This document shows, one piece after another, positions 1-64,000 of a DNA stretch of 64,000 nt. The DNA comes from Macrostomum lignano. Lineage: Eukaryota. Below the pieces are notes generated by a model. It ran no database searches and was not told where the DNA came from. It saw nothing but the letters and a program-made list of their open reading frames with translations. Every line of letters begins with the position of its first letter. The stretch's first letter is position 1. The stretch spans positions 25,673 through 89,672 of the forward strand of contig NIVC01002815.1 of assembly GCA_002269645.1 (NCBI GenBank), in the 5' to 3' direction. Both the position numbers and the translations under genes were made by a program.

Positions 1-1
1 T

Positions 2-3000
2 GCCGTTGATGGCGATAACGATGATGATAGTGTTACTCTGGGCGTCAAGGCAACGGCCCATCATGCGCCAGCTTTCAATCGGGTGCACAGGCGAGATTTG
101 GCCGAGTTTTTGGTCGATATGCGACCGGATAAAGGTAAGTATAAAATGTACACGCTTTCATATTTTAGCCTACCTCCTATTTTATCTGCATAGCTGTTGG
201 GACCAACATTTATACTTTAAGGGTCAAATGAATGATTCAACTTATGTCTCCGGGCCAGTGTTGTCAAACTGAATAAGAAGCGCATTAAGTTGTTTTTCTT
301 CTGTGTATTTGGTACTGCATAGAGGGTAGAATAGAGAACACAAGATAATAGGAAAAGGGGAGAGGATTCAGAGGAGAGGATCATGATTGTTAACCATATA
401 CAAGAAATGCTTAAAATAAATGTATTGACTTTTAGTCCATCAATATCTCAGCTTGCATGCCCGTCAACTTTGATTTCAAGGTCATGCACAAAAGTGCTGC
501 TATGTATCCTCTTTAATTTGCAAGTAAATAAGCACCACTTCTTGTTTGAGACACCCATCTTTTATGCGTATGGTTTCAAAATCAATACTGCATCGACTTC
601 AGCGTGCCTGAGCCTCACTGAGTGCTTGCTTATGAGTGCGTGTGCATGCTCAGAGCATGACGGCTTGGCCCCTCGCTGACTGCGGATCGACTGTCGCCTT
701 GATTTGCGCCGGTGCCCGCCTTGTGAACTGGCTAACCAACTTAACTAAAATGCATGCTTTATTGCAGATCTTTGGCGTGTCGATCCGGAAGATCTGTTGC
801 CAAGGCGACTGCAACAGCAACGCGTAATTAGCCCAGCTTTAGCTGCCGCAGTCCAGCAGCAGCCTATTGATCCAATGCAGGTCGAGTGCAGTGTGTGCTT
901 AAAACGCGGCCATCTAAGCGAGCAGTGCTCCCGTGCCGGTCCAGTTTGTATCCTATGCGGCTGCGAGGGTCATGCAAAAACCAGCTGTCCGGCCAGACTG
1001 TGTCCACTCTGCTTGACCTCCGGACACGGCGTAGAAGCCTGTCATCGGTTCGGCCTGCTAACTCGGACAGCGTGCAATCGATGTGGCGCTCTCGGACATT
1101 GGAAAGATGTGAGTTACAGAGGGTTGAGTACAGCAGAACTGTTCCCTATGCCGTAATTCATTAATTCATCCCAGAATATTCACGAGATGGCAGCGTGATT
1201 CTATGGCTATGCTGGTGTCTGATCATCTGGGACACGCGGGTCTGATTCCCCCCCCCCGTTGACGATCAACAGAGAAATATTTTTGTATGAACTACATGCA
1301 GCTAATGTAGCTCCATCTAGTTAATTGCAACAAATTTAAAGCTTGCGCATTCTACCATACTACTGGACTGCAAGTAAAGAAACTGCTACACTCTATGCCA
1401 AGCAAATGTGCCTGAGTGGCCAATCTATTCAATAGTTACTATAAGTTTAGTAAGGCTTTATAACAGTATAGATTTCTTATTAGTTTTACTTATATCATGT
1501 GCTCCCCCTTTCAATCATTGCAGCAATGCCCCGACATCTGGCGACAGTATCATTCAACTGTAAGTCTTGATGCTTCTTTCGTATTATTTTTCGTGCAATT
1601 ATAGTGAAATTCTTGAGGCGCTACTTGCATATTAGCATTAGTAGTGTAATATGCATGTTGTTATTAGCACTGCAGCAAGACAATTATTAAATTATTTAAT
1701 ATTAGTAAGGCTTATCATTTAGATAAGTCACTTCTGGCTTGTAAGATACAATTGTCGGAATAATTTCGGGCGGTCTTTGTTTAATCCTCTACCTTTCACT
1801 AGACTTTTACTGTTTATTTTTGAAAAAGCTCCCTGAGCTGCTTAGAGTTTCTAACACATTTTCATACTTTTAATGGGAAGAATTACTAGATTTTTTGATA
1901 AACTTAAATAATAATAAAAATAATAGAAATAAGATAAATGCAATATTAACCCACCTAAGTCTCATTAGTACCCAGGGTATGTCCATCTCTTAAAATTTTT
2001 TGGAAAATTTGTCACGTTGCTGGGATAGGATCTGTTTTGATTGGGACGTACGTGTGGCTTAATTGGACAGGCCGCTTTACGGAGAGTATAGTACTCGTAG
2101 AGTTTTATGTTCCCAGATGGAAGTATAAGAACGTGTGAAAACTGCCAAGTTTTAGCTCGGCTTATTCCTTCATCGAGTTGGAAAGTTTTTTTCGAAGTTA
2201 GACAGTCAGTCACGTTCGACGACTAATATTGTAACAGTTTAGATTTCGCTTATCCATTTGTTTTAATAAACTGAAACTAATGGGATTGATACTTAATGCG
2301 AAGCTTTTCGTTGTATACAGATGCTATAGCATAGTGTCATTGAGGCACATATACCATTGCCGTGTCTAATTTCTAAACTAATTTAAATGTCCTTTTCATG
2401 GCTTTGAAAATATCCCTTTTCAGAAACTCGGGAGTTAAAAAGTTGGGATAAAACGGAATAGGGATGTTGGAAAGAAGAAGCAGCTGTCCCCCTGGCACTA
2501 GCTGCCCCCTGCTATTTGAAACTATTGCTTAACTGCAATGGGGAGGTTAAGGCAGGTCAAGGGGTCATATATTAGATGTTAGCCAAAGTAGAATCTTACA
2601 CTATTTTATTTTTGTGATGCCAATTAGCTTATCGAATTTGGCCATTCGGCATCGAGGTTTTTTACGCCCATGCCTAGAATGCCAAACGACTTCACAAAGT
2701 CGAAAAAGTTCAAGTGATGAGCTTGTGAAAGTGACTGGCAAGACGTTTTTTACGATGTAAAGTTTCGACTTTATAAACGATTATAACTTTCCACAATGTA
2801 AAATTTCGAGTTTGATGAAACAGCTCAAGACATTTATGAGAAGTAGCTCAAGACATTTACTGCTATGTGCCTATACTATGTTCAGCGACACTTGTAAGTT
2901 TAACGTAGCGTAAAAATCTGAGTATCGAAGTAGCTAAATCGAATTCAGCGTCAGAAACAGTGGGCTGCAAAAGTAGTCAGATAGCGCCATATTATGCTTG

Positions 3001-6000
3001 ATTGCGCACTTGAACCATATTGAGCACTCTTTTTTGCCTTGACATCTTTCACTTCGACAGTTGCTAATTTAACTATCGTCGTCTTACTGTTGGCTGTGCA
3101 GGTAAAGAACCTAGTACTAATTAGCTTAGAGTACATGATAATACAATTACGCAAATGCATTTTTTGTGCTTCACCTCATCTGCTGCTTGCTATTATTAGA
3201 TTGACTATGCAGAATCGCATATTCGCTCATTTTTACTAGGTGTTGCCAGGATGTCCGCCAGTGCAGTCCCAGCAACATCAACAGACATCGAATCCGACAG
3301 TCGGCAATGAATCCGATGGCAATGAAAAACGGCAAGGAGAATCCACAATGGATTTGTTGAACGACTGCGACAGTACTTGCTTTGATAGCATTGTGGGACA
3401 AGTCAGTCCGTTTGCCTACTGCTGCAACTGTGCCAGACGGGGTCACTCGGTACATGTGAGTGCACGATTCTTGCTTGTGGTTCACTTGTTCTGCATTAAA
3501 ATCCAATATTTCAAAATCCTTGTCTAGGTATACACTATACAGACATGCTGGAATTGCATTGTATATAATTTTACCCTGTGTGAATCGAGCTTTCCAACAT
3601 CAACATAAGGTGCATTTTAATATTTCTTAGTGAATTTTCGTTCCATATCAGGAAGGCCGCCAACCATCCCATCCAATTTGTCTAAGTGCTCTTTAAAATT
3701 TTGAATTTCAGGCGAGCTGGCGCAATTGTCAGATTTGGCTTTTGTGTTCCTCTTGTGCGAATAGCCGGGTATTCATTAATATTTTAAAGCTCCTGCTTCC
3801 TTTCATCTTTCATTCTCCCTAACTGACTGTCAGTCACTTCAATCGATTGATTTTTTATCTTCAAGATTAAGCAAACTGGGTCGCAAAATTTGGGTTTTTA
3901 AAAAGCAGTAGTTAGACATATGCCTTTGTTGTCGTCAAAATGCATAGTTATAAATACATATTCGCAGGAGGGCTGTGGTTTCAAGCACGAAGTTTTGGAA
4001 GTGATGCTATCGATTTTTTGAGAATTCCTTTCATGATGCAGCCTTGACAATGAGGCAAGTAGGCCAATGCCCACTGTCTTTTCTCTGGTCTTCGCATCAC
4101 ATATTTCGCTCGTAGTTGATTGGTTTCGAGCAAATGTCTAGAAGATAGATCTATTCGCTCAGAATCCTGAAAACGCTTAGTCTATGGTTTTAACCAGGCG
4201 AAAAGAAACGCTTATAGCCTCCTGTCGAAAGTAACAGGGCGTTGACTAAGGACTGCCTATGATATGATAGATATGTTATTCAGATAGATAGAGAAAATGG
4301 TTCAACAGATGACAGACACGGAAAGATTGCGAGCAGTTGAAATGTTAAAAGTAGGTTGTACTCTTCGAACAGTTGCGAACCACTTCGGGAAGTCACCTTC
4401 AATAGTTTTACGTCTGCTGCAAAATAAAGCAGAGGTCACTGGAAGCGTGGCTCAATTAAGAAAAGTTACGGTGCTTCACCAACTTTTCAGTACAACAGCG
4501 AGGGCAAATCGACGCCTGATGAGAATAGTGCGTGGAAACCCCACACTGCCTGCCACGCTTCTGTGATTGATATGGCAGAGAGAAGCCAGAGAAGCTACAG
4601 GATTGAGGTCAAGAAAAATGCGGAGAGGAGGCCGCGTCTGAGCGCTGCACATGTCGTTAATAGGGAACTGCGGGTCATGCAGCGGGCGCACTGTCGGCAA
4701 GGACAGTGGCAGCGCATTATCATTACAGATGAGCGTCAGTTTTGTCTTTCTTGCAGTGGTGGTCGAATGCTCGAATTCGCGTCTAGCGTGAGCCACGGCA
4801 AGAGATTCTGCAGCAGCACGTGCAAAGCTGCGATCGGCAGGGACCCTGCGTACACAGGTGGGCAGAATTTCAATACGAGACAAGACCCAGTTGGTTTTCT
4901 TAGACGCAAACGGGAATAGCGATGAGTACGCTCGTTTGCTGCAGATGCATCTGCTCCCTTTTGTTAACAACCACTTCGGTAGCGTCGCAAACGGCATACT
5001 GCAGCTGTCAGCGAACTCAAGGACTAGCTGCACCTGCGTACTCTAGTGGCCTTCAGATCCCCTGATATGAACTCAAGTGAACATGGGACTTTATCAAGCG
5101 GAGTGTATGGCGGAATCCGCCACAGACAGTCGCTGACCTGCGAAGCACTATTGCTATCGCATGGCAACAAATTCCCCAGGATTTTTTCCGACGCCTTGTT
5201 CTGGGAATGCCACGTCGAGTCAACGCCCGTTACTTGTGAGAGGAGGCTACTCATGTTTCTCAAGCTCGATATGAACCATAGACTATGCGCTTTGACTCTT
5301 CTGAGTTAGTTGATTGTTCTTCTAGTTAGAACAGTTGCATTTTAAATGCTGCCCAGTGTATATATATGCATATAGTCTATGGCCAGAGCGGGATTTATTT
5401 TTGTACGCCCTGAAATAGGCGTCCTAAAGTCAGCTGTTTTGCTTGGCAAACAAAAGTGAAACTGCTTATCTGGCAGTCTCACATGCATGAGTACAGTAAA
5501 TCCTTGGGTTATAGATAGATACATTAGAAATATGTAGCAGTAGGAAAGTATTGTATGTGTGCGTGCGTGTGTTAGGAGAAATAGCGTCAAGAGGCGGTAG
5601 ATAGAAAAAACAGGAAACGCAATCAAAGAGATGGTTGGGCTGCTTGTTCGAGAGGGCGAGAGATGGCGGCGCAAAAATGAGACGTCGATTTAGCCACTAG
5701 CACACTACTCATACACTTATACATGTATGCTATTTGCGTCTTCCCATGGGAGTGTTTAGACCGCCCGAGGGCTGCCTCTCCTCGCTATACAGTCATCCCA
5801 ATTCCCAGCCTTTTGATTGGATTCAGATGAATACAAGACCTCAGAGACTGCTGTGCGTTGGGGACTCACAGATAGGACTGTTTAGATCTGATCTGTAATA
5901 ATTCATTACAAATCTGAAACATAGAGTAACCGAATCCAGCATGGAAACAGTAAATTCTACGTACATATTTAAAACCGTTTTTATTCATAGCTTAGTAGCT

Positions 6001-9000
6001 TATTTTTTAGGCATAATATTTTCAATTTTAGTTAGACAACATGCAAATCAACCTATATAAGTCTTGGCTGTCGATCCAAGCAGCCACTATTTAGACAGTT
6101 CCCCGTTTCACTCTCGATTGTTTATGGCTAAAAGTAAGGAACTGAGGAAAAACCTTAAAGGCATCAAGGCTCACGAGGGAATTTCTGAGATGTCAAGGCT
6201 CATGGGGAATCGCTCAGATTTCAAAGCTCATTGGAGAATTTCTGAGATATCAAGGCTCATAGTTTGATTGCTGAAATGCAGTCTCAATTATGGATTTCAC
6301 CTTATGAGCTTAAGTTTACATAATAGTCCCTAATTGTCCCCTTGCTTGTTTCTCCTATCCCAGGTCCAACTTTTGTAGTTTTTTTTGCTAAATCCAGCTT
6401 CCTGGTGTCGCTGTGAGCAGAATGAAATATCATTTGTGCGCATAGGTTACTCGGGCTCCATTTTATGAGCTTAAGTTGACAGGCCCTTTCCCACGTTGTG
6501 TACGTACACAAATTTTCTCGTTAAAAATCGAAAAATGAATTGGCGTAGATATTTAACAATGATTTTTCTCAATGCTTTAAATAGGGTTCAAACTGGTTGA
6601 AACTCTTGACTGCCTTAACAGGACAAACTACCAATGTGGATTGTCCCCCCTCCCCTCGAGCGGAAAATGGCTTGGTATTCCTACTGTTAATAACTATCCC
6701 GGATAAAAATGAAAGCTTACATGCTTATACGTTTAGTTTAAGCCTCCAAAGCGAGGCTGGTGCTGCTTCTGCTTCTACTTGTGACTTTTTACCAGGCCGG
6801 CGCCTAAAAACTTAAGCGAAATTGACAGGCTGCTTCTCCATCTCTCTCTCTCTCTTTCTCTCTCCCCAGTTCTGTAGTTTAGTCTTGCACTTTCCGTGTA
6901 TCTCAGACGATTTTACGGTAGGCTTTTTTCCTATAGATAAAGAGTCTAAGCGAGTAACAGTAAGCGATGTGATGCACGGCTTTGCGATACATGCATTCAC
7001 GCTTGTGCTTTCTATTATGCAGCCTTGTCTTCGTACACGGTTCTTGCCTATAAATAAGTAGCCTATAGAAAATTCCCGTGTGCTAAATTCATTTCTGCTT
7101 ATAGTTGTAGACCCCTGATAACTAAATTACTTGCTATTTACTTCTCATAGAAGCAAGAACTGTAGGGATCTTAATTACTGTATATTAGGCACTGTTTTAA
7201 AGTACGCTTTTATTTAAAATGATGTAGGGAACTTGATATCAAAGTATGTAAATAATTACATCCATTGTACTTAAATTTTCTAAAACTTTACATAAACAAT
7301 GCAGAGCAGTGCAGCTCAGTGGTAAACGCGTGTCGTGCGACTCACACTCCTCCAAGGCACAAAGAGTGTACATGTCTAAAAATTAGAAAGTCAAGGCACC
7401 TGTATACCCTGTGTAAGCGTGTGTACGAGTGCGCATCTGCGTGCAGTATCGGCACGCTTTTACTCGTATGTGCTCAAGAGTCGGCAGAATAAACAGAATT
7501 GTCTAACCGCTGGTAGCGGGATGATGTCTCCAAAGACTTCCACAGCCTTCTTGCGAATGTTGATGTATTGTGAATTCTATGCTAAAAGTCATAAATAGTT
7601 CGACTTAAGGGATAATAACACATTTAGCAATTGGGTAGAAGATAAATCTGTCTGTCAGTTTGAACAAGTTTAAAAAACTGCTATGGTAATTGATCCCAAC
7701 CTGTCTGCTCCATCCGACAGCAAGCGTTTTAATTAATTTGCTTTCCTACTTTTCCTTAGCGCTGGGAAGATAATCTCAGGGATCTGCAGCGGCGACTTAG
7801 CTGCCAGCTGCCCAACAAATCCCTGCATCCGAGCTGTTGTACACGGGTGGGATTTGGGATTTGGCCAGCTAAGTTCCACCAGGGGATCAGAAATTGGCTG
7901 GTATATCCCCTTTGAGATGAGAGGATATTCCCTATTTTTCCCTGTCTGCGCTGGGGATTTAAGTGTAGGGATAATGAGGCAAAAGGTGCCCTGGCTGCCG
8001 CGAAGGAAATGGAAAATGAAGAAATGAGAGAGAGCTCCAATTTCCTGTCGCTTCTTCTTCTTCAATTCCCCAGCTCTCACTTCTCTGCTCAGTCCCAGAA
8101 AGCTTCGCGCATGGTGTTCAGGGCGGCTGAAGCAGTCTACATGCGGTGAGATTTTAGTCAAGAGCTGCAAAGCATATGCAGGAAAGCGAAGAGAGAAAGG
8201 TGTTCTTAGCAACTTGCCAGTACTGGCCGTCTCTAATTTCATGTTCAAACGCGAGAATTAGAATCCTTAGCGAGGATGTTTTTTACCCTGGAGCTAGTTT
8301 AGCACATTTAATTAAAAGCGAGATAATTTTTTAAATAGCAGCACTTGAACCAATTAGAGTGCTAATTACCGATCCGCCTTTTGAAGCCCATATTTTCATT
8401 CAGCCCATAAACATTTGAACTTGCAACTTAATTTTCTAATTTTCTGACTGTTTCAGACAATTCAAATTTACTTCTCAAATGGTTGCACATAATTTCGATT
8501 CTTATACAGCAGTGCGGGATTCCCTTAGTTAAGTGGGATGGTATCTTTGATACGAAATCGATGGGATTCTTATCAGTCGCAGCGTACTTGGGTACTTTAA
8601 AATCCTAAATCAGTCGCGAGATTTTCAAGGCCACAACAATTAACATTCCAGTGCTTGCAGTCAATTTTCCGCACCTGATTCCATTGACTCGTGAAAACCA
8701 GTTTGTAGCTCTTATTATCGTCGCGCAGCTCATTTGCGCGTGCAGTTAATGGACTAACAAAAAATTGCTGCTTTACTGATAAAGCCACTAAATCGTAAAT
8801 CGCTTTTTAGTCGTTATTTAAGCCTCGCTTGAACGAATCCTTTGAGTTTGGTTGCGGATAATGCTGCGTTGATCTCAGTTTTGTTAACAAAGAGGCAGAA
8901 TTCATCGCCATGGCTTAACCGCTAGTTTGTGGAGTTTTACGACCCCGCCTAACGCCCCTCGGATGCGGCAGCGAATATCAGTTCTTAGGCGGGGGCTTCA

Positions 9001-12000
9001 TCCGATAAAACAACGGACAAGGGGATATTTTTAACTGTCAGGGGAGTAATAATTTTTAGCAATAAATTTGCTTCGTAGCTAGATTACAAAACAGATAAGG
9101 ACGTGCTTCCAAATGCATTCGACTGGAAGTATGCAAAATTAAGCATTTCTTAAAAAACAAAGCTGAAAGATACTGTTAAACATCTCAACGTTCTTGGGTG
9201 CTGTAAACAGGTAAGTTGCGGTCTAAAATTAAGTACAGTTTAAGTCAGAGTACTGAGAGCGCCAGATAAAGTGCCAGTTAGGCCAAAAGCCGATTTTTGT
9301 ACATTGCATCAGTCAGGGACTTTCTCTGACAAAGCTTTCTGGTGCATTTACAAAGACAAAGTTTTGACCGCAACCGGCCTCGAAGTGAGAAAACGGCTTT
9401 AAACTTCGGCCTGATTGGCACTTTATAAATCGAGTCTTGTTACTCAAGGTTGTCTTAGCCTATGCTGTGGCTTGCTCGCACAGTCTCGATGCCTAGCGGT
9501 TTGCTCATATTTGTTTCATAGCTAAGCATTCTGAACGGAAGGATACTAGCCGTTATCAGCCCATCTCCTTAAAACTGAATTCCCAAGAGTTGAGGAGCCG
9601 CTGGTCCTCCGGCATGCTTCTCAACTGAATTTGTGCGATAAAACCGACACGAGGTCTCGGAAAATGTGGGGATAAAAAGAAATTCAACCGCCGTCTTTTT
9701 CTATTGGAAGCGCATTTTACTGCCTTACTGTTTACACATCTAGCATATACCCTTTTTATCCATGCGACTCGCTTCTGCGCATGACTGAATGATAAAAAGT
9801 TCACAAATCGGATTCTGTCCTTGGGAAATCTAAGCACCGACCTTGACTATGCTCTCCGGAAATCAAATTTTATAGCTTTCATCAAAGTTCCTGGGGTCAT
9901 TTTTCCTGCTACTTTAACAATTACTTGGCATAGCCGTGGTTTTTTCTACGAACTCGTACTTCTAATGGTACGGCAAAAATAATGAACTGAGTGATTATGG
10001 TTGTTAGATGTAATAATTTGATATAGACTTTTATCTATGGCTTGACCGCCACTAGCATTACAGTACAACTTGAATGAGCGGTGCCTCGTTCTAAGGCCAC
10101 AATCAATAAAAGTGATATTGAGAGCTGCTCAACTGGAGCACTTAAGAAATTACCGAGTTAGCTAAAGGCTACATCAAAATTGGTGTTATAGTGTCTGTGC
10201 ATCCAGAACCAACACTGGTGACGAGGATGGCGACGATTCCAATCGAACCCCCGGAGACAGACGTGCCTGCCGAGGTCAGCAGATGGCTACAGCGATTCGA
10301 GGCTATAGCCAAAGTCAACAAGTGGAACGACGACGTGCTGAAGTATGCGTTCATAGCACAACTGGGAAAGAAGGCGTTCAACCTTCTGGCTGACGCTTCA
10401 CTGCCAGCAAAGCCAGAGGAAAAGACCTTCGATCAGCTGAAGACGCTACTAACAAACGAAACGAAAGCATCGAAGTCGGGACTGGCCTATAGATACGCTT
10501 TCCACCACATGAAGCAGGAAAGCGGAGAAGACACGTCGGCCTATGCTAGGAGACTTCGACAAGCCGCGGACAACTGTGAATTCACGGACCTAAACGACAG
10601 GTTGCGCGACCAGTTTGTGTTTGGCTTGTTGAACAAAGACATCGTGAGGAAACTGCTAAGTGAAAAACTCGCAGATCTCACCTGGGAGAGGGTGACGTCC
10701 GTGGCAAGCGCATGCGAAGCCGTAGCGCGTGGTGAAAAACAGATGAGCAGCAGCGAAATTTTATCGGTCAAGAGGGCGGATCGACCGCGTTTGCGGATCG
10801 ACAGAACGATCGCAAAGCGTGGCAGCCAACCGGGTACGGCAAGTGGAATCAACAAAGCCATCGCGACCAAACAAAATGTTTCTGCTGTGGCAAGGATGGA
10901 CACCGCAAGGACGTCTGCCAGCACCGTTCAAAGACCTGCCTGAATTGCGGAAAGACTGGCCATCTGAAAGCTGTGTGTAAGTCTAATACATCAAGACCTG
11001 CTCAAGGGTCAAGACAGACTGTCAAGGTGAGAGCGATCGAACCGCAGAAAGATTCTTCAGGACCTGTAGGAGCACAGGACAGCATCTTCTCCGTAAATGG
11101 CAGCTGTGAGGAGCCCAGCAGGCGCAGGATAACAAGGCTTCAGCTGGTCAATGGGGCCAATCTTCATATGATTATGGACACGGGATCCGTCTCATCATTT
11201 GTACCTCTAAAGGTGTATCAAGGCCTTCCGTTAAAATCCAATTTAAGACCGACGGCCCGACGATTTACAGCATACCAAGGAGATCCGGTGCGTGTTTTAG
11301 GAGAAGTTACTGTCAGAGTAGAGCGTGGCGGCGCAGTAGCAAACCTGCCATTGTTTGTCGTAGACCACAGAGATGTGGAGCCCATATATGGTTTGGACTG
11401 GATTGCAGAGCTGGAGCCGGAGCTTTATGTCGCCATAACCCAAGGTGGTAATGCTGACGCCACAGAAGAAAGGCAATCAAGTCGCATGTCTCCAGTCGAC
11501 ACCGTGAAGGCGTCACTATCGATCAGGCCAGGCGCAAAACCTGTTTTCTGCAAGCCAAGACCGATTCCATATGGTATTCAAGAAGACGTAAAGAACGAGC
11601 TACGAAGAATGGAATCTGAAGGACAGTTGGAGAAAGTGCAATCGAGCGAATGGGCCACGCCTATAGTGTGTGTCAGAAAGCAATCTGGAAGTATCAGGAT
11701 TTGTGGCGACTATAAGATAACACTGAACCCAGTCTTGAAAGACATGGTATCGACAACGCCATCGATAGATGAAGTGATGTCCAGATTGGGTCGAGCCCGG
11801 AAATTCTCCACGCTAGATCTCACAAATGCATACTTGCAGGTACCAGTCGACGCCGAGACAAGTCAGATACAAACTTGGAGCACTCCCTTTGGCCTGTTTC
11901 GTCCAACCGCATGGGCTTTTGGAGTAAAACAAGCACCCGCTATCTTCCAGTCACATATGGATAAACTCCTGCTAAACCTCGACGGCGTGATATCCTACCA

Positions 12001-15000
12001 GGACGATATCCTCATCTGGGGCGAAAGTCAGACTGATCACGACGAAAGGCTCAACACCGTAATGAGAATCCTGGAAAACAATGGACTTCGCATAAATGCT
12101 GACAAGTCTGTACTAAACAAGTCGTCAATACGATTCCTGGGCTACGAGATCAGTGCAGATGGAACTTGCCCTCTAAAGGAGAAAGTGGAAGCCATTGCCG
12201 GATTAAAAGAGCCAAGCGACCTCAAACAACTACAGGCATTCTTGGGAATGGTCGATTTCTATGGACGGTGCATTCCTAACTTGGCTACGTTAAAAGAGTC
12301 ATTGACCAATCTAACCAGGTCAGGTGTGCGATGGACCTGGGGAAGGCAAGAACAGAAGGCATTTAACACAATCAAGGAAAGATTGCTCAACGCCGGACTT
12401 CTAAAGTCATTCGATCCAGCTGACAATGTTATACTTACGACTGATGCATCACCGGTGGGACTGGGAGCCGTGTTGGAGCAGTCGTCCGGTCCTGTTCTAT
12501 TTATCTCCAAGACGTTGACACAGGCTGAGAGAAATTATGCACAGATCGAAAGAGAGGCGCTAGCCATAGTCTGGGCGGTTAAACGCCTCCACAAATATCT
12601 GCTAGGACGCAAGTTCGTGCTCAGGACGGACCATCAACCACTGAAATTTTTGTTCAACCCGGGAAAGGCCTTGTCTACGGTTGCTGCTGCTAGGCTACAG
12701 CGATGGGCGATCACACTCATGGAGTATGGTTACGTCATCGAGTATAAGCGTTCCGAGGAGATCCCTGTCGCTGATGCCCTATCTCGATTGAATAATAGTG
12801 CCGCGGAGAGCGAACAATTCGACGTCAACTCGATTCAGGACAGTCTACTTGATATACCAGTTGACAAGCAGCGGCTTAGGCGCACGTCAATGCTTGATCA
12901 GGAAATGCGACGACTGTTTGCGCTCGTCAAGCATGGCTGGACAGCCCGAGGAATCAAGGAGCTACCAACATACGCTCGAACTCGTGACGAACTGGTGATC
13001 GAGAACGGTCTTCTTTACAGAGGAATACGCCTGCTGATCCCGGAGGAGGAGCGACAAAGAGTTCTTCAACTATTGCACGACGGCCACATAGGCGCGGACA
13101 AGATGAAATCCATCGCCAGACAATGCGTATGGTGGCCGGGAATAGACGCTGATGTCACTAGGCATACCAAGCAATGCGTCGCTTGTCAGACAAATAAAGA
13201 CCATGGAGCATCAATCCAATGGGCATCTTGGCCAGAGGAAAGCGAAAAGTGGTGCCGTGTGCACGCAGACTACGCTGGACCGTTTAAGGGCAACAAGTAC
13301 CTGCTCGTAATAGTCGATGCCTACAGCAAATGGGCAGAATTACATGTTACGCAGTCAACTACATCGGCAGAAACTATCCGACGTTTCCGAAGAACGTTCT
13401 CGCAAGAAGGTGTTCCCGCAACATTGGTTACTGACAATGGTCCACAATTCACTTCAGTGGAGATGGAGGGCTGGCTCAAAGGAAACGGATGCAGACACGT
13501 GCTCACGCCTCCGTACCACCCACGATCAAACGGCCTTGCGGAAAGGTTTGTGAGAGACATAAAGAACCATGTGGCGGCATCAGGAGGCGAAGACGATCTA
13601 CAAACCAGTGTCGACCGCTTCCTTCTACAGTACAGGAACTCCCGTCACTCCACGACAGGAAGGGCACCTGCAGAGTTAATGCGAGGACATCTGCTTCGGA
13701 CGGCAACGTTGACCTTGGCCAAAGAACCGGTGTGGGTAAAGACATACAGGAACGAAACCGAGAAATGGAAGCCCGGTGAAATCGTTGCTAGAGAAGGTAA
13801 GAAAATTGTGGGCGTACAATTGGAAGACGGAAAACACGGCCGATATCATCTGGAGCAGACAAAGCCAAGGATTCCCGTTGAAACTAGCGAGCCTCAGGAG
13901 AGCTCACAGCAAGGTGTTGCTGACCAGAACACAAGTAACCCGATAGAAGAGCCTGGACAACCTGAAAGAGGTCATCGCTGCCAGCGCACGCGGAAGGCAC
14001 CCGACAGACTGAACTACTCAACTTTAGGAAGCCCGGATTGCGCGTGAACTGGAGTGAACTCGGACAGTTGCAGAAACTATCGGGAAGGAGTGTTAGATGT
14101 ATTAATTTGATATAGACTTTTATCTATGGCTTGACCGCCACTAGAATTACAGTACAACTTGAATGAGCGGTGCCTCGTTCTAAGGCCACAATCAATAAAA
14201 GTGATATTGAGAGCTGCTCAACTGGAGCACTTAAGAAATTACCGAGTTAGCTAAAGGCTACATCAAAATTGGTGTTATAGTGTCTGTGCATCCAGAACCA
14301 ACAATGGTTAAGACGTCATACTGGCTTATGTACTTTTGCTGAGAAGCCATTGGTCAACTGAAAATCTATGGTACAAAACTATTCTCCTCGTTTCGGTGTG
14401 CAAAGTAAAATATTGGCAAAGACAGTTTCAGAGCACATCGCAGTCTTTATGTAGCATTTCCCACTCAATTTGGTCCTGTGAGCAGTTACTTTAGTCCTGA
14501 ATTTTAAAAGCACACACATCAAGCATCTATCTTGATAATGCAACACAATGCGGAACAGTGCAACATAACAGAAGAGCCATCGTGCTGAATAGTCAGTTCC
14601 AAAAGTTACTCAACTCAGAGAATAGGTACGCCAGCGATGCATCGGTGGAGGTAGCGCATCGTTTTACGATGCTATCCTCCGAATTTTACTGCAGTTACCG
14701 CATCTGTCGCCTCTACAATTCTCCACTTCCCGGGGAGGGAAGCTCTTCGCTACCTTTAACTTCCGTTATCAAGCAAACATGGTAAGATTGACAAGACGTA
14801 CAGGCTTAGTGAGATACTTTTGAAAATGCTGAAACACCTTGGATACTGTGACTCTGTCTATTGACAATATTTAATGCCATTTAAATTTTCCAACAACTTA
14901 TCGAGTGGAATAGCGGGTATATTGTATCTGTCTCCATCCCGCAGCAATGCTCTCAGCCTGCTGGCTCGCTAAACAAGTGCGTCGGCTCCTTTCACTCCCA

Positions 15001-18000
15001 ACTGGTTTGTCGCTACGATCTGACTGATAAATTCTCGCCCAACAGTCACCGGTCGCAGACTTCTGCTGCCGCTGCCGCTGCTGCTTCCTCTGGCACTTCC
15101 GCTGGTACCGAAACCGGAAACTACCTTGACAGGAGCAACTATGATGGTAAGACTGCCTTTTAATGTTTGTATGCCATTTCTATCTGCTGCCTTTTTTGTT
15201 CTTTACTAGAAAGATCAGTACCTGATTGTGGTTGACATGCTATTGGATTTTTCTCTTTTTTGGCAAACTTTCGCTTTGATTTTCCTTGTCTACCTGCCTT
15301 CTTCGCCCATTGTGCAGTTGACTCGGCTTGCTTTTTAGCATCCGCGCTCACCAATAAGACATTGGCAAATAGAAGAAAACTAGCAATCTACGCCCCCCGT
15401 TGGGGAGCCAAAGAAATGCAATACACGTATTTTTAATAAGCTACATGTAGCCTTGAAATCTTAAAAAATCTCCTGTCAAAATTCTAACCCTAACCAAAAC
15501 CCTAAATTCAATATTTTGTCCATGAGTTTTTGCATGATCGATGCTTCTATGATTTTTGGCATGACGCTTCCATTGTTTTTGCATGACGCTTCCATTATTT
15601 TTGCATGATGCTTCCATGATAAACATTTTTAATAAGCTAAATGAGCCAAGTTATAAGCTACCCTAACCCTAACCCTAACCCGAATCTTAACGCAATAACC
15701 CTGAACCTAACCCTAAACCTAAACCCTAATACCAACCCTAACACTAACCCTACAGCCTGACATCTGCATAAGTTTGTGAAGAGCTAGTATTATTTTTTAG
15801 CTTAGTATCTTAGCGTTAGGGAGCCAAAAATACAGTACAAGTTTTGTAATAAACTACATGTAGCATCTCTTTGCAATATACCTCAGAAGTCCCTTGTAAG
15901 CCTTGAAATGTCAGTAATTCCCCCCACAAGCTTTAACAAATCAACTCCCCCCCTTGACATCTCAGCGATGCCCCAAATAAGCCTTGAAGTCTAAAAAAAT
16001 CTGTCAACCTTCTAACCCTAACCCTAGCCTAACCCTAACCCTAACCCTAGCCTAACCCTAACCCTAACCCTAGCCTAACCCTAACCCTAACCCTAACCTA
16101 ACCCTAAAGCATTGAAATTTCAGTAATTCTGAGTCATTATAGCACTACTACAGCGTTATAGCGATTCCCTGCAAGCCTCGACATCGTAGGGATTCCCAAA
16201 TGAATCTCTTAAATTCGACATGAAGCTTCTTTTATTTTTTACATTATGCTTTTTCTATCAGTGAGCCCTGAGGAGCCAACAAAAAATGTAATAAAAAGTT
16301 TTCATTAAACTACATGTAGCTTCTGACTTTAGCCTTGAAATATCATTTATACCCCCGTGAGCCTTGACATCTCAGCTATTCCCCCCGTAAGCCTTGACAT
16401 GTCAGCAATGGCCCCCATAAACCTTGAAATCTAAAAAATCCCCTGTTAACCTTGAAACCCGATAAAATATAACCCTCAACCCACACCTGACCTAAACCTA
16501 ACTTTAACCCAACCTAAAGCCTTGAAATCTCAGCAATTCTTCTCCCCTAAGCCTTGACATTTTGGTGATTCTTTCTTTAAGAATCACAGCACTATAACGA
16601 TTTCCACCAAGCTTTGACATCGTAGCAATTCCCAAATGAATCTTTTAACTTCGACATGACTTTTCTTTTATGTATACATAGTGCTACTTTTATTTTTTAC
16701 ATGACTTTTCTTCTATCAGCGCATCAGCTATCAGCCCCCCCGTGACGAGCCAACAAAGAATGCAATAAAAAAATGGAGTAAAGTACATGAACTTTGAAGT
16801 AGCTTCTGACTTTTGCTTTGACATCTCAGAAACCCCCCCCCCCGTAATCTCAGTTATTCTCTGAGAGCCTTTACGTCTCAGTTTTTCTCCCCAGCACAGC
16901 ATTATAGTTGCATTTAATTTTTACATGACGTTTCTTTTATTCTACCGTGACGCTTCTTAATTTTTTAAATGACACTTTCATTAGTTTTAAATGAGGCTTC
17001 TATGATTTTTTCTTGACGCTTCTATGATTTTTATATGACGTTTCTATGATTGTTTACATGACGCTTCTATGATTGTTTACATGACGCTTCTATGATTTTT
17101 TACATGGCGCTTCTATGATTGTTTTCATGACGCTTCTATGATTGTTTACATGACGCTTCTATGATTGTTTACATGACGCTTCTATGATTTTTTACATGAC
17201 GCTCTATGATTGTTTACATGACGCTTCTATGATTGTTTACATGACGCTTCTATGATTGTTTGCATGACGCTTCTATGATTTTTACATGACGCTTCTATGA
17301 TTTTTTCATGACGCTTCTATGATTTTTGCATGACGCTTCTATGATTATTACATGACGCTTTTAATATTTTTTCATGACGCTTCCATGATTTTTTCATGAC
17401 GCTTCTATGATTTTTTATGACGCTTCTATGATTTTTTATGACGCTATTTTGACTTTTACATGACGCTTCTATGATTGTTTACATGACGCTTCTATGATTT
17501 TTTAAATGACGCTACTATGATTGTTTGCATGACGCTTCTATGATTTTTACATGACGCTACTATGATTGTTTGCATGACGCTTCTATGATTTTTACATGAC
17601 GCTTCTATGATTTTTTCATGACGCTTCTATGATTTTTGCATGACGCTTCTATGATTATTACATGACGCTTTTATTATTTTTTCATGACGCTTCCATGATT
17701 TTTTCATGACGCTTCTATGATTTTTTATGACGCTTTTTTGACTTTTACATGACGCTTCTATGATTGTTTGCATGACGCTTCTATGATTGTTTACATGACG
17801 CTTCTATGATTTTTTCATGACGCTTCTATGATTTTTTACATGACGCTTCTATGATTGTTTACATGACGCTTCTATGATTTTTTTACATTACACTTCCATG
17901 ATTTTTATATAACGCTTTTACGATTTTTACATGGCGATTCTATGATTGTTTACATGACGCTTCTATGATTTTTTACATGACGCTTCTATGATTTTTTCAT

Positions 18001-21000
18001 GACGCTTCTATGATTTTTTACATGACGCTTCTATGATTGTTTACATGACGCTTCTATGATTGTATACATGACGCTTCTATGATTGTTTACATGACGCTTC
18101 TATGATTTTTTACATTACGCTTCTATGATTTTTATATAACGCTTTTACGATTTTTTACATGGCGCTTCTATGATTGTTTACATGACACTTCTATGATTTT
18201 TTACATGACGCTTCTTTTTAAAAAGTCTTTTAGTTTTCCTGACGTTGAAAAGCTTTAATTAAAAAAATTATACTCTATGAAAATTCGAACCATCGTCGCT
18301 GCATTTGGCAGTTCAGTTTGTTCACCTCTAGGCTAGCTCTCATCGTTTTGATAACATCAAATTTTGCACTTATATAATTCAACACTTTAAAATCCAAGCA
18401 TAGAGTAAATCACACGAAGCAGTTATGACATAATCAGTTTCTCAGTCAGTCAGTATCAGTTAACAATATGGTTACGCAATTTAAATCAAGTCTGGTGCTA
18501 CGCTTCCACACTGCATTTTCAATTCAAGTCGGAGTTACAATTCAGTTATGATGCAATCTATTTCAGAATCAGAATTCAACCAGTCAGTTTTTTCTCTAGC
18601 ATTCTTACAATGCATTTCAAGTCGAAAAGTTTGCTTGACCTTTGCAAAAAAGCATGTTTTTCGAATATTTAATCACTTTAACATGGAGCAATTTCTTAGC
18701 CAAGATGCATGTACCGTCACCGGAAAATTTCTGATCGAACAGTGCAAGTCTCATGAAAATCGGTCCAGCCATTTTTTCTCTAATCGATTGCGTACAAACA
18801 AACAAACAAGCAAGATTTTCATTTTTAGTATATACGAGGCCAACTCCTCCGCTGGAGGAGAAAGGGGAAGAACTCCCATCACCGGAATTCCATTCCCTGA
18901 AATCCACCAACTGAATCCCATCATCCAACTCCTCACCGCAAAACTGAACACCATGGAAATCCTCTCCGCGAAACAGAAATCCTCTCCGTGAAACTGAACT
19001 CCAAGGAAATCCTCTGCGTGAAACTAAAATCCATCAAAATTGTCTCCGTAAAACAGAAATACATCAAAATTCTCTCCACGAAACAGAAATCGTCTCCGGG
19101 AAACTGAAAACCATCGAAATCCTCTCCGCAAGACAGAAATCCTCTCCAAGAAACTGAAAACCATTGAAATTCCCTCCGTGAAACTGGATTCAATCGAAAT
19201 TTTCTCCGTCAAAGGGAATAAACTCCAAGGATTCAATGGTTAGGGTTAGGGTTAGGGTTATGGTTAGAGCTACACACAGCAGCGTGTTGAAAGGCGCCGA
19301 TAAAAAAATTGAACCAATTGAATCAGTTGAATGCGCAACCAATTTCATAGTCATTCAGTATCAGTCTCGGTAAAATTAGGAAAAAAAATTGCGCAATCTA
19401 AATCAACCCTCCAATACACAGCGACCGACCCCTTCCAATACGCAGTGAAGGTTAGAAATTCAACCCCCCCCCTAACTGTTGGGGTGTCGGTCGAACCCCC
19501 ATTGAACCCGTAAAATGAGTACAATCTTTGCAGAGAGTTAAAAGTATTGAAATATCGTCTTTGCTTTTGCTTTGCTTTTTGCTTTCATATTTAAAGCAAA
19601 CAACTTATATCCTCGAAGTCAGCATTGAAAGATCTTTCCAGCAATATAAGTCTCTTCTCTCAGAGTTCAAAACTCGAGGAACAGTTGGCGTTTGAAATAT
19701 CCCAATTTAAAGCATTGAACTATCGAGTGTACGCATACGTGCACTGCCTGCTAAAAAGGCTTGCAAGTTTATTCATTGAATTCCACTGCCGCCCCAGCAC
19801 CCTCAACACAGGGGGGTTTGGTTAAGTTCTCAGTGCACACAGTTGTGGCGCAATCGCTAAAAATTGATGTCAACCGGCCCAGCTTACACCCCTTCAGTTG
19901 AAAGAATACACTGCACAGATAGGCCGGCTGTTGTGGCGCAATCATTGCAAATTACGCAAGATGTTCATATTCCCCTATTGTTCTACGATTTCTGCTTTTT
20001 TAGGGATCTTAAAATTTGAAAATAAAAAATTTAAATAGCCCACTGCCATCCTCGGAAAATTTGCAGTTTTCCCATATAAGTTTCAACGCTGACTTGCAAG
20101 TCGTCTAGGAGGAGATGTGTATCACACAAACAGACAAACAACGCACCAACTTTAGTATTAAGACGAGTGGAACTCCTCCGTTGGAGGAGAAATCCGCTGA
20201 ATTGAAATCCCCGGAATCCCATGGTTGGAATGTTGAATCTGCAGAACTCCATATCGTAACCCTAACCCTAGCTCTTGGGCCAGCGAAATTGAGCTACTGA
20301 AACGATCGCCTGCCCCCGTTGATGCATATGCATTGCGCCATCGCTGTCGCAGCCCGGTTCTCACAAATGTACACTGCATTTAGCCGAATTTATTCATTTA
20401 TGCCGGCCTTGTTACTTGCAAGCGTACAGTAAAGATCTACAGTACAGTCTATAGCCCATGCACCTCCCCCAAATGCACAGGGAGAGTCTAGGCTTGTGCA
20501 TTGCACAGTCAGAATTGAAATTAATGAAACCCCTCCCCAGCCACTTAACGTTTTCACAATTGAAATCAAGAAATTTTCTATGACAAATTGCTCTGATGCA
20601 GTTGAGATTTCGGAACAGAAAATTATACCATTCTGTTCAGTTTTTCAAACTCTTTCCAACGGTGTGATTCACTTTTCTGTAGCTTGAAAATTAAAAGCAG
20701 AAATTAAGGTGCAAGTTTTCCCGTTTCTTACTTGCAGAGCGCAATGTACACTCTGTGATGAGTTGAAAAATCAAGCCATCCATTCTCGCGCAGTGTGCAC
20801 CTCCACCCCTTTTTAACACTGAGCAAGTAGGCCGCCAATTCTCAAGTGCCGGCGACCCTCCCCCAGCTGAAATGAAATACACTGCAGAGATAGGAGAAAA
20901 GTTGTGGCGCAACCATACAAAATAGCGTCAAGTGGGATGGGAAGTCCATGGAATGCGATATATAGACATCTGGCTGTCTGGTTTGTGCTGTTTTCTGCTT

Positions 21001-22644
21001 TTTTGAAGCACTTAAAATTGAAATTTGAAAATGAATTTTAAATTGTAGCATCGTCGGGACATTTGACATGTTTTGGTACCGGTTTGAAAGTTGAGTTGCA
21101 AGAATCCTAGGAGGAGATCGTCGACAAACCCGGCCCACCGGCCCACCCTACCACCGGACCACGACGTCAGCTTTAGTATATAGAAGATAAGAGGAAGGAA
21201 GATTTAGTATATTTAGATTATACCGCCTTGATTCAGATCTAGTTTCCCTCCTTTATCTTCAGTTCCATTAATTAAGCCATGCTTAAAGTGCCAATTAATT
21301 GTTGTCAACTGAAAGGACAGTACAGGTAGCTAAAAGGTTCAAAGATTTCTTCGACCTGTCCTACCAGAATAGTACAGGCTGCTAGTCTATACCGTGGGAG
21401 GGCAGCTCAGCGGTGAACGCGTCCGAGTCTTGCTCCACAGTACCCGGGTTTAGCTTGTTTTTAAACTTCCAAACCACCCATTCTTATCACCGGCAGTTCT
21501 ATTACGTATGTATTTATGGCTTAGTTGCATGTGTTTTCTGTTTGTTTGTACTCGTCTTTCTGAGTTAAAATAGAGCTTGAGCCTGTGTACACCAATTTAG
21601 CCTGAAGTTCCAGGCACATACAGACGTATTTGTGACCGGACGGGGCGGTTAGGAGCTCAACACTGGCTTCAAATTTTCGGCCTTGCTGACATTCTATATA
21701 AGGCTTTATCAGTAGATCTTTGTTCGCCTTCCTTTGGGACAGTGCCCCTAGAAAAATAGGTAGCTACCTTAGCCTGTCTTTATCCCAAACAGCAGTGGTC
21801 ACATCAGCTATGATTATATATGTGACATGTTAAACTGCTAGCCAAGCCACTCAATGTATTTCTCAAGCATACAGAGCTGTTGTCAGCTTGTCAAAACTCG
21901 CGCTCAGAACCCGCAGAATCCATACCGGACCAACAGGCTGCGAACTGTGACACCCCAGCAGCAGCTTCGGCCGACCGCCGCCCAGCAGCTCAAATTGGCG
22001 AGGCCTTCATACCGCTATACCAGCAGCAGGCGGCTAGTAGCAGCAGCTTCCGAGTCGAGCTCGACCAGCTTCGAGCCATGGCTCGCCAGCTTCTGCCCGA
22101 GGGCACCAGTCGATCGCAGGTGAAAAAGCTGGCAAACCGGCTGCGCTACTGGCGCCGGCACGGCTACCAGCCGTCCACACCGGAGGAGGAGGCGCAGATG
22201 GCTCAGCGGATGGAAGCCTGGGTGCTGGAGGTGGCGGATTCTCACAACTATCTGCACAAATTGAACTTCAAACGACGATGCCGACTGTTGAATTCAACTG
22301 GTGCAGCTCTGGAAGTCATTCGCAGCTGCCGACAGTTCAGCGATGCTCCGCCAGCTGGCAGGGCAAAACAGCGAAAGGTCAAGCGAAAACGATGGCCAAA
22401 TAAGCAGAAACTGAAGCAGCTGCAGCAGCAGCACAAGGAAGAGCTGATACTTGCTTCAAGGAAGCAAGCAAGTAAGCAGGGCAGCGCCCCAGTAGAAGCC
22501 ACCGTGTGGTCGGGCCGGCTCCGTGAGCGGCGCTGCCAGAAGCAGCAGGACAAGAAAATTTGCACCGGGAAAAGCGTCAAGAATAAATCTGGCAGAGTTA
22601 GTAATGTACAGACTAGAAAGGCTGGACAGAAGAGAAAGAAGTGA
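2..22644 (+). CDS. ZCCHC7: ZCCHC7/Air1-2-like zinc-knuckle protein (TRAMP subunit), 5'-partial, 6 exons in window
   Basis: Exons <2-134, 768-1108, 1524-1559, 3240-3455, 14945-15146 and 21875-22644 all have GT-AG boundaries and matching phases (1,0,0,0,1). The joined protein has DLWRVDPEDL, five CX2CX4HX4C knuckles, the Air/ZCCHC7 motif CPDIWRQYH, YCCNCARRGHSVHQC and a basic C-terminal tail. Confidence 0.85.
4297..5309 (+). mobile_element. Decayed Tc1/mariner DDE transposase (frameshifted) in ZCCHC7 intron
   Basis: Successive ORF fragments give an N-terminal HTH (MTDTERLRAVEMLKVGCTLRTVANHFGKS), the first catalytic motif IITDERQF (cf. FSDE) and RSPDMNSSEH (cf. SPDLNPIE). TIRs were not identified. 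Confidence 0.75.
7310..7460 (+). mobile_element. tRNA-head SINE-like element, family B, internally deleted copy
   Basis: A-box-like GCAGCTCAGTGGTAAACGCG followed by CCAAGGCACAAAGAGTGTACATG..ATTAGAAAGT..TGTATACCCTGTGTAAGCGTG, which is shared with the copies at 26335-26570 (-) and 39060-39280 (+). Confidence 0.55.
10002..10214 (+). repeat. 5' LTR (213 bp)
   Basis: Differs from 14091-14303 at 2 of 213 positions by eye. Contains AATAAA. Confidence 0.95.
10227..10943 (+). CDS. Gypsy gag (capsid region)
   Basis: ATG directly after the PBS. Capsid motifs WLQRFE, FHHMKQESGEDTSAYARRLR, CEF and RLRDQFVFGL. Confidence 0.9.
   Translation: MATIPIEPPETDVPAEVSRWLQRFEAIAKVNKWNDDVLKYAFIAQLGKKAFNLLADASLPAKPEEKTFDQLKTLLTNETKASKSGLAYRYAFHHMKQESGEDTSAYARRLRQAADNCEFTDLNDRLRDQFVFGLLNKDIVRKLLSEKLADLTWERVTSVASACEAVARGEKQMSSSEILSVKRADRPRLRIDRTIAKRGSQPGTASGINKAIATKQNVSAVARMDTARTSASTVQRPA
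10736..14047 (+). CDS. Gypsy NC-pol frame: two CCHC knuckles, protease, RT, RNase H, integrase
   Basis: Frame is -1 relative to gag and open from 10736. Motifs: CFCCGKDGHRKDVC, CLNCGKTGHLKAVC, protease IMDTGS, RT YQDDIL, RNase H TDASPVGLG and NYAQIEREALA, integrase HHCC and DNGPQF...ERFVR. Confidence 0.93.
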   Translation, partial: KTDEQQRNFIGQEGGSTAFADRQNDRKAWQPTGYGKWNQQSHRDQTKCFCCGKDGHRKDVCQHRSKTCLNCGKTGHLKAVCKSNTSRPAQGSRQTVKVRAIEPQKDSSGPVGAQDSIFSVNGSCEEPSRRRITRLQLVNGANLHMIMDTGSVSSFVPLKVYQGLPLKSNLRPTARRFTAYQGDPVRVLGEVTVRVERGGAVANLPLFVVDHRDVEPIYGLDWIAELEPELYVAITQGGNADATEERQSSRMSPVDTVKASLSIRPGAKPVFCKPRPIPYGIQEDVKNELRRMESEGQLEKVQSSEWATPIVCVRKQSGSIRICGDYKITLNPVLKDMVSTTPSIDEVMSRLGRARKFSTLDLTNAYLQVPVDAETSQIQTWSTPFGLFRPTAWAFGVKQAPAIFQSHMDKLLLNLDGVISYQDDILIWGESQTDHDERLNTVMRILENNGLRINADKSVLNKSSIRFLGYEISADGTCPLKEKVEAIAGLKEPSDLKQLQAFLGMVDFYGRCIPNLATLKESLTNLTRSGVRWTWGRQEQKAFNTIKERLLNAGLLKSFDPADNVILTTDASPVGLGAVLEQSSGPVLFISKTLTQAERNYAQIEREALAIVWAVKRLHKYLLGRKFVLRTDHQPLKFLFNPGKALSTVAAARLQRWAITLMEYGYVIEYKRSEEIPVADALSRLNNSAAESEQFDVNSIQDSLLDIPVDKQRLRRTSMLDQEMRRLFALVKHGWTARGIKELPTYARTRDELVIENGLLYRGIRLLIPEEERQRVLQLLHDGHIGADKMKSIARQCVWWPGIDADVTRHTKQCVACQTNKDHGASIQWASWPEESEKWCRVHADYAGPFKGNKYLLVIVDAYSKWAELHVTQSTTSAETIRRFRRTFSQEGVPATLVTDNGPQFTSVEMEGWLKGNGCRHVLTPPYHPRSNGLAERFVRDIKNHVAASGGEDDLQTSVDRFLLQYRNSRHSTTGRAPAELMRGHLLRTATLTLAKEPVWVKTYRNETEKWKPGEIVAREGKKIVGVQLEDGKHGRYHLEQTKPRIPVETSEPQESSQQGVADQNTSNPIEEPGQPERGHRCQRTRKAPDRLNYSTLGSPDCA
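14091..14303 (+). repeat. 3' LTR (213 bp)
   Basis: Direct repeat of 10002-10214, followed by TSD ATGGT. Confidence 0.95.
15390..16900. repeat. About four degenerate ~420-470 bp modules with CCCTAA (telomere-like) tracts
   Basis: The block GAGCCAA(N)AAA...CTACATGTAGC recurs near 15405, 15820, 16270 and, more diverged, 16746, with many AGCCTTGA(C/A)AT sub-repeats. CCCTAA runs lie at 15660-15750, 16015-16105 and 16475-16515. Confidence 0.75.
16995..18218. repeat. 22-23 bp minisatellite (ACATGACGCTTCTATGATTGTTT)n, roughly 50+ copies
   Basis: Period of 23 measured at 17056/17079. A few degenerate units also occur at 15530-15620. Confidence 0.97.
18270..21187 (+). mobile_element. Head-to-tail stack of three Helentron/HINE (DINE-1-like) non-autonomous elements
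   Basis: Three 3'-type ends with an (ACAA)n or CCGG-type microrepeat followed by TTTAGTATA/TTTAGTATT (about 18835, 20162 and 21187). A 5' palindrome CTCCTCC-GNT-GGAGGAG lies at 18844-18860 and 20173-20189, with a matching sub-terminal GGAGGAG at 20108 and 21110. Core-like CATGAAAATCGGTCCAGCC near 18752. The family assignment is by structural analogy. Confidence 0.55.
18930..19215. repeat. Degenerate 20-30 bp tandem repeat (AAACTGAA..CATCGAAATCCTCTCCG) followed by (GGGTTA)n at 19238-19268
   Basis: Visible recurring units inside the second HINE-like element. Confidence 0.8.
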
Positions 22645-23869
22645 TTTTCTAGCTGTGGTGGCTGTTAGCTGGTAACTGCAATCTTGTTATTATTATCATT
22701 CAGTAAGCCCTGTCTCTTAACTTATTATTCAATTTTCTTCCAAGTCAACATGACCTTCTCTTTCTATCCTAAATAATAATTGAGATCCAGTTAAGCCTCA
22801 ATATTGTTTTGTTTATCTAAAACGGATTTTAGCATTCACCTACCTGCTTAGCTTGTAATTTTATCAGAATTCCGGGTGATGAATTCTTTAGAGCAGCAGT
22901 TGATTTTCTGCGAGCGAAACTATTTCCCCTGATTTTATGTGTAACCTTGTTAATATCTGTTCATTACAATCGTATTTTAACTTGATCAGACCGCTAAGAT
23001 GCTGCGATGGATAAAGTTAGTGCGAAGGTGTTATTTACTTTTTAGTGTATGTGAAAAATGATTTTAACTTAGCACAAATATAAAACTGAAAAAAACCTCT
23101 CCTTCACATTCACTTGGGAGTTGAAGAAAACGAGAAAACGATTTGATTGATCTTAAACTTTTGTTGGTTTAAACTTGTTTCATTTTTGCTGGCATTTCAA
23201 GTTCTGTTTGCTGCCTAAAATTGTTTTCGAAATTGTTCGCTGCCATTTTCATAATCATTGATGCCTGTATGCCCTCCGTGTACATGTACCGTGGTTGAGC
23301 CAGTTACCCTAAAATATTGTAGCTCTTTAGCATTCAGTATGCATAAGCTCAAAATAATAATATAATAATTGATTACACCTGCCCTAATGGCCAGATGTGC
23401 AACCAACAGCTCAGCCTCAGCTGTATCTGAAGGCTGTGTACGGCTGTTCAGTCCAAGGACTGGGGGTCGCCACACACACCCTCAATTGTACCATGACCTT
23501 TGTGCCCGCTGGGCACTATTCTTGCCTTTTAATGCCATAGACTACATTTAAGCCCGCTTGCAGGAGTCAAACTTACTTTAATGCAAATTAGCGGGCAGTT
23601 AATGACATTAAACCCCCGATTATCTATGCCAAACTTACTTTAATGCAAATTAGCGGGCACGTAATGTCATTAACTGCCCGCTAATTTTGTCCCACTTTGT
23701 CAAGGACAAAAATGTCTAAAATGACACAGAGGGCGCCGTTAGGCGCCCGAGGATTTCTCATTAACGCCCGCAAAGCATGGGTATTACTATTATTGTGCCA
23801 TAGACATTTGGCATAATAACGGCGCCCTATGATTTTCCCATTAACGCCCTTAAAGCATGGGTATTAATG

Positions 23870-24012
23870 TACCTAAGGTACTATTACCCCAGCTAATTCT
23901 GGTACCCATTTTACAGCTGGGTGAACTGAAGCAATGCAGAGTTAAGTGTCTTACTCAAGGACACAAATTGTTCCGAGTGGGTCGAGAGACGCTCTAACCA
24001 CTAGGCTATAGC
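23870..24012 (-). mobile_element. CORE-SINE-like element (tRNA head plus CORE domain)
   Basis: The minus strand reads TAGCCTAGTGGTTAGAGCG (A box) and then TGTGTCCTTGAGTAAGACACTTAACTC...CAGTTCACCCAGCTGTAAAATGGG, which resembles the MIR/CORE consensus from recall. Confidence 0.65.
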
Positions 24013-24558
24013 CCCTTCATGGAATTTTCACAGAACTACAGTGAGCTTGTCACACGGTTTTTACGAGCGTAATTTGCATTCATATCGAAACTCGCCTAAA
24101 TGTTGTCCCAAACTGAAATTCTTCCTGGACTTTGTGATTTAAACACTGTCCATTGATCTACCGGTCATTTTTGTAGATTTTATCCAGTACACTGCTCCAG
24201 CAGATGTTGCAGTTTTGTTTTTGATGCGTTGAAAAAATTAAGCCAGAGACAACAGAGAACTCTATTCAATATTGCGATGCTGCGCTTTTAAATTGTCAGG
24301 TTTGGGACAGCTGTGCCAGAATTCGCACAGCTCGGCGCTGGGGTGACTAACAAAGGTGGTTATCTCAGTTTTCCACATCAACTATAGCGGACTAGGGTGG
24401 CTGTGCGGGGGAAGGATAAGATGTACCTTTCTGTTTGCTAGTTTCAGTTGTAGAAAAGTAGTATATCAGTATTTTTGCAGATTAGTCTGTCTCAAGTCTC
24501 TCAGGCTCCACCCTTGGCTTCTAAATTAAAAAGTCCAGTTTTGCAGTTGTCAGTCCAG

Positions 24559-24939
24559 TCAGATCTTGCACTGGTAGTCGCAGTACTTCATAGACTCCCA
24601 GCAGGGGTTCTGGCAGCGCCAGTCGTTCTTCCCGCAGCCAAGTTCCTTCTTGCACAACTTGTAGTTCTCCTCGCAGCACTTGTTGCACCGCGCCTCTTCT
24701 GGGTGCTTCTCGTAGCAGTAGAGCTGCGGCTGCTCGGCTGAGAACGAGGAGCGCTTGTTGACTCCGCCGACTGCTCCGGCGATGGCGATTGCCATGAGCA
24801 GACTCAGACCACTGTGGGTGATGAGAAAAGCGTTAGTTTAGCTTTTACAGCCGTGTTATGGCTGACAATCTGTGTGCTAGATAAGCTGTCAAAATGGCAT
24901 TAGTGAAATTGGCACTTACAAAATCTGGTTGACGGACAT
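24559..24939 (-). CDS. Secreted 90-aa cysteine-rich peptide precursor (10 Cys), unknown family
   Basis: Exon 24939-24920 (ATG...TT|GTAAGT) and exon 24811-24559 (CCCACAG|), with a phase-2 match. Protein: MSVNQIFGLSLLMAIAIAGAVGG-VNKR-SSFSAEQPQLYCYEKHPEEARCNKCCEENYKLCKKELGCGKNDWRCQNPCWESMKYCDYQCKI. Confidence 0.8.
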
Positions 24940-25593
24940 GCCGAATTTGCTGTAGCAAGATTACGTCTGACAAATTGGTTTGAGACCGAACGGTAGGTTG
25001 CACCTGAAAACTTCAGAGGCGGCGGGTCCTGCCTTCGGTGCCTGCTTAGCTGATTTATTGATGCAAGGGCGGGCCTCTCCCCTTGCTTGAGTCTATTGCT
25101 GAACCAATCGAAGGCTTCGGCCTATGGCGTGAGTAGTGCCGATACTCGCGTACTGAAGTGCACCTACTTTAGTTAGGAATTTCTGTGACTGATAAACGGT
25201 GACAATCTTTTCACGGCTGGTGAGCGCTTTGTAACCGAACTGACGTTTAATCCTGCTTACTTCATGGCGAGTTCAACCAACTTACATGTACGTCATCACT
25301 CGAAGCGCAAGAGCAGTTTTTCATTATCAATTGTATTTTATATCAATTTCAAAAAGTATTCATACCTTTATCAAATTTTTTTTATTAATTTCAAATATTA
25401 TTTTAACAGTATCTAATATCTTTATTTCATTATCCAATAATATTTACGCCAATATCAAATACAGCTTCAGGAAAAATTGTTGCATACTTTAGCTCGTAGA
25501 ATCATCACTACGAGCACATCACTAACAGTAGTTTCTTAGGGAAATTTAAATAACCTTACAAGTTTTGAGAGTTGCAATTCGAGTGTATGAAAT

Positions 25594-27021
25594 TCATATC
25601 AGTTTAAAGCAGTAGTACTCGATGATCAGATAGCTCGTATATGGCGGGCACTTTGTCCCCAACAAACTCTCGTCGGCGGTGGCCTGGCAGCTCCGTTTGC
25701 CTTGACAGAGTCGTCGGATCTTATGCACAGCGTCGGGGTCCGTGCACCACTGCCTGAGGTACAGATGGCACTGCCACTGGTTCTGGCGCCTGCCATAGAA
25801 TACGTAGCTGACCACGACTTGGTGCCCCCTTGGACACCGTAGCTGAATAGTCTCTCCTGGGCAGAACAGAGCTTCTTGAATTTGGCCTGAGTTACATTAT
25901 ATGGGTGATCAGTACATGATACAAATTACTATGCATGTACACCCAGGAACACTAAACTGCTACCCTATCACACAATGAGTGATCTGGAGCTCTCTTGAAG
26001 GTCAGCTGCGTATTATACGCAGTCATCTCTGCTTAACTTTGCTGTATTCAATTAGCAAACGACTAAAAGGCCTTATAAATACAATAATACAAAAGTACTT
26101 AAATAACTATGCGCTATTATTTCATTGATAAATTAACCAATTTCATAAAGTACTTTTGATTGAATGGCAAAGTACGTACGACATAGCCTACAGTTGTGCA
26201 TGAAGAACTAAGTATTCGCAGGAGGGCTGCGGGCACCCTGCAGCGCAACGCCTTCGACGACATCATCCAACAACCAGCGTCGAGGCAATTCTGCCTATTC
26301 CCCTGCCTCCTGAGCACATGCAAGTTCTCCAATACTGTATGCAGACGTTCTCATACACGCTCACACAGGGTGTACAGCAGCCCCTACTTTCTAATCGCCA
26401 GGCATGTACACTCTCTGTGACCTTGGGGGTAGGACCTCATGGGTATGAATCGTACGACAACCCCTAGCACCATTATTGGTGCACAAGCCCGAATGAATGT
26501 AGCCGCCCACTAAATCAAACCAATTGGGTTGTGGGCCTGTGGCGCAAGCTGCTCTGCCAACCGCCCCTATACACTTGTTAAGTGGACTGGTTTGTGCGGC
26601 GAAAGTGCACAAACCGGCTTTAGTGCCCAGCGCGTTGATTGTACATCGCCGCCTGCCCCCCCCCCCTTGGGTGGCAGGGGTGTTTTTAAACCCCCGTCGC
26701 GCTCTACTGGCGGCTCACTTTGCCTTCTCGCAGTGAGTTCGTGTTTTTATTGCTTTTGTTGCTGGAAGCACTAACTGTTTATATTAAGCCGTTACCTGTT
26801 TACCCAACGTTGATTTTATTCAGATTGATGAAGTACAACTTCAAATACTTCAGATTGGATAAAGTACCTTAACTGCTACCGAACGTCGCGGAGTAGTCAT
26901 GACTCATATGCTGAAAACATGAGTAATGTATATATATAGCTAATCTTGTAAACTCAAGTTACTCACCAGCACTGAAGCCCGTTAGAAATGCTGAAATTGC
27001 AATAACTGCATGCAGCCTCAT
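25594..27021 (-). CDS. Secreted single-domain SUEL/rhamnose-binding-lectin-fold protein (115 aa)
   Basis: Signal-peptide exon 27021-26967 (MRLHAVIAISAFLTGFSA, G|GTGAGT) and exon 25886-25594, with a phase-1 match. Eight-Cys SUEL pattern with YGR, CQGKRSC and YLIIEYYC. Confidence 0.85.
26335..26570 (-). mobile_element. SINE-like element, family B, in lectin intron
   Basis: The reverse complement matches the 3' body of 7310-7460 and 39060-39280. Confidence 0.55.
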
Positions 27022-28806
27022 TAGTTTTGCCGACTGACAACTATTGCAAGGTGTAGTTCATAATAGCTCCTTTGCCATGATCAGCTAGAAACTGAACATT
27101 CAAAGTTGAAAGCCTACAGAACAAAGATAGTTTGGGCCATAGGAGCAAATTTCTGAGCGAAAAACGTGATTGAGAGACAAACTTGAAGTCGCCACCAACA
27201 TGCAATATATTGCCATAGACTGTGTAAAAAGATTGAGAGCCAGCATACGAATTTATGAAAGCGGCTTTGCCCTGCAGATACCACAGAATATACACAGAAT
27301 GGCGAATCGGCAGTTCTCTATGAAAGCGAAAATAAATGCGCTTGCACTACTAACGTTGTGAAGCTGATAAATAGCAGCGATTTTTTTAACGCAAAGTTGA
27401 ATGTAAAATTCGAGCTCAAGATAGCCTTTGAAAGCTTTGAGTCGTAGTTTTGACGCTGCAGATGAATGCTGCGCTATCCTTGTAATTTAATTTGTTCATA
27501 ACGGTGCGTGCGCAAAGTCATGAGCAGTATAGTAACAACTGTTATAACCTCATTGCCATGTATATGTAAGCTAAAAAACAAAAGTAACAAACATATAACA
27601 ACAGGTTAAGTTCTTCGAGGACGACAGGGATTTTGTGCAGCCCCTTCGTTTGAGCAGAAAAACACATTTGAAGATCTAAAACTCACTGGTTTGCCACTTA
27701 TCTGCCAAGTGACTGCTTGCATCAGTATTTATTGTAAAACTGAGAATATCAGGACTGATGAATTATTGGCGACCAGTGATTTTTATTTATTGGTTGTTCA
27801 CCTGTCCCAGAAGTCTGTGCTCAGTTATCACTTATCAGACTTGTAGCACTGATGCTAATCAACTCGTTTAAAAATATGTATCTCAGAGACTACTCAATAA
27901 CTAGTATGTATCTATCTTTATTCTAATAGGCTTTAGCTTTGGATGTCCCATTTCTAATTCCGCATGACTAAAGCAGACTACCGAGCATAAGACAGAATGC
28001 CGAATTTGCAGTTGAAATCATAATGCAGCTCAACGGGCTTTAATATGAATAAATTAATTAATTAAAATTTTACTTGCTAATTCAAAACTGAGGGCATAAA
28101 CATTTTTAAGCGTATGAAGGTAAAAAGTCCATGGCATTTCAGTTTTCACTTCAAATAGCACTACGTTCCAAGGCTGCATGGGGCGTGAAGATGGTATGAT
28201 GGATTGAAACTTGAAGAGTCGTACAGTCGATATAAAAAATAATCGTGGGAGAATAAATATATAATGCATTTCTAATATATAAAAATATTATTAAGAAAAC
28301 GTAAAATTTTATTGAAAAAATGGCGCGGTTTTTATACTTTTGATTGGGTGATTAGTTCACGAGCTACCGTTGTCTTTTTTATGGACATCGTTAAGTAAGT
28401 AAATCACAATGAACCTTGTGTATCAAAAAGCAAAATCAGTTCACATTCATTTGCCTGAGAGTTATTTCTAGTTCCACTTCTGAAATATCTTAGTCAGTTT
28501 TGGGTGTTTTGCTTAGTGACTACATGTGCTTTTGCAGTCGAAACTATATTCAGATGCTTCGAGTAGAACAGCTGGTTTATAAAAGAAAAAATAAAATTGG
28601 AATGCAATATATGCCACTTCACTGCTAATTGCTTTAAAAACAGACTTTTAGCTATAGCTCGTAGTAGAAAAAAGTAGCTTTTACTTGGGGCCAAGTTTGT
28701 TATCTTACTTAAAAAGTTAGTCGGTCAAAAATACCCTAAGCCGACGTTCGGACGCAAATCTCAGATGTTATTATCCTTGTGATTGATTTTCTCCTAAAAT
28801 TTAGAG

Positions 28807-31800
28807 CTACATTTCTTCTGCACCAGCTACAGCAGCGGTTTCAACGTCATCCTGCTCAGATTTGTTGTCAGGCAATTTGGAGCTGACGTCACCCAGTTGA
28901 CAATTTTCCTCTGCATTTTCACTCGGCTGCTCAGCACAATTTCCGGTCGTGTTGCCGAAGCGGCGTTTAACTAGCAGATAGGCGGCCAGCAGCAGGGCGA
29001 AGTAAGGCAGCCTGGCCAGCATGGGGATGCCGTTAAACAGAATCCGAAGTCGCGTCCTGTCGTACAGCAGGCAGTTGCGTTCTCCAGCTGAGCCGCTGGT
29101 GGCTACCAGGCACGCGGATTCATAAATACGACCGCAGAAGCCGCCCATGATGGAGGCTGAAAGGTCATCAAGTGCTTTCAAGTGCTTTTGTTCAATTCAA
29201 TTTGATTCTTGTTCTTCATCGGAAGCCTAGGCGATTTTAGACACAGAATGGGGCTGAGGACGGGCCAGAATATTTGCGGTTCTAGGTTCTAGCGGGTCCT
29301 TGTTAAAGGGTACTTGTGCTTAGGCAAGTCACCTGTGTTGTAGAATGAATAAGCCAGTCAGTCTGCAAGTTTGTAGGCGAAACTCTCAAGCTCTCAAACT
29401 CTCCACGCTCTAACTTATGTATCATACGCTCGTATATTGTACTGCGATCGATAGCTAAGAGGTGTACACACAATTACGCACACGCATAGAGTAGCGATCG
29501 ACACAACAACCTGCTGTTGTCACATCGTACAGGACAAAACTTTGTTTGTGAGCGCGATTGTTAAGAAAAATGAATGCGAAATTTCTAACCAGTTGGTTGT
29601 AACTCTGACAATCAATGATGCGCCCAGACATCAATTGCGCTGGCGAATCCAGTGGGTTCCACTCGACATTTAGGGACATTAATTCCTGGGACCCTCTAAG
29701 CCATAGCCATAGGCAAGTCTCAATATGGAAGACTTGCACAATATGGTGTAAGTCTCAAAAATTTTCAAGTACCCGATGGGTTCAAGCATTTCACTACTCA
29801 TTAACATGCATCTGGGGTGCATGTTATTGCTTAGTTTTAGTCATTTGTGAAAAAATATTCATTGTCTATACCTCCAAAACCATATAGACAATCTACCAAT
29901 GATGCACGGACCATTGAGAAACAATGGTAGGTTGTGCATATGGTTTTGGTATATGGCTTCGCCACTCGTGAAGAATTAATCATTGTCTACCCCCAAAACT
30001 ATATGCACAGAAACATTGTCTCATGAATGTATGTTTAATAGCCTTGAATAATGATTTCGAAGCGTTGAATAACTAGCGTACGGCATGGGACATTGATGTT
30101 TGTCATGGAGACTTAAGAAAATAAGAAGAAAATAAAGCTTAGGACAGCTTTTTATGAGTTTTTGCATTACCCTCGTACTGTGCTTTTTTCACAAAAGTTT
30201 ATCCATAAAGTAAAAAAATATCGATAGGGTTGTATGTATGGAGCCTTCTATTCCTATAGTTTAGTTGAAAATATCTCAGCAATGCAATTAAGTATTACTA
30301 ATATGTTACCGGCAAGACTGAAGAACAGCGAGATAATCCCGACACCCATGGCCTCGTCGTCCTTTGAGTCTGTCACTCTAAAAATCGTACGGTTCCTCTT
30401 TTGATTATTGCCTAATAAATGCCACAGCATCAAATTTTTGCAACATGCGCACCTCATCACTAGTAAGAACCATGACACATACGACAGGCCGTCAACAAAA
30501 TGTGCGATGAATTTCAGCACGGAGAAGGCATAGACCATGTCGCATACACCGTAGCAACTGCCTGCCAGTGCAGTGCTGCTGACAAGGCCTTGTTCAGCGG
30601 AGTCCGTTAAACTGTAGTTTACAAATGCCTGTTCTAAACAGTTGCAGTTGCTAAACACCATCTCCGTAGGCTGGCATCGGAAATAAGTTATAATGAGTAA
30701 TTACTTAATAAAAGCAATTGATTAGCAGAAACAGATCTTCGATAATAACAAAAGAATTTGTACCTGGTGTGTCCCGTTCTCAGCAACTGCTACAGACATT
30801 GTCCCTGTACACCCAGCATGACACGGTGACATGTATAAGTTTCCATCAGCTCCGCACACTGGCAGATTGTTCAAGAGAGTGGCATCGCATCTGCACTTTG
30901 CAGCGCAGTCGGAGACGCTACTGACGTTGCTGTCCATTGTTTCTGTGAGGCTGTGACGGCGGTTATCGTCTTACGAGCTTTATGGAAATAAAGCCGTTTT
31001 GCACTTTTTGGCAAAAATGAATGCCGATGTACGAATCAACGAACGGTTAATGTTGCCTTTTTTATAAATACACATGGATATATGAAATGAGCCATAGGAT
31101 CAAAGTTCTAGACTCGATGATTTCACTAACTTTCCTTTAACGTACCTGGGATCATTCTTACGTGTACAGGTAGTGGGAACCAGTACCCTGCATGATTGAA
31201 AAATCTAGCGTGATTACGTTACACATCTACAGCGATGCATTGGTAACTTTGGATGGATACATCCAGCACAATACCTTGATATTTTAGCATGTGAATATAT
31301 CTGAGTGCACATCTTGTTCGGTGTTTTCTGAACGATGGCATTGAAATGCATTGACAAATCGATAGCACAAATAATCGAGATGAAAATATGTAATCTTACA
31401 CGTCCGTATTGATCCTTTCGGAGGGACAGTCCAGAAAGAATGCTGGCGAATTCAGTACGGTGGTCACCAGAAAGATACCACAGATGAGTCGCATCATTCC
31501 AACCACGTCAAGCTGCAAGCGCGACACCAAGTAGCCTCCAGCTAGTGTTGCCAGTGCGGTTGGCAGCGCATAGGTGATGCCAACGTACTGTCCTGCTGCC
31601 GAGGGCAATACGTTAAAGTAGTTCTCGTAGTACTTGACAATAAACAACACTTCGAGACCTGAACCGAGCAAACTGACCACGCAGGACAGCATGACCAGCA
31701 TGAGGATCGCATTGGTCATAGTGCGCTTCACGGCGAGTGACAAGTCGCGAAGACTGTGAAGGAATTTTGCGCAATTCCCGGCCCCGCGCGGCTGCGATTC

Positions 31801-32847
31801 GCACGACCTGTGGCGACTCATACGGCGCACTATATTTGCCTCGTTTAGCGGAGTCTCAGGATGAGAGGCGTCCGGATCGTCTTCAGCATCACAGGGATCG
31901 TCTTTCTGCTCATCCGGTCTTTCCGAGCAGCAGAACGCGTCTTCAAGTTGGCGGGGAAACAGCAGCATGGGAAAGCCAAGCAGGCTGGTAAGCAGGCCGA
32001 GACTGAGAAACCCCAGCCACCAGTTGCCAATCCACATGCTGTCGGATTCACGCAGACCAGATTCGCCAAATGATTCGTGCAGTGCTAAAAACTGCCCGAT
32101 CAAGTAATAGCCCAGCATTGGTGATATTGATCGAGCAGTGATGACCAGGCCGATGTAGATTGGCGACCGAGACGGGGTGGCTGAGTCCTCGACCATTGTG
32201 AATAGCACTGACCAAGAGGGGGCAGAAGCGGCGCCCTGAACGATCCCGACAATCATAAAGATGGCAAAGACTACTTTGCGGGCTTCAACTTGATTGGTCG
32301 CGGATGATTCCGATGTTGTTGAACCCAACCTCGGATACTTGTTTGACTCTGAGGATTTGTTGAACATGCCTGTTGAGTTCAAATCGAGGATTTTTCCACG
32401 GCACAATAGGTCGTTGTTTTCAGCAGCTAATGCTTTCAGCTGCTCGCTGTCGTTCTTCCAGCCGAGCTGTTGATCCGTGAGAGTCAAATAGCGTGCAATC
32501 TCGGCGTTCGAGTACTTCGGGCCGTAGATAAAATATGGAAGTGCGTAGGCAGCCGTGGACAGACCCATAACAACTGCGCCCAGGCCCAAAATGCGAGGCC
32601 TGTGACCTCGGTTGCCATAGAAACTAACTAGCGTCACAGTTGCAGCGAAGCCAATATCATTCGCCACTATGATTCGCCCCGTGTCCTCTGAATCGAAACC
32701 AAAGCGCCGCTCCAGAGTTGTCGTCATGCTCGATAAAAACACGTAGGATGCGTTGTAGGCGATGCCTGCTGAGATGCTGACTAACAGAAAGCACAGCAAC
32801 GACCGAATTTGTCCGGCGCTTCTGAAACTGCTTTCGATTTCTGACAT
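28807..32847 (-). CDS. SLCO: Organic anion transporting polypeptide (OATP/SLCO family), ~756 aa, 5 exons
   Basis: Exons 32847-31400, 30950-30764, 30670-30453, 30377-30310 and 29156-28807 have matching phases and total 2271 nt. Motifs: TTLERRFGFDSEDTG, SFYGNRGHRPR, WIGNWWLGF, Kazal-like PVCGADGNLYMSPCHAGC and CLLYD. Confidence 0.92.
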
Positions 32848-33515
32848 AATTTATTACCTGAACTGTACAGTTCTGTTCTTTGCAGCTAATGCAACTTTGA
32901 GCATTAATTCCTCAGCGGTGCGATGGCGCCCAGCTTCTCTCGTCACTCTTCTTAAATTATATACGATACGCTTCTTCCGCTAACCAAGAGCTACCAGGAA
33001 AAGGAAAACTAAAATGACACGAGCCACATCCAACGCCGCACCTCTCCTTGTGTGACCTCTTTTCATCTCCACCCCTCTCACCCTCCGCTATCGTTGCATC
33101 GTTTGCTGGGAAAGGCAAATTCTAACAAAATGTCTGTCGACAGGCGCACACGTAAAACCCAACCTTCCGAAGAACACAAATTCAGCACTGATGGCGACGT
33201 GCAATGAATTTTATCAAGCACATATTTGCCCAGTGTCCCCGCCCATGACTGATAAGTGCTTTATTTACTTAGCCACCATATTGCTGTCGGAATGTGTAAG
33301 GACTATTCGCTGGATTGCGCTCGTATGACAGCCTACGTTTTCAACTTTTCCTGTTTTTTGTAGCCTAGCATCTCTTCTGCCCCGAAGGAGCCAGTCTGCT
33401 TTATTGTGGATTTTTCTTTTGTCAATTTACTTAAAGTAGTCAGATAAAATTCATGAAATTCATCACAAATATAAGCACTAGGTATCATTGTGAGTGAGTG
33501 AATAGAAATAGTAGT

Positions 33516-33760
<245 letters not shown>

Positions 33761-35204
33761 TCACAACATATACCTATACGTTATTCTTTTCAAAGCTGTC
33801 TACTCTTAGTAAGCTTAGTACTCATCAGCTTCTCAAAGAAAGCAATGAATTATTAAGCATTTATACGGAAGGCAAGACATAAAAGAAATACAGAAGAGGA
33901 TTAAAAAGTTGAGAAAGTTGAGACGCGTTCAAAAAGTTGATAGCAATAGGAGAATGGAAGTTAATTGAAAAGTCACTACGTATTTTTCGATTAGCAAGAT
34001 TGTCTGTTTTAGGTTTTAGGTGGAGATTCAGGGGCTGTTAAATCTACCCAGAAGAAACCTTGGCCTGTGACGCAACCTAACGAGCACGTGGCTAAAATTT
34101 AAGCAGATCAAACGTTCAGGTAGCTAATTAGTCAACTTACTGCAATAAATTATGCATGTCAGGTCATAAATGCAGCCCAGCAACTCTGCAACAATAGCAA
34201 GCAGGCTTTCATCGTTTCAGACCACGCCCATTTGTCCCACGAGCTCTAAATAGAATGGCACACCTTGCACGACAACATTCTCACGGGAACACATTTGAGT
34301 TCGGCTAATTTAGCTTAATCCTTTCGGATGAGAAAATTTTATGGCAAAACGCACAGCCTATCTGAGATAATTATAGCGTTGAGCGCATCATAGTCACAGT
34401 AAAAATGCAGTAGTCGAGTCTCACTGCCTTGCCTAACCAACGTATTACTAATTTTTACCTTGATATTACCTTGATAATAATAGAATGAATGCAGATTTTC
34501 CTGCCGAATACATGCGCAGTCAGGAGATTCCATCTCTAAATTTATTAGAGTAGATTGAGCCAACAATATGCGAATTTTGATGGAGCCATGAATAGATAGG
34601 AGAAACCTGCCCATTCAATATTGAAGTTTTGCTTCTGAAGTGTGCCTGTGTGTCAACTCTCTCACGACACAAAGCAAAATGAGTAAATGAACAGCGACCC
34701 ACCTCAGAATTCTGTCTAGAATTATGTAAAAATAAACATGCCAGTGAGAAGCTGCGATAGAGGCAGATAGTTGTGAAGCTCATGTAGTTAAGAGGGCGGA
34801 CTGTTGAGACAGAAATTTGAGCACAGATGTCGTGGGTCGTGGAAGAGTATTAGACACCCTCATTGGCAGTCATATTCAGGTGCTTTCATTGTTAAATTTC
34901 AGTTGTGGGCTTGTAATATTCGTTTTTTAATGCTCATTTAATCTATTGTGCATTGCACACACACTGCTCTAGTGAGTGCTCTACTGCCCTGTGCTTTTGT
35001 CCTCCGCATCAGTAAATTATTATAAGGACTGGCGTCGCGAGTCTGGGTGAGTTTTTTTATATACACTCCACTTGTTAGCAATAAAATCTGTTGAAAAAAG
35101 CGAGAACATACTGGCTCAGATTAATATCACTCTAGAGATGCAAACGGCGGGTAAGCAGCATTTTCATACCAAAAAATAAAGCTGAGCAAAATTAAATTAC
35201 TACA

Positions 35205-35532
35205 GACGGGGTCAAAACACCGCTATTAGAATGCAGGACCCCGATCGGAAAACTTGCATCATTACTATACTGACGGGGCCAGAACACCGCTATTAGAATG
35301 CAGAACCCCGATCGGAAAACTTGCATCATTACTATACTGACGGGGCCAGAACACCGCTATTAGAATGCAGGACCCCGATCGGAAAACTTGCATCATTACT
35401 ATACTGACGGGGCCAGAACACCGCTATTAGAATGCAGGACCCCGATCGGAAAACTTGCATCATTACTATACTGACGGGGCCAGAACACCGCTATTAGAAT
35501 GCAGAACCCGATCGGAAAACTTGCATCATTAC
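35205..35532. repeat. 67-bp tandem repeat, ~5 copies
   Basis: Units start at 35205, 35272, 35339, 35406 and 35473 and are nearly identical. Confidence 0.97.
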
Positions 35533-36178
35533 ATCAAGGAATCGTAAAGGACATTGTGCTACAAATAATAATATTGACACTCGTAAAGACAAATAAATTT
35601 ATAAGCAATCCATATAATCTTATCTCTCCTATTGAACTGTCCATGCTCAATTCTCCTAAACCCTCGCATTAACTCGCTCGAGTCGGCAGTCTTCGAAGAG
35701 ATCTATTACTCTAAATTATAAAATCACATAGCCATAAACTTTTTGCAATAGCCTCAGACATGAGTTGCGCCCGGAGCGCCTCTGAATGGCTGAAAAGCTG
35801 AGAGAAGATCGGAGAGGGAGAGAAGAGGGGCAGCCACTCAGGCGTTACAGTCCTGCCATTTCTATCTTTATCTGTCGAAGAAGTCAGACGGAGAAAGTAT
35901 AATAATAAGCCCAAGCAATGCGCAGACGAACAAGGGGCCGCAGAAAAAGGAAAGGACGCGCAGAGACCATTGGCCCAGAAGTTGATGGGCTTAGCTAATC
36001 AAATTACGACGTCTCCACTTTTGAAAGAAATTTCTCCTCATTAATTTATAGACGCGAAAGCCACCAAGCAGAGGATAAAGACCGCTTCTTAAGCCTGAGA
36101 AGAAGAGAACAAAACAGCCTCTTCTTACAGCAGCCAAGTGCAGCAGCAGAAAGCTTGGCTTCCAAAATTTCGATCGAA

Positions 36179-39100
36179 ATGAAAGCTTTTAGTGTTCGGT
36201 TGTTGTTGTTGTTGCTGCTTCTGCTGGCAGTATGGGAAAGCAGGGCATGCTACCTAAATTTGGCGATGAGCGGCAGCGGTAGCAGAGGCAGCGGCGTCTC
36301 AAAAAGTATCGAAGATTTGGCAGAGTCTTCTCCGATTGTGCTCACTGGACATGTGCTCAATACAACCGCGAGTGGCTCAGGCAGTGGCTCAAGGAGAAGC
36401 TACTCAGCCGAAATTCAAGTGCTCGAGGTGCTGAAGGGTAATGGATTGTTGCCCCTTAGCAACCGAAGCGCCTTTGATGATACCAATGATCACACAGTGG
36501 TGATTGACGAATACGGAGATCCAGTTAGCTGCTTGAGCGAAGTTTTTCAAGATGACTGGTTGATATTTTTCCTGTCAAAGTCGGGCTCCAGGCTCATGGC
36601 TTTTTATGCCAGACCATCTGCCGCGACAGCCCAGTTGACAGAATCGAATTTGGCAAGAGCTGCGACGGCCTTGGGTGAGCGATTCCGAGATCACTGCTTT
36701 ATTGCACAGTTGAAGCAAAGACTATATGTTAACTATAACTCATTATAGACTGCTGAGCGACATTTTACCCTTCATTAATGAGCTCAGTAAGAAAAAAACA
36801 TGGGAATTTTCTCCCCCACAATTCAGGCTGGTTCAGCTGGTCAAGTTGGACGGCCTGCAGCGGCAGCTGCGGCCTCGCTGGCATCAGACAGAGAGTCAGA
36901 AATTGCGCCGGACCGCCTTGCGACTACGGGGACGCCAAACAGACTCGTCAGTGCAATAGGTGGCCTTGCGAAGGTGAGAATTCCGCTCCGTTTGGACTCA
37001 CCGATTACAGGAATAAAGAGAAAATGTTTTACAGTAAAGACATTCTAAATGCAAACCTTGTTTTTAAAACCTCTAACAGGTAACCTTTGTTGCCATTGAT
37101 ATGGGAATCTAATATGGAGTTCGTCGGAGGGAATTTCCGGACCATGTTTCTCTAAACAGAAAATTTCATTATTCTACAGCAGGGGTCTTCAAACTCCGGC
37201 CCTTGGGCCACATGCGGCTGGCAAAGCGTCTCTGGTCCTTTGAAACTGCACGGATAACAATCCGCTGCCATCATAAGGCTTGTGTCTCTATCCGTGCTCA
37301 TCTCAGATCTCAGATCTCAGAATCTCAGCTTTCCAGTAAAGTCGCCTCTTTTCGCTTTTCTTCTCTCTCCCCTGCTATTCTTCTTTCCTCTCTCCTCTTC
37401 TCTCCGCTCCTCTTCTCTCTTCAGTACTCAGTCCTCCTTTTCTCTCATCTCTCTTCTCTAATCTTCTCTCCTTTCTTTCCTATATTCTCTTCTATTTAAT
37501 ATCTCGTCTCGTCTCGTCTCCTCTCATTTATTCTCTCGCCTCTCCTTTCTCCTTTCTCTCCTCTCTCTTCTTTATTCCTTCTCTGTCTGGCCAACAGTCA
37601 TGCTCTGGGTTTTCGATCTGGTCCTTGAGGTTAAAAAGTTTGCCGACCCAAAGCTCTACAGTATTGGGTTTCCAGCCTATATGCTCGCAGCTGTTGGAAA
37701 GAAAAAGTATATAATATAGCTCGCATAGTTACAAATACAATACAATATATTGTAATATTTAATACATGTTCAAAGGACAAAAGTCTAGCTCCACGCAAAA
37801 TTCTAAAAAATTAAAATTCTGAAAATTTTCTTTCAACTTTCGGTATTCCCACAAAAATTGGGCAGTCAACATTAAAAAATTAAATTCCAAAATTCAAACA
37901 AAAAACCGCCTTGAAGACCAAGATATCAAGCACCCATGCCTCCATGGGCTGAAACAGATTTTTAATTTATTAAGAGCCAAAGACATTTGGCCTTCAGGAC
38001 GTCCATATTGTCTTATTTTAAACAGAAAAACCAAACTCAACCTTTTCGTTGGATTTGCCTGTAGAAAAAGGTTTTATAGGTAACCTGCTGGTTGTTGTGT
38101 TTGCTGTACGCTCGTAGTGGTTCCTTTCAGAGTCAAAGTCGGACCACTGCATTCCTATACTCAAAACTGAAAATGAGACAAAAATGTAGAACTGAATTGA
38201 AGAAACAATCTGTTCTACTGCATATAAAATTCGTAGCATATTAACTTTAATTTTTATTTTGACAGCTTAATTAAATTTGTCAATGGCAGCAATAGAAAAG
38301 TGAAGGTTTAAAATTCTGGATTTTCAGCCATGCGACCAGTTAAGACAGAAGTTCTCGGTGAACAGCTGAATGCTAAAAATACAAGCAATGAGTCAATTGC
38401 CATTCCAATCGATAATCAACGCATCGAAAAATTCTCCAAGGAGACGGCTCTGGCATTGATGATATCTCCGATTTTGTCTGGTATTCGAGTCGCCATGGAA
38501 ACTGTTGCTGAAGATCACGTCTCAGTCCTCACCATGACGTCTGCCTCGAGCATGTGGAGAGATATTTCAACGGCTCCATCAGTTGCAATTTATTTGCGAA
38601 TAATTGCAAATGAAAGCGAAGGCAGCTTTGCTGAATTCTCAATCGAATGCCTGTCCTCTGGTAGCGTGCCAGTTCCCGGTGCTGGTTCGAAGTTCATTTT
38701 GACACCTAGAAAGGTACGTTTTAAACGATAACTGGTTTGCATATACTAATGAGAGTTGAATACAAAATAACAAATAAGCAAAATAACTGCAGGCTCTTCT
38801 AAGTGCGAATTTTGTGCCATGGTCCGAGGCAACAGACTGTTCCGAGGAACAAAAAGTGGTAGGTCATCGATTTGAATTCTTGCGTTTTGACAGAGAAAAA
38901 TATTATAATTGAAGTTCCAATATGCATTTGCAGGGGCATGAAAGGAGTACATGTATGCCTGTATTTATTAACAGCTTCGATATTTAATTTATCTTGACAA
39001 TCAGCTGTCTCGTTGCAATGACAGTTTCTAATGCAGAATAAACGTTAATAACGGGGGGGGGGCGCAGCCTGCGGTCTAACGCGGCGCGCTCCTATGTGCT

Positions 39101-42100
39101 AGCGGCCTGGGCTGGGTTTCATGTTCAGTCACATTAATTTGGGGCTTGGGTCTGCTCGTGCTAATACCGCCCTTGAGGGCCAACCATCAAGGCACAGTGA
39201 AGTGTACATACCTAAGGATAAAATACCTAAGGTTAGGGCCGCTGTACACTCCTGTGTGAGTGTGCCTGTGCGTATGACTGGCGTACGTACGTAAACGGTA
39301 CTATCATCTCCTGGAAATTTCCAATCCAGAATTCAAGTGCACCCTATGCCACAGTTTAGATTAGCAGACCATAAATTGGCCTGCGAAACAATGAGGACTG
39401 CGAGACCAAAGATCGCTTTCGAGAATAGGACCTGCCCAAAGTGCCATATGAAAGTGAAGTTCACGTCCCGTTGAAGTGTAGTTGGAACGTTTATAATGCT
39501 CCCCGTGATAAATTCGTTTGAAGAACACACAGTGCTTTCGACTTTCAGCAGTCTCTTGAAAAAATCAAACTAACGATCACCTATCTTGCTAATCAACCCC
39601 CAAGGGACAGAGTTCACATGCCTAAAGATGAGAATTTCAGGGCACTGTACACTCAGTGTGAGCGTTGTGTGACCTGCGTGCGCCTTTGTGGGCATGAGCG
39701 GATGCTCAGGGATGAGAAAAATGGGCATAAATTTTTGATCTCCTTGCTGGCTGCCTGTCGAATGTCGTCTTGTTTTTTGCGTAGTGCCCAAAGCGAAGCG
39801 AAATAATTGAGCCTGAACTGTCTCGTTAAACAGACTCCGCCTCAACCTACTGGACCGCCTGGAGCTCCTGCAGCGCCACCTGCGGCGAAGGCATTCGCAG
39901 CCGCACACTCTTTGTGCCGTGGCAACTCACCAGCCGACAGCTGCCATCCTGCCGGGTCCCGCCCGCCAGTCGAGTCGCCGACCCTGTCCCAGCCTGCCGC
40001 TATGCAATCCTGACCACAGCGCCGGATCTGCCGCCGGTTGCAGCTTCCTGTCTCAACGGCGATTCTGCTACAAATCTCGCTGCATCTGCCCCATCTTCGT
40101 ACACCGGTGACCGCTGCCAGACGGTCCTGTCAGAGCAGCCGGTGCCACACGCAGCCGAAACTTCCATTACGACGGCTTCTCCTCCGAGGCGTCGATGGAA
40201 ATTCGACTGCCGGCGTCGGGCGTACGGTAGGGGACGCCGTAGGCGCAAAGCGCAACTGTTTGCCGCAACGGGAGTCTGCGACCCGCGCACTGGCGTGACT
40301 GGTCGCTGTCCGATGGGTTGGTCCGGGCGTCGATGTCGGAAGCCGTTGTGCCGACCGCAGTGCCGAAACGGTGGAGCTTGCGTCGGCCCAAACCTGTGTG
40401 CATGCGCTGCCGGATTTTCGGGCACCCAGTGCCAGACAGGTTGGTCCGCCTCTGGCTACTTTCTAGATGAACTTTTTGCATCTTAAAGTCGAATTTGAAA
40501 GATCCTCATTCATGGAAAATGCCTAGTTAGTATTGAGCGTCTTTACCGCTGTCATTGCGCGACGCATACGAGAGCTGTGTAGAATTTGCTCAGTCGCAAC
40601 TCTATCTGCATTTCTACCGAGCTCTCGTATGTCTCGTGTGCGTGCGTCAGAGAACTATCATAGAACTGGAACTCTTCATAGTTTATCCCTCGCATACGTT
40701 GGCTGCTTTGAGGGGTGACACAAGCGGCTTCTGTGTTGCGTACTTACCGCATCCAACTTTGCTTACATTCCAATTGCGGGCGTCGAATGCCTAATATAGC
40801 ATGTATTAAATAAGATTTATTTATTTTTATTTTAAGAATAAGACTTTTTTCAGACTGCAGTTCACATGCCACTTTCACCCGCTTCAGCGGACTGCTACCC
40901 ACCCTGCGTGAACGGCGGCACCTGCATTCGCCCCGGCAAATGCTCCTGCCCACCTGGCTATCGCGGTCGGTTCTGTCATCGGGTTCGCTGCCACCGCAGC
41001 CTCTGCTTGAACGGTGGGCGCTGTATCGAATCCGACGGTCTCTGCAGGTGTCGGGCTGGCTTTTACGGAGCCAGATGTGAACGACGGTGAGTGGCGACCG
41101 GATGAGCTTATGTGGGCTGGAATGGAGTGGAGTGGATTGGTGCGGATTGGTGCGGAGTGGAATTGAATTGAGGGGAATAGAGTGGAGGAAAGGGGGAGGA
41201 TTGGAGGAGAGGGGAAGGATTGGAGTAGAGGGGAAGGATTGGAGGAGAGGGGAAGGATTGGAGGAGAGGGGAAGGACTGGAGGAGAGGGGAGAGAATTGG
41301 AGGAGAGGGGAAGGATTGGAGGAGAGGGGAAGGATTGGAGGAGAGGGGAGAGGATTGGAGGAGAGGGGAGAGGATTGGAGGAGAGGGGAGAGGATTGGAG
41401 GAGAGGGAAAGGATTGGAGGAGAGGGGAGAGGATTGGAGGAGAGGGAAAGGATTGGAGGAGAGGGGAAGGATTGGAGGAGAGGGGAAGGATTGGAGGAGA
41501 GGGGAAGGATCGGAGGAGAGGGGAAGGATTGGAGTAGAGGGGAAGGATCGGAGGAGAGGGGAAGGATCGGAGGAGAGGGGAAGGATTGGAGGAGAGGGGA
41601 AGGATTGGAGGAGAGGGGAAGGATTGGAGGAGAGGGGAGAGGATTGGAGGAGAGGGGAAGGATTGGAGGAGAGGGGAAGGATTGGAGGAGAGGGGAGGGG
41701 AGGGGAGTGGAGTGAAATGGAATTAAATAAAAAAGAGAGGACTGGACTGGATTATTGGAGTGAAGGGGTAGGAAAGGGAAGCGGTGGAGTAGAGAGAAGT
41801 GAAGTGGAATGGAGGGGAGAAGACTGGATTGGAGTGGAGGGATGGGAAGAGAATGGAAAGGAGAGAGAGGAGCGGACTGAACTGGATTGAATTGGAGTGG
41901 GTGGAGTAGAATGGAGATTCGCGTGTATTGGTGCTGCATATATTACAGTGGATAGTGTTGCATTAGTCTAGACAAAATAATTGCTGAGTTGGGTGAAGTG
42001 GAGGTAAGTTAAATAAAAAATTGAATGGAAAATGAGAAATGGCTTGAGTTAGATGTGAAATCTATTAAGCTTCAGCGGACCCGTGAGGCTAAACTTTGTC

Positions 42101-42315
42101 TTGACACAATCAACAACAATCGTGACTTCTCCAGAAACTGCACTCCGGAGCTGAGCTACCGAAAGACCTACAGGCCGGTGGTGAAGCGACTTCGCAAGCC
42201 CACGGTGCAGCCCTGCTCGCCCGGCTCAAAGCGCTACTGCCTGCTGAACAGCCTCTCAAAAGTTGTTGTTTTTAAAATCATACTCAGACCGTATTTCACC
42301 TGCTCGTCCACTTAA
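36179..42315 (+). CDS. Secreted mosaic protein: signal peptide-NtA(agrin-like)-TSP1-unknown-CUB-like-TSP1-5xEGF-EMI-like (~778 aa; contains apparent indels and one stop)
   Basis: Exons 36179-36674, 36827-36973, 38328-38713, 38793-38858 (tentative), 39429-39657, 39834-40439, 40861-41086 and 42135-42315 are phase-compatible. NtA-like PIVLTGHV..YSAEIQVLEVLKG..GDPVSC; TSP1 WSSWTACSGSCG and WTAWSSCSATCGEG; EGF CRNGGACVGPNLCAC. An in-frame TGA lies at 39519 and local frameshifts affect the first two EGFs. Confidence 0.72.
37180..37653. mobile_element. hAT-type MITE with CT-rich interior
   Basis: Left TIR CAGGGGTC and degenerate right end GACCCAAAG. Flanks TTCTACAG and CTCTACAG match at 7 of 8 positions (8-bp TSD). 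Same family as 54081-54306. Confidence 0.75.
39060..39280 (+). mobile_element. SINE-like element, family B
   Basis: Shares CAAGGCACAG..AGTGTACAT and GCTGTACACTCCTGTGTGAGTGTG with the other two copies. Confidence 0.5.
41185..41710. repeat. Purine-rich 19-bp minisatellite (GGATTGGAGGAGAGGGGAA)n, intronic
   Basis: Visible tandem units flanked by degenerate GGAGT/GGAAT repeats. Confidence 0.95.
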
Positions 42316-43275
42316 ATAGTTTATGGATTACAAAATCCTTATTCAGAACTACTCGATCTTTTAGTATACAAGTTTTTGTTTTGTAAAGCTAACTAAGAAG
42401 TCCCACATAAAAATCTCCAGATTTTGCTATTTTACTTGCTTGAGCATATAAAATGTTTTTCCTCGGTTCGCAGAATTTTATGGTTAAAATTAGCCAGGCA
42501 GGTTGATCGAATCAAGTCATATTTCGGCACTAAGACAAACAAGCATTGTTTGTATACCTAAAGCACATTAAGATACGTATGGTACTACTATCTGACCAAA
42601 GGACCTCATATTTCATCAATACATTTTACCGTTTTCTCCGTTTTAATTTAGTGTTTGTCAACCAGCTCTTAGCTCGTATTCACTTCTTGCCGTCAATTTA
42701 CCCTGAGCTTTACTTTAAGTAGCCAATGTGGTATACAATTAATAAATATGACAGCGAAGTAACTAATGAATATATGCAATTAAACTTGATCACAATCATT
42801 ATTACATAATTTGTTTTCCTTGAAAAAATTACGCGTACTTTACAATATTTTATGTGCGCAGATAATGGAATCATAAAAACTTTTGCATCGCGTCATTATT
42901 GGTTGAAATTTGAATTTTAACTTATTGGACGCCATTACATGCTTAGGAACATGGGACCTAATCTAACTTGTGGTACATCAGGCTAATTCCCATAGTTAAA
43001 TCACAGAGCAAGAGTCCACTAAAGGATTGGGAGTTTGCTCACTGAATGCTATTGTAACATAAGCAAGGTAAAAATGATTGTGCATCAAGCTGCTGAAAAA
43101 ATAAACTTTCCATATGAACAAAACTTAGATTCAGTCATTTACGAGGTACTATGAGAGCAAAGATTTTCTAGCTGTCTATAAAGAAGTGGAGCAATATATT
43201 ACAAGCGCCGAAGTTTCTTATAAAATTGTGTAATGAATTAATGTCCAAAGTTTCAAGCTGAACAGTCTTGTACTT

Positions 43276-44718
43276 TTACAATCGAAACAGCAGCAATTCA
43301 TGAGCGGCCGCATCGCAAACTGCCAGAATCCGACCATCACCAGTTCCACAGCAGCAAACGGCTGTTGGATAACGCAACGAGATTCGAGACACAGGGCGCA
43401 TCTGTTTGTCGAACAATCGAACGCTGTTCTCGCTTGCTACCGCAAGCCACACGCTGTCCCGGCACTGGCTTCTGGCGACCACTTCAGTCGCGTCTGCCGC
43501 GTAGAACAGCCCACCGGGCCCGAAGCAATCTGCCTCGGCCCACTCGTGTCCAACTCGGCGACTTGTTTGGCTCACCAGCTTTAGCTGACCCCCATGACGA
43601 AGCCAAAGTAATCTTGGCGTGGCATGGAGAGCCCACGACTCCTGCGGTAGCTGCAATCGTTGCAAAACTCGCAGGCTGGTTCGATCCAGCAGAACAACCA
43701 CCTGAGGAACGTGCCTGGTAGTAGATGCTTTGGACCCGCCGTGGAACACTACAATATATTTCGAATCTGCTTCTATTCGAGCATCTTCTTCGTAGCATCG
43801 ATCTTTGTCAAGTTCTGAGGCTTCGTCACTGGATGGGTCCGGTGAGTTTGGTTGCTCAGTGCCGTGAAAAAAATCTTTGAGCTCTGCCGACTGCAGGCAG
43901 GCACCATCTAAGCCACACTGTCTGACACAAAGCCGTCTTTGAGTAGCTGTCAGCATGAAGAGTTGCGGAGCAGCCGGACAAGCTGTTATTCGGAGAGGCC
44001 TTTCGTTCAGTTTGCTACCTCCAGTGTGAGACATCAGCAGAAAACGCTTCGAGTACTTATGTTGGGCCGGGTGTGGGCAGAAAGCAATCCTACCAGTGCA
44101 AACACTTCGTCGACGGGACTCCCTAGGAGTCATCAAGACGGCCACACAGGAGCCTGGCAAGGGCCGGGGCTCAATGCGGGTCGTTGATGCACTAGTCTCA
44201 AAAATGCTTCCTCCAGCATCGCTTTCGTAGCCCTCAGTGCATTCTACGTGACAGGCTGATATGGCAACGAAGCCGTCAACTGCTGACTGGACCAGAGAGA
44301 CTCGCGCCACCAGTTTCGATTCAGGCATTTTGCTATCTGACAGAGCTGCAGCTCCAACTGAATCTCGCAGGCCATCCGTCAAGTGACTTTTTAAATGCTC
44401 AGTCCAGTTCAGCAGAAGTCTCTGCTGATTTGGCGAGATCGATGATGATGATGCAAGACATCGAATTTCTCTTACCCGCGATCTCGCCTGTGAAAGAGCG
44501 GCTTCCGCTGCATCCAGCACTGCTCCATCGATACTGAATATCTGCGCGGTGGGTGCCTCCCCAGCCACTGGAGACTCATCGGAGACATCGTCTTTGTCTT
44601 TCATCTCATTTGCCTTCAACATTAAATACGAATTGAGATATTTTGCTGCAGATCTTGTAAAATACTTATAGTCAGTCTCGTATAACGCTTCTCTCGCCTT
44701 AATTTGAAATCTTAGCAA
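43276..44718 (-). CDS. Intronless ~450-480 aa hypothetical protein, possible C-terminal NHL/beta-propeller-like region
   Basis: A 1443-nt open frame with GC-rich coding-like composition in AT-rich flanks. The C-terminus VAVASENSVRLFD..PTAVCCCGTGDGRILAVCD resembles NHL blades. The start codon is uncertain (first ATG at MLKANEMKD). Confidence 0.6.
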   Translation of the reverse strand: MLRFQIKAREALYETDYKYFTRSAAKYLNSYLMLKANEMKDKDDVSDESPVAGEAPTAQIFSIDGAVLDAAEAALSQARSRVREIRCLASSSSISPNQQRLLLNWTEHLKSHLTDGLRDSVGAAALSDSKMPESKLVARVSLVQSAVDGFVAISACHVECTEGYESDAGGSIFETSASTTRIEPRPLPGSCVAVLMTPRESRRRSVCTGRIAFCPHPAQHKYSKRFLLMSHTGGSKLNERPLRITACPAAPQLFMLTATQRRLCVRQCGLDGACLQSAELKDFFHGTEQPNSPDPSSDEASELDKDRCYEEDARIEADSKYIVVFHGGSKASTTRHVPQVVVLLDRTSLRVLQRLQLPQESWALHATPRLLWLRHGGQLKLVSQTSRRVGHEWAEADCFGPGGLFYAADATEVVARSQCRDSVWLAVASENSVRLFDKQMRPVSRISLRYPTAVCCCGTGDGRILAVCDAAAHELLLFRL

Positions 44719-45304
44719 CGCTTTTTGTCAGCGAGTGCGTGAAGTATATTCTGCCTCTATGCTATCTTCTGTTCGCTTGCGTGCGTACAACTGGCTGTAC
44801 ATGTATGTACAGCAGGCAGCGTACCTTTTGGCGCTTTGCATAGAATAGTGACAGAGGGACTAAATTTGTGCACTCTGTTTTTCTTTCTTTCTCTCATACT
44901 CCTACATCTATCTGCTTCTCCGGGCTTCTTTGGGTCACTAAAGTTGATGCAATTTTGCACGTACGCACGATAATGAATTTTTGGTTTGAGCTTTGCACTC
45001 GTGAAAACATGAAAGTCTTAGACTAATATCATATACGATCGAATTTAATGTTTTATACTTGACTGTGCATTTACTTGAAACTTTATAAACAACAATACTG
45101 TGTTAAAATCAGAAAACAACCCCATAGTATCGTAGCGTGTTAACTATATTTTAAGTACAAAGGGAGAAAGTTTTGCTGCTTATGAAGAAAACTTTGGTCC
45201 ACGTTTTCCATAAAAATTCCCTAGCAACACAGCGGTCAGCGATAACACTAGCAATATCCCTCCAAGCTTTAGTTGTTCACCAAACAGTAGCTCGACTGAC
45301 TGCA

Positions 45305-48300
45305 CTACCGATAAATTAATTTGTTCATTAGTTCCAATCCTTTCATAACATTTTCCGTCTCGCCTTCAAACGACATCGCAGTGTAAAGTTCGCTCATAGT
45401 CAGCTTGAACATCTGCCGGTCCACTGCCGTAGTGTATAGGGTCACTTCGCGGTCGTCTTCGTTGAACTGCAAAGAATGAGATTTTTCCATGATTTGGGTA
45501 TATTGATTTAGTATCCGCCCAACTGATCCAGATCCAGGAAATCTTAATAATATATCCAACAACAGTCAAAAGTTCCACCCACCAAGCAATGATATTTTTA
45601 TTCACCATTTTACTGTGCATTCTAGATGAACCATAAACAACATTCAGTGGGGGAAACTCGTTTAAAAAAAGTTTGTTCCCAGATAGAAGCAAAAGAGTTT
45701 TATAAAAAATTAATTAATTGCAAAGCTTACTTTGAAAAATTCGTATCTCGCAAATTCATTTTGCAGAAAGAAATACAGTAAAAATCATGAAATTTGCGAG
45801 TTTAGACTTCTTCTATTATAGTTGTCCATGAGCAATTTATGACAGGATGGTTGGTGGAATCGAATCGAATCGAAACGTTAAATCGATATATTTTAGTGCA
45901 CTAAAATACACATTTATATAAAAAGCAAACCCGCTTAGTAGCACCTCAGCACTAGAGGACCACACCAGCCTGGCGTAGTCCTCAAAAAGCTCGCAGTACT
46001 CGGTCAGTAAGCCAAACAGCGCCACCCGATAGTCCATGACGGCGTCCAGGTAGGCGCAGTGAACGCAGCGGCATTTCACGTAGCCGAATGGGTCCAGCAA
46101 TGTGGCCAATATCGGGCGACGCAGCGGGGCAACCTGATTGACAGTAAATGGGAAGGTGGAATCCTGAGAAGTACAGCTGCAAAATTGGTTAAATCCAGTC
46201 CGTAATGATTCTTTCAGCAACGACCACGCATATTCACGACACGATCATGAATAAAGCATACATACACAGGTAAAGCAGCAGGGCCCTGCACTTGAAAATC
46301 GATGGATTTTCTCTGGAAGCCAGTCTCCGCTGCAAAATTTGCCAGATAGGAATTAGATAGTTTTTTTTCTACTAAGTTGATAATGCCTCAGCTTCTGAAG
46401 ATTCGAATTTAAAATAAAGCATGTGTTTTGCCCTATTTTGATTTAAAGGTTTGTCATCATCCTACTTATTTTAGAAATTCCACCTGAGACTGGCAAACAA
46501 TCATCTGCATTTTTGTGTCATTATCTGGACGTACTTTTGGTGGGTTTTGTCGATGGTAACACAAAAATTTTAAAGAAATGTTACATTTATTGAACCTTAG
46601 AGGACTATAATAAACTGTATTTTGCAATTGCGGGTCTTCAAAAAATTGTTCCCTCATTTAGATCACATGCGAATCAAAGTACAATCAAACACATTCGTTT
46701 CTTCTCGTACTTTCCATGCATGCATACGAGAAGCAGCTCAAGACTAAATGATGATGTACTACTCTAAACATAGTAAGCACCAGATATTTGGCTCATTCGA
46801 CTAATTGTGTAATCAAGTAAATTATTTAAATCGTTCACAGCTAATATTGTAATTGCAGTCATTAGGTTTTATCAAAGCTCGTGGATTTGATATGATTTGA
46901 ATCCCCATAGAATTAAAAAACTATGGGCCAAACCGGATCAACGGGCAGTCGCGCCTTCTCAGCCAGGTGTTCCTCCCGTTCCAATTTAGTCAGACGCCAC
47001 AGACGTTCGGCATGATTGTGCGGCTCCGACGGTTTAGCGTTGAGCACGAACGTGCGCCAGTAAGACTTCACCCTGGCCTCGCAGTTGCGACGCTTCGGAT
47101 CGGCGAACAGATCGGTGTAGCATGCGTGAAGCAGCTCGTACTCTTCGTAAGCCATCCACAGCACTCTTAACGTTTTGTAGGGTGGAGTGTTGAATAAAGA
47201 ATGATTCATTAGTGTTATTTGCATACAAAATTTTTAGGTCCTAACAAGGACCAGAAGGGAGCGATGTCACGGAATCTTTTAATTAATTATTAATGATTAA
47301 TTATCGCAAATTTAATTATTTATTATATGCGAGCAATATGTTCTCTGCTTACGCCCAAAAGTACAGGACTTCAGTCTACTTCTCAGACTCTGTATCCAAG
47401 GTGTTAGAACCCGGTAAGTTTTAAGCGTTTTATGTTTCTGTTGTACTTTGGCCAAATGAACAAGATGCGAGAAGCGATTGCAGGGTAGAAAAAGTCACAA
47501 AGGCTTGGAAGGCCGGCTTGCAACTGCATTCGGATCGGACATCGCATTCGGCACTGGGTGTCGCTGTCCCCACGCCAGTTGCGAGTCGACCTGCACCTGC
47601 GTGCTGGCTGCATCCAGCTGTTTTGCGCTTAGCCAACGACTCACCCATATGAAGCACTAGCGTGGGCAGCTGGAGAAAGTGCCAAGCGGGGACACGCTGG
47701 TGGTGCTCTGAGACCTAAACGCATTATTTGTGGAATCACGAACGCTCGGCCTTTGTCACCGGACGCGAGAACGCCAACCTAGATGCTCTAAAGAACCTGC
47801 GCCTCAATAAACAGCTCTACTGACCTAAAGGAGCTGCCACGACGCTACTACTGCGCTCTGCTGGACTACCACACGAACAGTTTGCAGGCGCCTTCGCGAT
47901 CAACGCGAGGCGGAGTACTCAGACATCAGCATGAGAGCCGCTGTTAAACAGACGGTCCCGCTATTTCGATTGGCGCGGCAAAAGCATGTCTATCTAGCAG
48001 AGCGATTCCACCATCAGGCAGACGTGATTCAACACGGAGCACCTCACGAAAAACCGATGGCCCACGGGCAACGCTGAGGAAGCTTTTGCACGCCTTGAAC
48101 TAGCGGCAGCTGGACGCTGTCGACGACGACGCGCCGGTCCATCACTGAAGCAGACCGGCGTTACGGGCCGTGCAGTGTGGACTTTGAGTAGGCGCAAAAA
48201 GCGCTGACCATTGGCTTCTCGCACTACCGGAAACGCTGAACCACACCCAGGACGTGGTGCGGTTCGCTCGTAGAACACCATGTGGCAAGACGCTAGGGAG

Positions 48301-49752
48301 CGTAATAAACCTGATACTTACTGGGCCCCTGAAACCACCGAGTGGAACACAGCGCACATATATATTGTACCGCAAAGCTTTTTAGCCGGCTGCTGCACGA
48401 TTGTCTGCAGTCTGTGCTGGACCCGCACCTCCGTTATGAGCAGAACGGGTTCTGGCTGCAACACGGTACGGTGACCTAGATCCTCGCGCTCCGCTGCGTC
48501 TAGAGTTCTGTGACACGCTGGCACTATTTCTTATTGTGCTGCTTCTGGACTGGGTGCCCTATCTAATAAACGCACTGCCCTCCCCTCCCCTCAGAGAATC
48601 GCACACGCTCGCATCACGGTTGAAGAATTGGTCTTCGTGGTTCCTGCGCTTTATTCCCGCTTCGGGCGTCAGGGACACGGCCCAGCAAAGACAAGTCCTG
48701 CTCTACACGGGCGGCAAAGAACTGGCCGAACTCTACAAGCAAATGACCATTACAGGAGAGACCATCGACCAACTTATCAAGGCATTCAAAGACTACTTTA
48801 CCTGTCGAAACTGCGTGGTTTTTTCACGGTATGAGTTCAGAAATTGTGTTCAACAGCCGAATCAGAGCATTGATGCATGGGTCAGTCGGCTCTACAAGAC
48901 GGCGGAAAGCTGCGAATTTTCTGATCTGCATGACTCGCTCATCCGAGATCAGGTCGTTGCCGGCAGTCACTCTGAGCAACTCAGGCGCACACTGCTGCAG
49001 ACTTCCAACATCAATCTGCAGGAAGCCTTGCATCAACTGAGCATCCGACTCAAGGATGGTGCCATCCCGGTCTGCCGACCTGCACTTACGCGACAATCGG
49101 ATGAGAACGCAACAGCACACACTGCACTGCATGTGCAGGCTGCGATTTCTTGTTCTCTAACACGCAAGGTTCATGTATAGGATACTGTTATTCTATTGGC
49201 GACGGTTTAGGTTTAGTTCAGGGTTTGGGTTAAGGTTAGGGTTAGGATTTATGTCAGGTTTGAGATTAGGTTTTGCTCAATGTTAGAGTTAGGCTTATTG
49301 TTGTGGCTAGATTTATAGATTGGTAGTCAATTGTCGCAAACCTTTTTATGTAAAAATGCGGTTTGTCTCGCGTATAGACAGTGACATTGATAATCTAAAT
49401 ATACAAACAAAAGCTGAGACCAAATTTACCTGGACAAATTTGCCACAACAACGGAGAATCGACATCGTTCTCCACAGGCGCAGGCCATTTCATTCTGGTC
49501 CCGAAGCTGAGGCTTCTTTTCTGTGTCATCTGGCTTCTTCTGGTCTTCTCTATCCTATAGAAATCCCATTTCTAAAGCAAGATTCTTGAGCTGCTTTTGC
49601 TGCTGCTTTTCTTGCTCCTCCTGTTCCTGCTTTTTCTGCTGCTGCTCCATCAGGCAACGCGCTTTCCATCGCTCTTCTCTGGCTTTGGCGCCGCGGTCGG
49701 ATTTGTAAACAATTTTGCGGGCTGCTTCAGCAAAGTGGCGATATCCCGACAT
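45305..49752 (-). CDS. Putative 5-exon gene of unknown function with in-frame TAG in exon 1
   Basis: Candidate exons are 49752-49430, ~47600-47447, ~47165-46934, 46163-45966 (or 45945) and 45466-45305. The last three join well in phase; the first two are tentative. No family was recognised. Confidence 0.45.
47665..48510 (+). mobile_element. Decayed RTE-like LINE fragment (endonuclease C-terminus to RT N-terminus)
   Basis: Broken frames give QLEKVPSGDTLVVL*DLNA (APE GDxNA motif), FVTGRENAN and LQSVLDPHLRYEQNGF..ILALR (RT domain 1-2). Confidence 0.7.
48536..49180 (+). mobile_element. Second Gypsy remnant: gag fused to pre-RT segment
   Basis: WSSWFLRF, RYEFRNCVQQPNQSIDAWVSRL, CEF and IRDQVVAG are followed directly by HQLSIRLKDGAIPVCRP. 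Confidence 0.75.
49205..49290. repeat. Degenerate (TTAGGG)-like tract
   Basis: GGTTTAGG..GGGTTAAGGTTAGGGTTAGG. Confidence 0.6.
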
Positions 49753-50004
49753 CTTGAATTCAAATTGTATGCTGAAGAGAGTTTATTAGACAAGCTTTTT
49801 AATGAATAACTAAGCTATCCACTTAATTTATGTCATGTATAGATAAAATTGAGCTATCAGCAAAAATCTTTTTCAGCAAAAAGCCCTTTCTCAGTTCAAA
49901 GCCAAGCAATGTGTCTGTGGCCAAAATTGAATCAGTAAATCGTTAACTAAGTCCACTTGCAAGACTAGGATACTTTTTCCTACTGCAAGACGAAGCTTCA
50001 TGTA

Positions 50005-50615
50005 TACTGTCCGTCAAAAGTTCCGGAACCCTTGCTACGATGTCTTCTAGCGGACATAATTTCAGTCCGTTTCAATTGTAACTTGATTCAAATGAAAGCT
50101 GCGGATCTCAGCTCCATGATGTGGTCAAGAAAAAGTTTATTCGAAGGAGCGCGTGTGAACAGGCCAGTGTTATGTACATAAAGGTTAGAGAAAAAAAAAA
50201 GTGAGGAAAAGACAAACAAGCTATTGTCTATGGTTGCTGAGTCTATGGAGCAAACACACATGGGAAGGAATCGGTTTGCGCGCAGTGTTCAGCCTGGCTA
50301 ACATTAGTCTATGGCCAAAACTTGTGTTGAAATCAACAGGCTCTTATGGATTCTTGTGCAGTCAGCTTTCATGGGAGAGTAAAAAAGAGTAAAAAACAAT
50401 TGCTTGTTTGTCTTTTCCTCACTTTTTTTCTCTAACCTTTATGTACATAACACTGGCCTGTTCACACGGGCTCCTTCGAATAAACTTTTTCTTGACCACA
50501 TCATGGAGCTGAGATCCGCAGCTTTCATTTGAATCAAGTTACAATTGAAACGGACTGAAATTATGTCCGCTAGAAGACATCGTAGCAAGGGTTCCGGAAC
50601 TTTTGACGGACAGTA
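50005..50615. mobile_element. Tc1/mariner-type MITE with ~220-bp TIRs and TA TSD
   Basis: TA|TACTGTCCGTCAAAAGTTCCGGAAC ... GTTCCGGAACTTTTGACGGACAGTA|TA. The arms 50005-~50226 and ~50397-50615 are near-perfect reverse complements. Confidence 0.92.
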
Positions 50616-51299
50616 TAGTAGATAAAAATTCTTTTTCGGCCCTGGGGATTTATACAAATTGCTCCCTCAAAAGGCACGTTCATCTCATATAAAACATAGG
50701 CTTAAAGATTTTACGGGATACTATTGAATACTTCCAAATAAAACAGAGCGGAAATAATTTTTTGAAAGTCATTTTCTATGTTTTTTTTTAATTTAACTTT
50801 AATTTAAATAGAAAATGGCAGTTTCCGTCTAGGCAAAATTGCTTGACGGCAGAATTCAGGGTGATAAACGGGCTCAGCTTTTGGCTTTATATTGTCTCCT
50901 TGGCTGTATGGCTTTTGGCTTATGGCTTATATGACTTGGCTTATATTTGGCTGTTTGCAGTTTCTGCCATAGGCATTTAATGTGGCTGACTGCTAGATTT
51001 GGCTAATCTGCCAGAAATGAACGCACTCTTGCAAAAACCGAAGTTGAAATTTGAAGCTGAAGTTGAAGTTGAAACAAGTACAGCTATGTCGAGCGGATTA
51101 ATTAGAGAGGACAATATGAACACTAGAATGGTTGAGCACCTGTGTGTGAATATTTTCTGCAGAAATACCTTGTGTTTTTCGTATTTAGTAGACTTAATTT
51201 ATTCGTGCATTTTTTGGCCAACTTATTGATAATGCATCGTGCAATAAGAGGCCGTAAAGACGGTCTCTTACTGCGAAGACTCAATTTATTGGATGTCTT

Positions 51300-51797
51300 A
51301 ATTTATTTGCACCACGGTGCAGATAAATGCCGCTACCTCCTCGTGGTGAGAGCGGAGAGCCGCGCTTAACTGCTGCGGCGGCCAAATGCGGCAGGACCAA
51401 GCGAGGGCAGCGGAGCGCGCGTCGGCGAGTCGAACGCCGTCGCGAGCAAAACTGGCGAGGTCGGCAACGTGGCGCCGCCCGCCGAGCTGCTGCTGCGCTG
51501 GCCCAATTGGATCTTCCGGGTGGCGCCGGGGACCATGAGGCTCACCAGCACAGAGCCCCAGCCGTACCAGAGGGCACGCTTCGGGTCGGGACGCTGAACT
51601 GCCGCACTCTCAAGGCCACATGGCGGAGAGGGCTGCTGGCGAGGCTAGCGCTCGACCTCAGCTGTGATGTCATCGCACTACAGGAGGTGTCTATCAGAGC
51701 CGACCCCAGACTTCACTGTGAGGACCTGGGTGCCGGTTGGACACTCTGGTACACCTCAGCGGATGAGCGAGGCCGTGGAGGAGTTGGAGCGCTGATC
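51300..51797 (+). mobile_element. RTE-like LINE 5' fragment (APE endonuclease N-terminus), 3'-truncated
   Basis: LRVGTLNCRTL..DVIALQEV..GWTLWYTSADERGRGGVGALI, then an abrupt switch to AT-rich DNA. Confidence 0.8.
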
Positions 51798-52699
51798 GTA
51801 GTTTACAGACAGTTTTAGTGCCTGTGCAATTAGCGGGTGCGTTTGTGTTTAGTGTATTTACTTGTCAGCCGTTTTTGTTTTTTTTGACGGTACGAAGCTA
51901 ATTAATTTTGAATTACTTCTAAAATGCGATAATTATTGCAGTTGCAAAAATAGGCTGTTTTTATTATAGTAAAATTGTACCTATTTTTCATTGGCCAGCT
52001 TTTATTTTACTACACACTTTGCCGACGCAGTTAGCGGGCGCATTTGCTAGTATATCTATCGAAAATAATAAATTCTACTAATTGTCCTGATTTCTGGATC
52101 CCAAACACGATTAGAAAAATCCCTATTGTTTCCAAAGTTGATCGAAATTATATAACTCCTTTTTACTATTACTTTTATGTGATGATTAATGCAGTTGTCA
52201 GCTTTTCTAGTTTTTAGTATAGTAATACTATACCTACTTTTAACTGACCAGCATTTTTACTGCACACTTTGCCTACGCAGTTAGCGAGCGCATTTGCTGA
52301 TATAGCTATCAGAAATAAATTTTACTATTTTCCTGTTATAATTGTTTCGTTCCTTTTTTATTTTGCATAAACATGAGAAGATCATGAACATGAACATGAT
52401 CTGTTGTTTTGTTAGTCTTTAAATTTCATGTAGCAAATAAGCCAAGCAAAGCTTTGTAGGTCAGCAAAATTCGATCCAATTCAGATAAATTCTGTTAGTC
52501 ACACTTCAGTTTTATTAAAAGGAAAAGTTCTGCTGTGCAAATTTTATACCTATTACAAGTCTGAGTGTGTAATGTACAGACAGTTTATTTTAAGTTTCAA
52601 GCACTGAATTACGAGTTACGCCACTGATGTACGAGCTAAAGCCCCGTAGAATAGCTTCTAATACGAGCTATAGAAACAACATGAACAATAAATTACATT

Positions 52700-52950
52700 A
52701 GCCCAAGAGTTACAGAAATAGGGGCAGTGTCCAATGGCTCGCCGCAGGGCTAGCAAGAGAACGAAGTCCACCCGCCGGCGGTGTCCAGCGCATTGGCGTC
52801 GCACAGCAGGCAGTCCAGTGAGTCCACATATCGCTGAGTTTGAGCCTGCCCCCCCCCCTGAACAGGCCCTGCATGGTGAGCAGGACGTCCTGGACAGGTT
52901 GGGGGCAGTAGCTTTCGGCACGGATGACGTACACGTAGTCCGAGCTATAT
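52700..52950 (-). mobile_element. LINE 3'-end fragment (post-RT region)
   Basis: YVIRAESYCPQPVQDVLLTMQG..RG..DCLLCDA resembles the RTE-type GHVxR...RG...D C-terminus. Frameshifted at a G/C run. Confidence 0.45.
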
Positions 52951-53001
52951 TTTTTACAGCTGTCTGCATTAATATTAGTGGTACTCCAGCTAGCACTTGT
53001 C

Positions 53002-53190
53002 CGGCTGGCAGTTTTCCGGCTGGCAATTGTCGACTGGCAGTTGTCGGCTGGCAGTTTTCCGGCTGGCAGTTTTCTCGGCTGGCAGTTTTCCGGCTGGCAG
53101 TTTTCTCGGCTGGCAGTTGTCGGCTGGCAGTTTTCGGCTGGCAATTGTCGGCTGGCAGTTGTCGGCTGGCAATTGTCGGCTGGCAGTTGG
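53002..53190. repeat. 14-16 bp tandem repeat (GGCTGGCAGTTTTCC / GGCTGGCAGTTGTC)
   Basis: About a dozen variant units visible; typical of transposon sub-terminal repeats. Confidence 0.9.
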
Positions 53191-54080
53191 GGTGGACCCG
53201 CCGTGAGCGCCGCGCTGTCACCAGTTTTGCACCCCGAACAAAGAAATTGGTAGTGAATGTGACAAGATTCGCAAACTAGCTAGTGATGTTATCGGGTTGT
53301 ATTAGTAGTACTAGTACGAGTAGAATACAATAAACGAAGCCTTAGGCAGTTCATCAAGAGTAAGATGAGATGAAATGAGAATTGAGACTCGCTGCTTTTG
53401 CTTTTACAGTTTGATTGTTACGAAAGGGATTACGGATTATATTTGTGATGGTCGATGGTCAAAGGTACCCAGGCAGCAGGCCAGTAAGACGGAAAAGATG
53501 GAACAGATAGTGGTACTCAGCATGGTGGCCGCTGCATCACAGACCTCCGTCACCCCCCCCTCCCCCAGGCAATCGGGGGGGCGCGGTCAACACCAGAAAC
53601 TGTTGTAACATACGAGCGTATTACAAGAAGCAAGCCATTGCGCAAATTTATTAACATCAACTGTAATGATATAAGTATAAAACCTTTTTAATATAAATGA
53701 TCACCAAGTTGAAGCGTTACAAAATGAAGTTTAGAGTTTAGTCAAAGAAGGAAAATAGAAAGGCCGAGTTATTCATAGTCAAACCTCTATAAATCTGCAC
53801 GAGCTATGAAAATGCTGAAATTGATTAAATTTACAATAAAGTGTTTCAAATATATATGCTTAGAATAGAGCGATAGAGCCGATATCTAGTCTTTAGGAGT
53901 ACTTTGTCTTAAAGATTGAAGAAAATATGTAACACAAGTAGCATTGTGGTAGTTATTGCGTACATTTGTAATGTTTCACTGTCACTAACAGTGAAAATAT
54001 TTAAGATTTAAGACCTTTTTACGAGCTGCCCCACGATCGATCGAAATCGATCGAAAGTTCCACGATCGATGATCCTAGAG

Positions 54081-54306
54081 CAGGGGTCGACAGGCCCGCA
54101 AGTCACATGCGGCCCACAAAGCCTCTCTAGGTTGATCTCTCAGCTGTCTTTTCTCTAATCTCCTCTTTTTTCGCCTCGCTTAGCCTCTCGCCCCTCCTTT
54201 CTCCGATATCTCATCTCTCTTCACTATTCTCTCCTCTCCTCTGACCCACATTTATGCGCTAGGTTCTCGATCTGGTGCTCAAGGTAAAAAACTTTGCTGA
54301 CCCCTG
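54081..54306. mobile_element. hAT-type MITE
   Basis: TIR CAGGGGTC...GACCCCTG with a perfect 8-bp TSD TCCTAGAG (54073-54080 and 54307-54314). CT-rich interior. Confidence 0.9.
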
Positions 54307-54572
54307 TCCTAGAGAGAAAGCGTTCACAAAACACGGTCACAGGCTAAAATGGTGACCCTCTATTCTCTAAAATATAAAATAAAAAACCATAAATAAAAAA
54401 CAAACGGTAGAATTTTTATACAGGAATAATAATACGTGTATCAATAAGGCTCAGAATAGGATTCGTGCTTTCCTGATTTAAACTCGAAAAAAGAATGCTT
54501 TATTAAGTACACGATCTAATAAGGTATTTTGAAACGATTTGCACGCACATTAGGCAATAAAGTTCAAAAAAC

Positions 54573-57500
54573 TCACTGCAGAAGTGAAATACAAAATATG
54601 CTAAACAGTTTGGCAAGGTGGATCAACAACCCAACAGTCTGACGAGCGGCACTTGACGAGAGACATGGTGGTTCCAGATGGATGCCATTCAACGATAGCC
54701 GCGGCGGCTGCAGAAGTTTCGACACTGATGGGGAACAGTTAGAATATTTTGAGCACAGCTGAGCGCACGGAGGGCACACTAAACTGCCATAGTACAGGCT
54801 GTAGTTCCCAGCTAAAGAAAAATCCACTTTGCCGCCACCAACTGGACAGGCGAATTCTCTACCACCAGCCAAGGTGACAATCGGCGCGCCGCCGGTTGCT
54901 GGGGGCACCGAACAGGATAGCAACCGCTGCCGTATGTGGCGGCCGCGTGCCTGCGACCACAGAACTGCAATTGGAATGGCTCAGGCTGGATGAGGCATAC
55001 GGATTTCGATCCGAACAGCTCCATGCCGGGATTAGCCGATTTCACTGGCTGATTGCCAATTCGAAAACAGTCAGAATTGCGATCAGTGGATTTGCTCAAG
55101 GTAGTGTAGGCCTGAGGATAAGGACAATAGTCGGCAAAGCGACTCGTACCACCGTAGCGAGTAAAGGATTCTGAGCTTAGAAGTTTCACACCTCCCGGAG
55201 ATAGACCAGCCTGCTGAATGTTGACATCGCCGCCAAAGTACTGATACTCCAGCGGTAGTTCATTAGACAGCTCATCCAGATTGCAGTACCGCTTGGAGCG
55301 GCGATCATCGGAGCAGCCAGTGCGAAGCATGGCGTCTCCCCGAGGCCCAGTATGCTTCGGTGCCAAATTGCAGTAAGGCCAGGCCGATTGATGATGCGAC
55401 ACCATCCAGTCGTAGCAGCTATTGTAGACAAACTTGCAGCCTAGATTGCGACCCCAGGCAATTGGCTGAGCCGTTGAATAGTTTGCAGAGTACCTGCAAT
55501 GAGTGATGCAATAATGAAATCGATTAAGGCAAAGCTTTTTTGATCGGAGAAGGAAAAATGACAGTAATGAAATCGCGTTGATTGCGTCAAAAACTACTCG
55601 AGATTGCACAGTTTTAGAAACAAGTCAAAATTATATAGATCTTTCTTATACATGCCTTTTTCTAACCGGATCTTCAAGGTATGTACTGTGCAGTTTTGAT
55701 AGGACTTTAAACGCTAAAGAGCGCGTCATTGACATGGGTTCATGATCCCAGTGAAGACGAATAAATTAAAAATAGAAAAATTGTGAGGGTCAGGGTCATA
55801 TGAAGTTGGCACATAGACATAACTAATCCTACACGCTACTCCGAGGAAATCTGCCATAGACATTTTTCGTGATTCCATAGCGACGCCTGATAGAATACAC
55901 AGTTTTTCTCTTTACGTCCAGCCATCGCGAAATGTGCTCAGCACTATCACCTCTCTCGATGGCAGCAGCGACAATCAGGTCGTACTTTTCGTTGCTTATC
56001 TTGCGATAGGGTTCTTGCCCTGCAGGATTCTGCTCATCCACTGCATCTTGGGCTGTAGCAAAACTTTCGTCACTGCTCTGCTCGCTAAATTCTTCGTCTG
56101 CCATATCTATGTCTGTCTAATGAAATCTGTTCTTTACTATGGTTTAAGGCTTGCACAACTATGGAAAGGATTAATTGCGCGCCAGAATTCTCAAATTGGT
56201 TGCTCCACAGACCCCCTTCGGGCCATAGACGATGAAAAGCAAGTCTTCAATAGCTTGATTTTCCCACTAAGGATTAAATTGCTTGCTCCTAGGCTCAATT
56301 GGCTTGAAAAATGCTATAGTAGATCAGTAGAAGAGTTAGTTTTTTTACTAAAAATATTCGTTTTGTATTTCTCACCAGCCGGTATCTTCTAAGAAGGCAA
56401 GTGTGAACTCCGAAACAACAGACGAGCCCGTATATGCGGCGGTCATGAGTTCGCTTTCCAAAAGACGCTTCTCCCAGTGAGTCAGCGCCGAGCCCAGTTT
56501 GCCCTGATTCTCCAGTGGTAAGCCGGGCATTTTGGGACAGTTAAAGTGCGCCCGCACTAACGAAACGAGGCGAGGCGTGACTACGTAGTGTCTGGTTAGG
56601 TTGTAAACACCTCGTGCGGAACGCCAAGGCTCTTTGGTCTGCAATGAATTCGTAAATTCGCTCAGCAGAATGTTTCTATTAGACTTAGGCTTGGTATTTT
56701 TTTGAAAAAAGCACTGCAGTTTTATGGTATCTACGAGCGTACGAGTAACAGTAGAAATACCAAGCACCAAACTACATTTAAACCAGTGAGTTTTATTTAA
56801 GATCTTAAGGACGCATGTTTAGATATTTTTTTCTTTTTTGCTTTACAGGTATTAAATGAGATTAAACAGTAGCACGATCGATACAATTCGACTATGCACT
56901 ACTTATCAGGTAGCTTGTGAAAATCCATTGCTCTGATTTCAAGTTGTGTTTTCAGCCCAATCAAAAATCAAAACAGCAACTCTCAGAGAAATATTTAAGA
57001 TGATAATTAAATATTCGTACATTAAAATACAGAGATTTCATAGGAATTATCCTTTTGTAGCCCGATAGTTAGTCCGCTACGCTTCTAGAACGACGCAGAA
57101 TCATTGACATTGAGTTAATCCTTACGCCGTTTGTTAAGGCAAAGCTTTTTTGATCGGAGGGGAGCGTACAATTAATGGAAAACTTAGTAACGGACTTCAA
57201 TAAGTAAGTCACAGGTATACCTGAATAACGGTATCGTTGCCCCACTGATACAGTGTTACTCCGTCGTCCTCAATTAATCCCAACGCAGGCATATTAGTAG
57301 CGGGATTGCGCGGAGTTCTCGGGACGCCGTTGTCTTGGCGCATAAATGCGAATAGGGTAGCCGTGACACCCAGAGCGTGAAGCAGTTCGTGCCTAGCTGT
57401 GTACTGAGCCTCCGCCTGAGTTGTGGAGACATGCGAAAGTATAGCAAACTGCATTGACTCTGTGTCCGCAGATAATTATTGCACGTAGGTCTCTAGCAGC

Positions 57501-58992
57501 AGACACTTAAGTATCTCTGCTAAAGCCATTAACAAATCACTCACCGGATCGACAAGAAACCGACTACTAGACGTTGACCGACCTCTATCTGATCTACGAC
57601 GGCACAAATTGATGTACCCAGCAAGGGGGCGGTCAGTCAGGCCATCCAGCTGGCAGTGGGCCGAGTAGCCTAGCGTCTGACTGTCCGGCCCACCGCAGCG
57701 CACAGTGTCGTAGGCGGACACGTACAGGGCGTAGTTATAAGGCCAGCGAACTCCGGCGCCGCGACTGCCGCTGTGCTGGAGGCGGCCGCCATCTTGGGCC
57801 GGGGTAAGCTCGCGGCACAGGTCCAGGTGAGCGGCCGGCACGCTGGTGTGGCCGCAGAAAGCGGAACTGGAGCACCCGTCGGCGCAATAGTGCAAGAAGG
57901 CGCCGGTGACTGGACTGCGGACAACTCGGACTTTGTTGGACTTGCACGGCCTAGGCAGCCAGAATGCCACAGGCGGTGCCGACGACTGGTGGCGCACCTG
58001 TGCATGCATTGCGCGTTGGGATTTCTAAGATGAGCTTCTGCCATATAACTAGAAACGCAGCGATAAATCAAAGTTTTGGTTGATCTTGGTTGAAGATCGT
58101 TGATTAACCGAAACTTTGATTTATCATCGCTGCGTCTCTATGCTTCAATCATTTGCTCTGAAACTTTTATCACTTCTTGACGCATGTCTCAGCTTTGCAA
58201 TGACATCTTAGACGCATGATTGTCTTTTGTATTTCCCGAGATATTTGCTTCCAAAATGTGTTTGTAAGGGATGCCACTGAATTCGTCATTGGACACGCTT
58301 TGCATTCATGCCATTGTTTTTTCTTTAGGACAGAAAATTTCTGCTTATTAAATTTTAAAGCTGAATGTGGCGTCAGAGTAAGGAATGCATCCCAAAACAT
58401 GAATTCATTTTTTTGTTCGAATTATCTGTTCAGAGGAAAAATATTTGTTGGGAAACCCACACATCTTCTGATAGTTGCTTTGTCTTTGAAAACTTCCAAT
58501 ACGGTTTTCATTCTAGCTAAAAAAAACCTTAACTTGATGCGAAATATCGGTCGCTAAGCCGAGAATTTAAGCCCCTCTGTAGATGCTGAAATCGCCTTAA
58601 GAAACAACATTTACACGAAGTCCAAAGCGTAAACGCACCGACAACACGGATTGCCAATAGAGAACTGAATCTTCAACAAGCCTCCGCAGAGTGACAGACT
58701 CCGAATCTGTGGCGGCAGCTAATGAAGGTTCATAATGCACCAGAATTCGAAGAGGCTCAGTAATTTGAGTAGTAGTTGTAGCTGATTGAATTGCAACAAC
58801 ATCGCGTTCTCGACGAGCGAGCTCTGGTCCCTCGATTGACGTGGCTAAGGACGGAGCAGAGAATCCGCCGGTTTTGAAACCGTCATCAACGCACAGACTG
58901 CCGCTGGCTGGCGAATGACGCGGCAAACGGTGCAGGCAGTCCGCGACGGCCTCGACTGACCTTAGCACCAGTAGAAGTGCCGCGAAGTTCAT
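54573..58992 (-). CDS. LMLN: Leishmanolysin-like peptidase / invadolysin (M8 zinc metalloprotease), ~739 aa, with a 1-nt deletion near 54901-54905
   Basis: Exons 58992-58639, 57997-57545, 57448-57221, 56638-56376 and 55493-54573 have matching phases. Motifs: signal peptide, HELLHALG (HExxH), LENQG..THWEKR, ELMT, FLEDTGWY, ADYCP, CPPCAQLC and a hydrophobic GPI-like tail. One extra base in the C5 run restores a single frame. Confidence 0.9.
55829..56104 (-). mobile_element. Truncated IS630/Tc1-like transposase HTH fragment in LMLN intron 4
   Basis: ISNEKYDLIVAAAIERGDSAEHISRWLDVKRKTVYSIRRRY is a paired-like HTH. No DDE domain follows. Confidence 0.55.
58050..58140. repeat. ~90-bp inverted repeat (mini-MITE or hairpin)
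   Basis: AGAAACGCAGCGATAAATCAAAGTTTTGGTT pairs with AACCGAAACTTTGATTTATCATCGCTGCGTCTCT, flanked by TA. Confidence 0.75.
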
Positions 58993-60771
58993 GGCGTTGT
59001 CCAGCCAGAGATGGTCCGATTGATAATTCACCGATAATCAACGGTCAGGAACTGCAAGCTAAATTAGTTGGTTAAACAACATAGTGTAAATTTACTGCTT
59101 TTAATACAAAGTGAGGAGAACCACATTGCAGTAACAGGAGCCCGATCGACCTTATTACTAGTACGCTGCAGTTGACAACTTGCAGCGATCTTTACAGCGA
59201 TTAGTGTCAAGATGAAACTCAGCACCATGCTTGAGGTAAATAATGAATTTTGAGGCACACAGTACCAGTATACGAGTATACAGCATGCAATTATCAAGTG
59301 TGTCGGGGCACTTCTCTTTTGTCTTTGTGATCGACGTATGGCTCAATTTGATGTTGGTTGAGGGTTAGGCAGTAACTAACGCACTTAAGCACTGCTTACA
59401 TAGTAATTTAATACAGCTTGGAACTCAACGTAAAGAGACAGATTTTCTATCTTATACTAGCTTGGGACACTGTAGGACAAGAATTGTAGATTGTATCGAA
59501 TCTACCTGTATCGAATCTATCTCTAAACAGATTTTCTTCTAAAAACAAAACAAAAATAAGCGAATACATAGGCCCACAGAGTGTGGAATTATATATATAT
59601 ATATAATTGTGTATTGTATTCCTATATATGTATGTATTTGTATGTATTCCTATGTATTGTTAGGAAAAGTAAGGAAAGTGGGGAAAAGTAAATAACCCGA
59701 AATTATGCACTTCCAACTAATAAATAAAATAAAATTTCAAGATAGATATATTTTAGATTTTAAGGTACAGCACTAAAGAGATAAAATATTAGAAGCAGTG
59801 TACTCCAGTTTTTCAACAGATGCGCAAGTAGATTCAGGATATGAGTTGTTAATATTTACTTTCAGTAGTATAATAAATATGGTCGCAATGCTTTGTATTG
59901 TTATAGAAAACTGGCACAAAGAAAGAAGCAATTAATTAAACGCAAAAACGAAGAGCTGACTTAACAATAAAAAAATTAACAAACATGTGAACGCATTTCG
60001 ACTACTCACGACAAAGACATTGCAACGCTGGTTATATTACCGGTATAGTAAGCCAGGCGTTATTAGTCAAGCCAGAATGATTTAAATTAATTTCTATCTA
60101 ATCCTGTTGCTCTTGTTGCAACAAAAAGGAAAGGAAATTGCAAAAACCAACACTGCAAGACAAAATAAAAGAGAAGGCAGAAAACTTGATTAGAAACGTA
60201 TACGATAGAGATGCTTGATTAGGCGCCCATTCAAATCGGAGCATCTTGAGTTGTAGCTTGTTAATTTACTTGGTACTGATTATGCCCATGTTCAAAAGCA
60301 ATGAAAATCGAAGAATTAAAATTTAATCAATTTATTTCTTACCATTTTGTTAGATTCTAAATTTGGGTCAATATAAAAAAAAATATAGACTGCTGCAGTG
60401 CTGTAGTCAGCATATCTTAGGTGAGGATTTACCAGCCCCCGCCCCCATCACTAATTATTAGAATATTGTAGGCAGTCTAGTTTACGTACGCTAGTACTAA
60501 ACTGATACAGACCACAGTCTGACTTGTGGTACAGACTGAGGGCGTTAACCTAAGGTGTACTTTTTGTATTGAATCAGTCGTCATTTACATGCACTTACAT
60601 TTACATCATTTACAAATACAGGTTCGTACTCTGTACTTGATTCAGAGGTGCTCAAAATGTGACTACTTTGACGATATTCTGTACTACAGCGTCAAATTTT
60701 TTAAGTTTTCATTTTGCCACGAGTATGATTAAACTGAACGCTTTCAGTGGCAACTAGACTAAAAAAGTATA

Positions 60772-62759
60772 CTAAAGCTCAGTCTTGGCAGAATCATCAT
60801 GAGCTGCAGCCTCTTCAGACGCGGATTCAGCCGTTGCCTCTTCGGTCTTGGCCTCCTTATCATCTGTCGCCGCTGATGGCAAAGTTGGCGGCTCTTCAAT
60901 GGGCAAAGCAATGAGTGGCTCAGTGCAAACCCGAGCGGTTTCCAAGCACAGTTGGCGTTCAAACTGATCCATAGTCAGCGGCTTGGGCTGGCTGAGCTGC
61001 AGCAGGGATTTTGTAGCCTCTTCGTGATCGTCCAGCAGCGATTCGCATCGCATGCGCAGCCAGTTGTCAACCGAGGAGCCGCTGGTCAGGCGGCTCGTAT
61101 CGGCCGCTTGGCCGTCAGTTCGAGTTAATGGCACAAACGATCGAATACTTGGCTGGCTGGAGTGCGGCGAGTGGCCCCAGGATGACTGCACCTGTTCGCA
61201 TATAGTCTCCAGCGCGTTGGTCAGGTGCGTGTCCGAGCTGTAAGGGCGGTGGATAGATGCGTCACATTTTAGCGCCAGGATAGTGCACTGATATGATGGA
61301 TAGTGTCAGGATAGTGCACTGATATGGTTAATAGTGTCAGGATAGTGCACTGATATGATTAATAGTGTCAGGATAGTGCACTGATATGATTAATAGTGTC
61401 AGGATAGTGCACTGATATGATTAATAGTGTCAGGATAGTGCACTGATATGATTAATAGTGTCAGGATAGTGCACTGATATGATGGATAGTGTCAGGATAG
61501 TGCACTGGTATGATAGATAGTGTCAGGATAGTGCACTGGTATGATGGATAGTGTCAGGATAGTGCACTGATATGATGGATAGTGTCAGGATAGTGCACTG
61601 GTATGATGGATAGTGTCAGGATAGTGCACTGGTATGATGGATAGTGTCAGGATAGTGCACTGATATGATGGATAGTGTCAGGATAGTGCACTGATATGAT
61701 GGATAGTGTCAGGATAGTGCACTGATATGGTGGATAGTGTCAGGATAGTGCACTGATATGAGTGCCAGGATAGTGCACTGGTATGATGGATAGTGTCAGG
61801 ATAGTGCACTGATATGATGGATAGTGTCAGGATAGTGCACTGGTATGATGGATAGTGTCAGGATAGTGCACTGATATGATGGATAGTGTCAGGATAGTGC
61901 ACTGATATGATGGATAGTGTCAGGATAGTGCACTGATATGGTGGATAGTGTCAGGATAGTGCACTGATATGGTGGATAGTGTCAGGATAGTGCACTGATA
62001 TGGTGGATAGTGTCAGGATAGTGCACTGATATGGTGGATAGTCAGGATAGTGCACTGGTATGATGGATAGTGTCAGGATAGTGCACTGGTATGATGGGTA
62101 GTGTCAGGATAGTGCACTGATATGATTAATAGTGTCAGGATAGTGCACTGGTATGATGGATAGTGTCAGGATAGTGCACTGGTATGATGGGTAGTGTCAG
62201 GATAGTGCACTGATATGATGGATAGTGTCAGGATAGTGCACTGGTATGATGGGTAGTGTCAGGATAGTGCACTGATATGATGGATAGTGTCAGGATAGTG
62301 CACTGGTATGATGGATAGTGTCAGGATAGTGCACTGGTATGATGGGTAGTGTCAGGATAGTGCACTGATATGGTGGATAGTGTCAGGATAGTGCACTGAT
62401 ATGGTGGATAGTGTCAGGATAGTTTCTATTCGAAAATATTTGAGAATCCATAGCCTAAATCAAACCAACCAGAATCTAACGTACCGAGCATAGGGGACTT
62501 TAGTGACACGTTGATTGCCCTTGGAGTCAACCCGGAAGCTACCAGAATCCACTGTGCGACCTTCGTTAGCTTCGTTTTCAACATTCTGGTGCAGCTGGCG
62601 AGCAACTATACGACAGGCGGAGCAAACCAAGTCAGCGTCATTGGCACCGCTGACAGAGACGACTGACACAGTTAGTAACAGTGATGCAGCTAGCAGCTTT
62701 GGACTGGTCAGCAGCCCGGAATGGCTACGTGCCAGGACAGAGTATGGATCCCTACTCAT
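60772..62759 (-). CDS. CNPY2: Canopy/CNPY2-like saposin-B ER protein (246 aa)
   Basis: Exons 62759-62485 and 61237-60772 have a phase-2 match. Motifs: signal peptide, CSACR, GSFRVDSKGNQ..VPYARSDTHL, six Cys and a C-terminal KTEL ER-retention-type motif. Confidence 0.9.
61276..62423. repeat. 31-bp minisatellite (CAGGATAGTGCACTGATATGATGGATAGTGT)n, ~37 copies, filling the CNPY2 intron
   Basis: Period of 31 measured at 61276/61307. Confidence 0.98.
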
Positions 62760-64000
62760 TTATCAGAAGCATGAATTGAAGTTTTTTTGTAAAAATATAA
62801 ATATGAACGATCTTCAAATAATAACTCACACGAATACTTGAAGTATTAATACAAATGATTAGCTACAAAGCGAAATTAGGCAATCAGCTTGATTAGCACG
62901 ATAGATGGTTTAGTTAGGGTCGGCAGTCAAATGTGGACCCATTGTTTACATTGTTTATACCAAGTTAGTAAGCTCGTATTAGCAAGAACAGACTGACCTG
63001 TTGGTTCATCTAGTGAAAGTAAATATAAGGAATTAATGGATTGATTTATAGTTCACATATTCCTTGTAGAGCCTATTAAAATAAAAAGAATTTAAATAGT
63101 ATGTGCTTAAAGTTGTATTATTCAACTTCTTTGTAACTTTTTTAATTTTGCCTGCATTGCTTAGGTTTTATTATAATTAAATCGGCTGATGTCAATCAGT
63201 CATTGAATTAATATTGAAAATTTATTTATAGCCTTTTAAAATCGAAGCCAAACGCAGGATTGTAGGACGACCATTATTAGTGTACATTATTAGTGAAACA
63301 ACTAATTAATGTCTAGATAATATTTGCATAAATTTGTTAAACGATTCTAAAGACAAAAGGATATAACTGATAAGATACAGTAAAGTGTTGAATCTTTAGC
63401 TGACAGATCTTACGGTTTTAAACATTACAAGGGCACCTGCCATTCAATTTTCATGCAACAATATCTAGGTAGAATATATAGGATAGTGCCACAATACCAT
63501 GTTAATTGATATACAGAGCCATAACAATGCAGCCATGACTTTTCAGAGTAATAGGCTAACTCGTTAAGATTTAGTCAACCCCTATCTTGCAATATGACTA
63601 AATCGTAATATAGTTGTTAATGTCTCTATGTAATTGATGTCAAATCAAATTCAAGAATATGCATAAGATTTATCTGTCTACATTACTCAACAATATATAG
63701 TCGATTAAAATAAACAACAAGCGAGAAAGAAGTTCGAAAGCAAAATTTTATTAACGCACAAGTACGACAATTTATTTAAACACCAATAGGAACAAACAAA
63801 TGCCAGAACAGCGTACGATTCCACAATGTCATATTGTTGCGCTAAGCGTCAGGTCACGGGACACAAATCAGGCTTCAGTTGAACCAGCAGCTGTAATGGG
63901 GTTAGTGGAAAATATCGTAAGGAAAAATCGTAGAGATCAATTAGATTGAATCCTATATGGCCTGCTTTTTGTGGCATCAACTTGGACTTCTGCCGTATAA

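Follow-up and report, generated by a model that had tools for sequence, protein, structure and literature searches.

A family of probably secreted ten-cysteine mini-proteins in the flatworm Macrostomum lignano

Introduction

Invertebrate genomes very commonly encode orphan secreted peptides that are rich in cysteine. The ShK, Kunitz, knottin, defensin, and macin families each have a characteristic framework of six to eight cysteines and, with the exception of ShK, a beta-rich fold. In the plant alpha-hairpinins and the scorpion CS-alpha/alpha kappa-toxins, both helices carry a CX3C motif and are joined by ladder-like interhelix disulfides; these peptides are about 25 to 40 residues long and contain four cysteines, which form two disulfides. 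Twin cysteine motifs also define the small Tim (twin-CX3C) and CHCH (twin-CX9C) proteins of the mitochondrial intermembrane space (IMS). The framework C-C-CC-C-C-C-C-C-C has been described in the tarantula HWTX-XIV group and in P. verdolaga SF8, with mature peptides of 67 to 88 amino acids (PMC4065081, PMC6784019). In Macrostomum lignano, a free-living flatworm that serves as a transgenic model, lineage-restricted secreted proteins are relevant to sexual conflict, adhesion, and secretory cell types.

Here, we describe a ten-cysteine gene of M. lignano, Mlig024245, located on the minus strand of a 64,000-nucleotide stretch of DNA (referred to as the window, to which all positions refer). As in the alpha-hairpinins and kappa-toxins, its product is predicted to contain two antiparallel helices that each carry CX3C cysteines on one face. 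Unlike these peptides, it has 10 cysteines, including a CC doublet, together with an additional predicted helix at the N terminus, and one of its helices bears two CX3C motifs; motifs of this kind are located in predicted helices 2 and 3, and neither Foldseek nor Pfam returned a match to an alpha-hairpinin or CS-alpha/alpha peptide. The likeness to the small Tim and CHCH proteins consists of one CX9C motif (C39 to C49) and three CX3C motifs in predicted helices. A place among these IMS proteins was rejected, as zf-Tim10_DDP and CHCH gave no match at an E value of ≤10, the N terminus carries a hydrophobic signal, and there are 10 cysteines rather than 4. The order of single and double cysteines is the same as in the tarantula venom peptides and the mature length is similar, a comparison made by framework string only. 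Kinship with these peptides was dismissed as a coincidence of notation, as no search revealed any sequence similarity and the fold predicted for the flatworm protein consists entirely of helices.

Lineage-restricted, disulfide-rich secreted mini-proteins are a familiar class, in which Mlig024245 is best placed as a new cysteine framework. The best explanation of the locus, to which we assign a probability of roughly 70%, is that its product is a helical mini-protein that is secreted, is locked by disulfides, and belongs to a family encountered to date in no species but M. lignano.

Results and Discussion

Structure of the ten-cysteine gene

The gene comprises two exons on the minus strand (24939 to 24559; Table 1), which when spliced give a 273-nt coding sequence (CDS) for a 90-amino-acid protein, MSVNQIFGLSLLMAIAIAGAVGGVNKRSSFSAEQPQLYCYEKHPEEARCNKCCEENYKLCKKELGCGKNDWRCQNPCWESMKYCDYQCKI. 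This arrangement, with its junction between 24920 and 24811, is the one put forward in the original prediction, and it was recovered in full on the spliced CDS. The exon 1 donor (ATTTT/GTAAGT) conforms to the consensus, and the 3' end of the intron consists of a pyrimidine-rich tract followed by CACAG. No further ATG is present within the 325 nt upstream of 24939. As the mechanical ORF list of the locus gives only a 78-amino-acid ORF (24559 to 24795) starting at the internal Met13, the full reading frame is missed without splicing; its absence from the supplied ORF track had been correctly pointed out in the original prediction. No canonical AATAAA was found downstream. A scan of the locus with Rfam and for bacterial promoters and terminators gave output that was irrelevant or empty, the DNA being eukaryotic.

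Table 1. Positions of features of Mlig024245 and of the upstream lectin gene in the window
Feature	Position	Strand	Details
Exon 1, coding part	24920..24939	-	20 nt: ATG at 24939 plus 17 nt; M S V N Q I and first two bases of F7
Intron	24812..24919	-	108 nt, phase 2, GT..AG (GTAAGT ... CACCCACAG)
Exon 2, coding part	24559..24811	-	253 nt; residues 7-90 and TGA stop at 24561-24559
Exon 2 part of predicted signal peptide (residues 8-23)	24763..24811	-	h-region IFGLSLLMAIAI and c-region AGAVGG
Dibasic K26-R27	24751..24756	-	Present; 3-7 residues past predicted signal cleavage sites
Ten-cysteine domain, C39 to C88	24568..24717	-	Three predicted helices, about 35-42, 46-64, and 71-87
Most conserved segment, CWESMKYCDYQCKI (residues 77-90)	24562..24603	-	11/14 identical in paralogue (CWERMKYCDFQCGI)
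Probable 3' UTR	24378..24558	-	Block identical between diverged copies L001 and L002
PF02140 match in lectin gene	25594-25893	-	E = 1.4e-15

Evidence that the locus is a gene

Using an exact-sequence look-up, it was found that the identical 90-amino-acid protein has already been deposited in both GenBank and UniProt, under the name hypothetical protein BOX15_Mlig024245g2/g3 (PAA55050.1, PAA55054.1, PAA91690.1, and A0A267E0I3), encoded by near-identical copies on three contigs of assembly GCA_002269645.1. One of these contigs, NIVC01002815.1, matches the window without a difference over 12.4 kb. The GenBank gene models of M. lignano were not predicted ab initio but were built from StringTie/TACO RNA-seq assemblies and a transcriptome assembled de novo, and TransDecoder was used to call the ORFs (PMC5730564). 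As the deposited two-exon CDS comes from this RNA-seq-guided annotation, a spliced transcript of Mlig024245 probably exists, which speaks against the lack of such a transcript, the outcome that the original prediction had named as its refutation. Its description of the peptide as uncharacterized stands insofar as no study was found in the searchable literature, where a full-text search for the gene, protein, and UniProt identifiers retrieved nothing, but it requires the qualification that the protein is publicly annotated, as a hypothetical protein.

The composition of the CDS is markedly different from that of its surroundings. Its overall GC content is 0.57, against 0.42 for the intron, and the values at codon positions 1, 2, and 3 are 0.46, 0.41, and 0.84, respectively, against 0.42 for the intron and both flanks. 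Codon choice is one-sided, with TGC used for 10/10 cysteines, AAG for 9/9 lysines, AAC for 6/6 asparagines, and TAC for 5/5 tyrosines. The probability of encountering at least 10 cysteines in 50 random codons is about 4e-6. Exon 2 is identical in all three genomic copies. Copies L001 and L002 differ from one another at 13 positions per kb, and none of 13 differences lies in the 434 nt formed by exon 2 and the probable 3' UTR block (P about 6e-4). Two differences from copy L001 were identified in exon 1, both of them synonymous third-position changes.

The ten-cysteine locus is a genuine gene with a strongly coding frame. A chance ORF or decaying pseudogene rather than a functional gene could account for a very short protein that has no homologues outside M. 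lignano, in an exon 2 whose other frames are also open. This reading is effectively refuted, as the cysteine enrichment is far beyond chance expectation and the high third-position GC is confined to the ten-cysteine frame, the three copies are intact and do not differ in exon 2, the paralogue retains every cysteine as well as the gene structure, and the annotation is transcript based.

Database searches

A word-indexed protein search with the 90-amino-acid query gave no match, and a two-sequence profile searched against an index of 5.8 billion sequences returned nothing beyond the paralogue. Three matches were obtained when 1.84 billion cluster representatives were searched exhaustively with phmmer: a fusion gene model (P0004, discussed below), the paralogue (P0005), and a metagenome-derived protein (P0006). 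The last of these shares the motif C-x5-GCGxxx[FW]RCxN...W...C[DN] twice, but without the CC doublet or the CX3C pairs; it matches Mlig017896 poorly, and its contig, of 1.5 kb, also carries an adjacent cysteine-rich ORF that is lipoprotein-like. Judged from these sequence features, its likeness to Mlig024245 is probably due to chance or convergence. No confirmed relative was identified when metagenome contigs were searched with the family profile.

In Pfam-A, no families (0 at an E value of ≤10) were matched by either the precursor or the mature peptide, and the paralogue gave only noise. The PDB yielded no match by sequence and, by profile, only the ribosomal protein eL42 (E = 0.5). When two AlphaFold2 models were compared with the PDB and BFVD using Foldseek, nothing was found below an E value of 1, with generic helical hairpins appearing at E values of >3; the top match of the full-length model, itself nonsignificant, was a complex I accessory subunit (E = 3.7). 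Membership in the ShK, Kunitz, knottin, defensin, or macin families was rejected, there being no Pfam profile match, an all-helical prediction, and no PDB fold match. The original prediction, in which the scaffold could not be matched to any of these five families, was thus borne out, and the structure prediction with Foldseek that it had proposed as a check, like the sequence searches, gave no clear match to any well-characterized family.

The paralogue Mlig017896

The sole relative detected is the M. lignano hypothetical protein BOX15_Mlig017896 (PAA84244.1/PAA84373.1; UniProt A0A267GFV7), which was matched with an E value of 5.8e-5 by phmmer over the 1.84 billion representatives and with an E value of 3e-49 by the two-sequence profile. 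The two proteins share 32% identity, with 10/10 cysteines aligned. Conservation is greatest at the C terminus, where CWE(S/R)MKYCD(Y/F)QC(K/G)I is nearly invariant between them; the residues other than cysteine that are invariant in the two-sequence alignment are W78, E79, M81, K82, Y83, D85, Q87, and I90. Relative to Mlig024245, the paralogue has insertions of two residues in the loop between C60 and C66 and of four residues in that between C66 and C73. Mlig017896 exists in several copies, and two of the encoded proteins (P0005 and P0007) differ by two residues, both within the C66-C73 loop. It is equally uncharacterized.

In the Mlig017896 gene (locus L004), the first exon is 14 nt long (ATGTCTGGACATTA/GTAAGT) and is followed by a 552-nt intron in phase 2 and by a single exon that encodes everything else. 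A phase-2 intron that follows a micro-exon and lies within the signal peptide is common to both genes, and because this layout is conserved in Mlig017896, exon 1 of Mlig024245 is strongly supported. The two loci have in common the ten-cysteine register and the CWE-MKYCD-QC motif, together with an architecture of micro-exon, phase-2 intron, and single further exon. By these sequence characters, Mlig024245 and Mlig017896 constitute a family seen so far only in M. lignano. The paralogue differs in that it lacks a KR pair, has a longer, Gln/Pro-rich region before the cysteines, and has a pI of 8.4. Its neighboring gene encodes a P450, whereas that of Mlig024245 encodes a SUEL lectin.

The N-terminal region

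A hydrophobic core of 12 residues followed by six small residues (Table 1) gives Mlig024245 a signal-peptide-like N terminus, in agreement with the hydrophobic signal of the original prediction. Using a Kyte-Doolittle profile and the -3/-1 rule, which serve as rules of thumb, candidate cleavage sites were placed after A20, G22, or G23. Secretion of the protein is likely on this evidence. The paralogue has a textbook signal peptide, which ends in VEA/SP.

An uncleaved signal anchor would instead make Mlig024245 a small type II membrane protein, with its cysteine-rich domain displayed on the cell surface or held in the lumen of an organelle. The hydrophobic stretch from I6 to V24 is, at about 19 residues, compatible with such an anchor, the n-region contains no basic residue, and K26-R27 flanks the stretch on its C-terminal side. 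We regard this as quite improbable, since the last six residues resemble a c-region that offers several -3/-1 sites, the paralogue combines a short h-region of 13 residues with its classic cleavage site, and a positively charged C-terminal flank would place the cysteine domain in the cytosol, a location incompatible with five disulfides.

The original prediction also included a propeptide that is cleaved at a dibasic KR. The pair is present at residues 26 and 27, but the paralogue has no dibasic site before its cysteine domain, and in Mlig024245 only three to seven residues separate the pair from the candidate signal cleavage sites. Owing to this proximity and to its absence from the only paralogue, KR is not a conserved processing site. 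A conserved dibasic site that separates a pro-region from a mature peptide, as in prohormones, is not found in Mlig024245, and the pair is probably incidental; any cleavage there would take off no more than a few residues.

The ten-cysteine domain and its predicted fold

On the spliced translation, the cysteines occupy residues 39, 49, 52, 53, 60, 66, 73, 77, 84, and 88, and the spacings between them (9, 2, 0, 6, 5, 6, 3, 6, and 3) exactly match those originally claimed. The mature domain is hydrophilic, with a GRAVY of -1.2. Its pI and net charge depend on the processing assumed, being 6.5 and -0.5, respectively, if the chain is cut after KR and 8.1 and +1.7 if KR is retained.

AlphaFold2 was run on a two-sequence alignment of Mlig024245 and its paralogue. 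The full-length model is all-helical with a pLDDT of 66, and the 63-residue mature domain was modeled with moderate confidence (pLDDT, 74.5; pTM, 0.59). Helices in the latter span residues 8 to 15, 19 to 37, and 44 to 60 of the mature chain, which correspond to the precursor positions listed in Table 1. The mature protein is thus probably all-helical, with three helices, as far as a model of this quality can indicate.

Disulfide pairing was argued from helical periodicity in conjunction with this moderate-confidence model. C49, C53, and C60 (i, i+4, and i+11) would lie on one face of helix 2, and C73, C77, C84, and C88 (i, i+4, i+11, and i+15) would likewise share one face of helix 3. This pattern is read most simply as an antiparallel helical hairpin in which at least three disulfides may zip the helices together, the remaining links presumably being provided by C39 in helix 1, C52, and C66 in a loop. 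In the original prediction, the paired CX3C motifs were compared with disulfide-stapled helical hairpins. A disulfide-stapled helical architecture fits the AlphaFold2 model, but the two C-terminal CX3C motifs probably reside on the same helix; the likelier partners across the hairpin would be C49-X3-C53 of helix 2 with C73-X3-C77 or C84-X3-C88 of helix 3.

If the predicted architecture is true, Mlig024245 represents a compact five-disulfide helical scaffold without a counterpart in Pfam or the PDB, which would be of interest to structural biologists and peptide engineers. A bolder version of this reading holds that the two M. lignano loci define a new five-disulfide all-alpha fold, in which a hairpin with three or four interhelix disulfides is joined by a capping helix, and that this fold serves a specific extracellular bioactivity, such as that of a seminal-fluid or pheromone-like signal or of an effector that binds a channel or receptor. 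Were this version true, stable helical mini-proteins would gain a new class of scaffold; we consider it doubtful. Mlig024245 shows no sign of an unusual mechanism and settles no open question, and its value lies mostly in being a well-defined candidate for structural and expression studies.

Possible functions

In the favored reading, that of a secreted, disulfide-locked helical mini-protein, the signal peptide of the 90-amino-acid precursor would be cleaved at about residues 20 to 23, releasing a hydrophilic, near-neutral domain of 63 to 70 residues. The ten invariant cysteines could then form five disulfides that lock the three-helix arrangement, with helices 2 and 3 zipped into an antiparallel hairpin. 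The resulting mature domain of 7 to 8 kDa may act as a stable extracellular binding module, that is, a ligand or effector from a secretory cell type; an enzymatic role was excluded because the protein is too small and too cysteine dense. The C-terminal CWE-MKYCD-QC segment would provide the core or a binding surface, and the C66-C73 loop would be the variable part. A role as an extracellular ligand or effector is most likely on these grounds, with binding as its presumed mode of action.

A narrower form of this explanation is that the family is a rapidly evolving reproductive or gland secretion, for instance, a prostate-derived seminal-fluid protein, that acts on the mate or the environment. 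In every database searched the family is restricted to M. lignano, its paralogues have diverged fast except at the cysteines, and on the same strand the gene adjoins that for another small secreted protein, the SUEL lectin. As far as coding sequence can show it, the strong bias in codon choice points to high expression such as that of a gland product, and M. lignano reportedly has many unannotated secreted transcripts that are limited to the prostate. However, the lineage restriction may merely reflect databases without other Macrostomum proteomes, and the gene identifiers were not found in the supplementary tables of M. lignano papers that were searched, the larger of which may be truncated, making the absence uninformative. 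This assignment is a possible one that we hold only tentatively.

The original prediction named candidate roles as a toxin, antimicrobial, pheromone, or seminal or mucus effector. We also weighed an antimicrobial or defensive role in the epidermis, gut, or mucus. The protein is small, predicted to be secreted, and disulfide rich, with what would be a stable scaffold, and the paralogue is mildly basic. As the mature peptide of Mlig024245 is near neutral at either charge given above and strongly hydrophilic, a classical cationic membrane-active peptide is disfavored, and neither a defensin, macin, or saposin nor any other antimicrobial family in Pfam was matched. Taken together, an antimicrobial role appears unlikely.

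The upstream lectin gene and fused gene models

An intact two-exon gene for a SUEL/rhamnose-binding lectin, Mlig004957, which encodes a small secreted product, lies 655 bp upstream of the ten-cysteine gene on the same strand. The possibility that the peptide itself contains a SUEL lectin domain was rejected, as PF02140 matches only this separate gene. Two UniProt entries, A0A1I8J989 (P0003) and A0A1I8G1Y5 (P0004; 354 amino acids), splice exons of the lectin, and even of an OATP transporter, onto the acceptor at 24812. Both carry the name "SUEL-type lectin domain-containing protein" because the upstream exons have been fused in, and they appear to be chimeric models in which the ten-cysteine gene is merged with its neighbors.

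These models raise the alternative that a lectin or OATP-lectin fusion ends in the ten-cysteine exon, or else that this exon belongs to a gene that lies downstream in an operon and has a spliced leader (SL) added at the 24812 acceptor. In the two older gene models, this very acceptor is the one to which upstream exons are joined, the lectin gene is close by on the same strand, and in M. lignano SL trans-splicing is frequent, operons occur with genes within 1 kb, and the trans-splice motif is [T/C]TNCAG (PMC8629364). However, the transcript-based GenBank annotation keeps Mlig004957 and Mlig024245 separate, the latter with its own first exon, and the donor used in A0A1I8J989 (AT/GTGAAT) is present in copy L001 but absent from the copy in the window, which reads ATATGA. 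In a fusion, moreover, the h-region of the signal peptide would be buried inside the protein. The acceptor sequence, CCACAG, does not fit the trans-splice motif, the terminal ATG of the SL would not be in frame with the cysteines, and Mlig017896 has its own micro-exon and no lectin neighbor. A fusion or trans-spliced operon gene is, on this balance, very unlikely, and Mlig024245 is best read as a separate two-exon gene. Operon-like coexpression with the lectin is possible. As a by-product of these comparisons, the two lectin-named UniProt entries can be flagged as apparent chimeras.

Gene neighborhood and alternative frames of the peptide gene

The peptide gene lies 655 bp downstream of an intact gene whose product is a small, secreted SUEL/rhamnose-binding lectin, with both on the minus strand of the window, and this pairing was also found in L001, a diverged genomic copy of the locus. 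Exon 2 of the peptide gene is contained in two UniProt models, A0A1I8J989 and A0A1I8G1Y5. These look like chimeras in which the SUEL lectin, and also exons of the OATP/SLCO transporter gene, are joined to this exon. The N-terminal part of A0A1I8G1Y5 is from the ORF at positions 30254 to 30661 (minus strand).

A second minus-strand frame reads through exon 2 (24811 to 24559) without a stop, staying open from 24811 to 24521, and the plus strand has an ORF of 88 codons (24475 to 24741). These additional open frames are attributable to the GC3-rich composition of the exon. As no conservation was found in either frame, both are compositional by-products.

A metagenome protein resembling the peptide

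Library-wide, the metagenome protein P0006 matched the flatworm peptide with a phmmer E value of 6e-5. The motif C-x5-GCGxxx[FW]RCxN..W..C[DN] is present in two copies in P0006 and in one copy in the peptide, and the ORF adjoining P0006 on its source contig (L005) resembles a bacterial Cys-rich lipoprotein. The likeness may be due either to chance or convergence or else to a very distant link.

Other features of the window

The remaining features are listed with those discussed above in the table.

Coordinates of features in the window and, in the last row, on contig L005
Feature	Position	Strand	Details
Ty3/gypsy-type LTR retrotransposon	10191-14047	+	open gag-like and pol frames
Tandem array, 23-nt unit x58	16918-18215
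88-codon ORF	24475-24741	+
SUEL/rhamnose-binding lectin gene, two exons	25594-27021	-	PF02140, E=1.4e-15
OATP/SLCO organic-anion transporter gene, exons	30254-32847	-	PF03137 in ORF 31396-32847, E=2.4e-79
(TAG)n x61 array	33577-33761
Tandem array, 67-nt unit x5	35201-35532
ORF with signal-peptide-like start and agrin NtA domain	36155-36748	+	PF03146, E=2.1e-9
Tandem array, 19-nt unit x27	41170-41696
Mobile-element-remnant-like ORFs	48536-49180, 51327-51818	+	gag-like ORF; endonuclease-like N-terminus
Leishmanolysin-like (peptidase M8) gene, exons	54812-55609, 56372-56770	-	PF01457, E=9e-15 and 4.9e-13
Tandem array, 31/62-nt unit x18	61276-62423
P0006, 147 aa	L005 616-1059		1.5-kb contig, JGI metagenome 3300028647

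In the Ty3/gypsy-type element, whose position matches that of a GC-rich block with positive AT skew, the gag-like frame is 250 aa and the pol frame, encoding protease, RT, RNase H and integrase, is 1,024 aa. Neither remnant-like ORF had a Pfam match at an E value of ≤0.001; the gag-like one of the pair shares a CEF(S/T)DL..RDQ motif with the gag of this element. Of the tandem arrays, all large, the one with the 19-nt unit produces a GC-skew spike of +0.39, and the long ORFs that it opens on each strand are artefacts.

What the first reader, a model, noticed from the sequence alone, without database searches (positions are those of the whole stretch)
36179..42315. Novel extracellular mosaic: agrin-type NtA domain on a TSP1-CUB-EGF-EMI-like scaffold
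NtA is best known as the laminin-binding N-terminus of agrin, where follistatin/Kazal repeats follow. Here it is followed by TSP1, an unassigned ~150-aa region, a short CUB-like segment (CSWNV..FV*RTHSAFDF..NFRALY), a second TSP1, five EGFs and a terminal Cys module (CTPELSYRKTY..PCSPGSKRYC..YFTC) like that ending VWDE-type proteins. I know of no described protein with this order. It could be a basement-membrane-anchored signalling, regeneration or adhesion factor.
Basis: partly seen in the sequence, partly recalled or inferred. Interest (0 to 1): 0.7.

Follow-up and report, generated by a model that had tools for sequence, protein, structure and literature searches.

The report
Flatworm NtA-TSP1-EGF matrix gene, copy garbled
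The window holds a copy of an uncharacterised Macrostomum lignano gene for a secreted matrix protein that joins an agrin-type NtA domain to thrombospondin and EGF repeats. The combination is unusual but already deposited, and this copy's largest exon is scrambled by a patch of 1-2-base indels that looks like an assembly error.

Summary
The gene is real. Window 36179-42315 (+) is about 99% identical in DNA to GenBank contig NIVC01002816.1 (Macrostomum lignano). That contig's seven-exon gene encodes PAA55049.1 / A0A267E2J4, "hypothetical protein Mlig010866g2", 693 aa. Its layout is signal peptide, NtA (Pfam above threshold; the only significant PDB hits are agrin), TSP1, about 150 unassigned aa, TSP1, five tenascin/teneurin-type EGFs, and a 59-aa four-Cys tail with no family match.

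Two points are wrong. The "CUB-like" segment (39429-39657) is intronic: it has an in-frame TGA, no Pfam hit, and no conserved reading frame in the other copy. The real exon there is a 22-aa micro-exon (38793-38858). No EMI profile match supports the tail.

In this window exon 5 (39834-40439) differs from the intact copy by 12 indels of 1-2 nt and no substitutions. This forces ten frame changes and a stop at 40011. It lies in a 1.25-kb indel-only patch (about 20 indels, 2 substitutions). I read this as a local assembly error; a real pseudogene copy is less likely.

No paper mentions the gene and no orthologue was found. Function is inferred only, as a laminin-anchored matricellular protein. Modest novelty.

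The parts
36179..36674 (+). Exon 1. Signal peptide at 36179-36247 (MKAFSVRL9AVWESRA). Agrin-type NtA domain, with the Pfam match at about 36302-36598.
   Evidence: Pfam NtA 37.8 bits against GA 25.1. Agrin NtA entries are the only PDB hits with E below 0.01. The donor is GTGAGC. The exon is identical to P0003 except H104R.
36827..36973 (+). Exon 2: TSP1 repeat 1 (WFSWSSWTACSGSCG...RWPCE).
   Evidence: Pfam TSP_1 28.3 bits against GA 21.6. AG/GT sites and phase are conserved with L001.
38328..38713 (+). Exon 3: 128 aa, unassigned, with one Cys and three N-glycosylation sequons.
   Evidence: No Pfam hit at E<=10. No significant PDB hit. AF2 single-sequence model has pLDDT 31. 100% identical to P0003.
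38793..38858 (+). Exon 4: 22-aa micro-exon (ALLSANFVPWSEATDCSEEQKV).
   Evidence: tblastn of P0003. Sites are cag|GCT and GTG|gtaggt. It is used in the L001 CDS that reproduces P0003.
39429..39657 (+). It is intronic, not coding.
   Evidence: In-frame TGA at 39519-21. No Pfam hit. Absent from P0003. In L001 the reading is split over three frames and keeps the same stop.
39834..40439 (+). Exon 5: TSP1 repeat 2, EGF1, a Pro/Arg-rich insert (RGRRRRK), EGF2 and EGF3. In this window it is disrupted by 12 indels of 1-2 nt (net -1). Only 40304-40439 (end of EGF2 plus EGF3) stays in frame with the N-terminal half of the TSP1.
   Evidence: Exon length is 606 nt here against 607 nt in L001. There are 12 indels and no substitutions against L001. 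Every peptide piece of P0003 is found 100% identical, but in alternating frames. The frame-hopped TSP1 gives a full-length Pfam match, 3-49/49 at 34.1 bits, against 3-32/49 in frame.
39052..40301 (.). Indel-only patch relative to the sister locus. Probably a local consensus or assembly error.
   Evidence: 2 substitutions against 21 indels in the three 500-nt bins 39000-40499 that hold the patch. Elsewhere outside the three excluded repeat bins the counts are 79 against 28, Fisher p = 6e-9. Indel rate is 14 per kb against 1.1 per kb.
40888..41086 (+). Exon 6: EGF4 (40893-40976) and EGF5 (40989-41078).
   Evidence: Pfam EGF_2 44.1 bits and EGF 37.5 bits. Exon ends taken from the P0003/L001 splice model; domain coordinates. 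Two aa differ from P0003.
41170..41696 (.). 19-bp G-rich tandem repeat (27 copies) inside intron 6. It creates long spurious ORFs on both strands.
   Evidence: TRF. ORF list.
42135..42315 (+). Exon 7: 59-aa C-terminal tail with four Cys (NCTPELSYRKTY...YFTCSST), then TAA.
   Evidence: 100% identical to P0003 residues 634-693. No Pfam or PDB hit.

Best explanation
The locus is a copy of the Macrostomum lignano gene family Mlig010866. Its sister copy is GenBank PAA55049.1, UniProt A0A267E2J4.

The intact gene has seven exons and encodes a 693-aa secreted modular matrix protein:
- a signal peptide;
- an agrin-type NtA (OB-fold) domain;
- TSP1;
- about 150 aa of unassigned sequence;
- TSP1;
- five tenascin/teneurin-type EGF repeats, the second with an Arg-rich insert;
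- a four-Cys tail.

Inferred mechanism, not shown here: the NtA domain tethers the protein to a matrix partner. By analogy with agrin this would be the laminin coiled coil of basement membranes. The TSP1 and EGF array would then act as a displayed binding scaffold. The RGRRRRK stretch is a possible furin-type cleavage site.

In this window the large exon 5 is scrambled by 12 indels of 1-2 nt, inside a 1.25-kb patch of indel-only differences. The most likely cause is a local long-read consensus error, so the underlying genomic copy is probably intact.
For: - A full-length search found P0003 at 83% identity and 100% coverage, from M. lignano.
- Window 26284-53095 aligns to L001 (NIVC01002816.1) at 98-99.6%.
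- The L001 CDS built from the shared splice sites equals P0003 exactly. All exon lengths are the same in the window except exon 5, 606 against 607 nt.
- Pfam on P0003 gives NtA 34.7 bits (GA 25.1), two TSP_1 matches, five EGF_2 matches and EGF_TEN 105 bits.
- The NtA matches PDB agrin entries; the only other hit was non-significant (E = 0.85).
- Exon 5 shows 12 indels and no substitutions. All peptide pieces are 100% identical to P0003 but in alternating frames.
- Patch statistics give p = 6e-9.
- Other long ORFs in the window are intact, including the 1024-aa pol and the 483-aa OATP. The error is therefore local.
Against: - No RNA data or sequencing reads were available. Neither transcription nor the true sequence of 39052-40301 was verified.
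- The two copies do differ in real ways: substitutions, a 612-bp foldback insertion, and repeat copy number. A genuinely damaged duplicate is therefore possible.
- No protein for the window's own copy is in the collection.
- The laminin-binding function is pure analogy.
- The AF2 model of the NtA is low confidence, pLDDT 44, with no significant fold match.
- No orthologue outside M. lignano was found.
Confidence: 0.7

Rival explanations
1. The window's copy is a genuine, recently inactivated duplicate (a pseudogene) of Mlig010866. The exon 5 frameshifts are real mutations in a redundant paralogue of a genome rich in duplicates.
For: With the annotated splicing the reading frame breaks at 39842 and stops at 40011-13. 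The copies differ by real structural changes, a 612-bp foldback element and the 67-bp repeat number. No annotated protein for this copy is in the database.
Against: Exon 5 has 12 indels and no substitutions, and 100% amino-acid identity in every piece. The patch also covers intron sequence and has 14 indels per kb against 1.1 per kb elsewhere, p = 6e-9. Natural decay gives far more substitutions than indels. All 12 splice sites and every other exon are intact.
Confidence: 0.2
2. The GenBank model is a chimera. The NtA/TSP1 exons and the TSP1/EGF exons belong to separate transcripts, so no NtA-EGF mosaic protein exists.
For: No transcript evidence was examined here. Introns 2 and 6 are over 1 kb. 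Only one species carries the model.
Against: All seven exons share one strand with canonical GT-AG sites and compatible phases, and give an uninterrupted 693-codon CDS in L001. Only exon 1 carries a signal peptide. The region is bounded by minus-strand genes at 32847 and 43276.
Confidence: 0.07
3. One reading: exon 3, then the 'CUB-like' exon, then exon 5 translated in frame 1. This would give a variant protein with a Cys-poor linker in place of half a TSP1 and two EGFs.
For: GT-AG sites and phases can be made consistent, and frame 1 of exon 5 is open over 202 codons.
Against: It requires reading through a TGA at 39519. The segment has no Pfam hit, and its frame is not conserved in L001. The frame-1 stretch is simply out-of-frame TSP1 and EGF sequence.
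Confidence: 0.03

Closest known systems
PAA55049.1 / UniProt A0A267E2J4 (hypothetical protein BOX15_Mlig010866g2, Macrostomum lignano)
   Same: Same gene family and locus type. DNA is about 99% identical. Exons 1-4, 6 and 7 are 95.6-100% identical in protein. The splice sites are identical.
   Different: The window copy has 12 indels in exon 5, 3 amino-acid substitutions elsewhere, and no annotated protein. The deposited protein is itself uncharacterised.
Agrin (NtA domain, PF03146; PDB 1JB3, 8S9P)
   Same: N-terminal position directly after the signal peptide. Pfam NtA is above the gathering score. Conserved blocks are VLTG, YSxxxxVxxxLKG and V(V/I)IxxxGDPxxC...(I/L)FF.
   Different: No follistatin/Kazal, SEA, laminin-EGF or LamG modules. 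The Cys of agrin's 'YSC' is Ala here. The C-terminal helix does not align. Identity is only about 28%.
TSP1- and EGF-repeat matricellular proteins (thrombospondins, tenascin/teneurin-type EGF arrays, WIF-1-type EGFs)
   Same: TSP1 repeats with WxxW and CSxTCG motifs. Five 'CxxxCxNGGxCxxxxxCxCxxGFxGxxC' EGFs that score best against EGF_TEN, 105 bits.
   Different: No TSPN, type-3 repeat, fibrinogen, FN3, teneurin core, WIF or VWD domain was detected. The domain order is not that of any of these families.

Membership tests
NtA domain (Pfam PF03146) | Profile score above the curated gathering threshold | tested here: met
   37.8 bits for the window and 34.7 bits for P0003, against 25.1. PDB phmmer hits with E below 0.01 are agrin NtA only.
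NtA domain (Pfam PF03146) | OB-fold barrel flanked by N- and C-terminal helices | tested here: inconclusive
   AF2 single-sequence model has pLDDT 44. The order of secondary-structure elements is compatible. The Foldseek list has no hit at E<=0.001, though NTR and TIMP OB folds are among the top hits.
NtA domain (Pfam PF03146) | Laminin gamma-1 coiled-coil binding through the C-terminal helix | not testable with these tools
   The C-terminal 25 aa lie outside the Pfam and PDB alignments. A binding assay is needed.
Agrin | Follistatin/Kazal repeats after the NtA | tested here: not met
   No Kazal or FOLN hit on P0003 at E<=10.
Agrin | SEA domain and C-terminal LamG/EGF cassette | tested here: not met
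   No SEA or Laminin_G hit.
TSP1 repeat (PF00090) | Full-length profile match with six Cys | tested here: met
   Repeat 1 scores 28.3 bits. Repeat 2 is full length in P0003, residues 372-422 matching 3-49/49. In the window repeat 2 is full length only after frame hopping.
EGF-like repeats | Six-Cys EGF profile matches, five in tandem | tested here: met
   Five EGF_2 stretches in P0003. Three are intact and in frame in the window.
CUB domain | Profile match to PF00431 in an expressed exon | tested here: not met
   No hit at E<=5. The segment has an in-frame stop, is not in the annotated CDS, and its frame is not conserved in L001.
EMI domain | Profile match, and the CC-x-G-W/Y motif near the C-terminal end | tested here: not met
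   No Pfam hit at E<=10. The tail ends after its fourth Cys, and only the Cys spacing (C-x26-C-x8-C-x22-C) is reminiscent.
Thrombospondin / VWDE / WIF-1 families | TSPN plus type-3 repeats plus TSP_C; a VWD domain; a WIF domain | tested here: not met
   None of these profiles hit P0003 at E<=10.

The most novel reading that the evidence does not exclude
The NtA module, described in the papers read here only as part of agrin (called unique to agrin within its own gene family), has been shuffled in a flatworm lineage onto a TSP1/EGF scaffold. The result would be a lineage-specific, laminin-anchored matricellular protein: a non-agrin NtA protein with its own biological role, for example in basement-membrane organisation or regeneration in Macrostomum.
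Probability: 0.3. Interest if true: 0.5.

Novelty: new variant of a known kind. Interest (0 to 1): 0.3.

Why it matters
If the protein is expressed as annotated, it shows that the agrin NtA module can work outside agrin. It would also give a small, tractable protein for testing what NtA binds in an invertebrate basement membrane, in a flatworm that tolerates RNAi and transgenesis.

In practical terms, the finding is a warning. This window's exon 5 is corrupted by a local indel patch. Reading exons by eye there produced a spurious 'CUB-like' exon and an out-of-frame linker.

Tried and rejected
- A homology search with exons 1-3 found nothing. It was swamped by low-complexity words.
- A search with a neighbouring leishmanolysin exon found nothing.
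- An exhaustive phmmer of the NtA against 1.84e9 representatives returned two repeat-protein hits that I judged spurious. It did not even return P0003, so that negative result is weak.
- Exact look-ups of window ORFs found nothing.
- My first splice model used the CUB-like exon and a different exon 6 acceptor. It was phase-consistent but turned out to be a coincidence once P0003 was found.
- I considered a 33-nt mini-intron or an alternative acceptor at 39549 to avoid the TGA. Both were dropped for the same reason.
- AF2 single-sequence models of the unassigned region (pLDDT 31) and of the NtA (pLDDT 44) were too poor for fold assignment.
- PDB sequence searches of the unassigned region and of the tail gave nothing significant. 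A Dscam Ig hit at E = 0.5 is only a lead that exons 3-4 might end in an Ig-like fold.
- Rfam and tRNA scans of the window were empty.
- A metagenome scan found no relatives.
- Literature searches for the gene and protein identifiers, and for NtA with TSP1 or flatworm, found nothing relevant.

Full report
**What the window is.** The window is eukaryotic. It has introns, a Ty3/gypsy-type gag-pol element and interstitial CCCTAA repeats. A full-length conceptual protein of the finding recovered one strong database hit. The hit is P0003, 693 aa, 83% identity over 100% of the query. It is PAA55049.1 / UniProt A0A267E2J4, [quoted passage not shown]. Its locus is contig NIVC01002816.1 of GCA_002269645.1, fetched as L001. 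L001 aligns to window 26284-53095 at 98-99.6% nucleotide identity. The window is therefore M. lignano DNA. It is either a near-identical second copy or haplotype of this locus, or the same locus from another assembly.

**Gene structure.** Using the splice sites shared by both sequences, the L001 CDS reproduces P0003 residue for residue. The homologous window exons are:
- E1 36179-36674
- E2 36827-36973
- E3 38328-38713
- E4 38793-38858
- E5 39834-40439
- E6 40888-41086
- E7 42135-42315

All sites are canonical GT-AG. All exon lengths equal those of L001 except E5, which is 606 nt against 607 nt.

**Domains.**
- Exon 1 encodes a classic signal peptide and an NtA domain. Pfam gives 37.8 bits against a gathering score of 25.1 and 34.7 bits for P0003.
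- A phmmer search of PDB returns agrin NtA entries as the only hits with E below 0.01 (E 7.5e-4 to 2e-3). The conserved blocks VLTG, YS..V...LKG and VVI..(F/Y)GDP..C...(I/L)FF align.
- Exon 2 is a TSP1 repeat.
- Exons 3-4, about 150 aa, hit nothing in Pfam or PDB.
- In the intact copy, exon 5 holds a full TSP1, EGF1, a Pro/Arg-rich insert (RRRAYGRGRRRRK), EGF2 and EGF3.
- Exon 6 holds EGF4 and EGF5.
- Exon 7 is a 59-aa four-Cys tail with no family match.
- On P0003, Pfam shows five EGF_2 stretches, EGF_TEN at 105 bits and two TSP_1 matches. Nothing matches Kazal, SEA, LamG, CUB, EMI, VWD or WIF, even at E<=10.

The "short CUB-like segment" (39429-39657) is not an exon.
- It contains an in-frame TGA at 39519-21.
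- It has no Pfam hit at E<=5.
- It is absent from P0003.
- In L001 its reading is split over three frames and keeps the same stop.

I was at first misled too. A model using it is phase-consistent, but only because the window lacks one C at 39842, which shifts the TSP1 into another frame. The true exon 4 is the 22-aa micro-exon at 38793-38858. The EMI/VWDE-like idea for the tail rests only on Cys spacing.

**State of this copy.** Against L001, exon 5 of the window carries 12 indels of 1-2 nt and no substitutions. Every peptide segment of P0003's exon 5 is present at 100% identity, but in alternating frames: f2, f1, f2, f0, f1, f0, f1, f2, f1, f0, f1.
- With the annotated splicing, the frame breaks at 39842 and stops at 40011-13.
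- A frame-hopped translation restores a full-length TSP_1 match, 3-49/49 at 34.1 bits, against 3-32/49 in frame. It also restores an EGF signal that the in-frame translation lacks.

The indels belong to a 1.25-kb patch, 39052-40301, which also covers intron sequence.
- The three 500-nt bins that hold the patch have 21 indels and 2 substitutions.
- The rest of the 27-kb alignment, outside tandem repeats, has 28 indels and 79 substitutions. Fisher p = 6e-9, and the rates are 14 against 1.1 indels per kb.
- Other long ORFs in the window are intact.

An indel-only, substitution-free cluster with perfectly conserved peptide pieces is what a locally unpolished long-read consensus looks like. It is not what pseudogene decay looks like. 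I put about 0.75-0.8 on artefact and about 0.2 on a real inactivated duplicate. The two sequences do differ in real ways: scattered substitutions, three amino-acid changes, a 612-bp foldback element and the 67-bp repeat copy number. They are therefore probably distinct genomic copies.

**Mechanism (inferred).** The product is a secreted, Cys-rich, N-glycosylated modular matrix protein. By analogy with agrin, whose NtA anchors it to the laminin coiled coil, the NtA here most likely tethers the TSP1/EGF array to a matrix partner, probably basement-membrane laminin. The TSP1 and EGF repeats would serve as a binding scaffold. The RGRRRRK insert is a candidate proprotein-convertase site.

None of this is tested. 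The AF2 models were too poor to judge.

**Novelty.** The papers found describe NtA only in the context of agrin. One calls it unique to agrin within the agrin/perlecan/pikachurin family, and another lists it among Pfam domains exclusive to ECM proteins in the human proteome (PMC3927612, PMC4224354). No paper in the library mentions this gene or its accessions. No orthologue was detected outside M. lignano. The other hits share only a TSP1, and the metagenome scan was empty.

These searches have limits. The word prefilter misses distant relatives. The exhaustive NtA search failed to return even P0003, so its negative result is weak.

The protein is already deposited with automatic NtA, TSP1 and EGF annotation. 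The finding is therefore an uncharacterised, apparently lineage-restricted new arrangement of known matrix modules. It is not a new kind of system. Interest is modest, 0.3.

Noticed in passing
window 50003-50617: A 612-bp foldback or MITE-like element, with arms of 195 nt (extending to about 230 nt with a second pair) that are 99% complementary. It is present in the window but absent from the otherwise 99% identical locus L001, where positions 23571 and 23572 are adjacent. This is an insertion polymorphism between the two copies.
   Followed up: partly
window 10191-14047: An apparently intact Ty3/gypsy-type retrotransposon. It has a gag-like ORF (250 aa) and a 1024-aa pol with protease, RT, RNase H and integrase domains.
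   Followed up: partly
window 15660-16107 and 16918-18215: Interstitial telomere-like (CCCTAA)n arrays, followed by a 23-bp satellite of about 58 copies with a 91-bp higher-order period.
   Followed up: no
window 35201-35532: A 67-bp tandem repeat of 5 copies, about 650 bp upstream of the gene's ATG. L001 carries about 122 nt more here, roughly two more units. It also produces repeated small ORFs on the minus strand.
   Followed up: no
window 41170-41696: A 19-bp G-rich tandem repeat (27 copies) in intron 6. It causes the strong GC skew of 40-42 kb and long spurious ORFs, 351 aa on the minus strand and 267 aa on the plus strand.
   Followed up: partly
window 31396-32847 (-): A 483-aa open exon of an OATP/SLCO-type organic anion transporter (Pfam OATP 267 bits). 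It is the upstream neighbour, on the opposite strand.
   Followed up: partly
window 54812-56770 (-), possibly to about 59000: Exons of a leishmanolysin-like (peptidase M8) gene.
   Followed up: partly
window 43276-44718 (-): A 480-aa ORF immediately downstream on the opposite strand, with no Pfam hit. Function unknown.
   Followed up: no
window 61276-62423: A 31/62/93-bp satellite array with about 18 copies of the 62-bp unit.
   Followed up: no
P0003 (database record): The precomputed domain list for P0003 includes PF25961.1. My own Pfam scans did not reproduce this, even at E<=10. Separately, the exhaustive representative search with the NtA did not return P0003, although it is 99% identical over the query.
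   Followed up: partly
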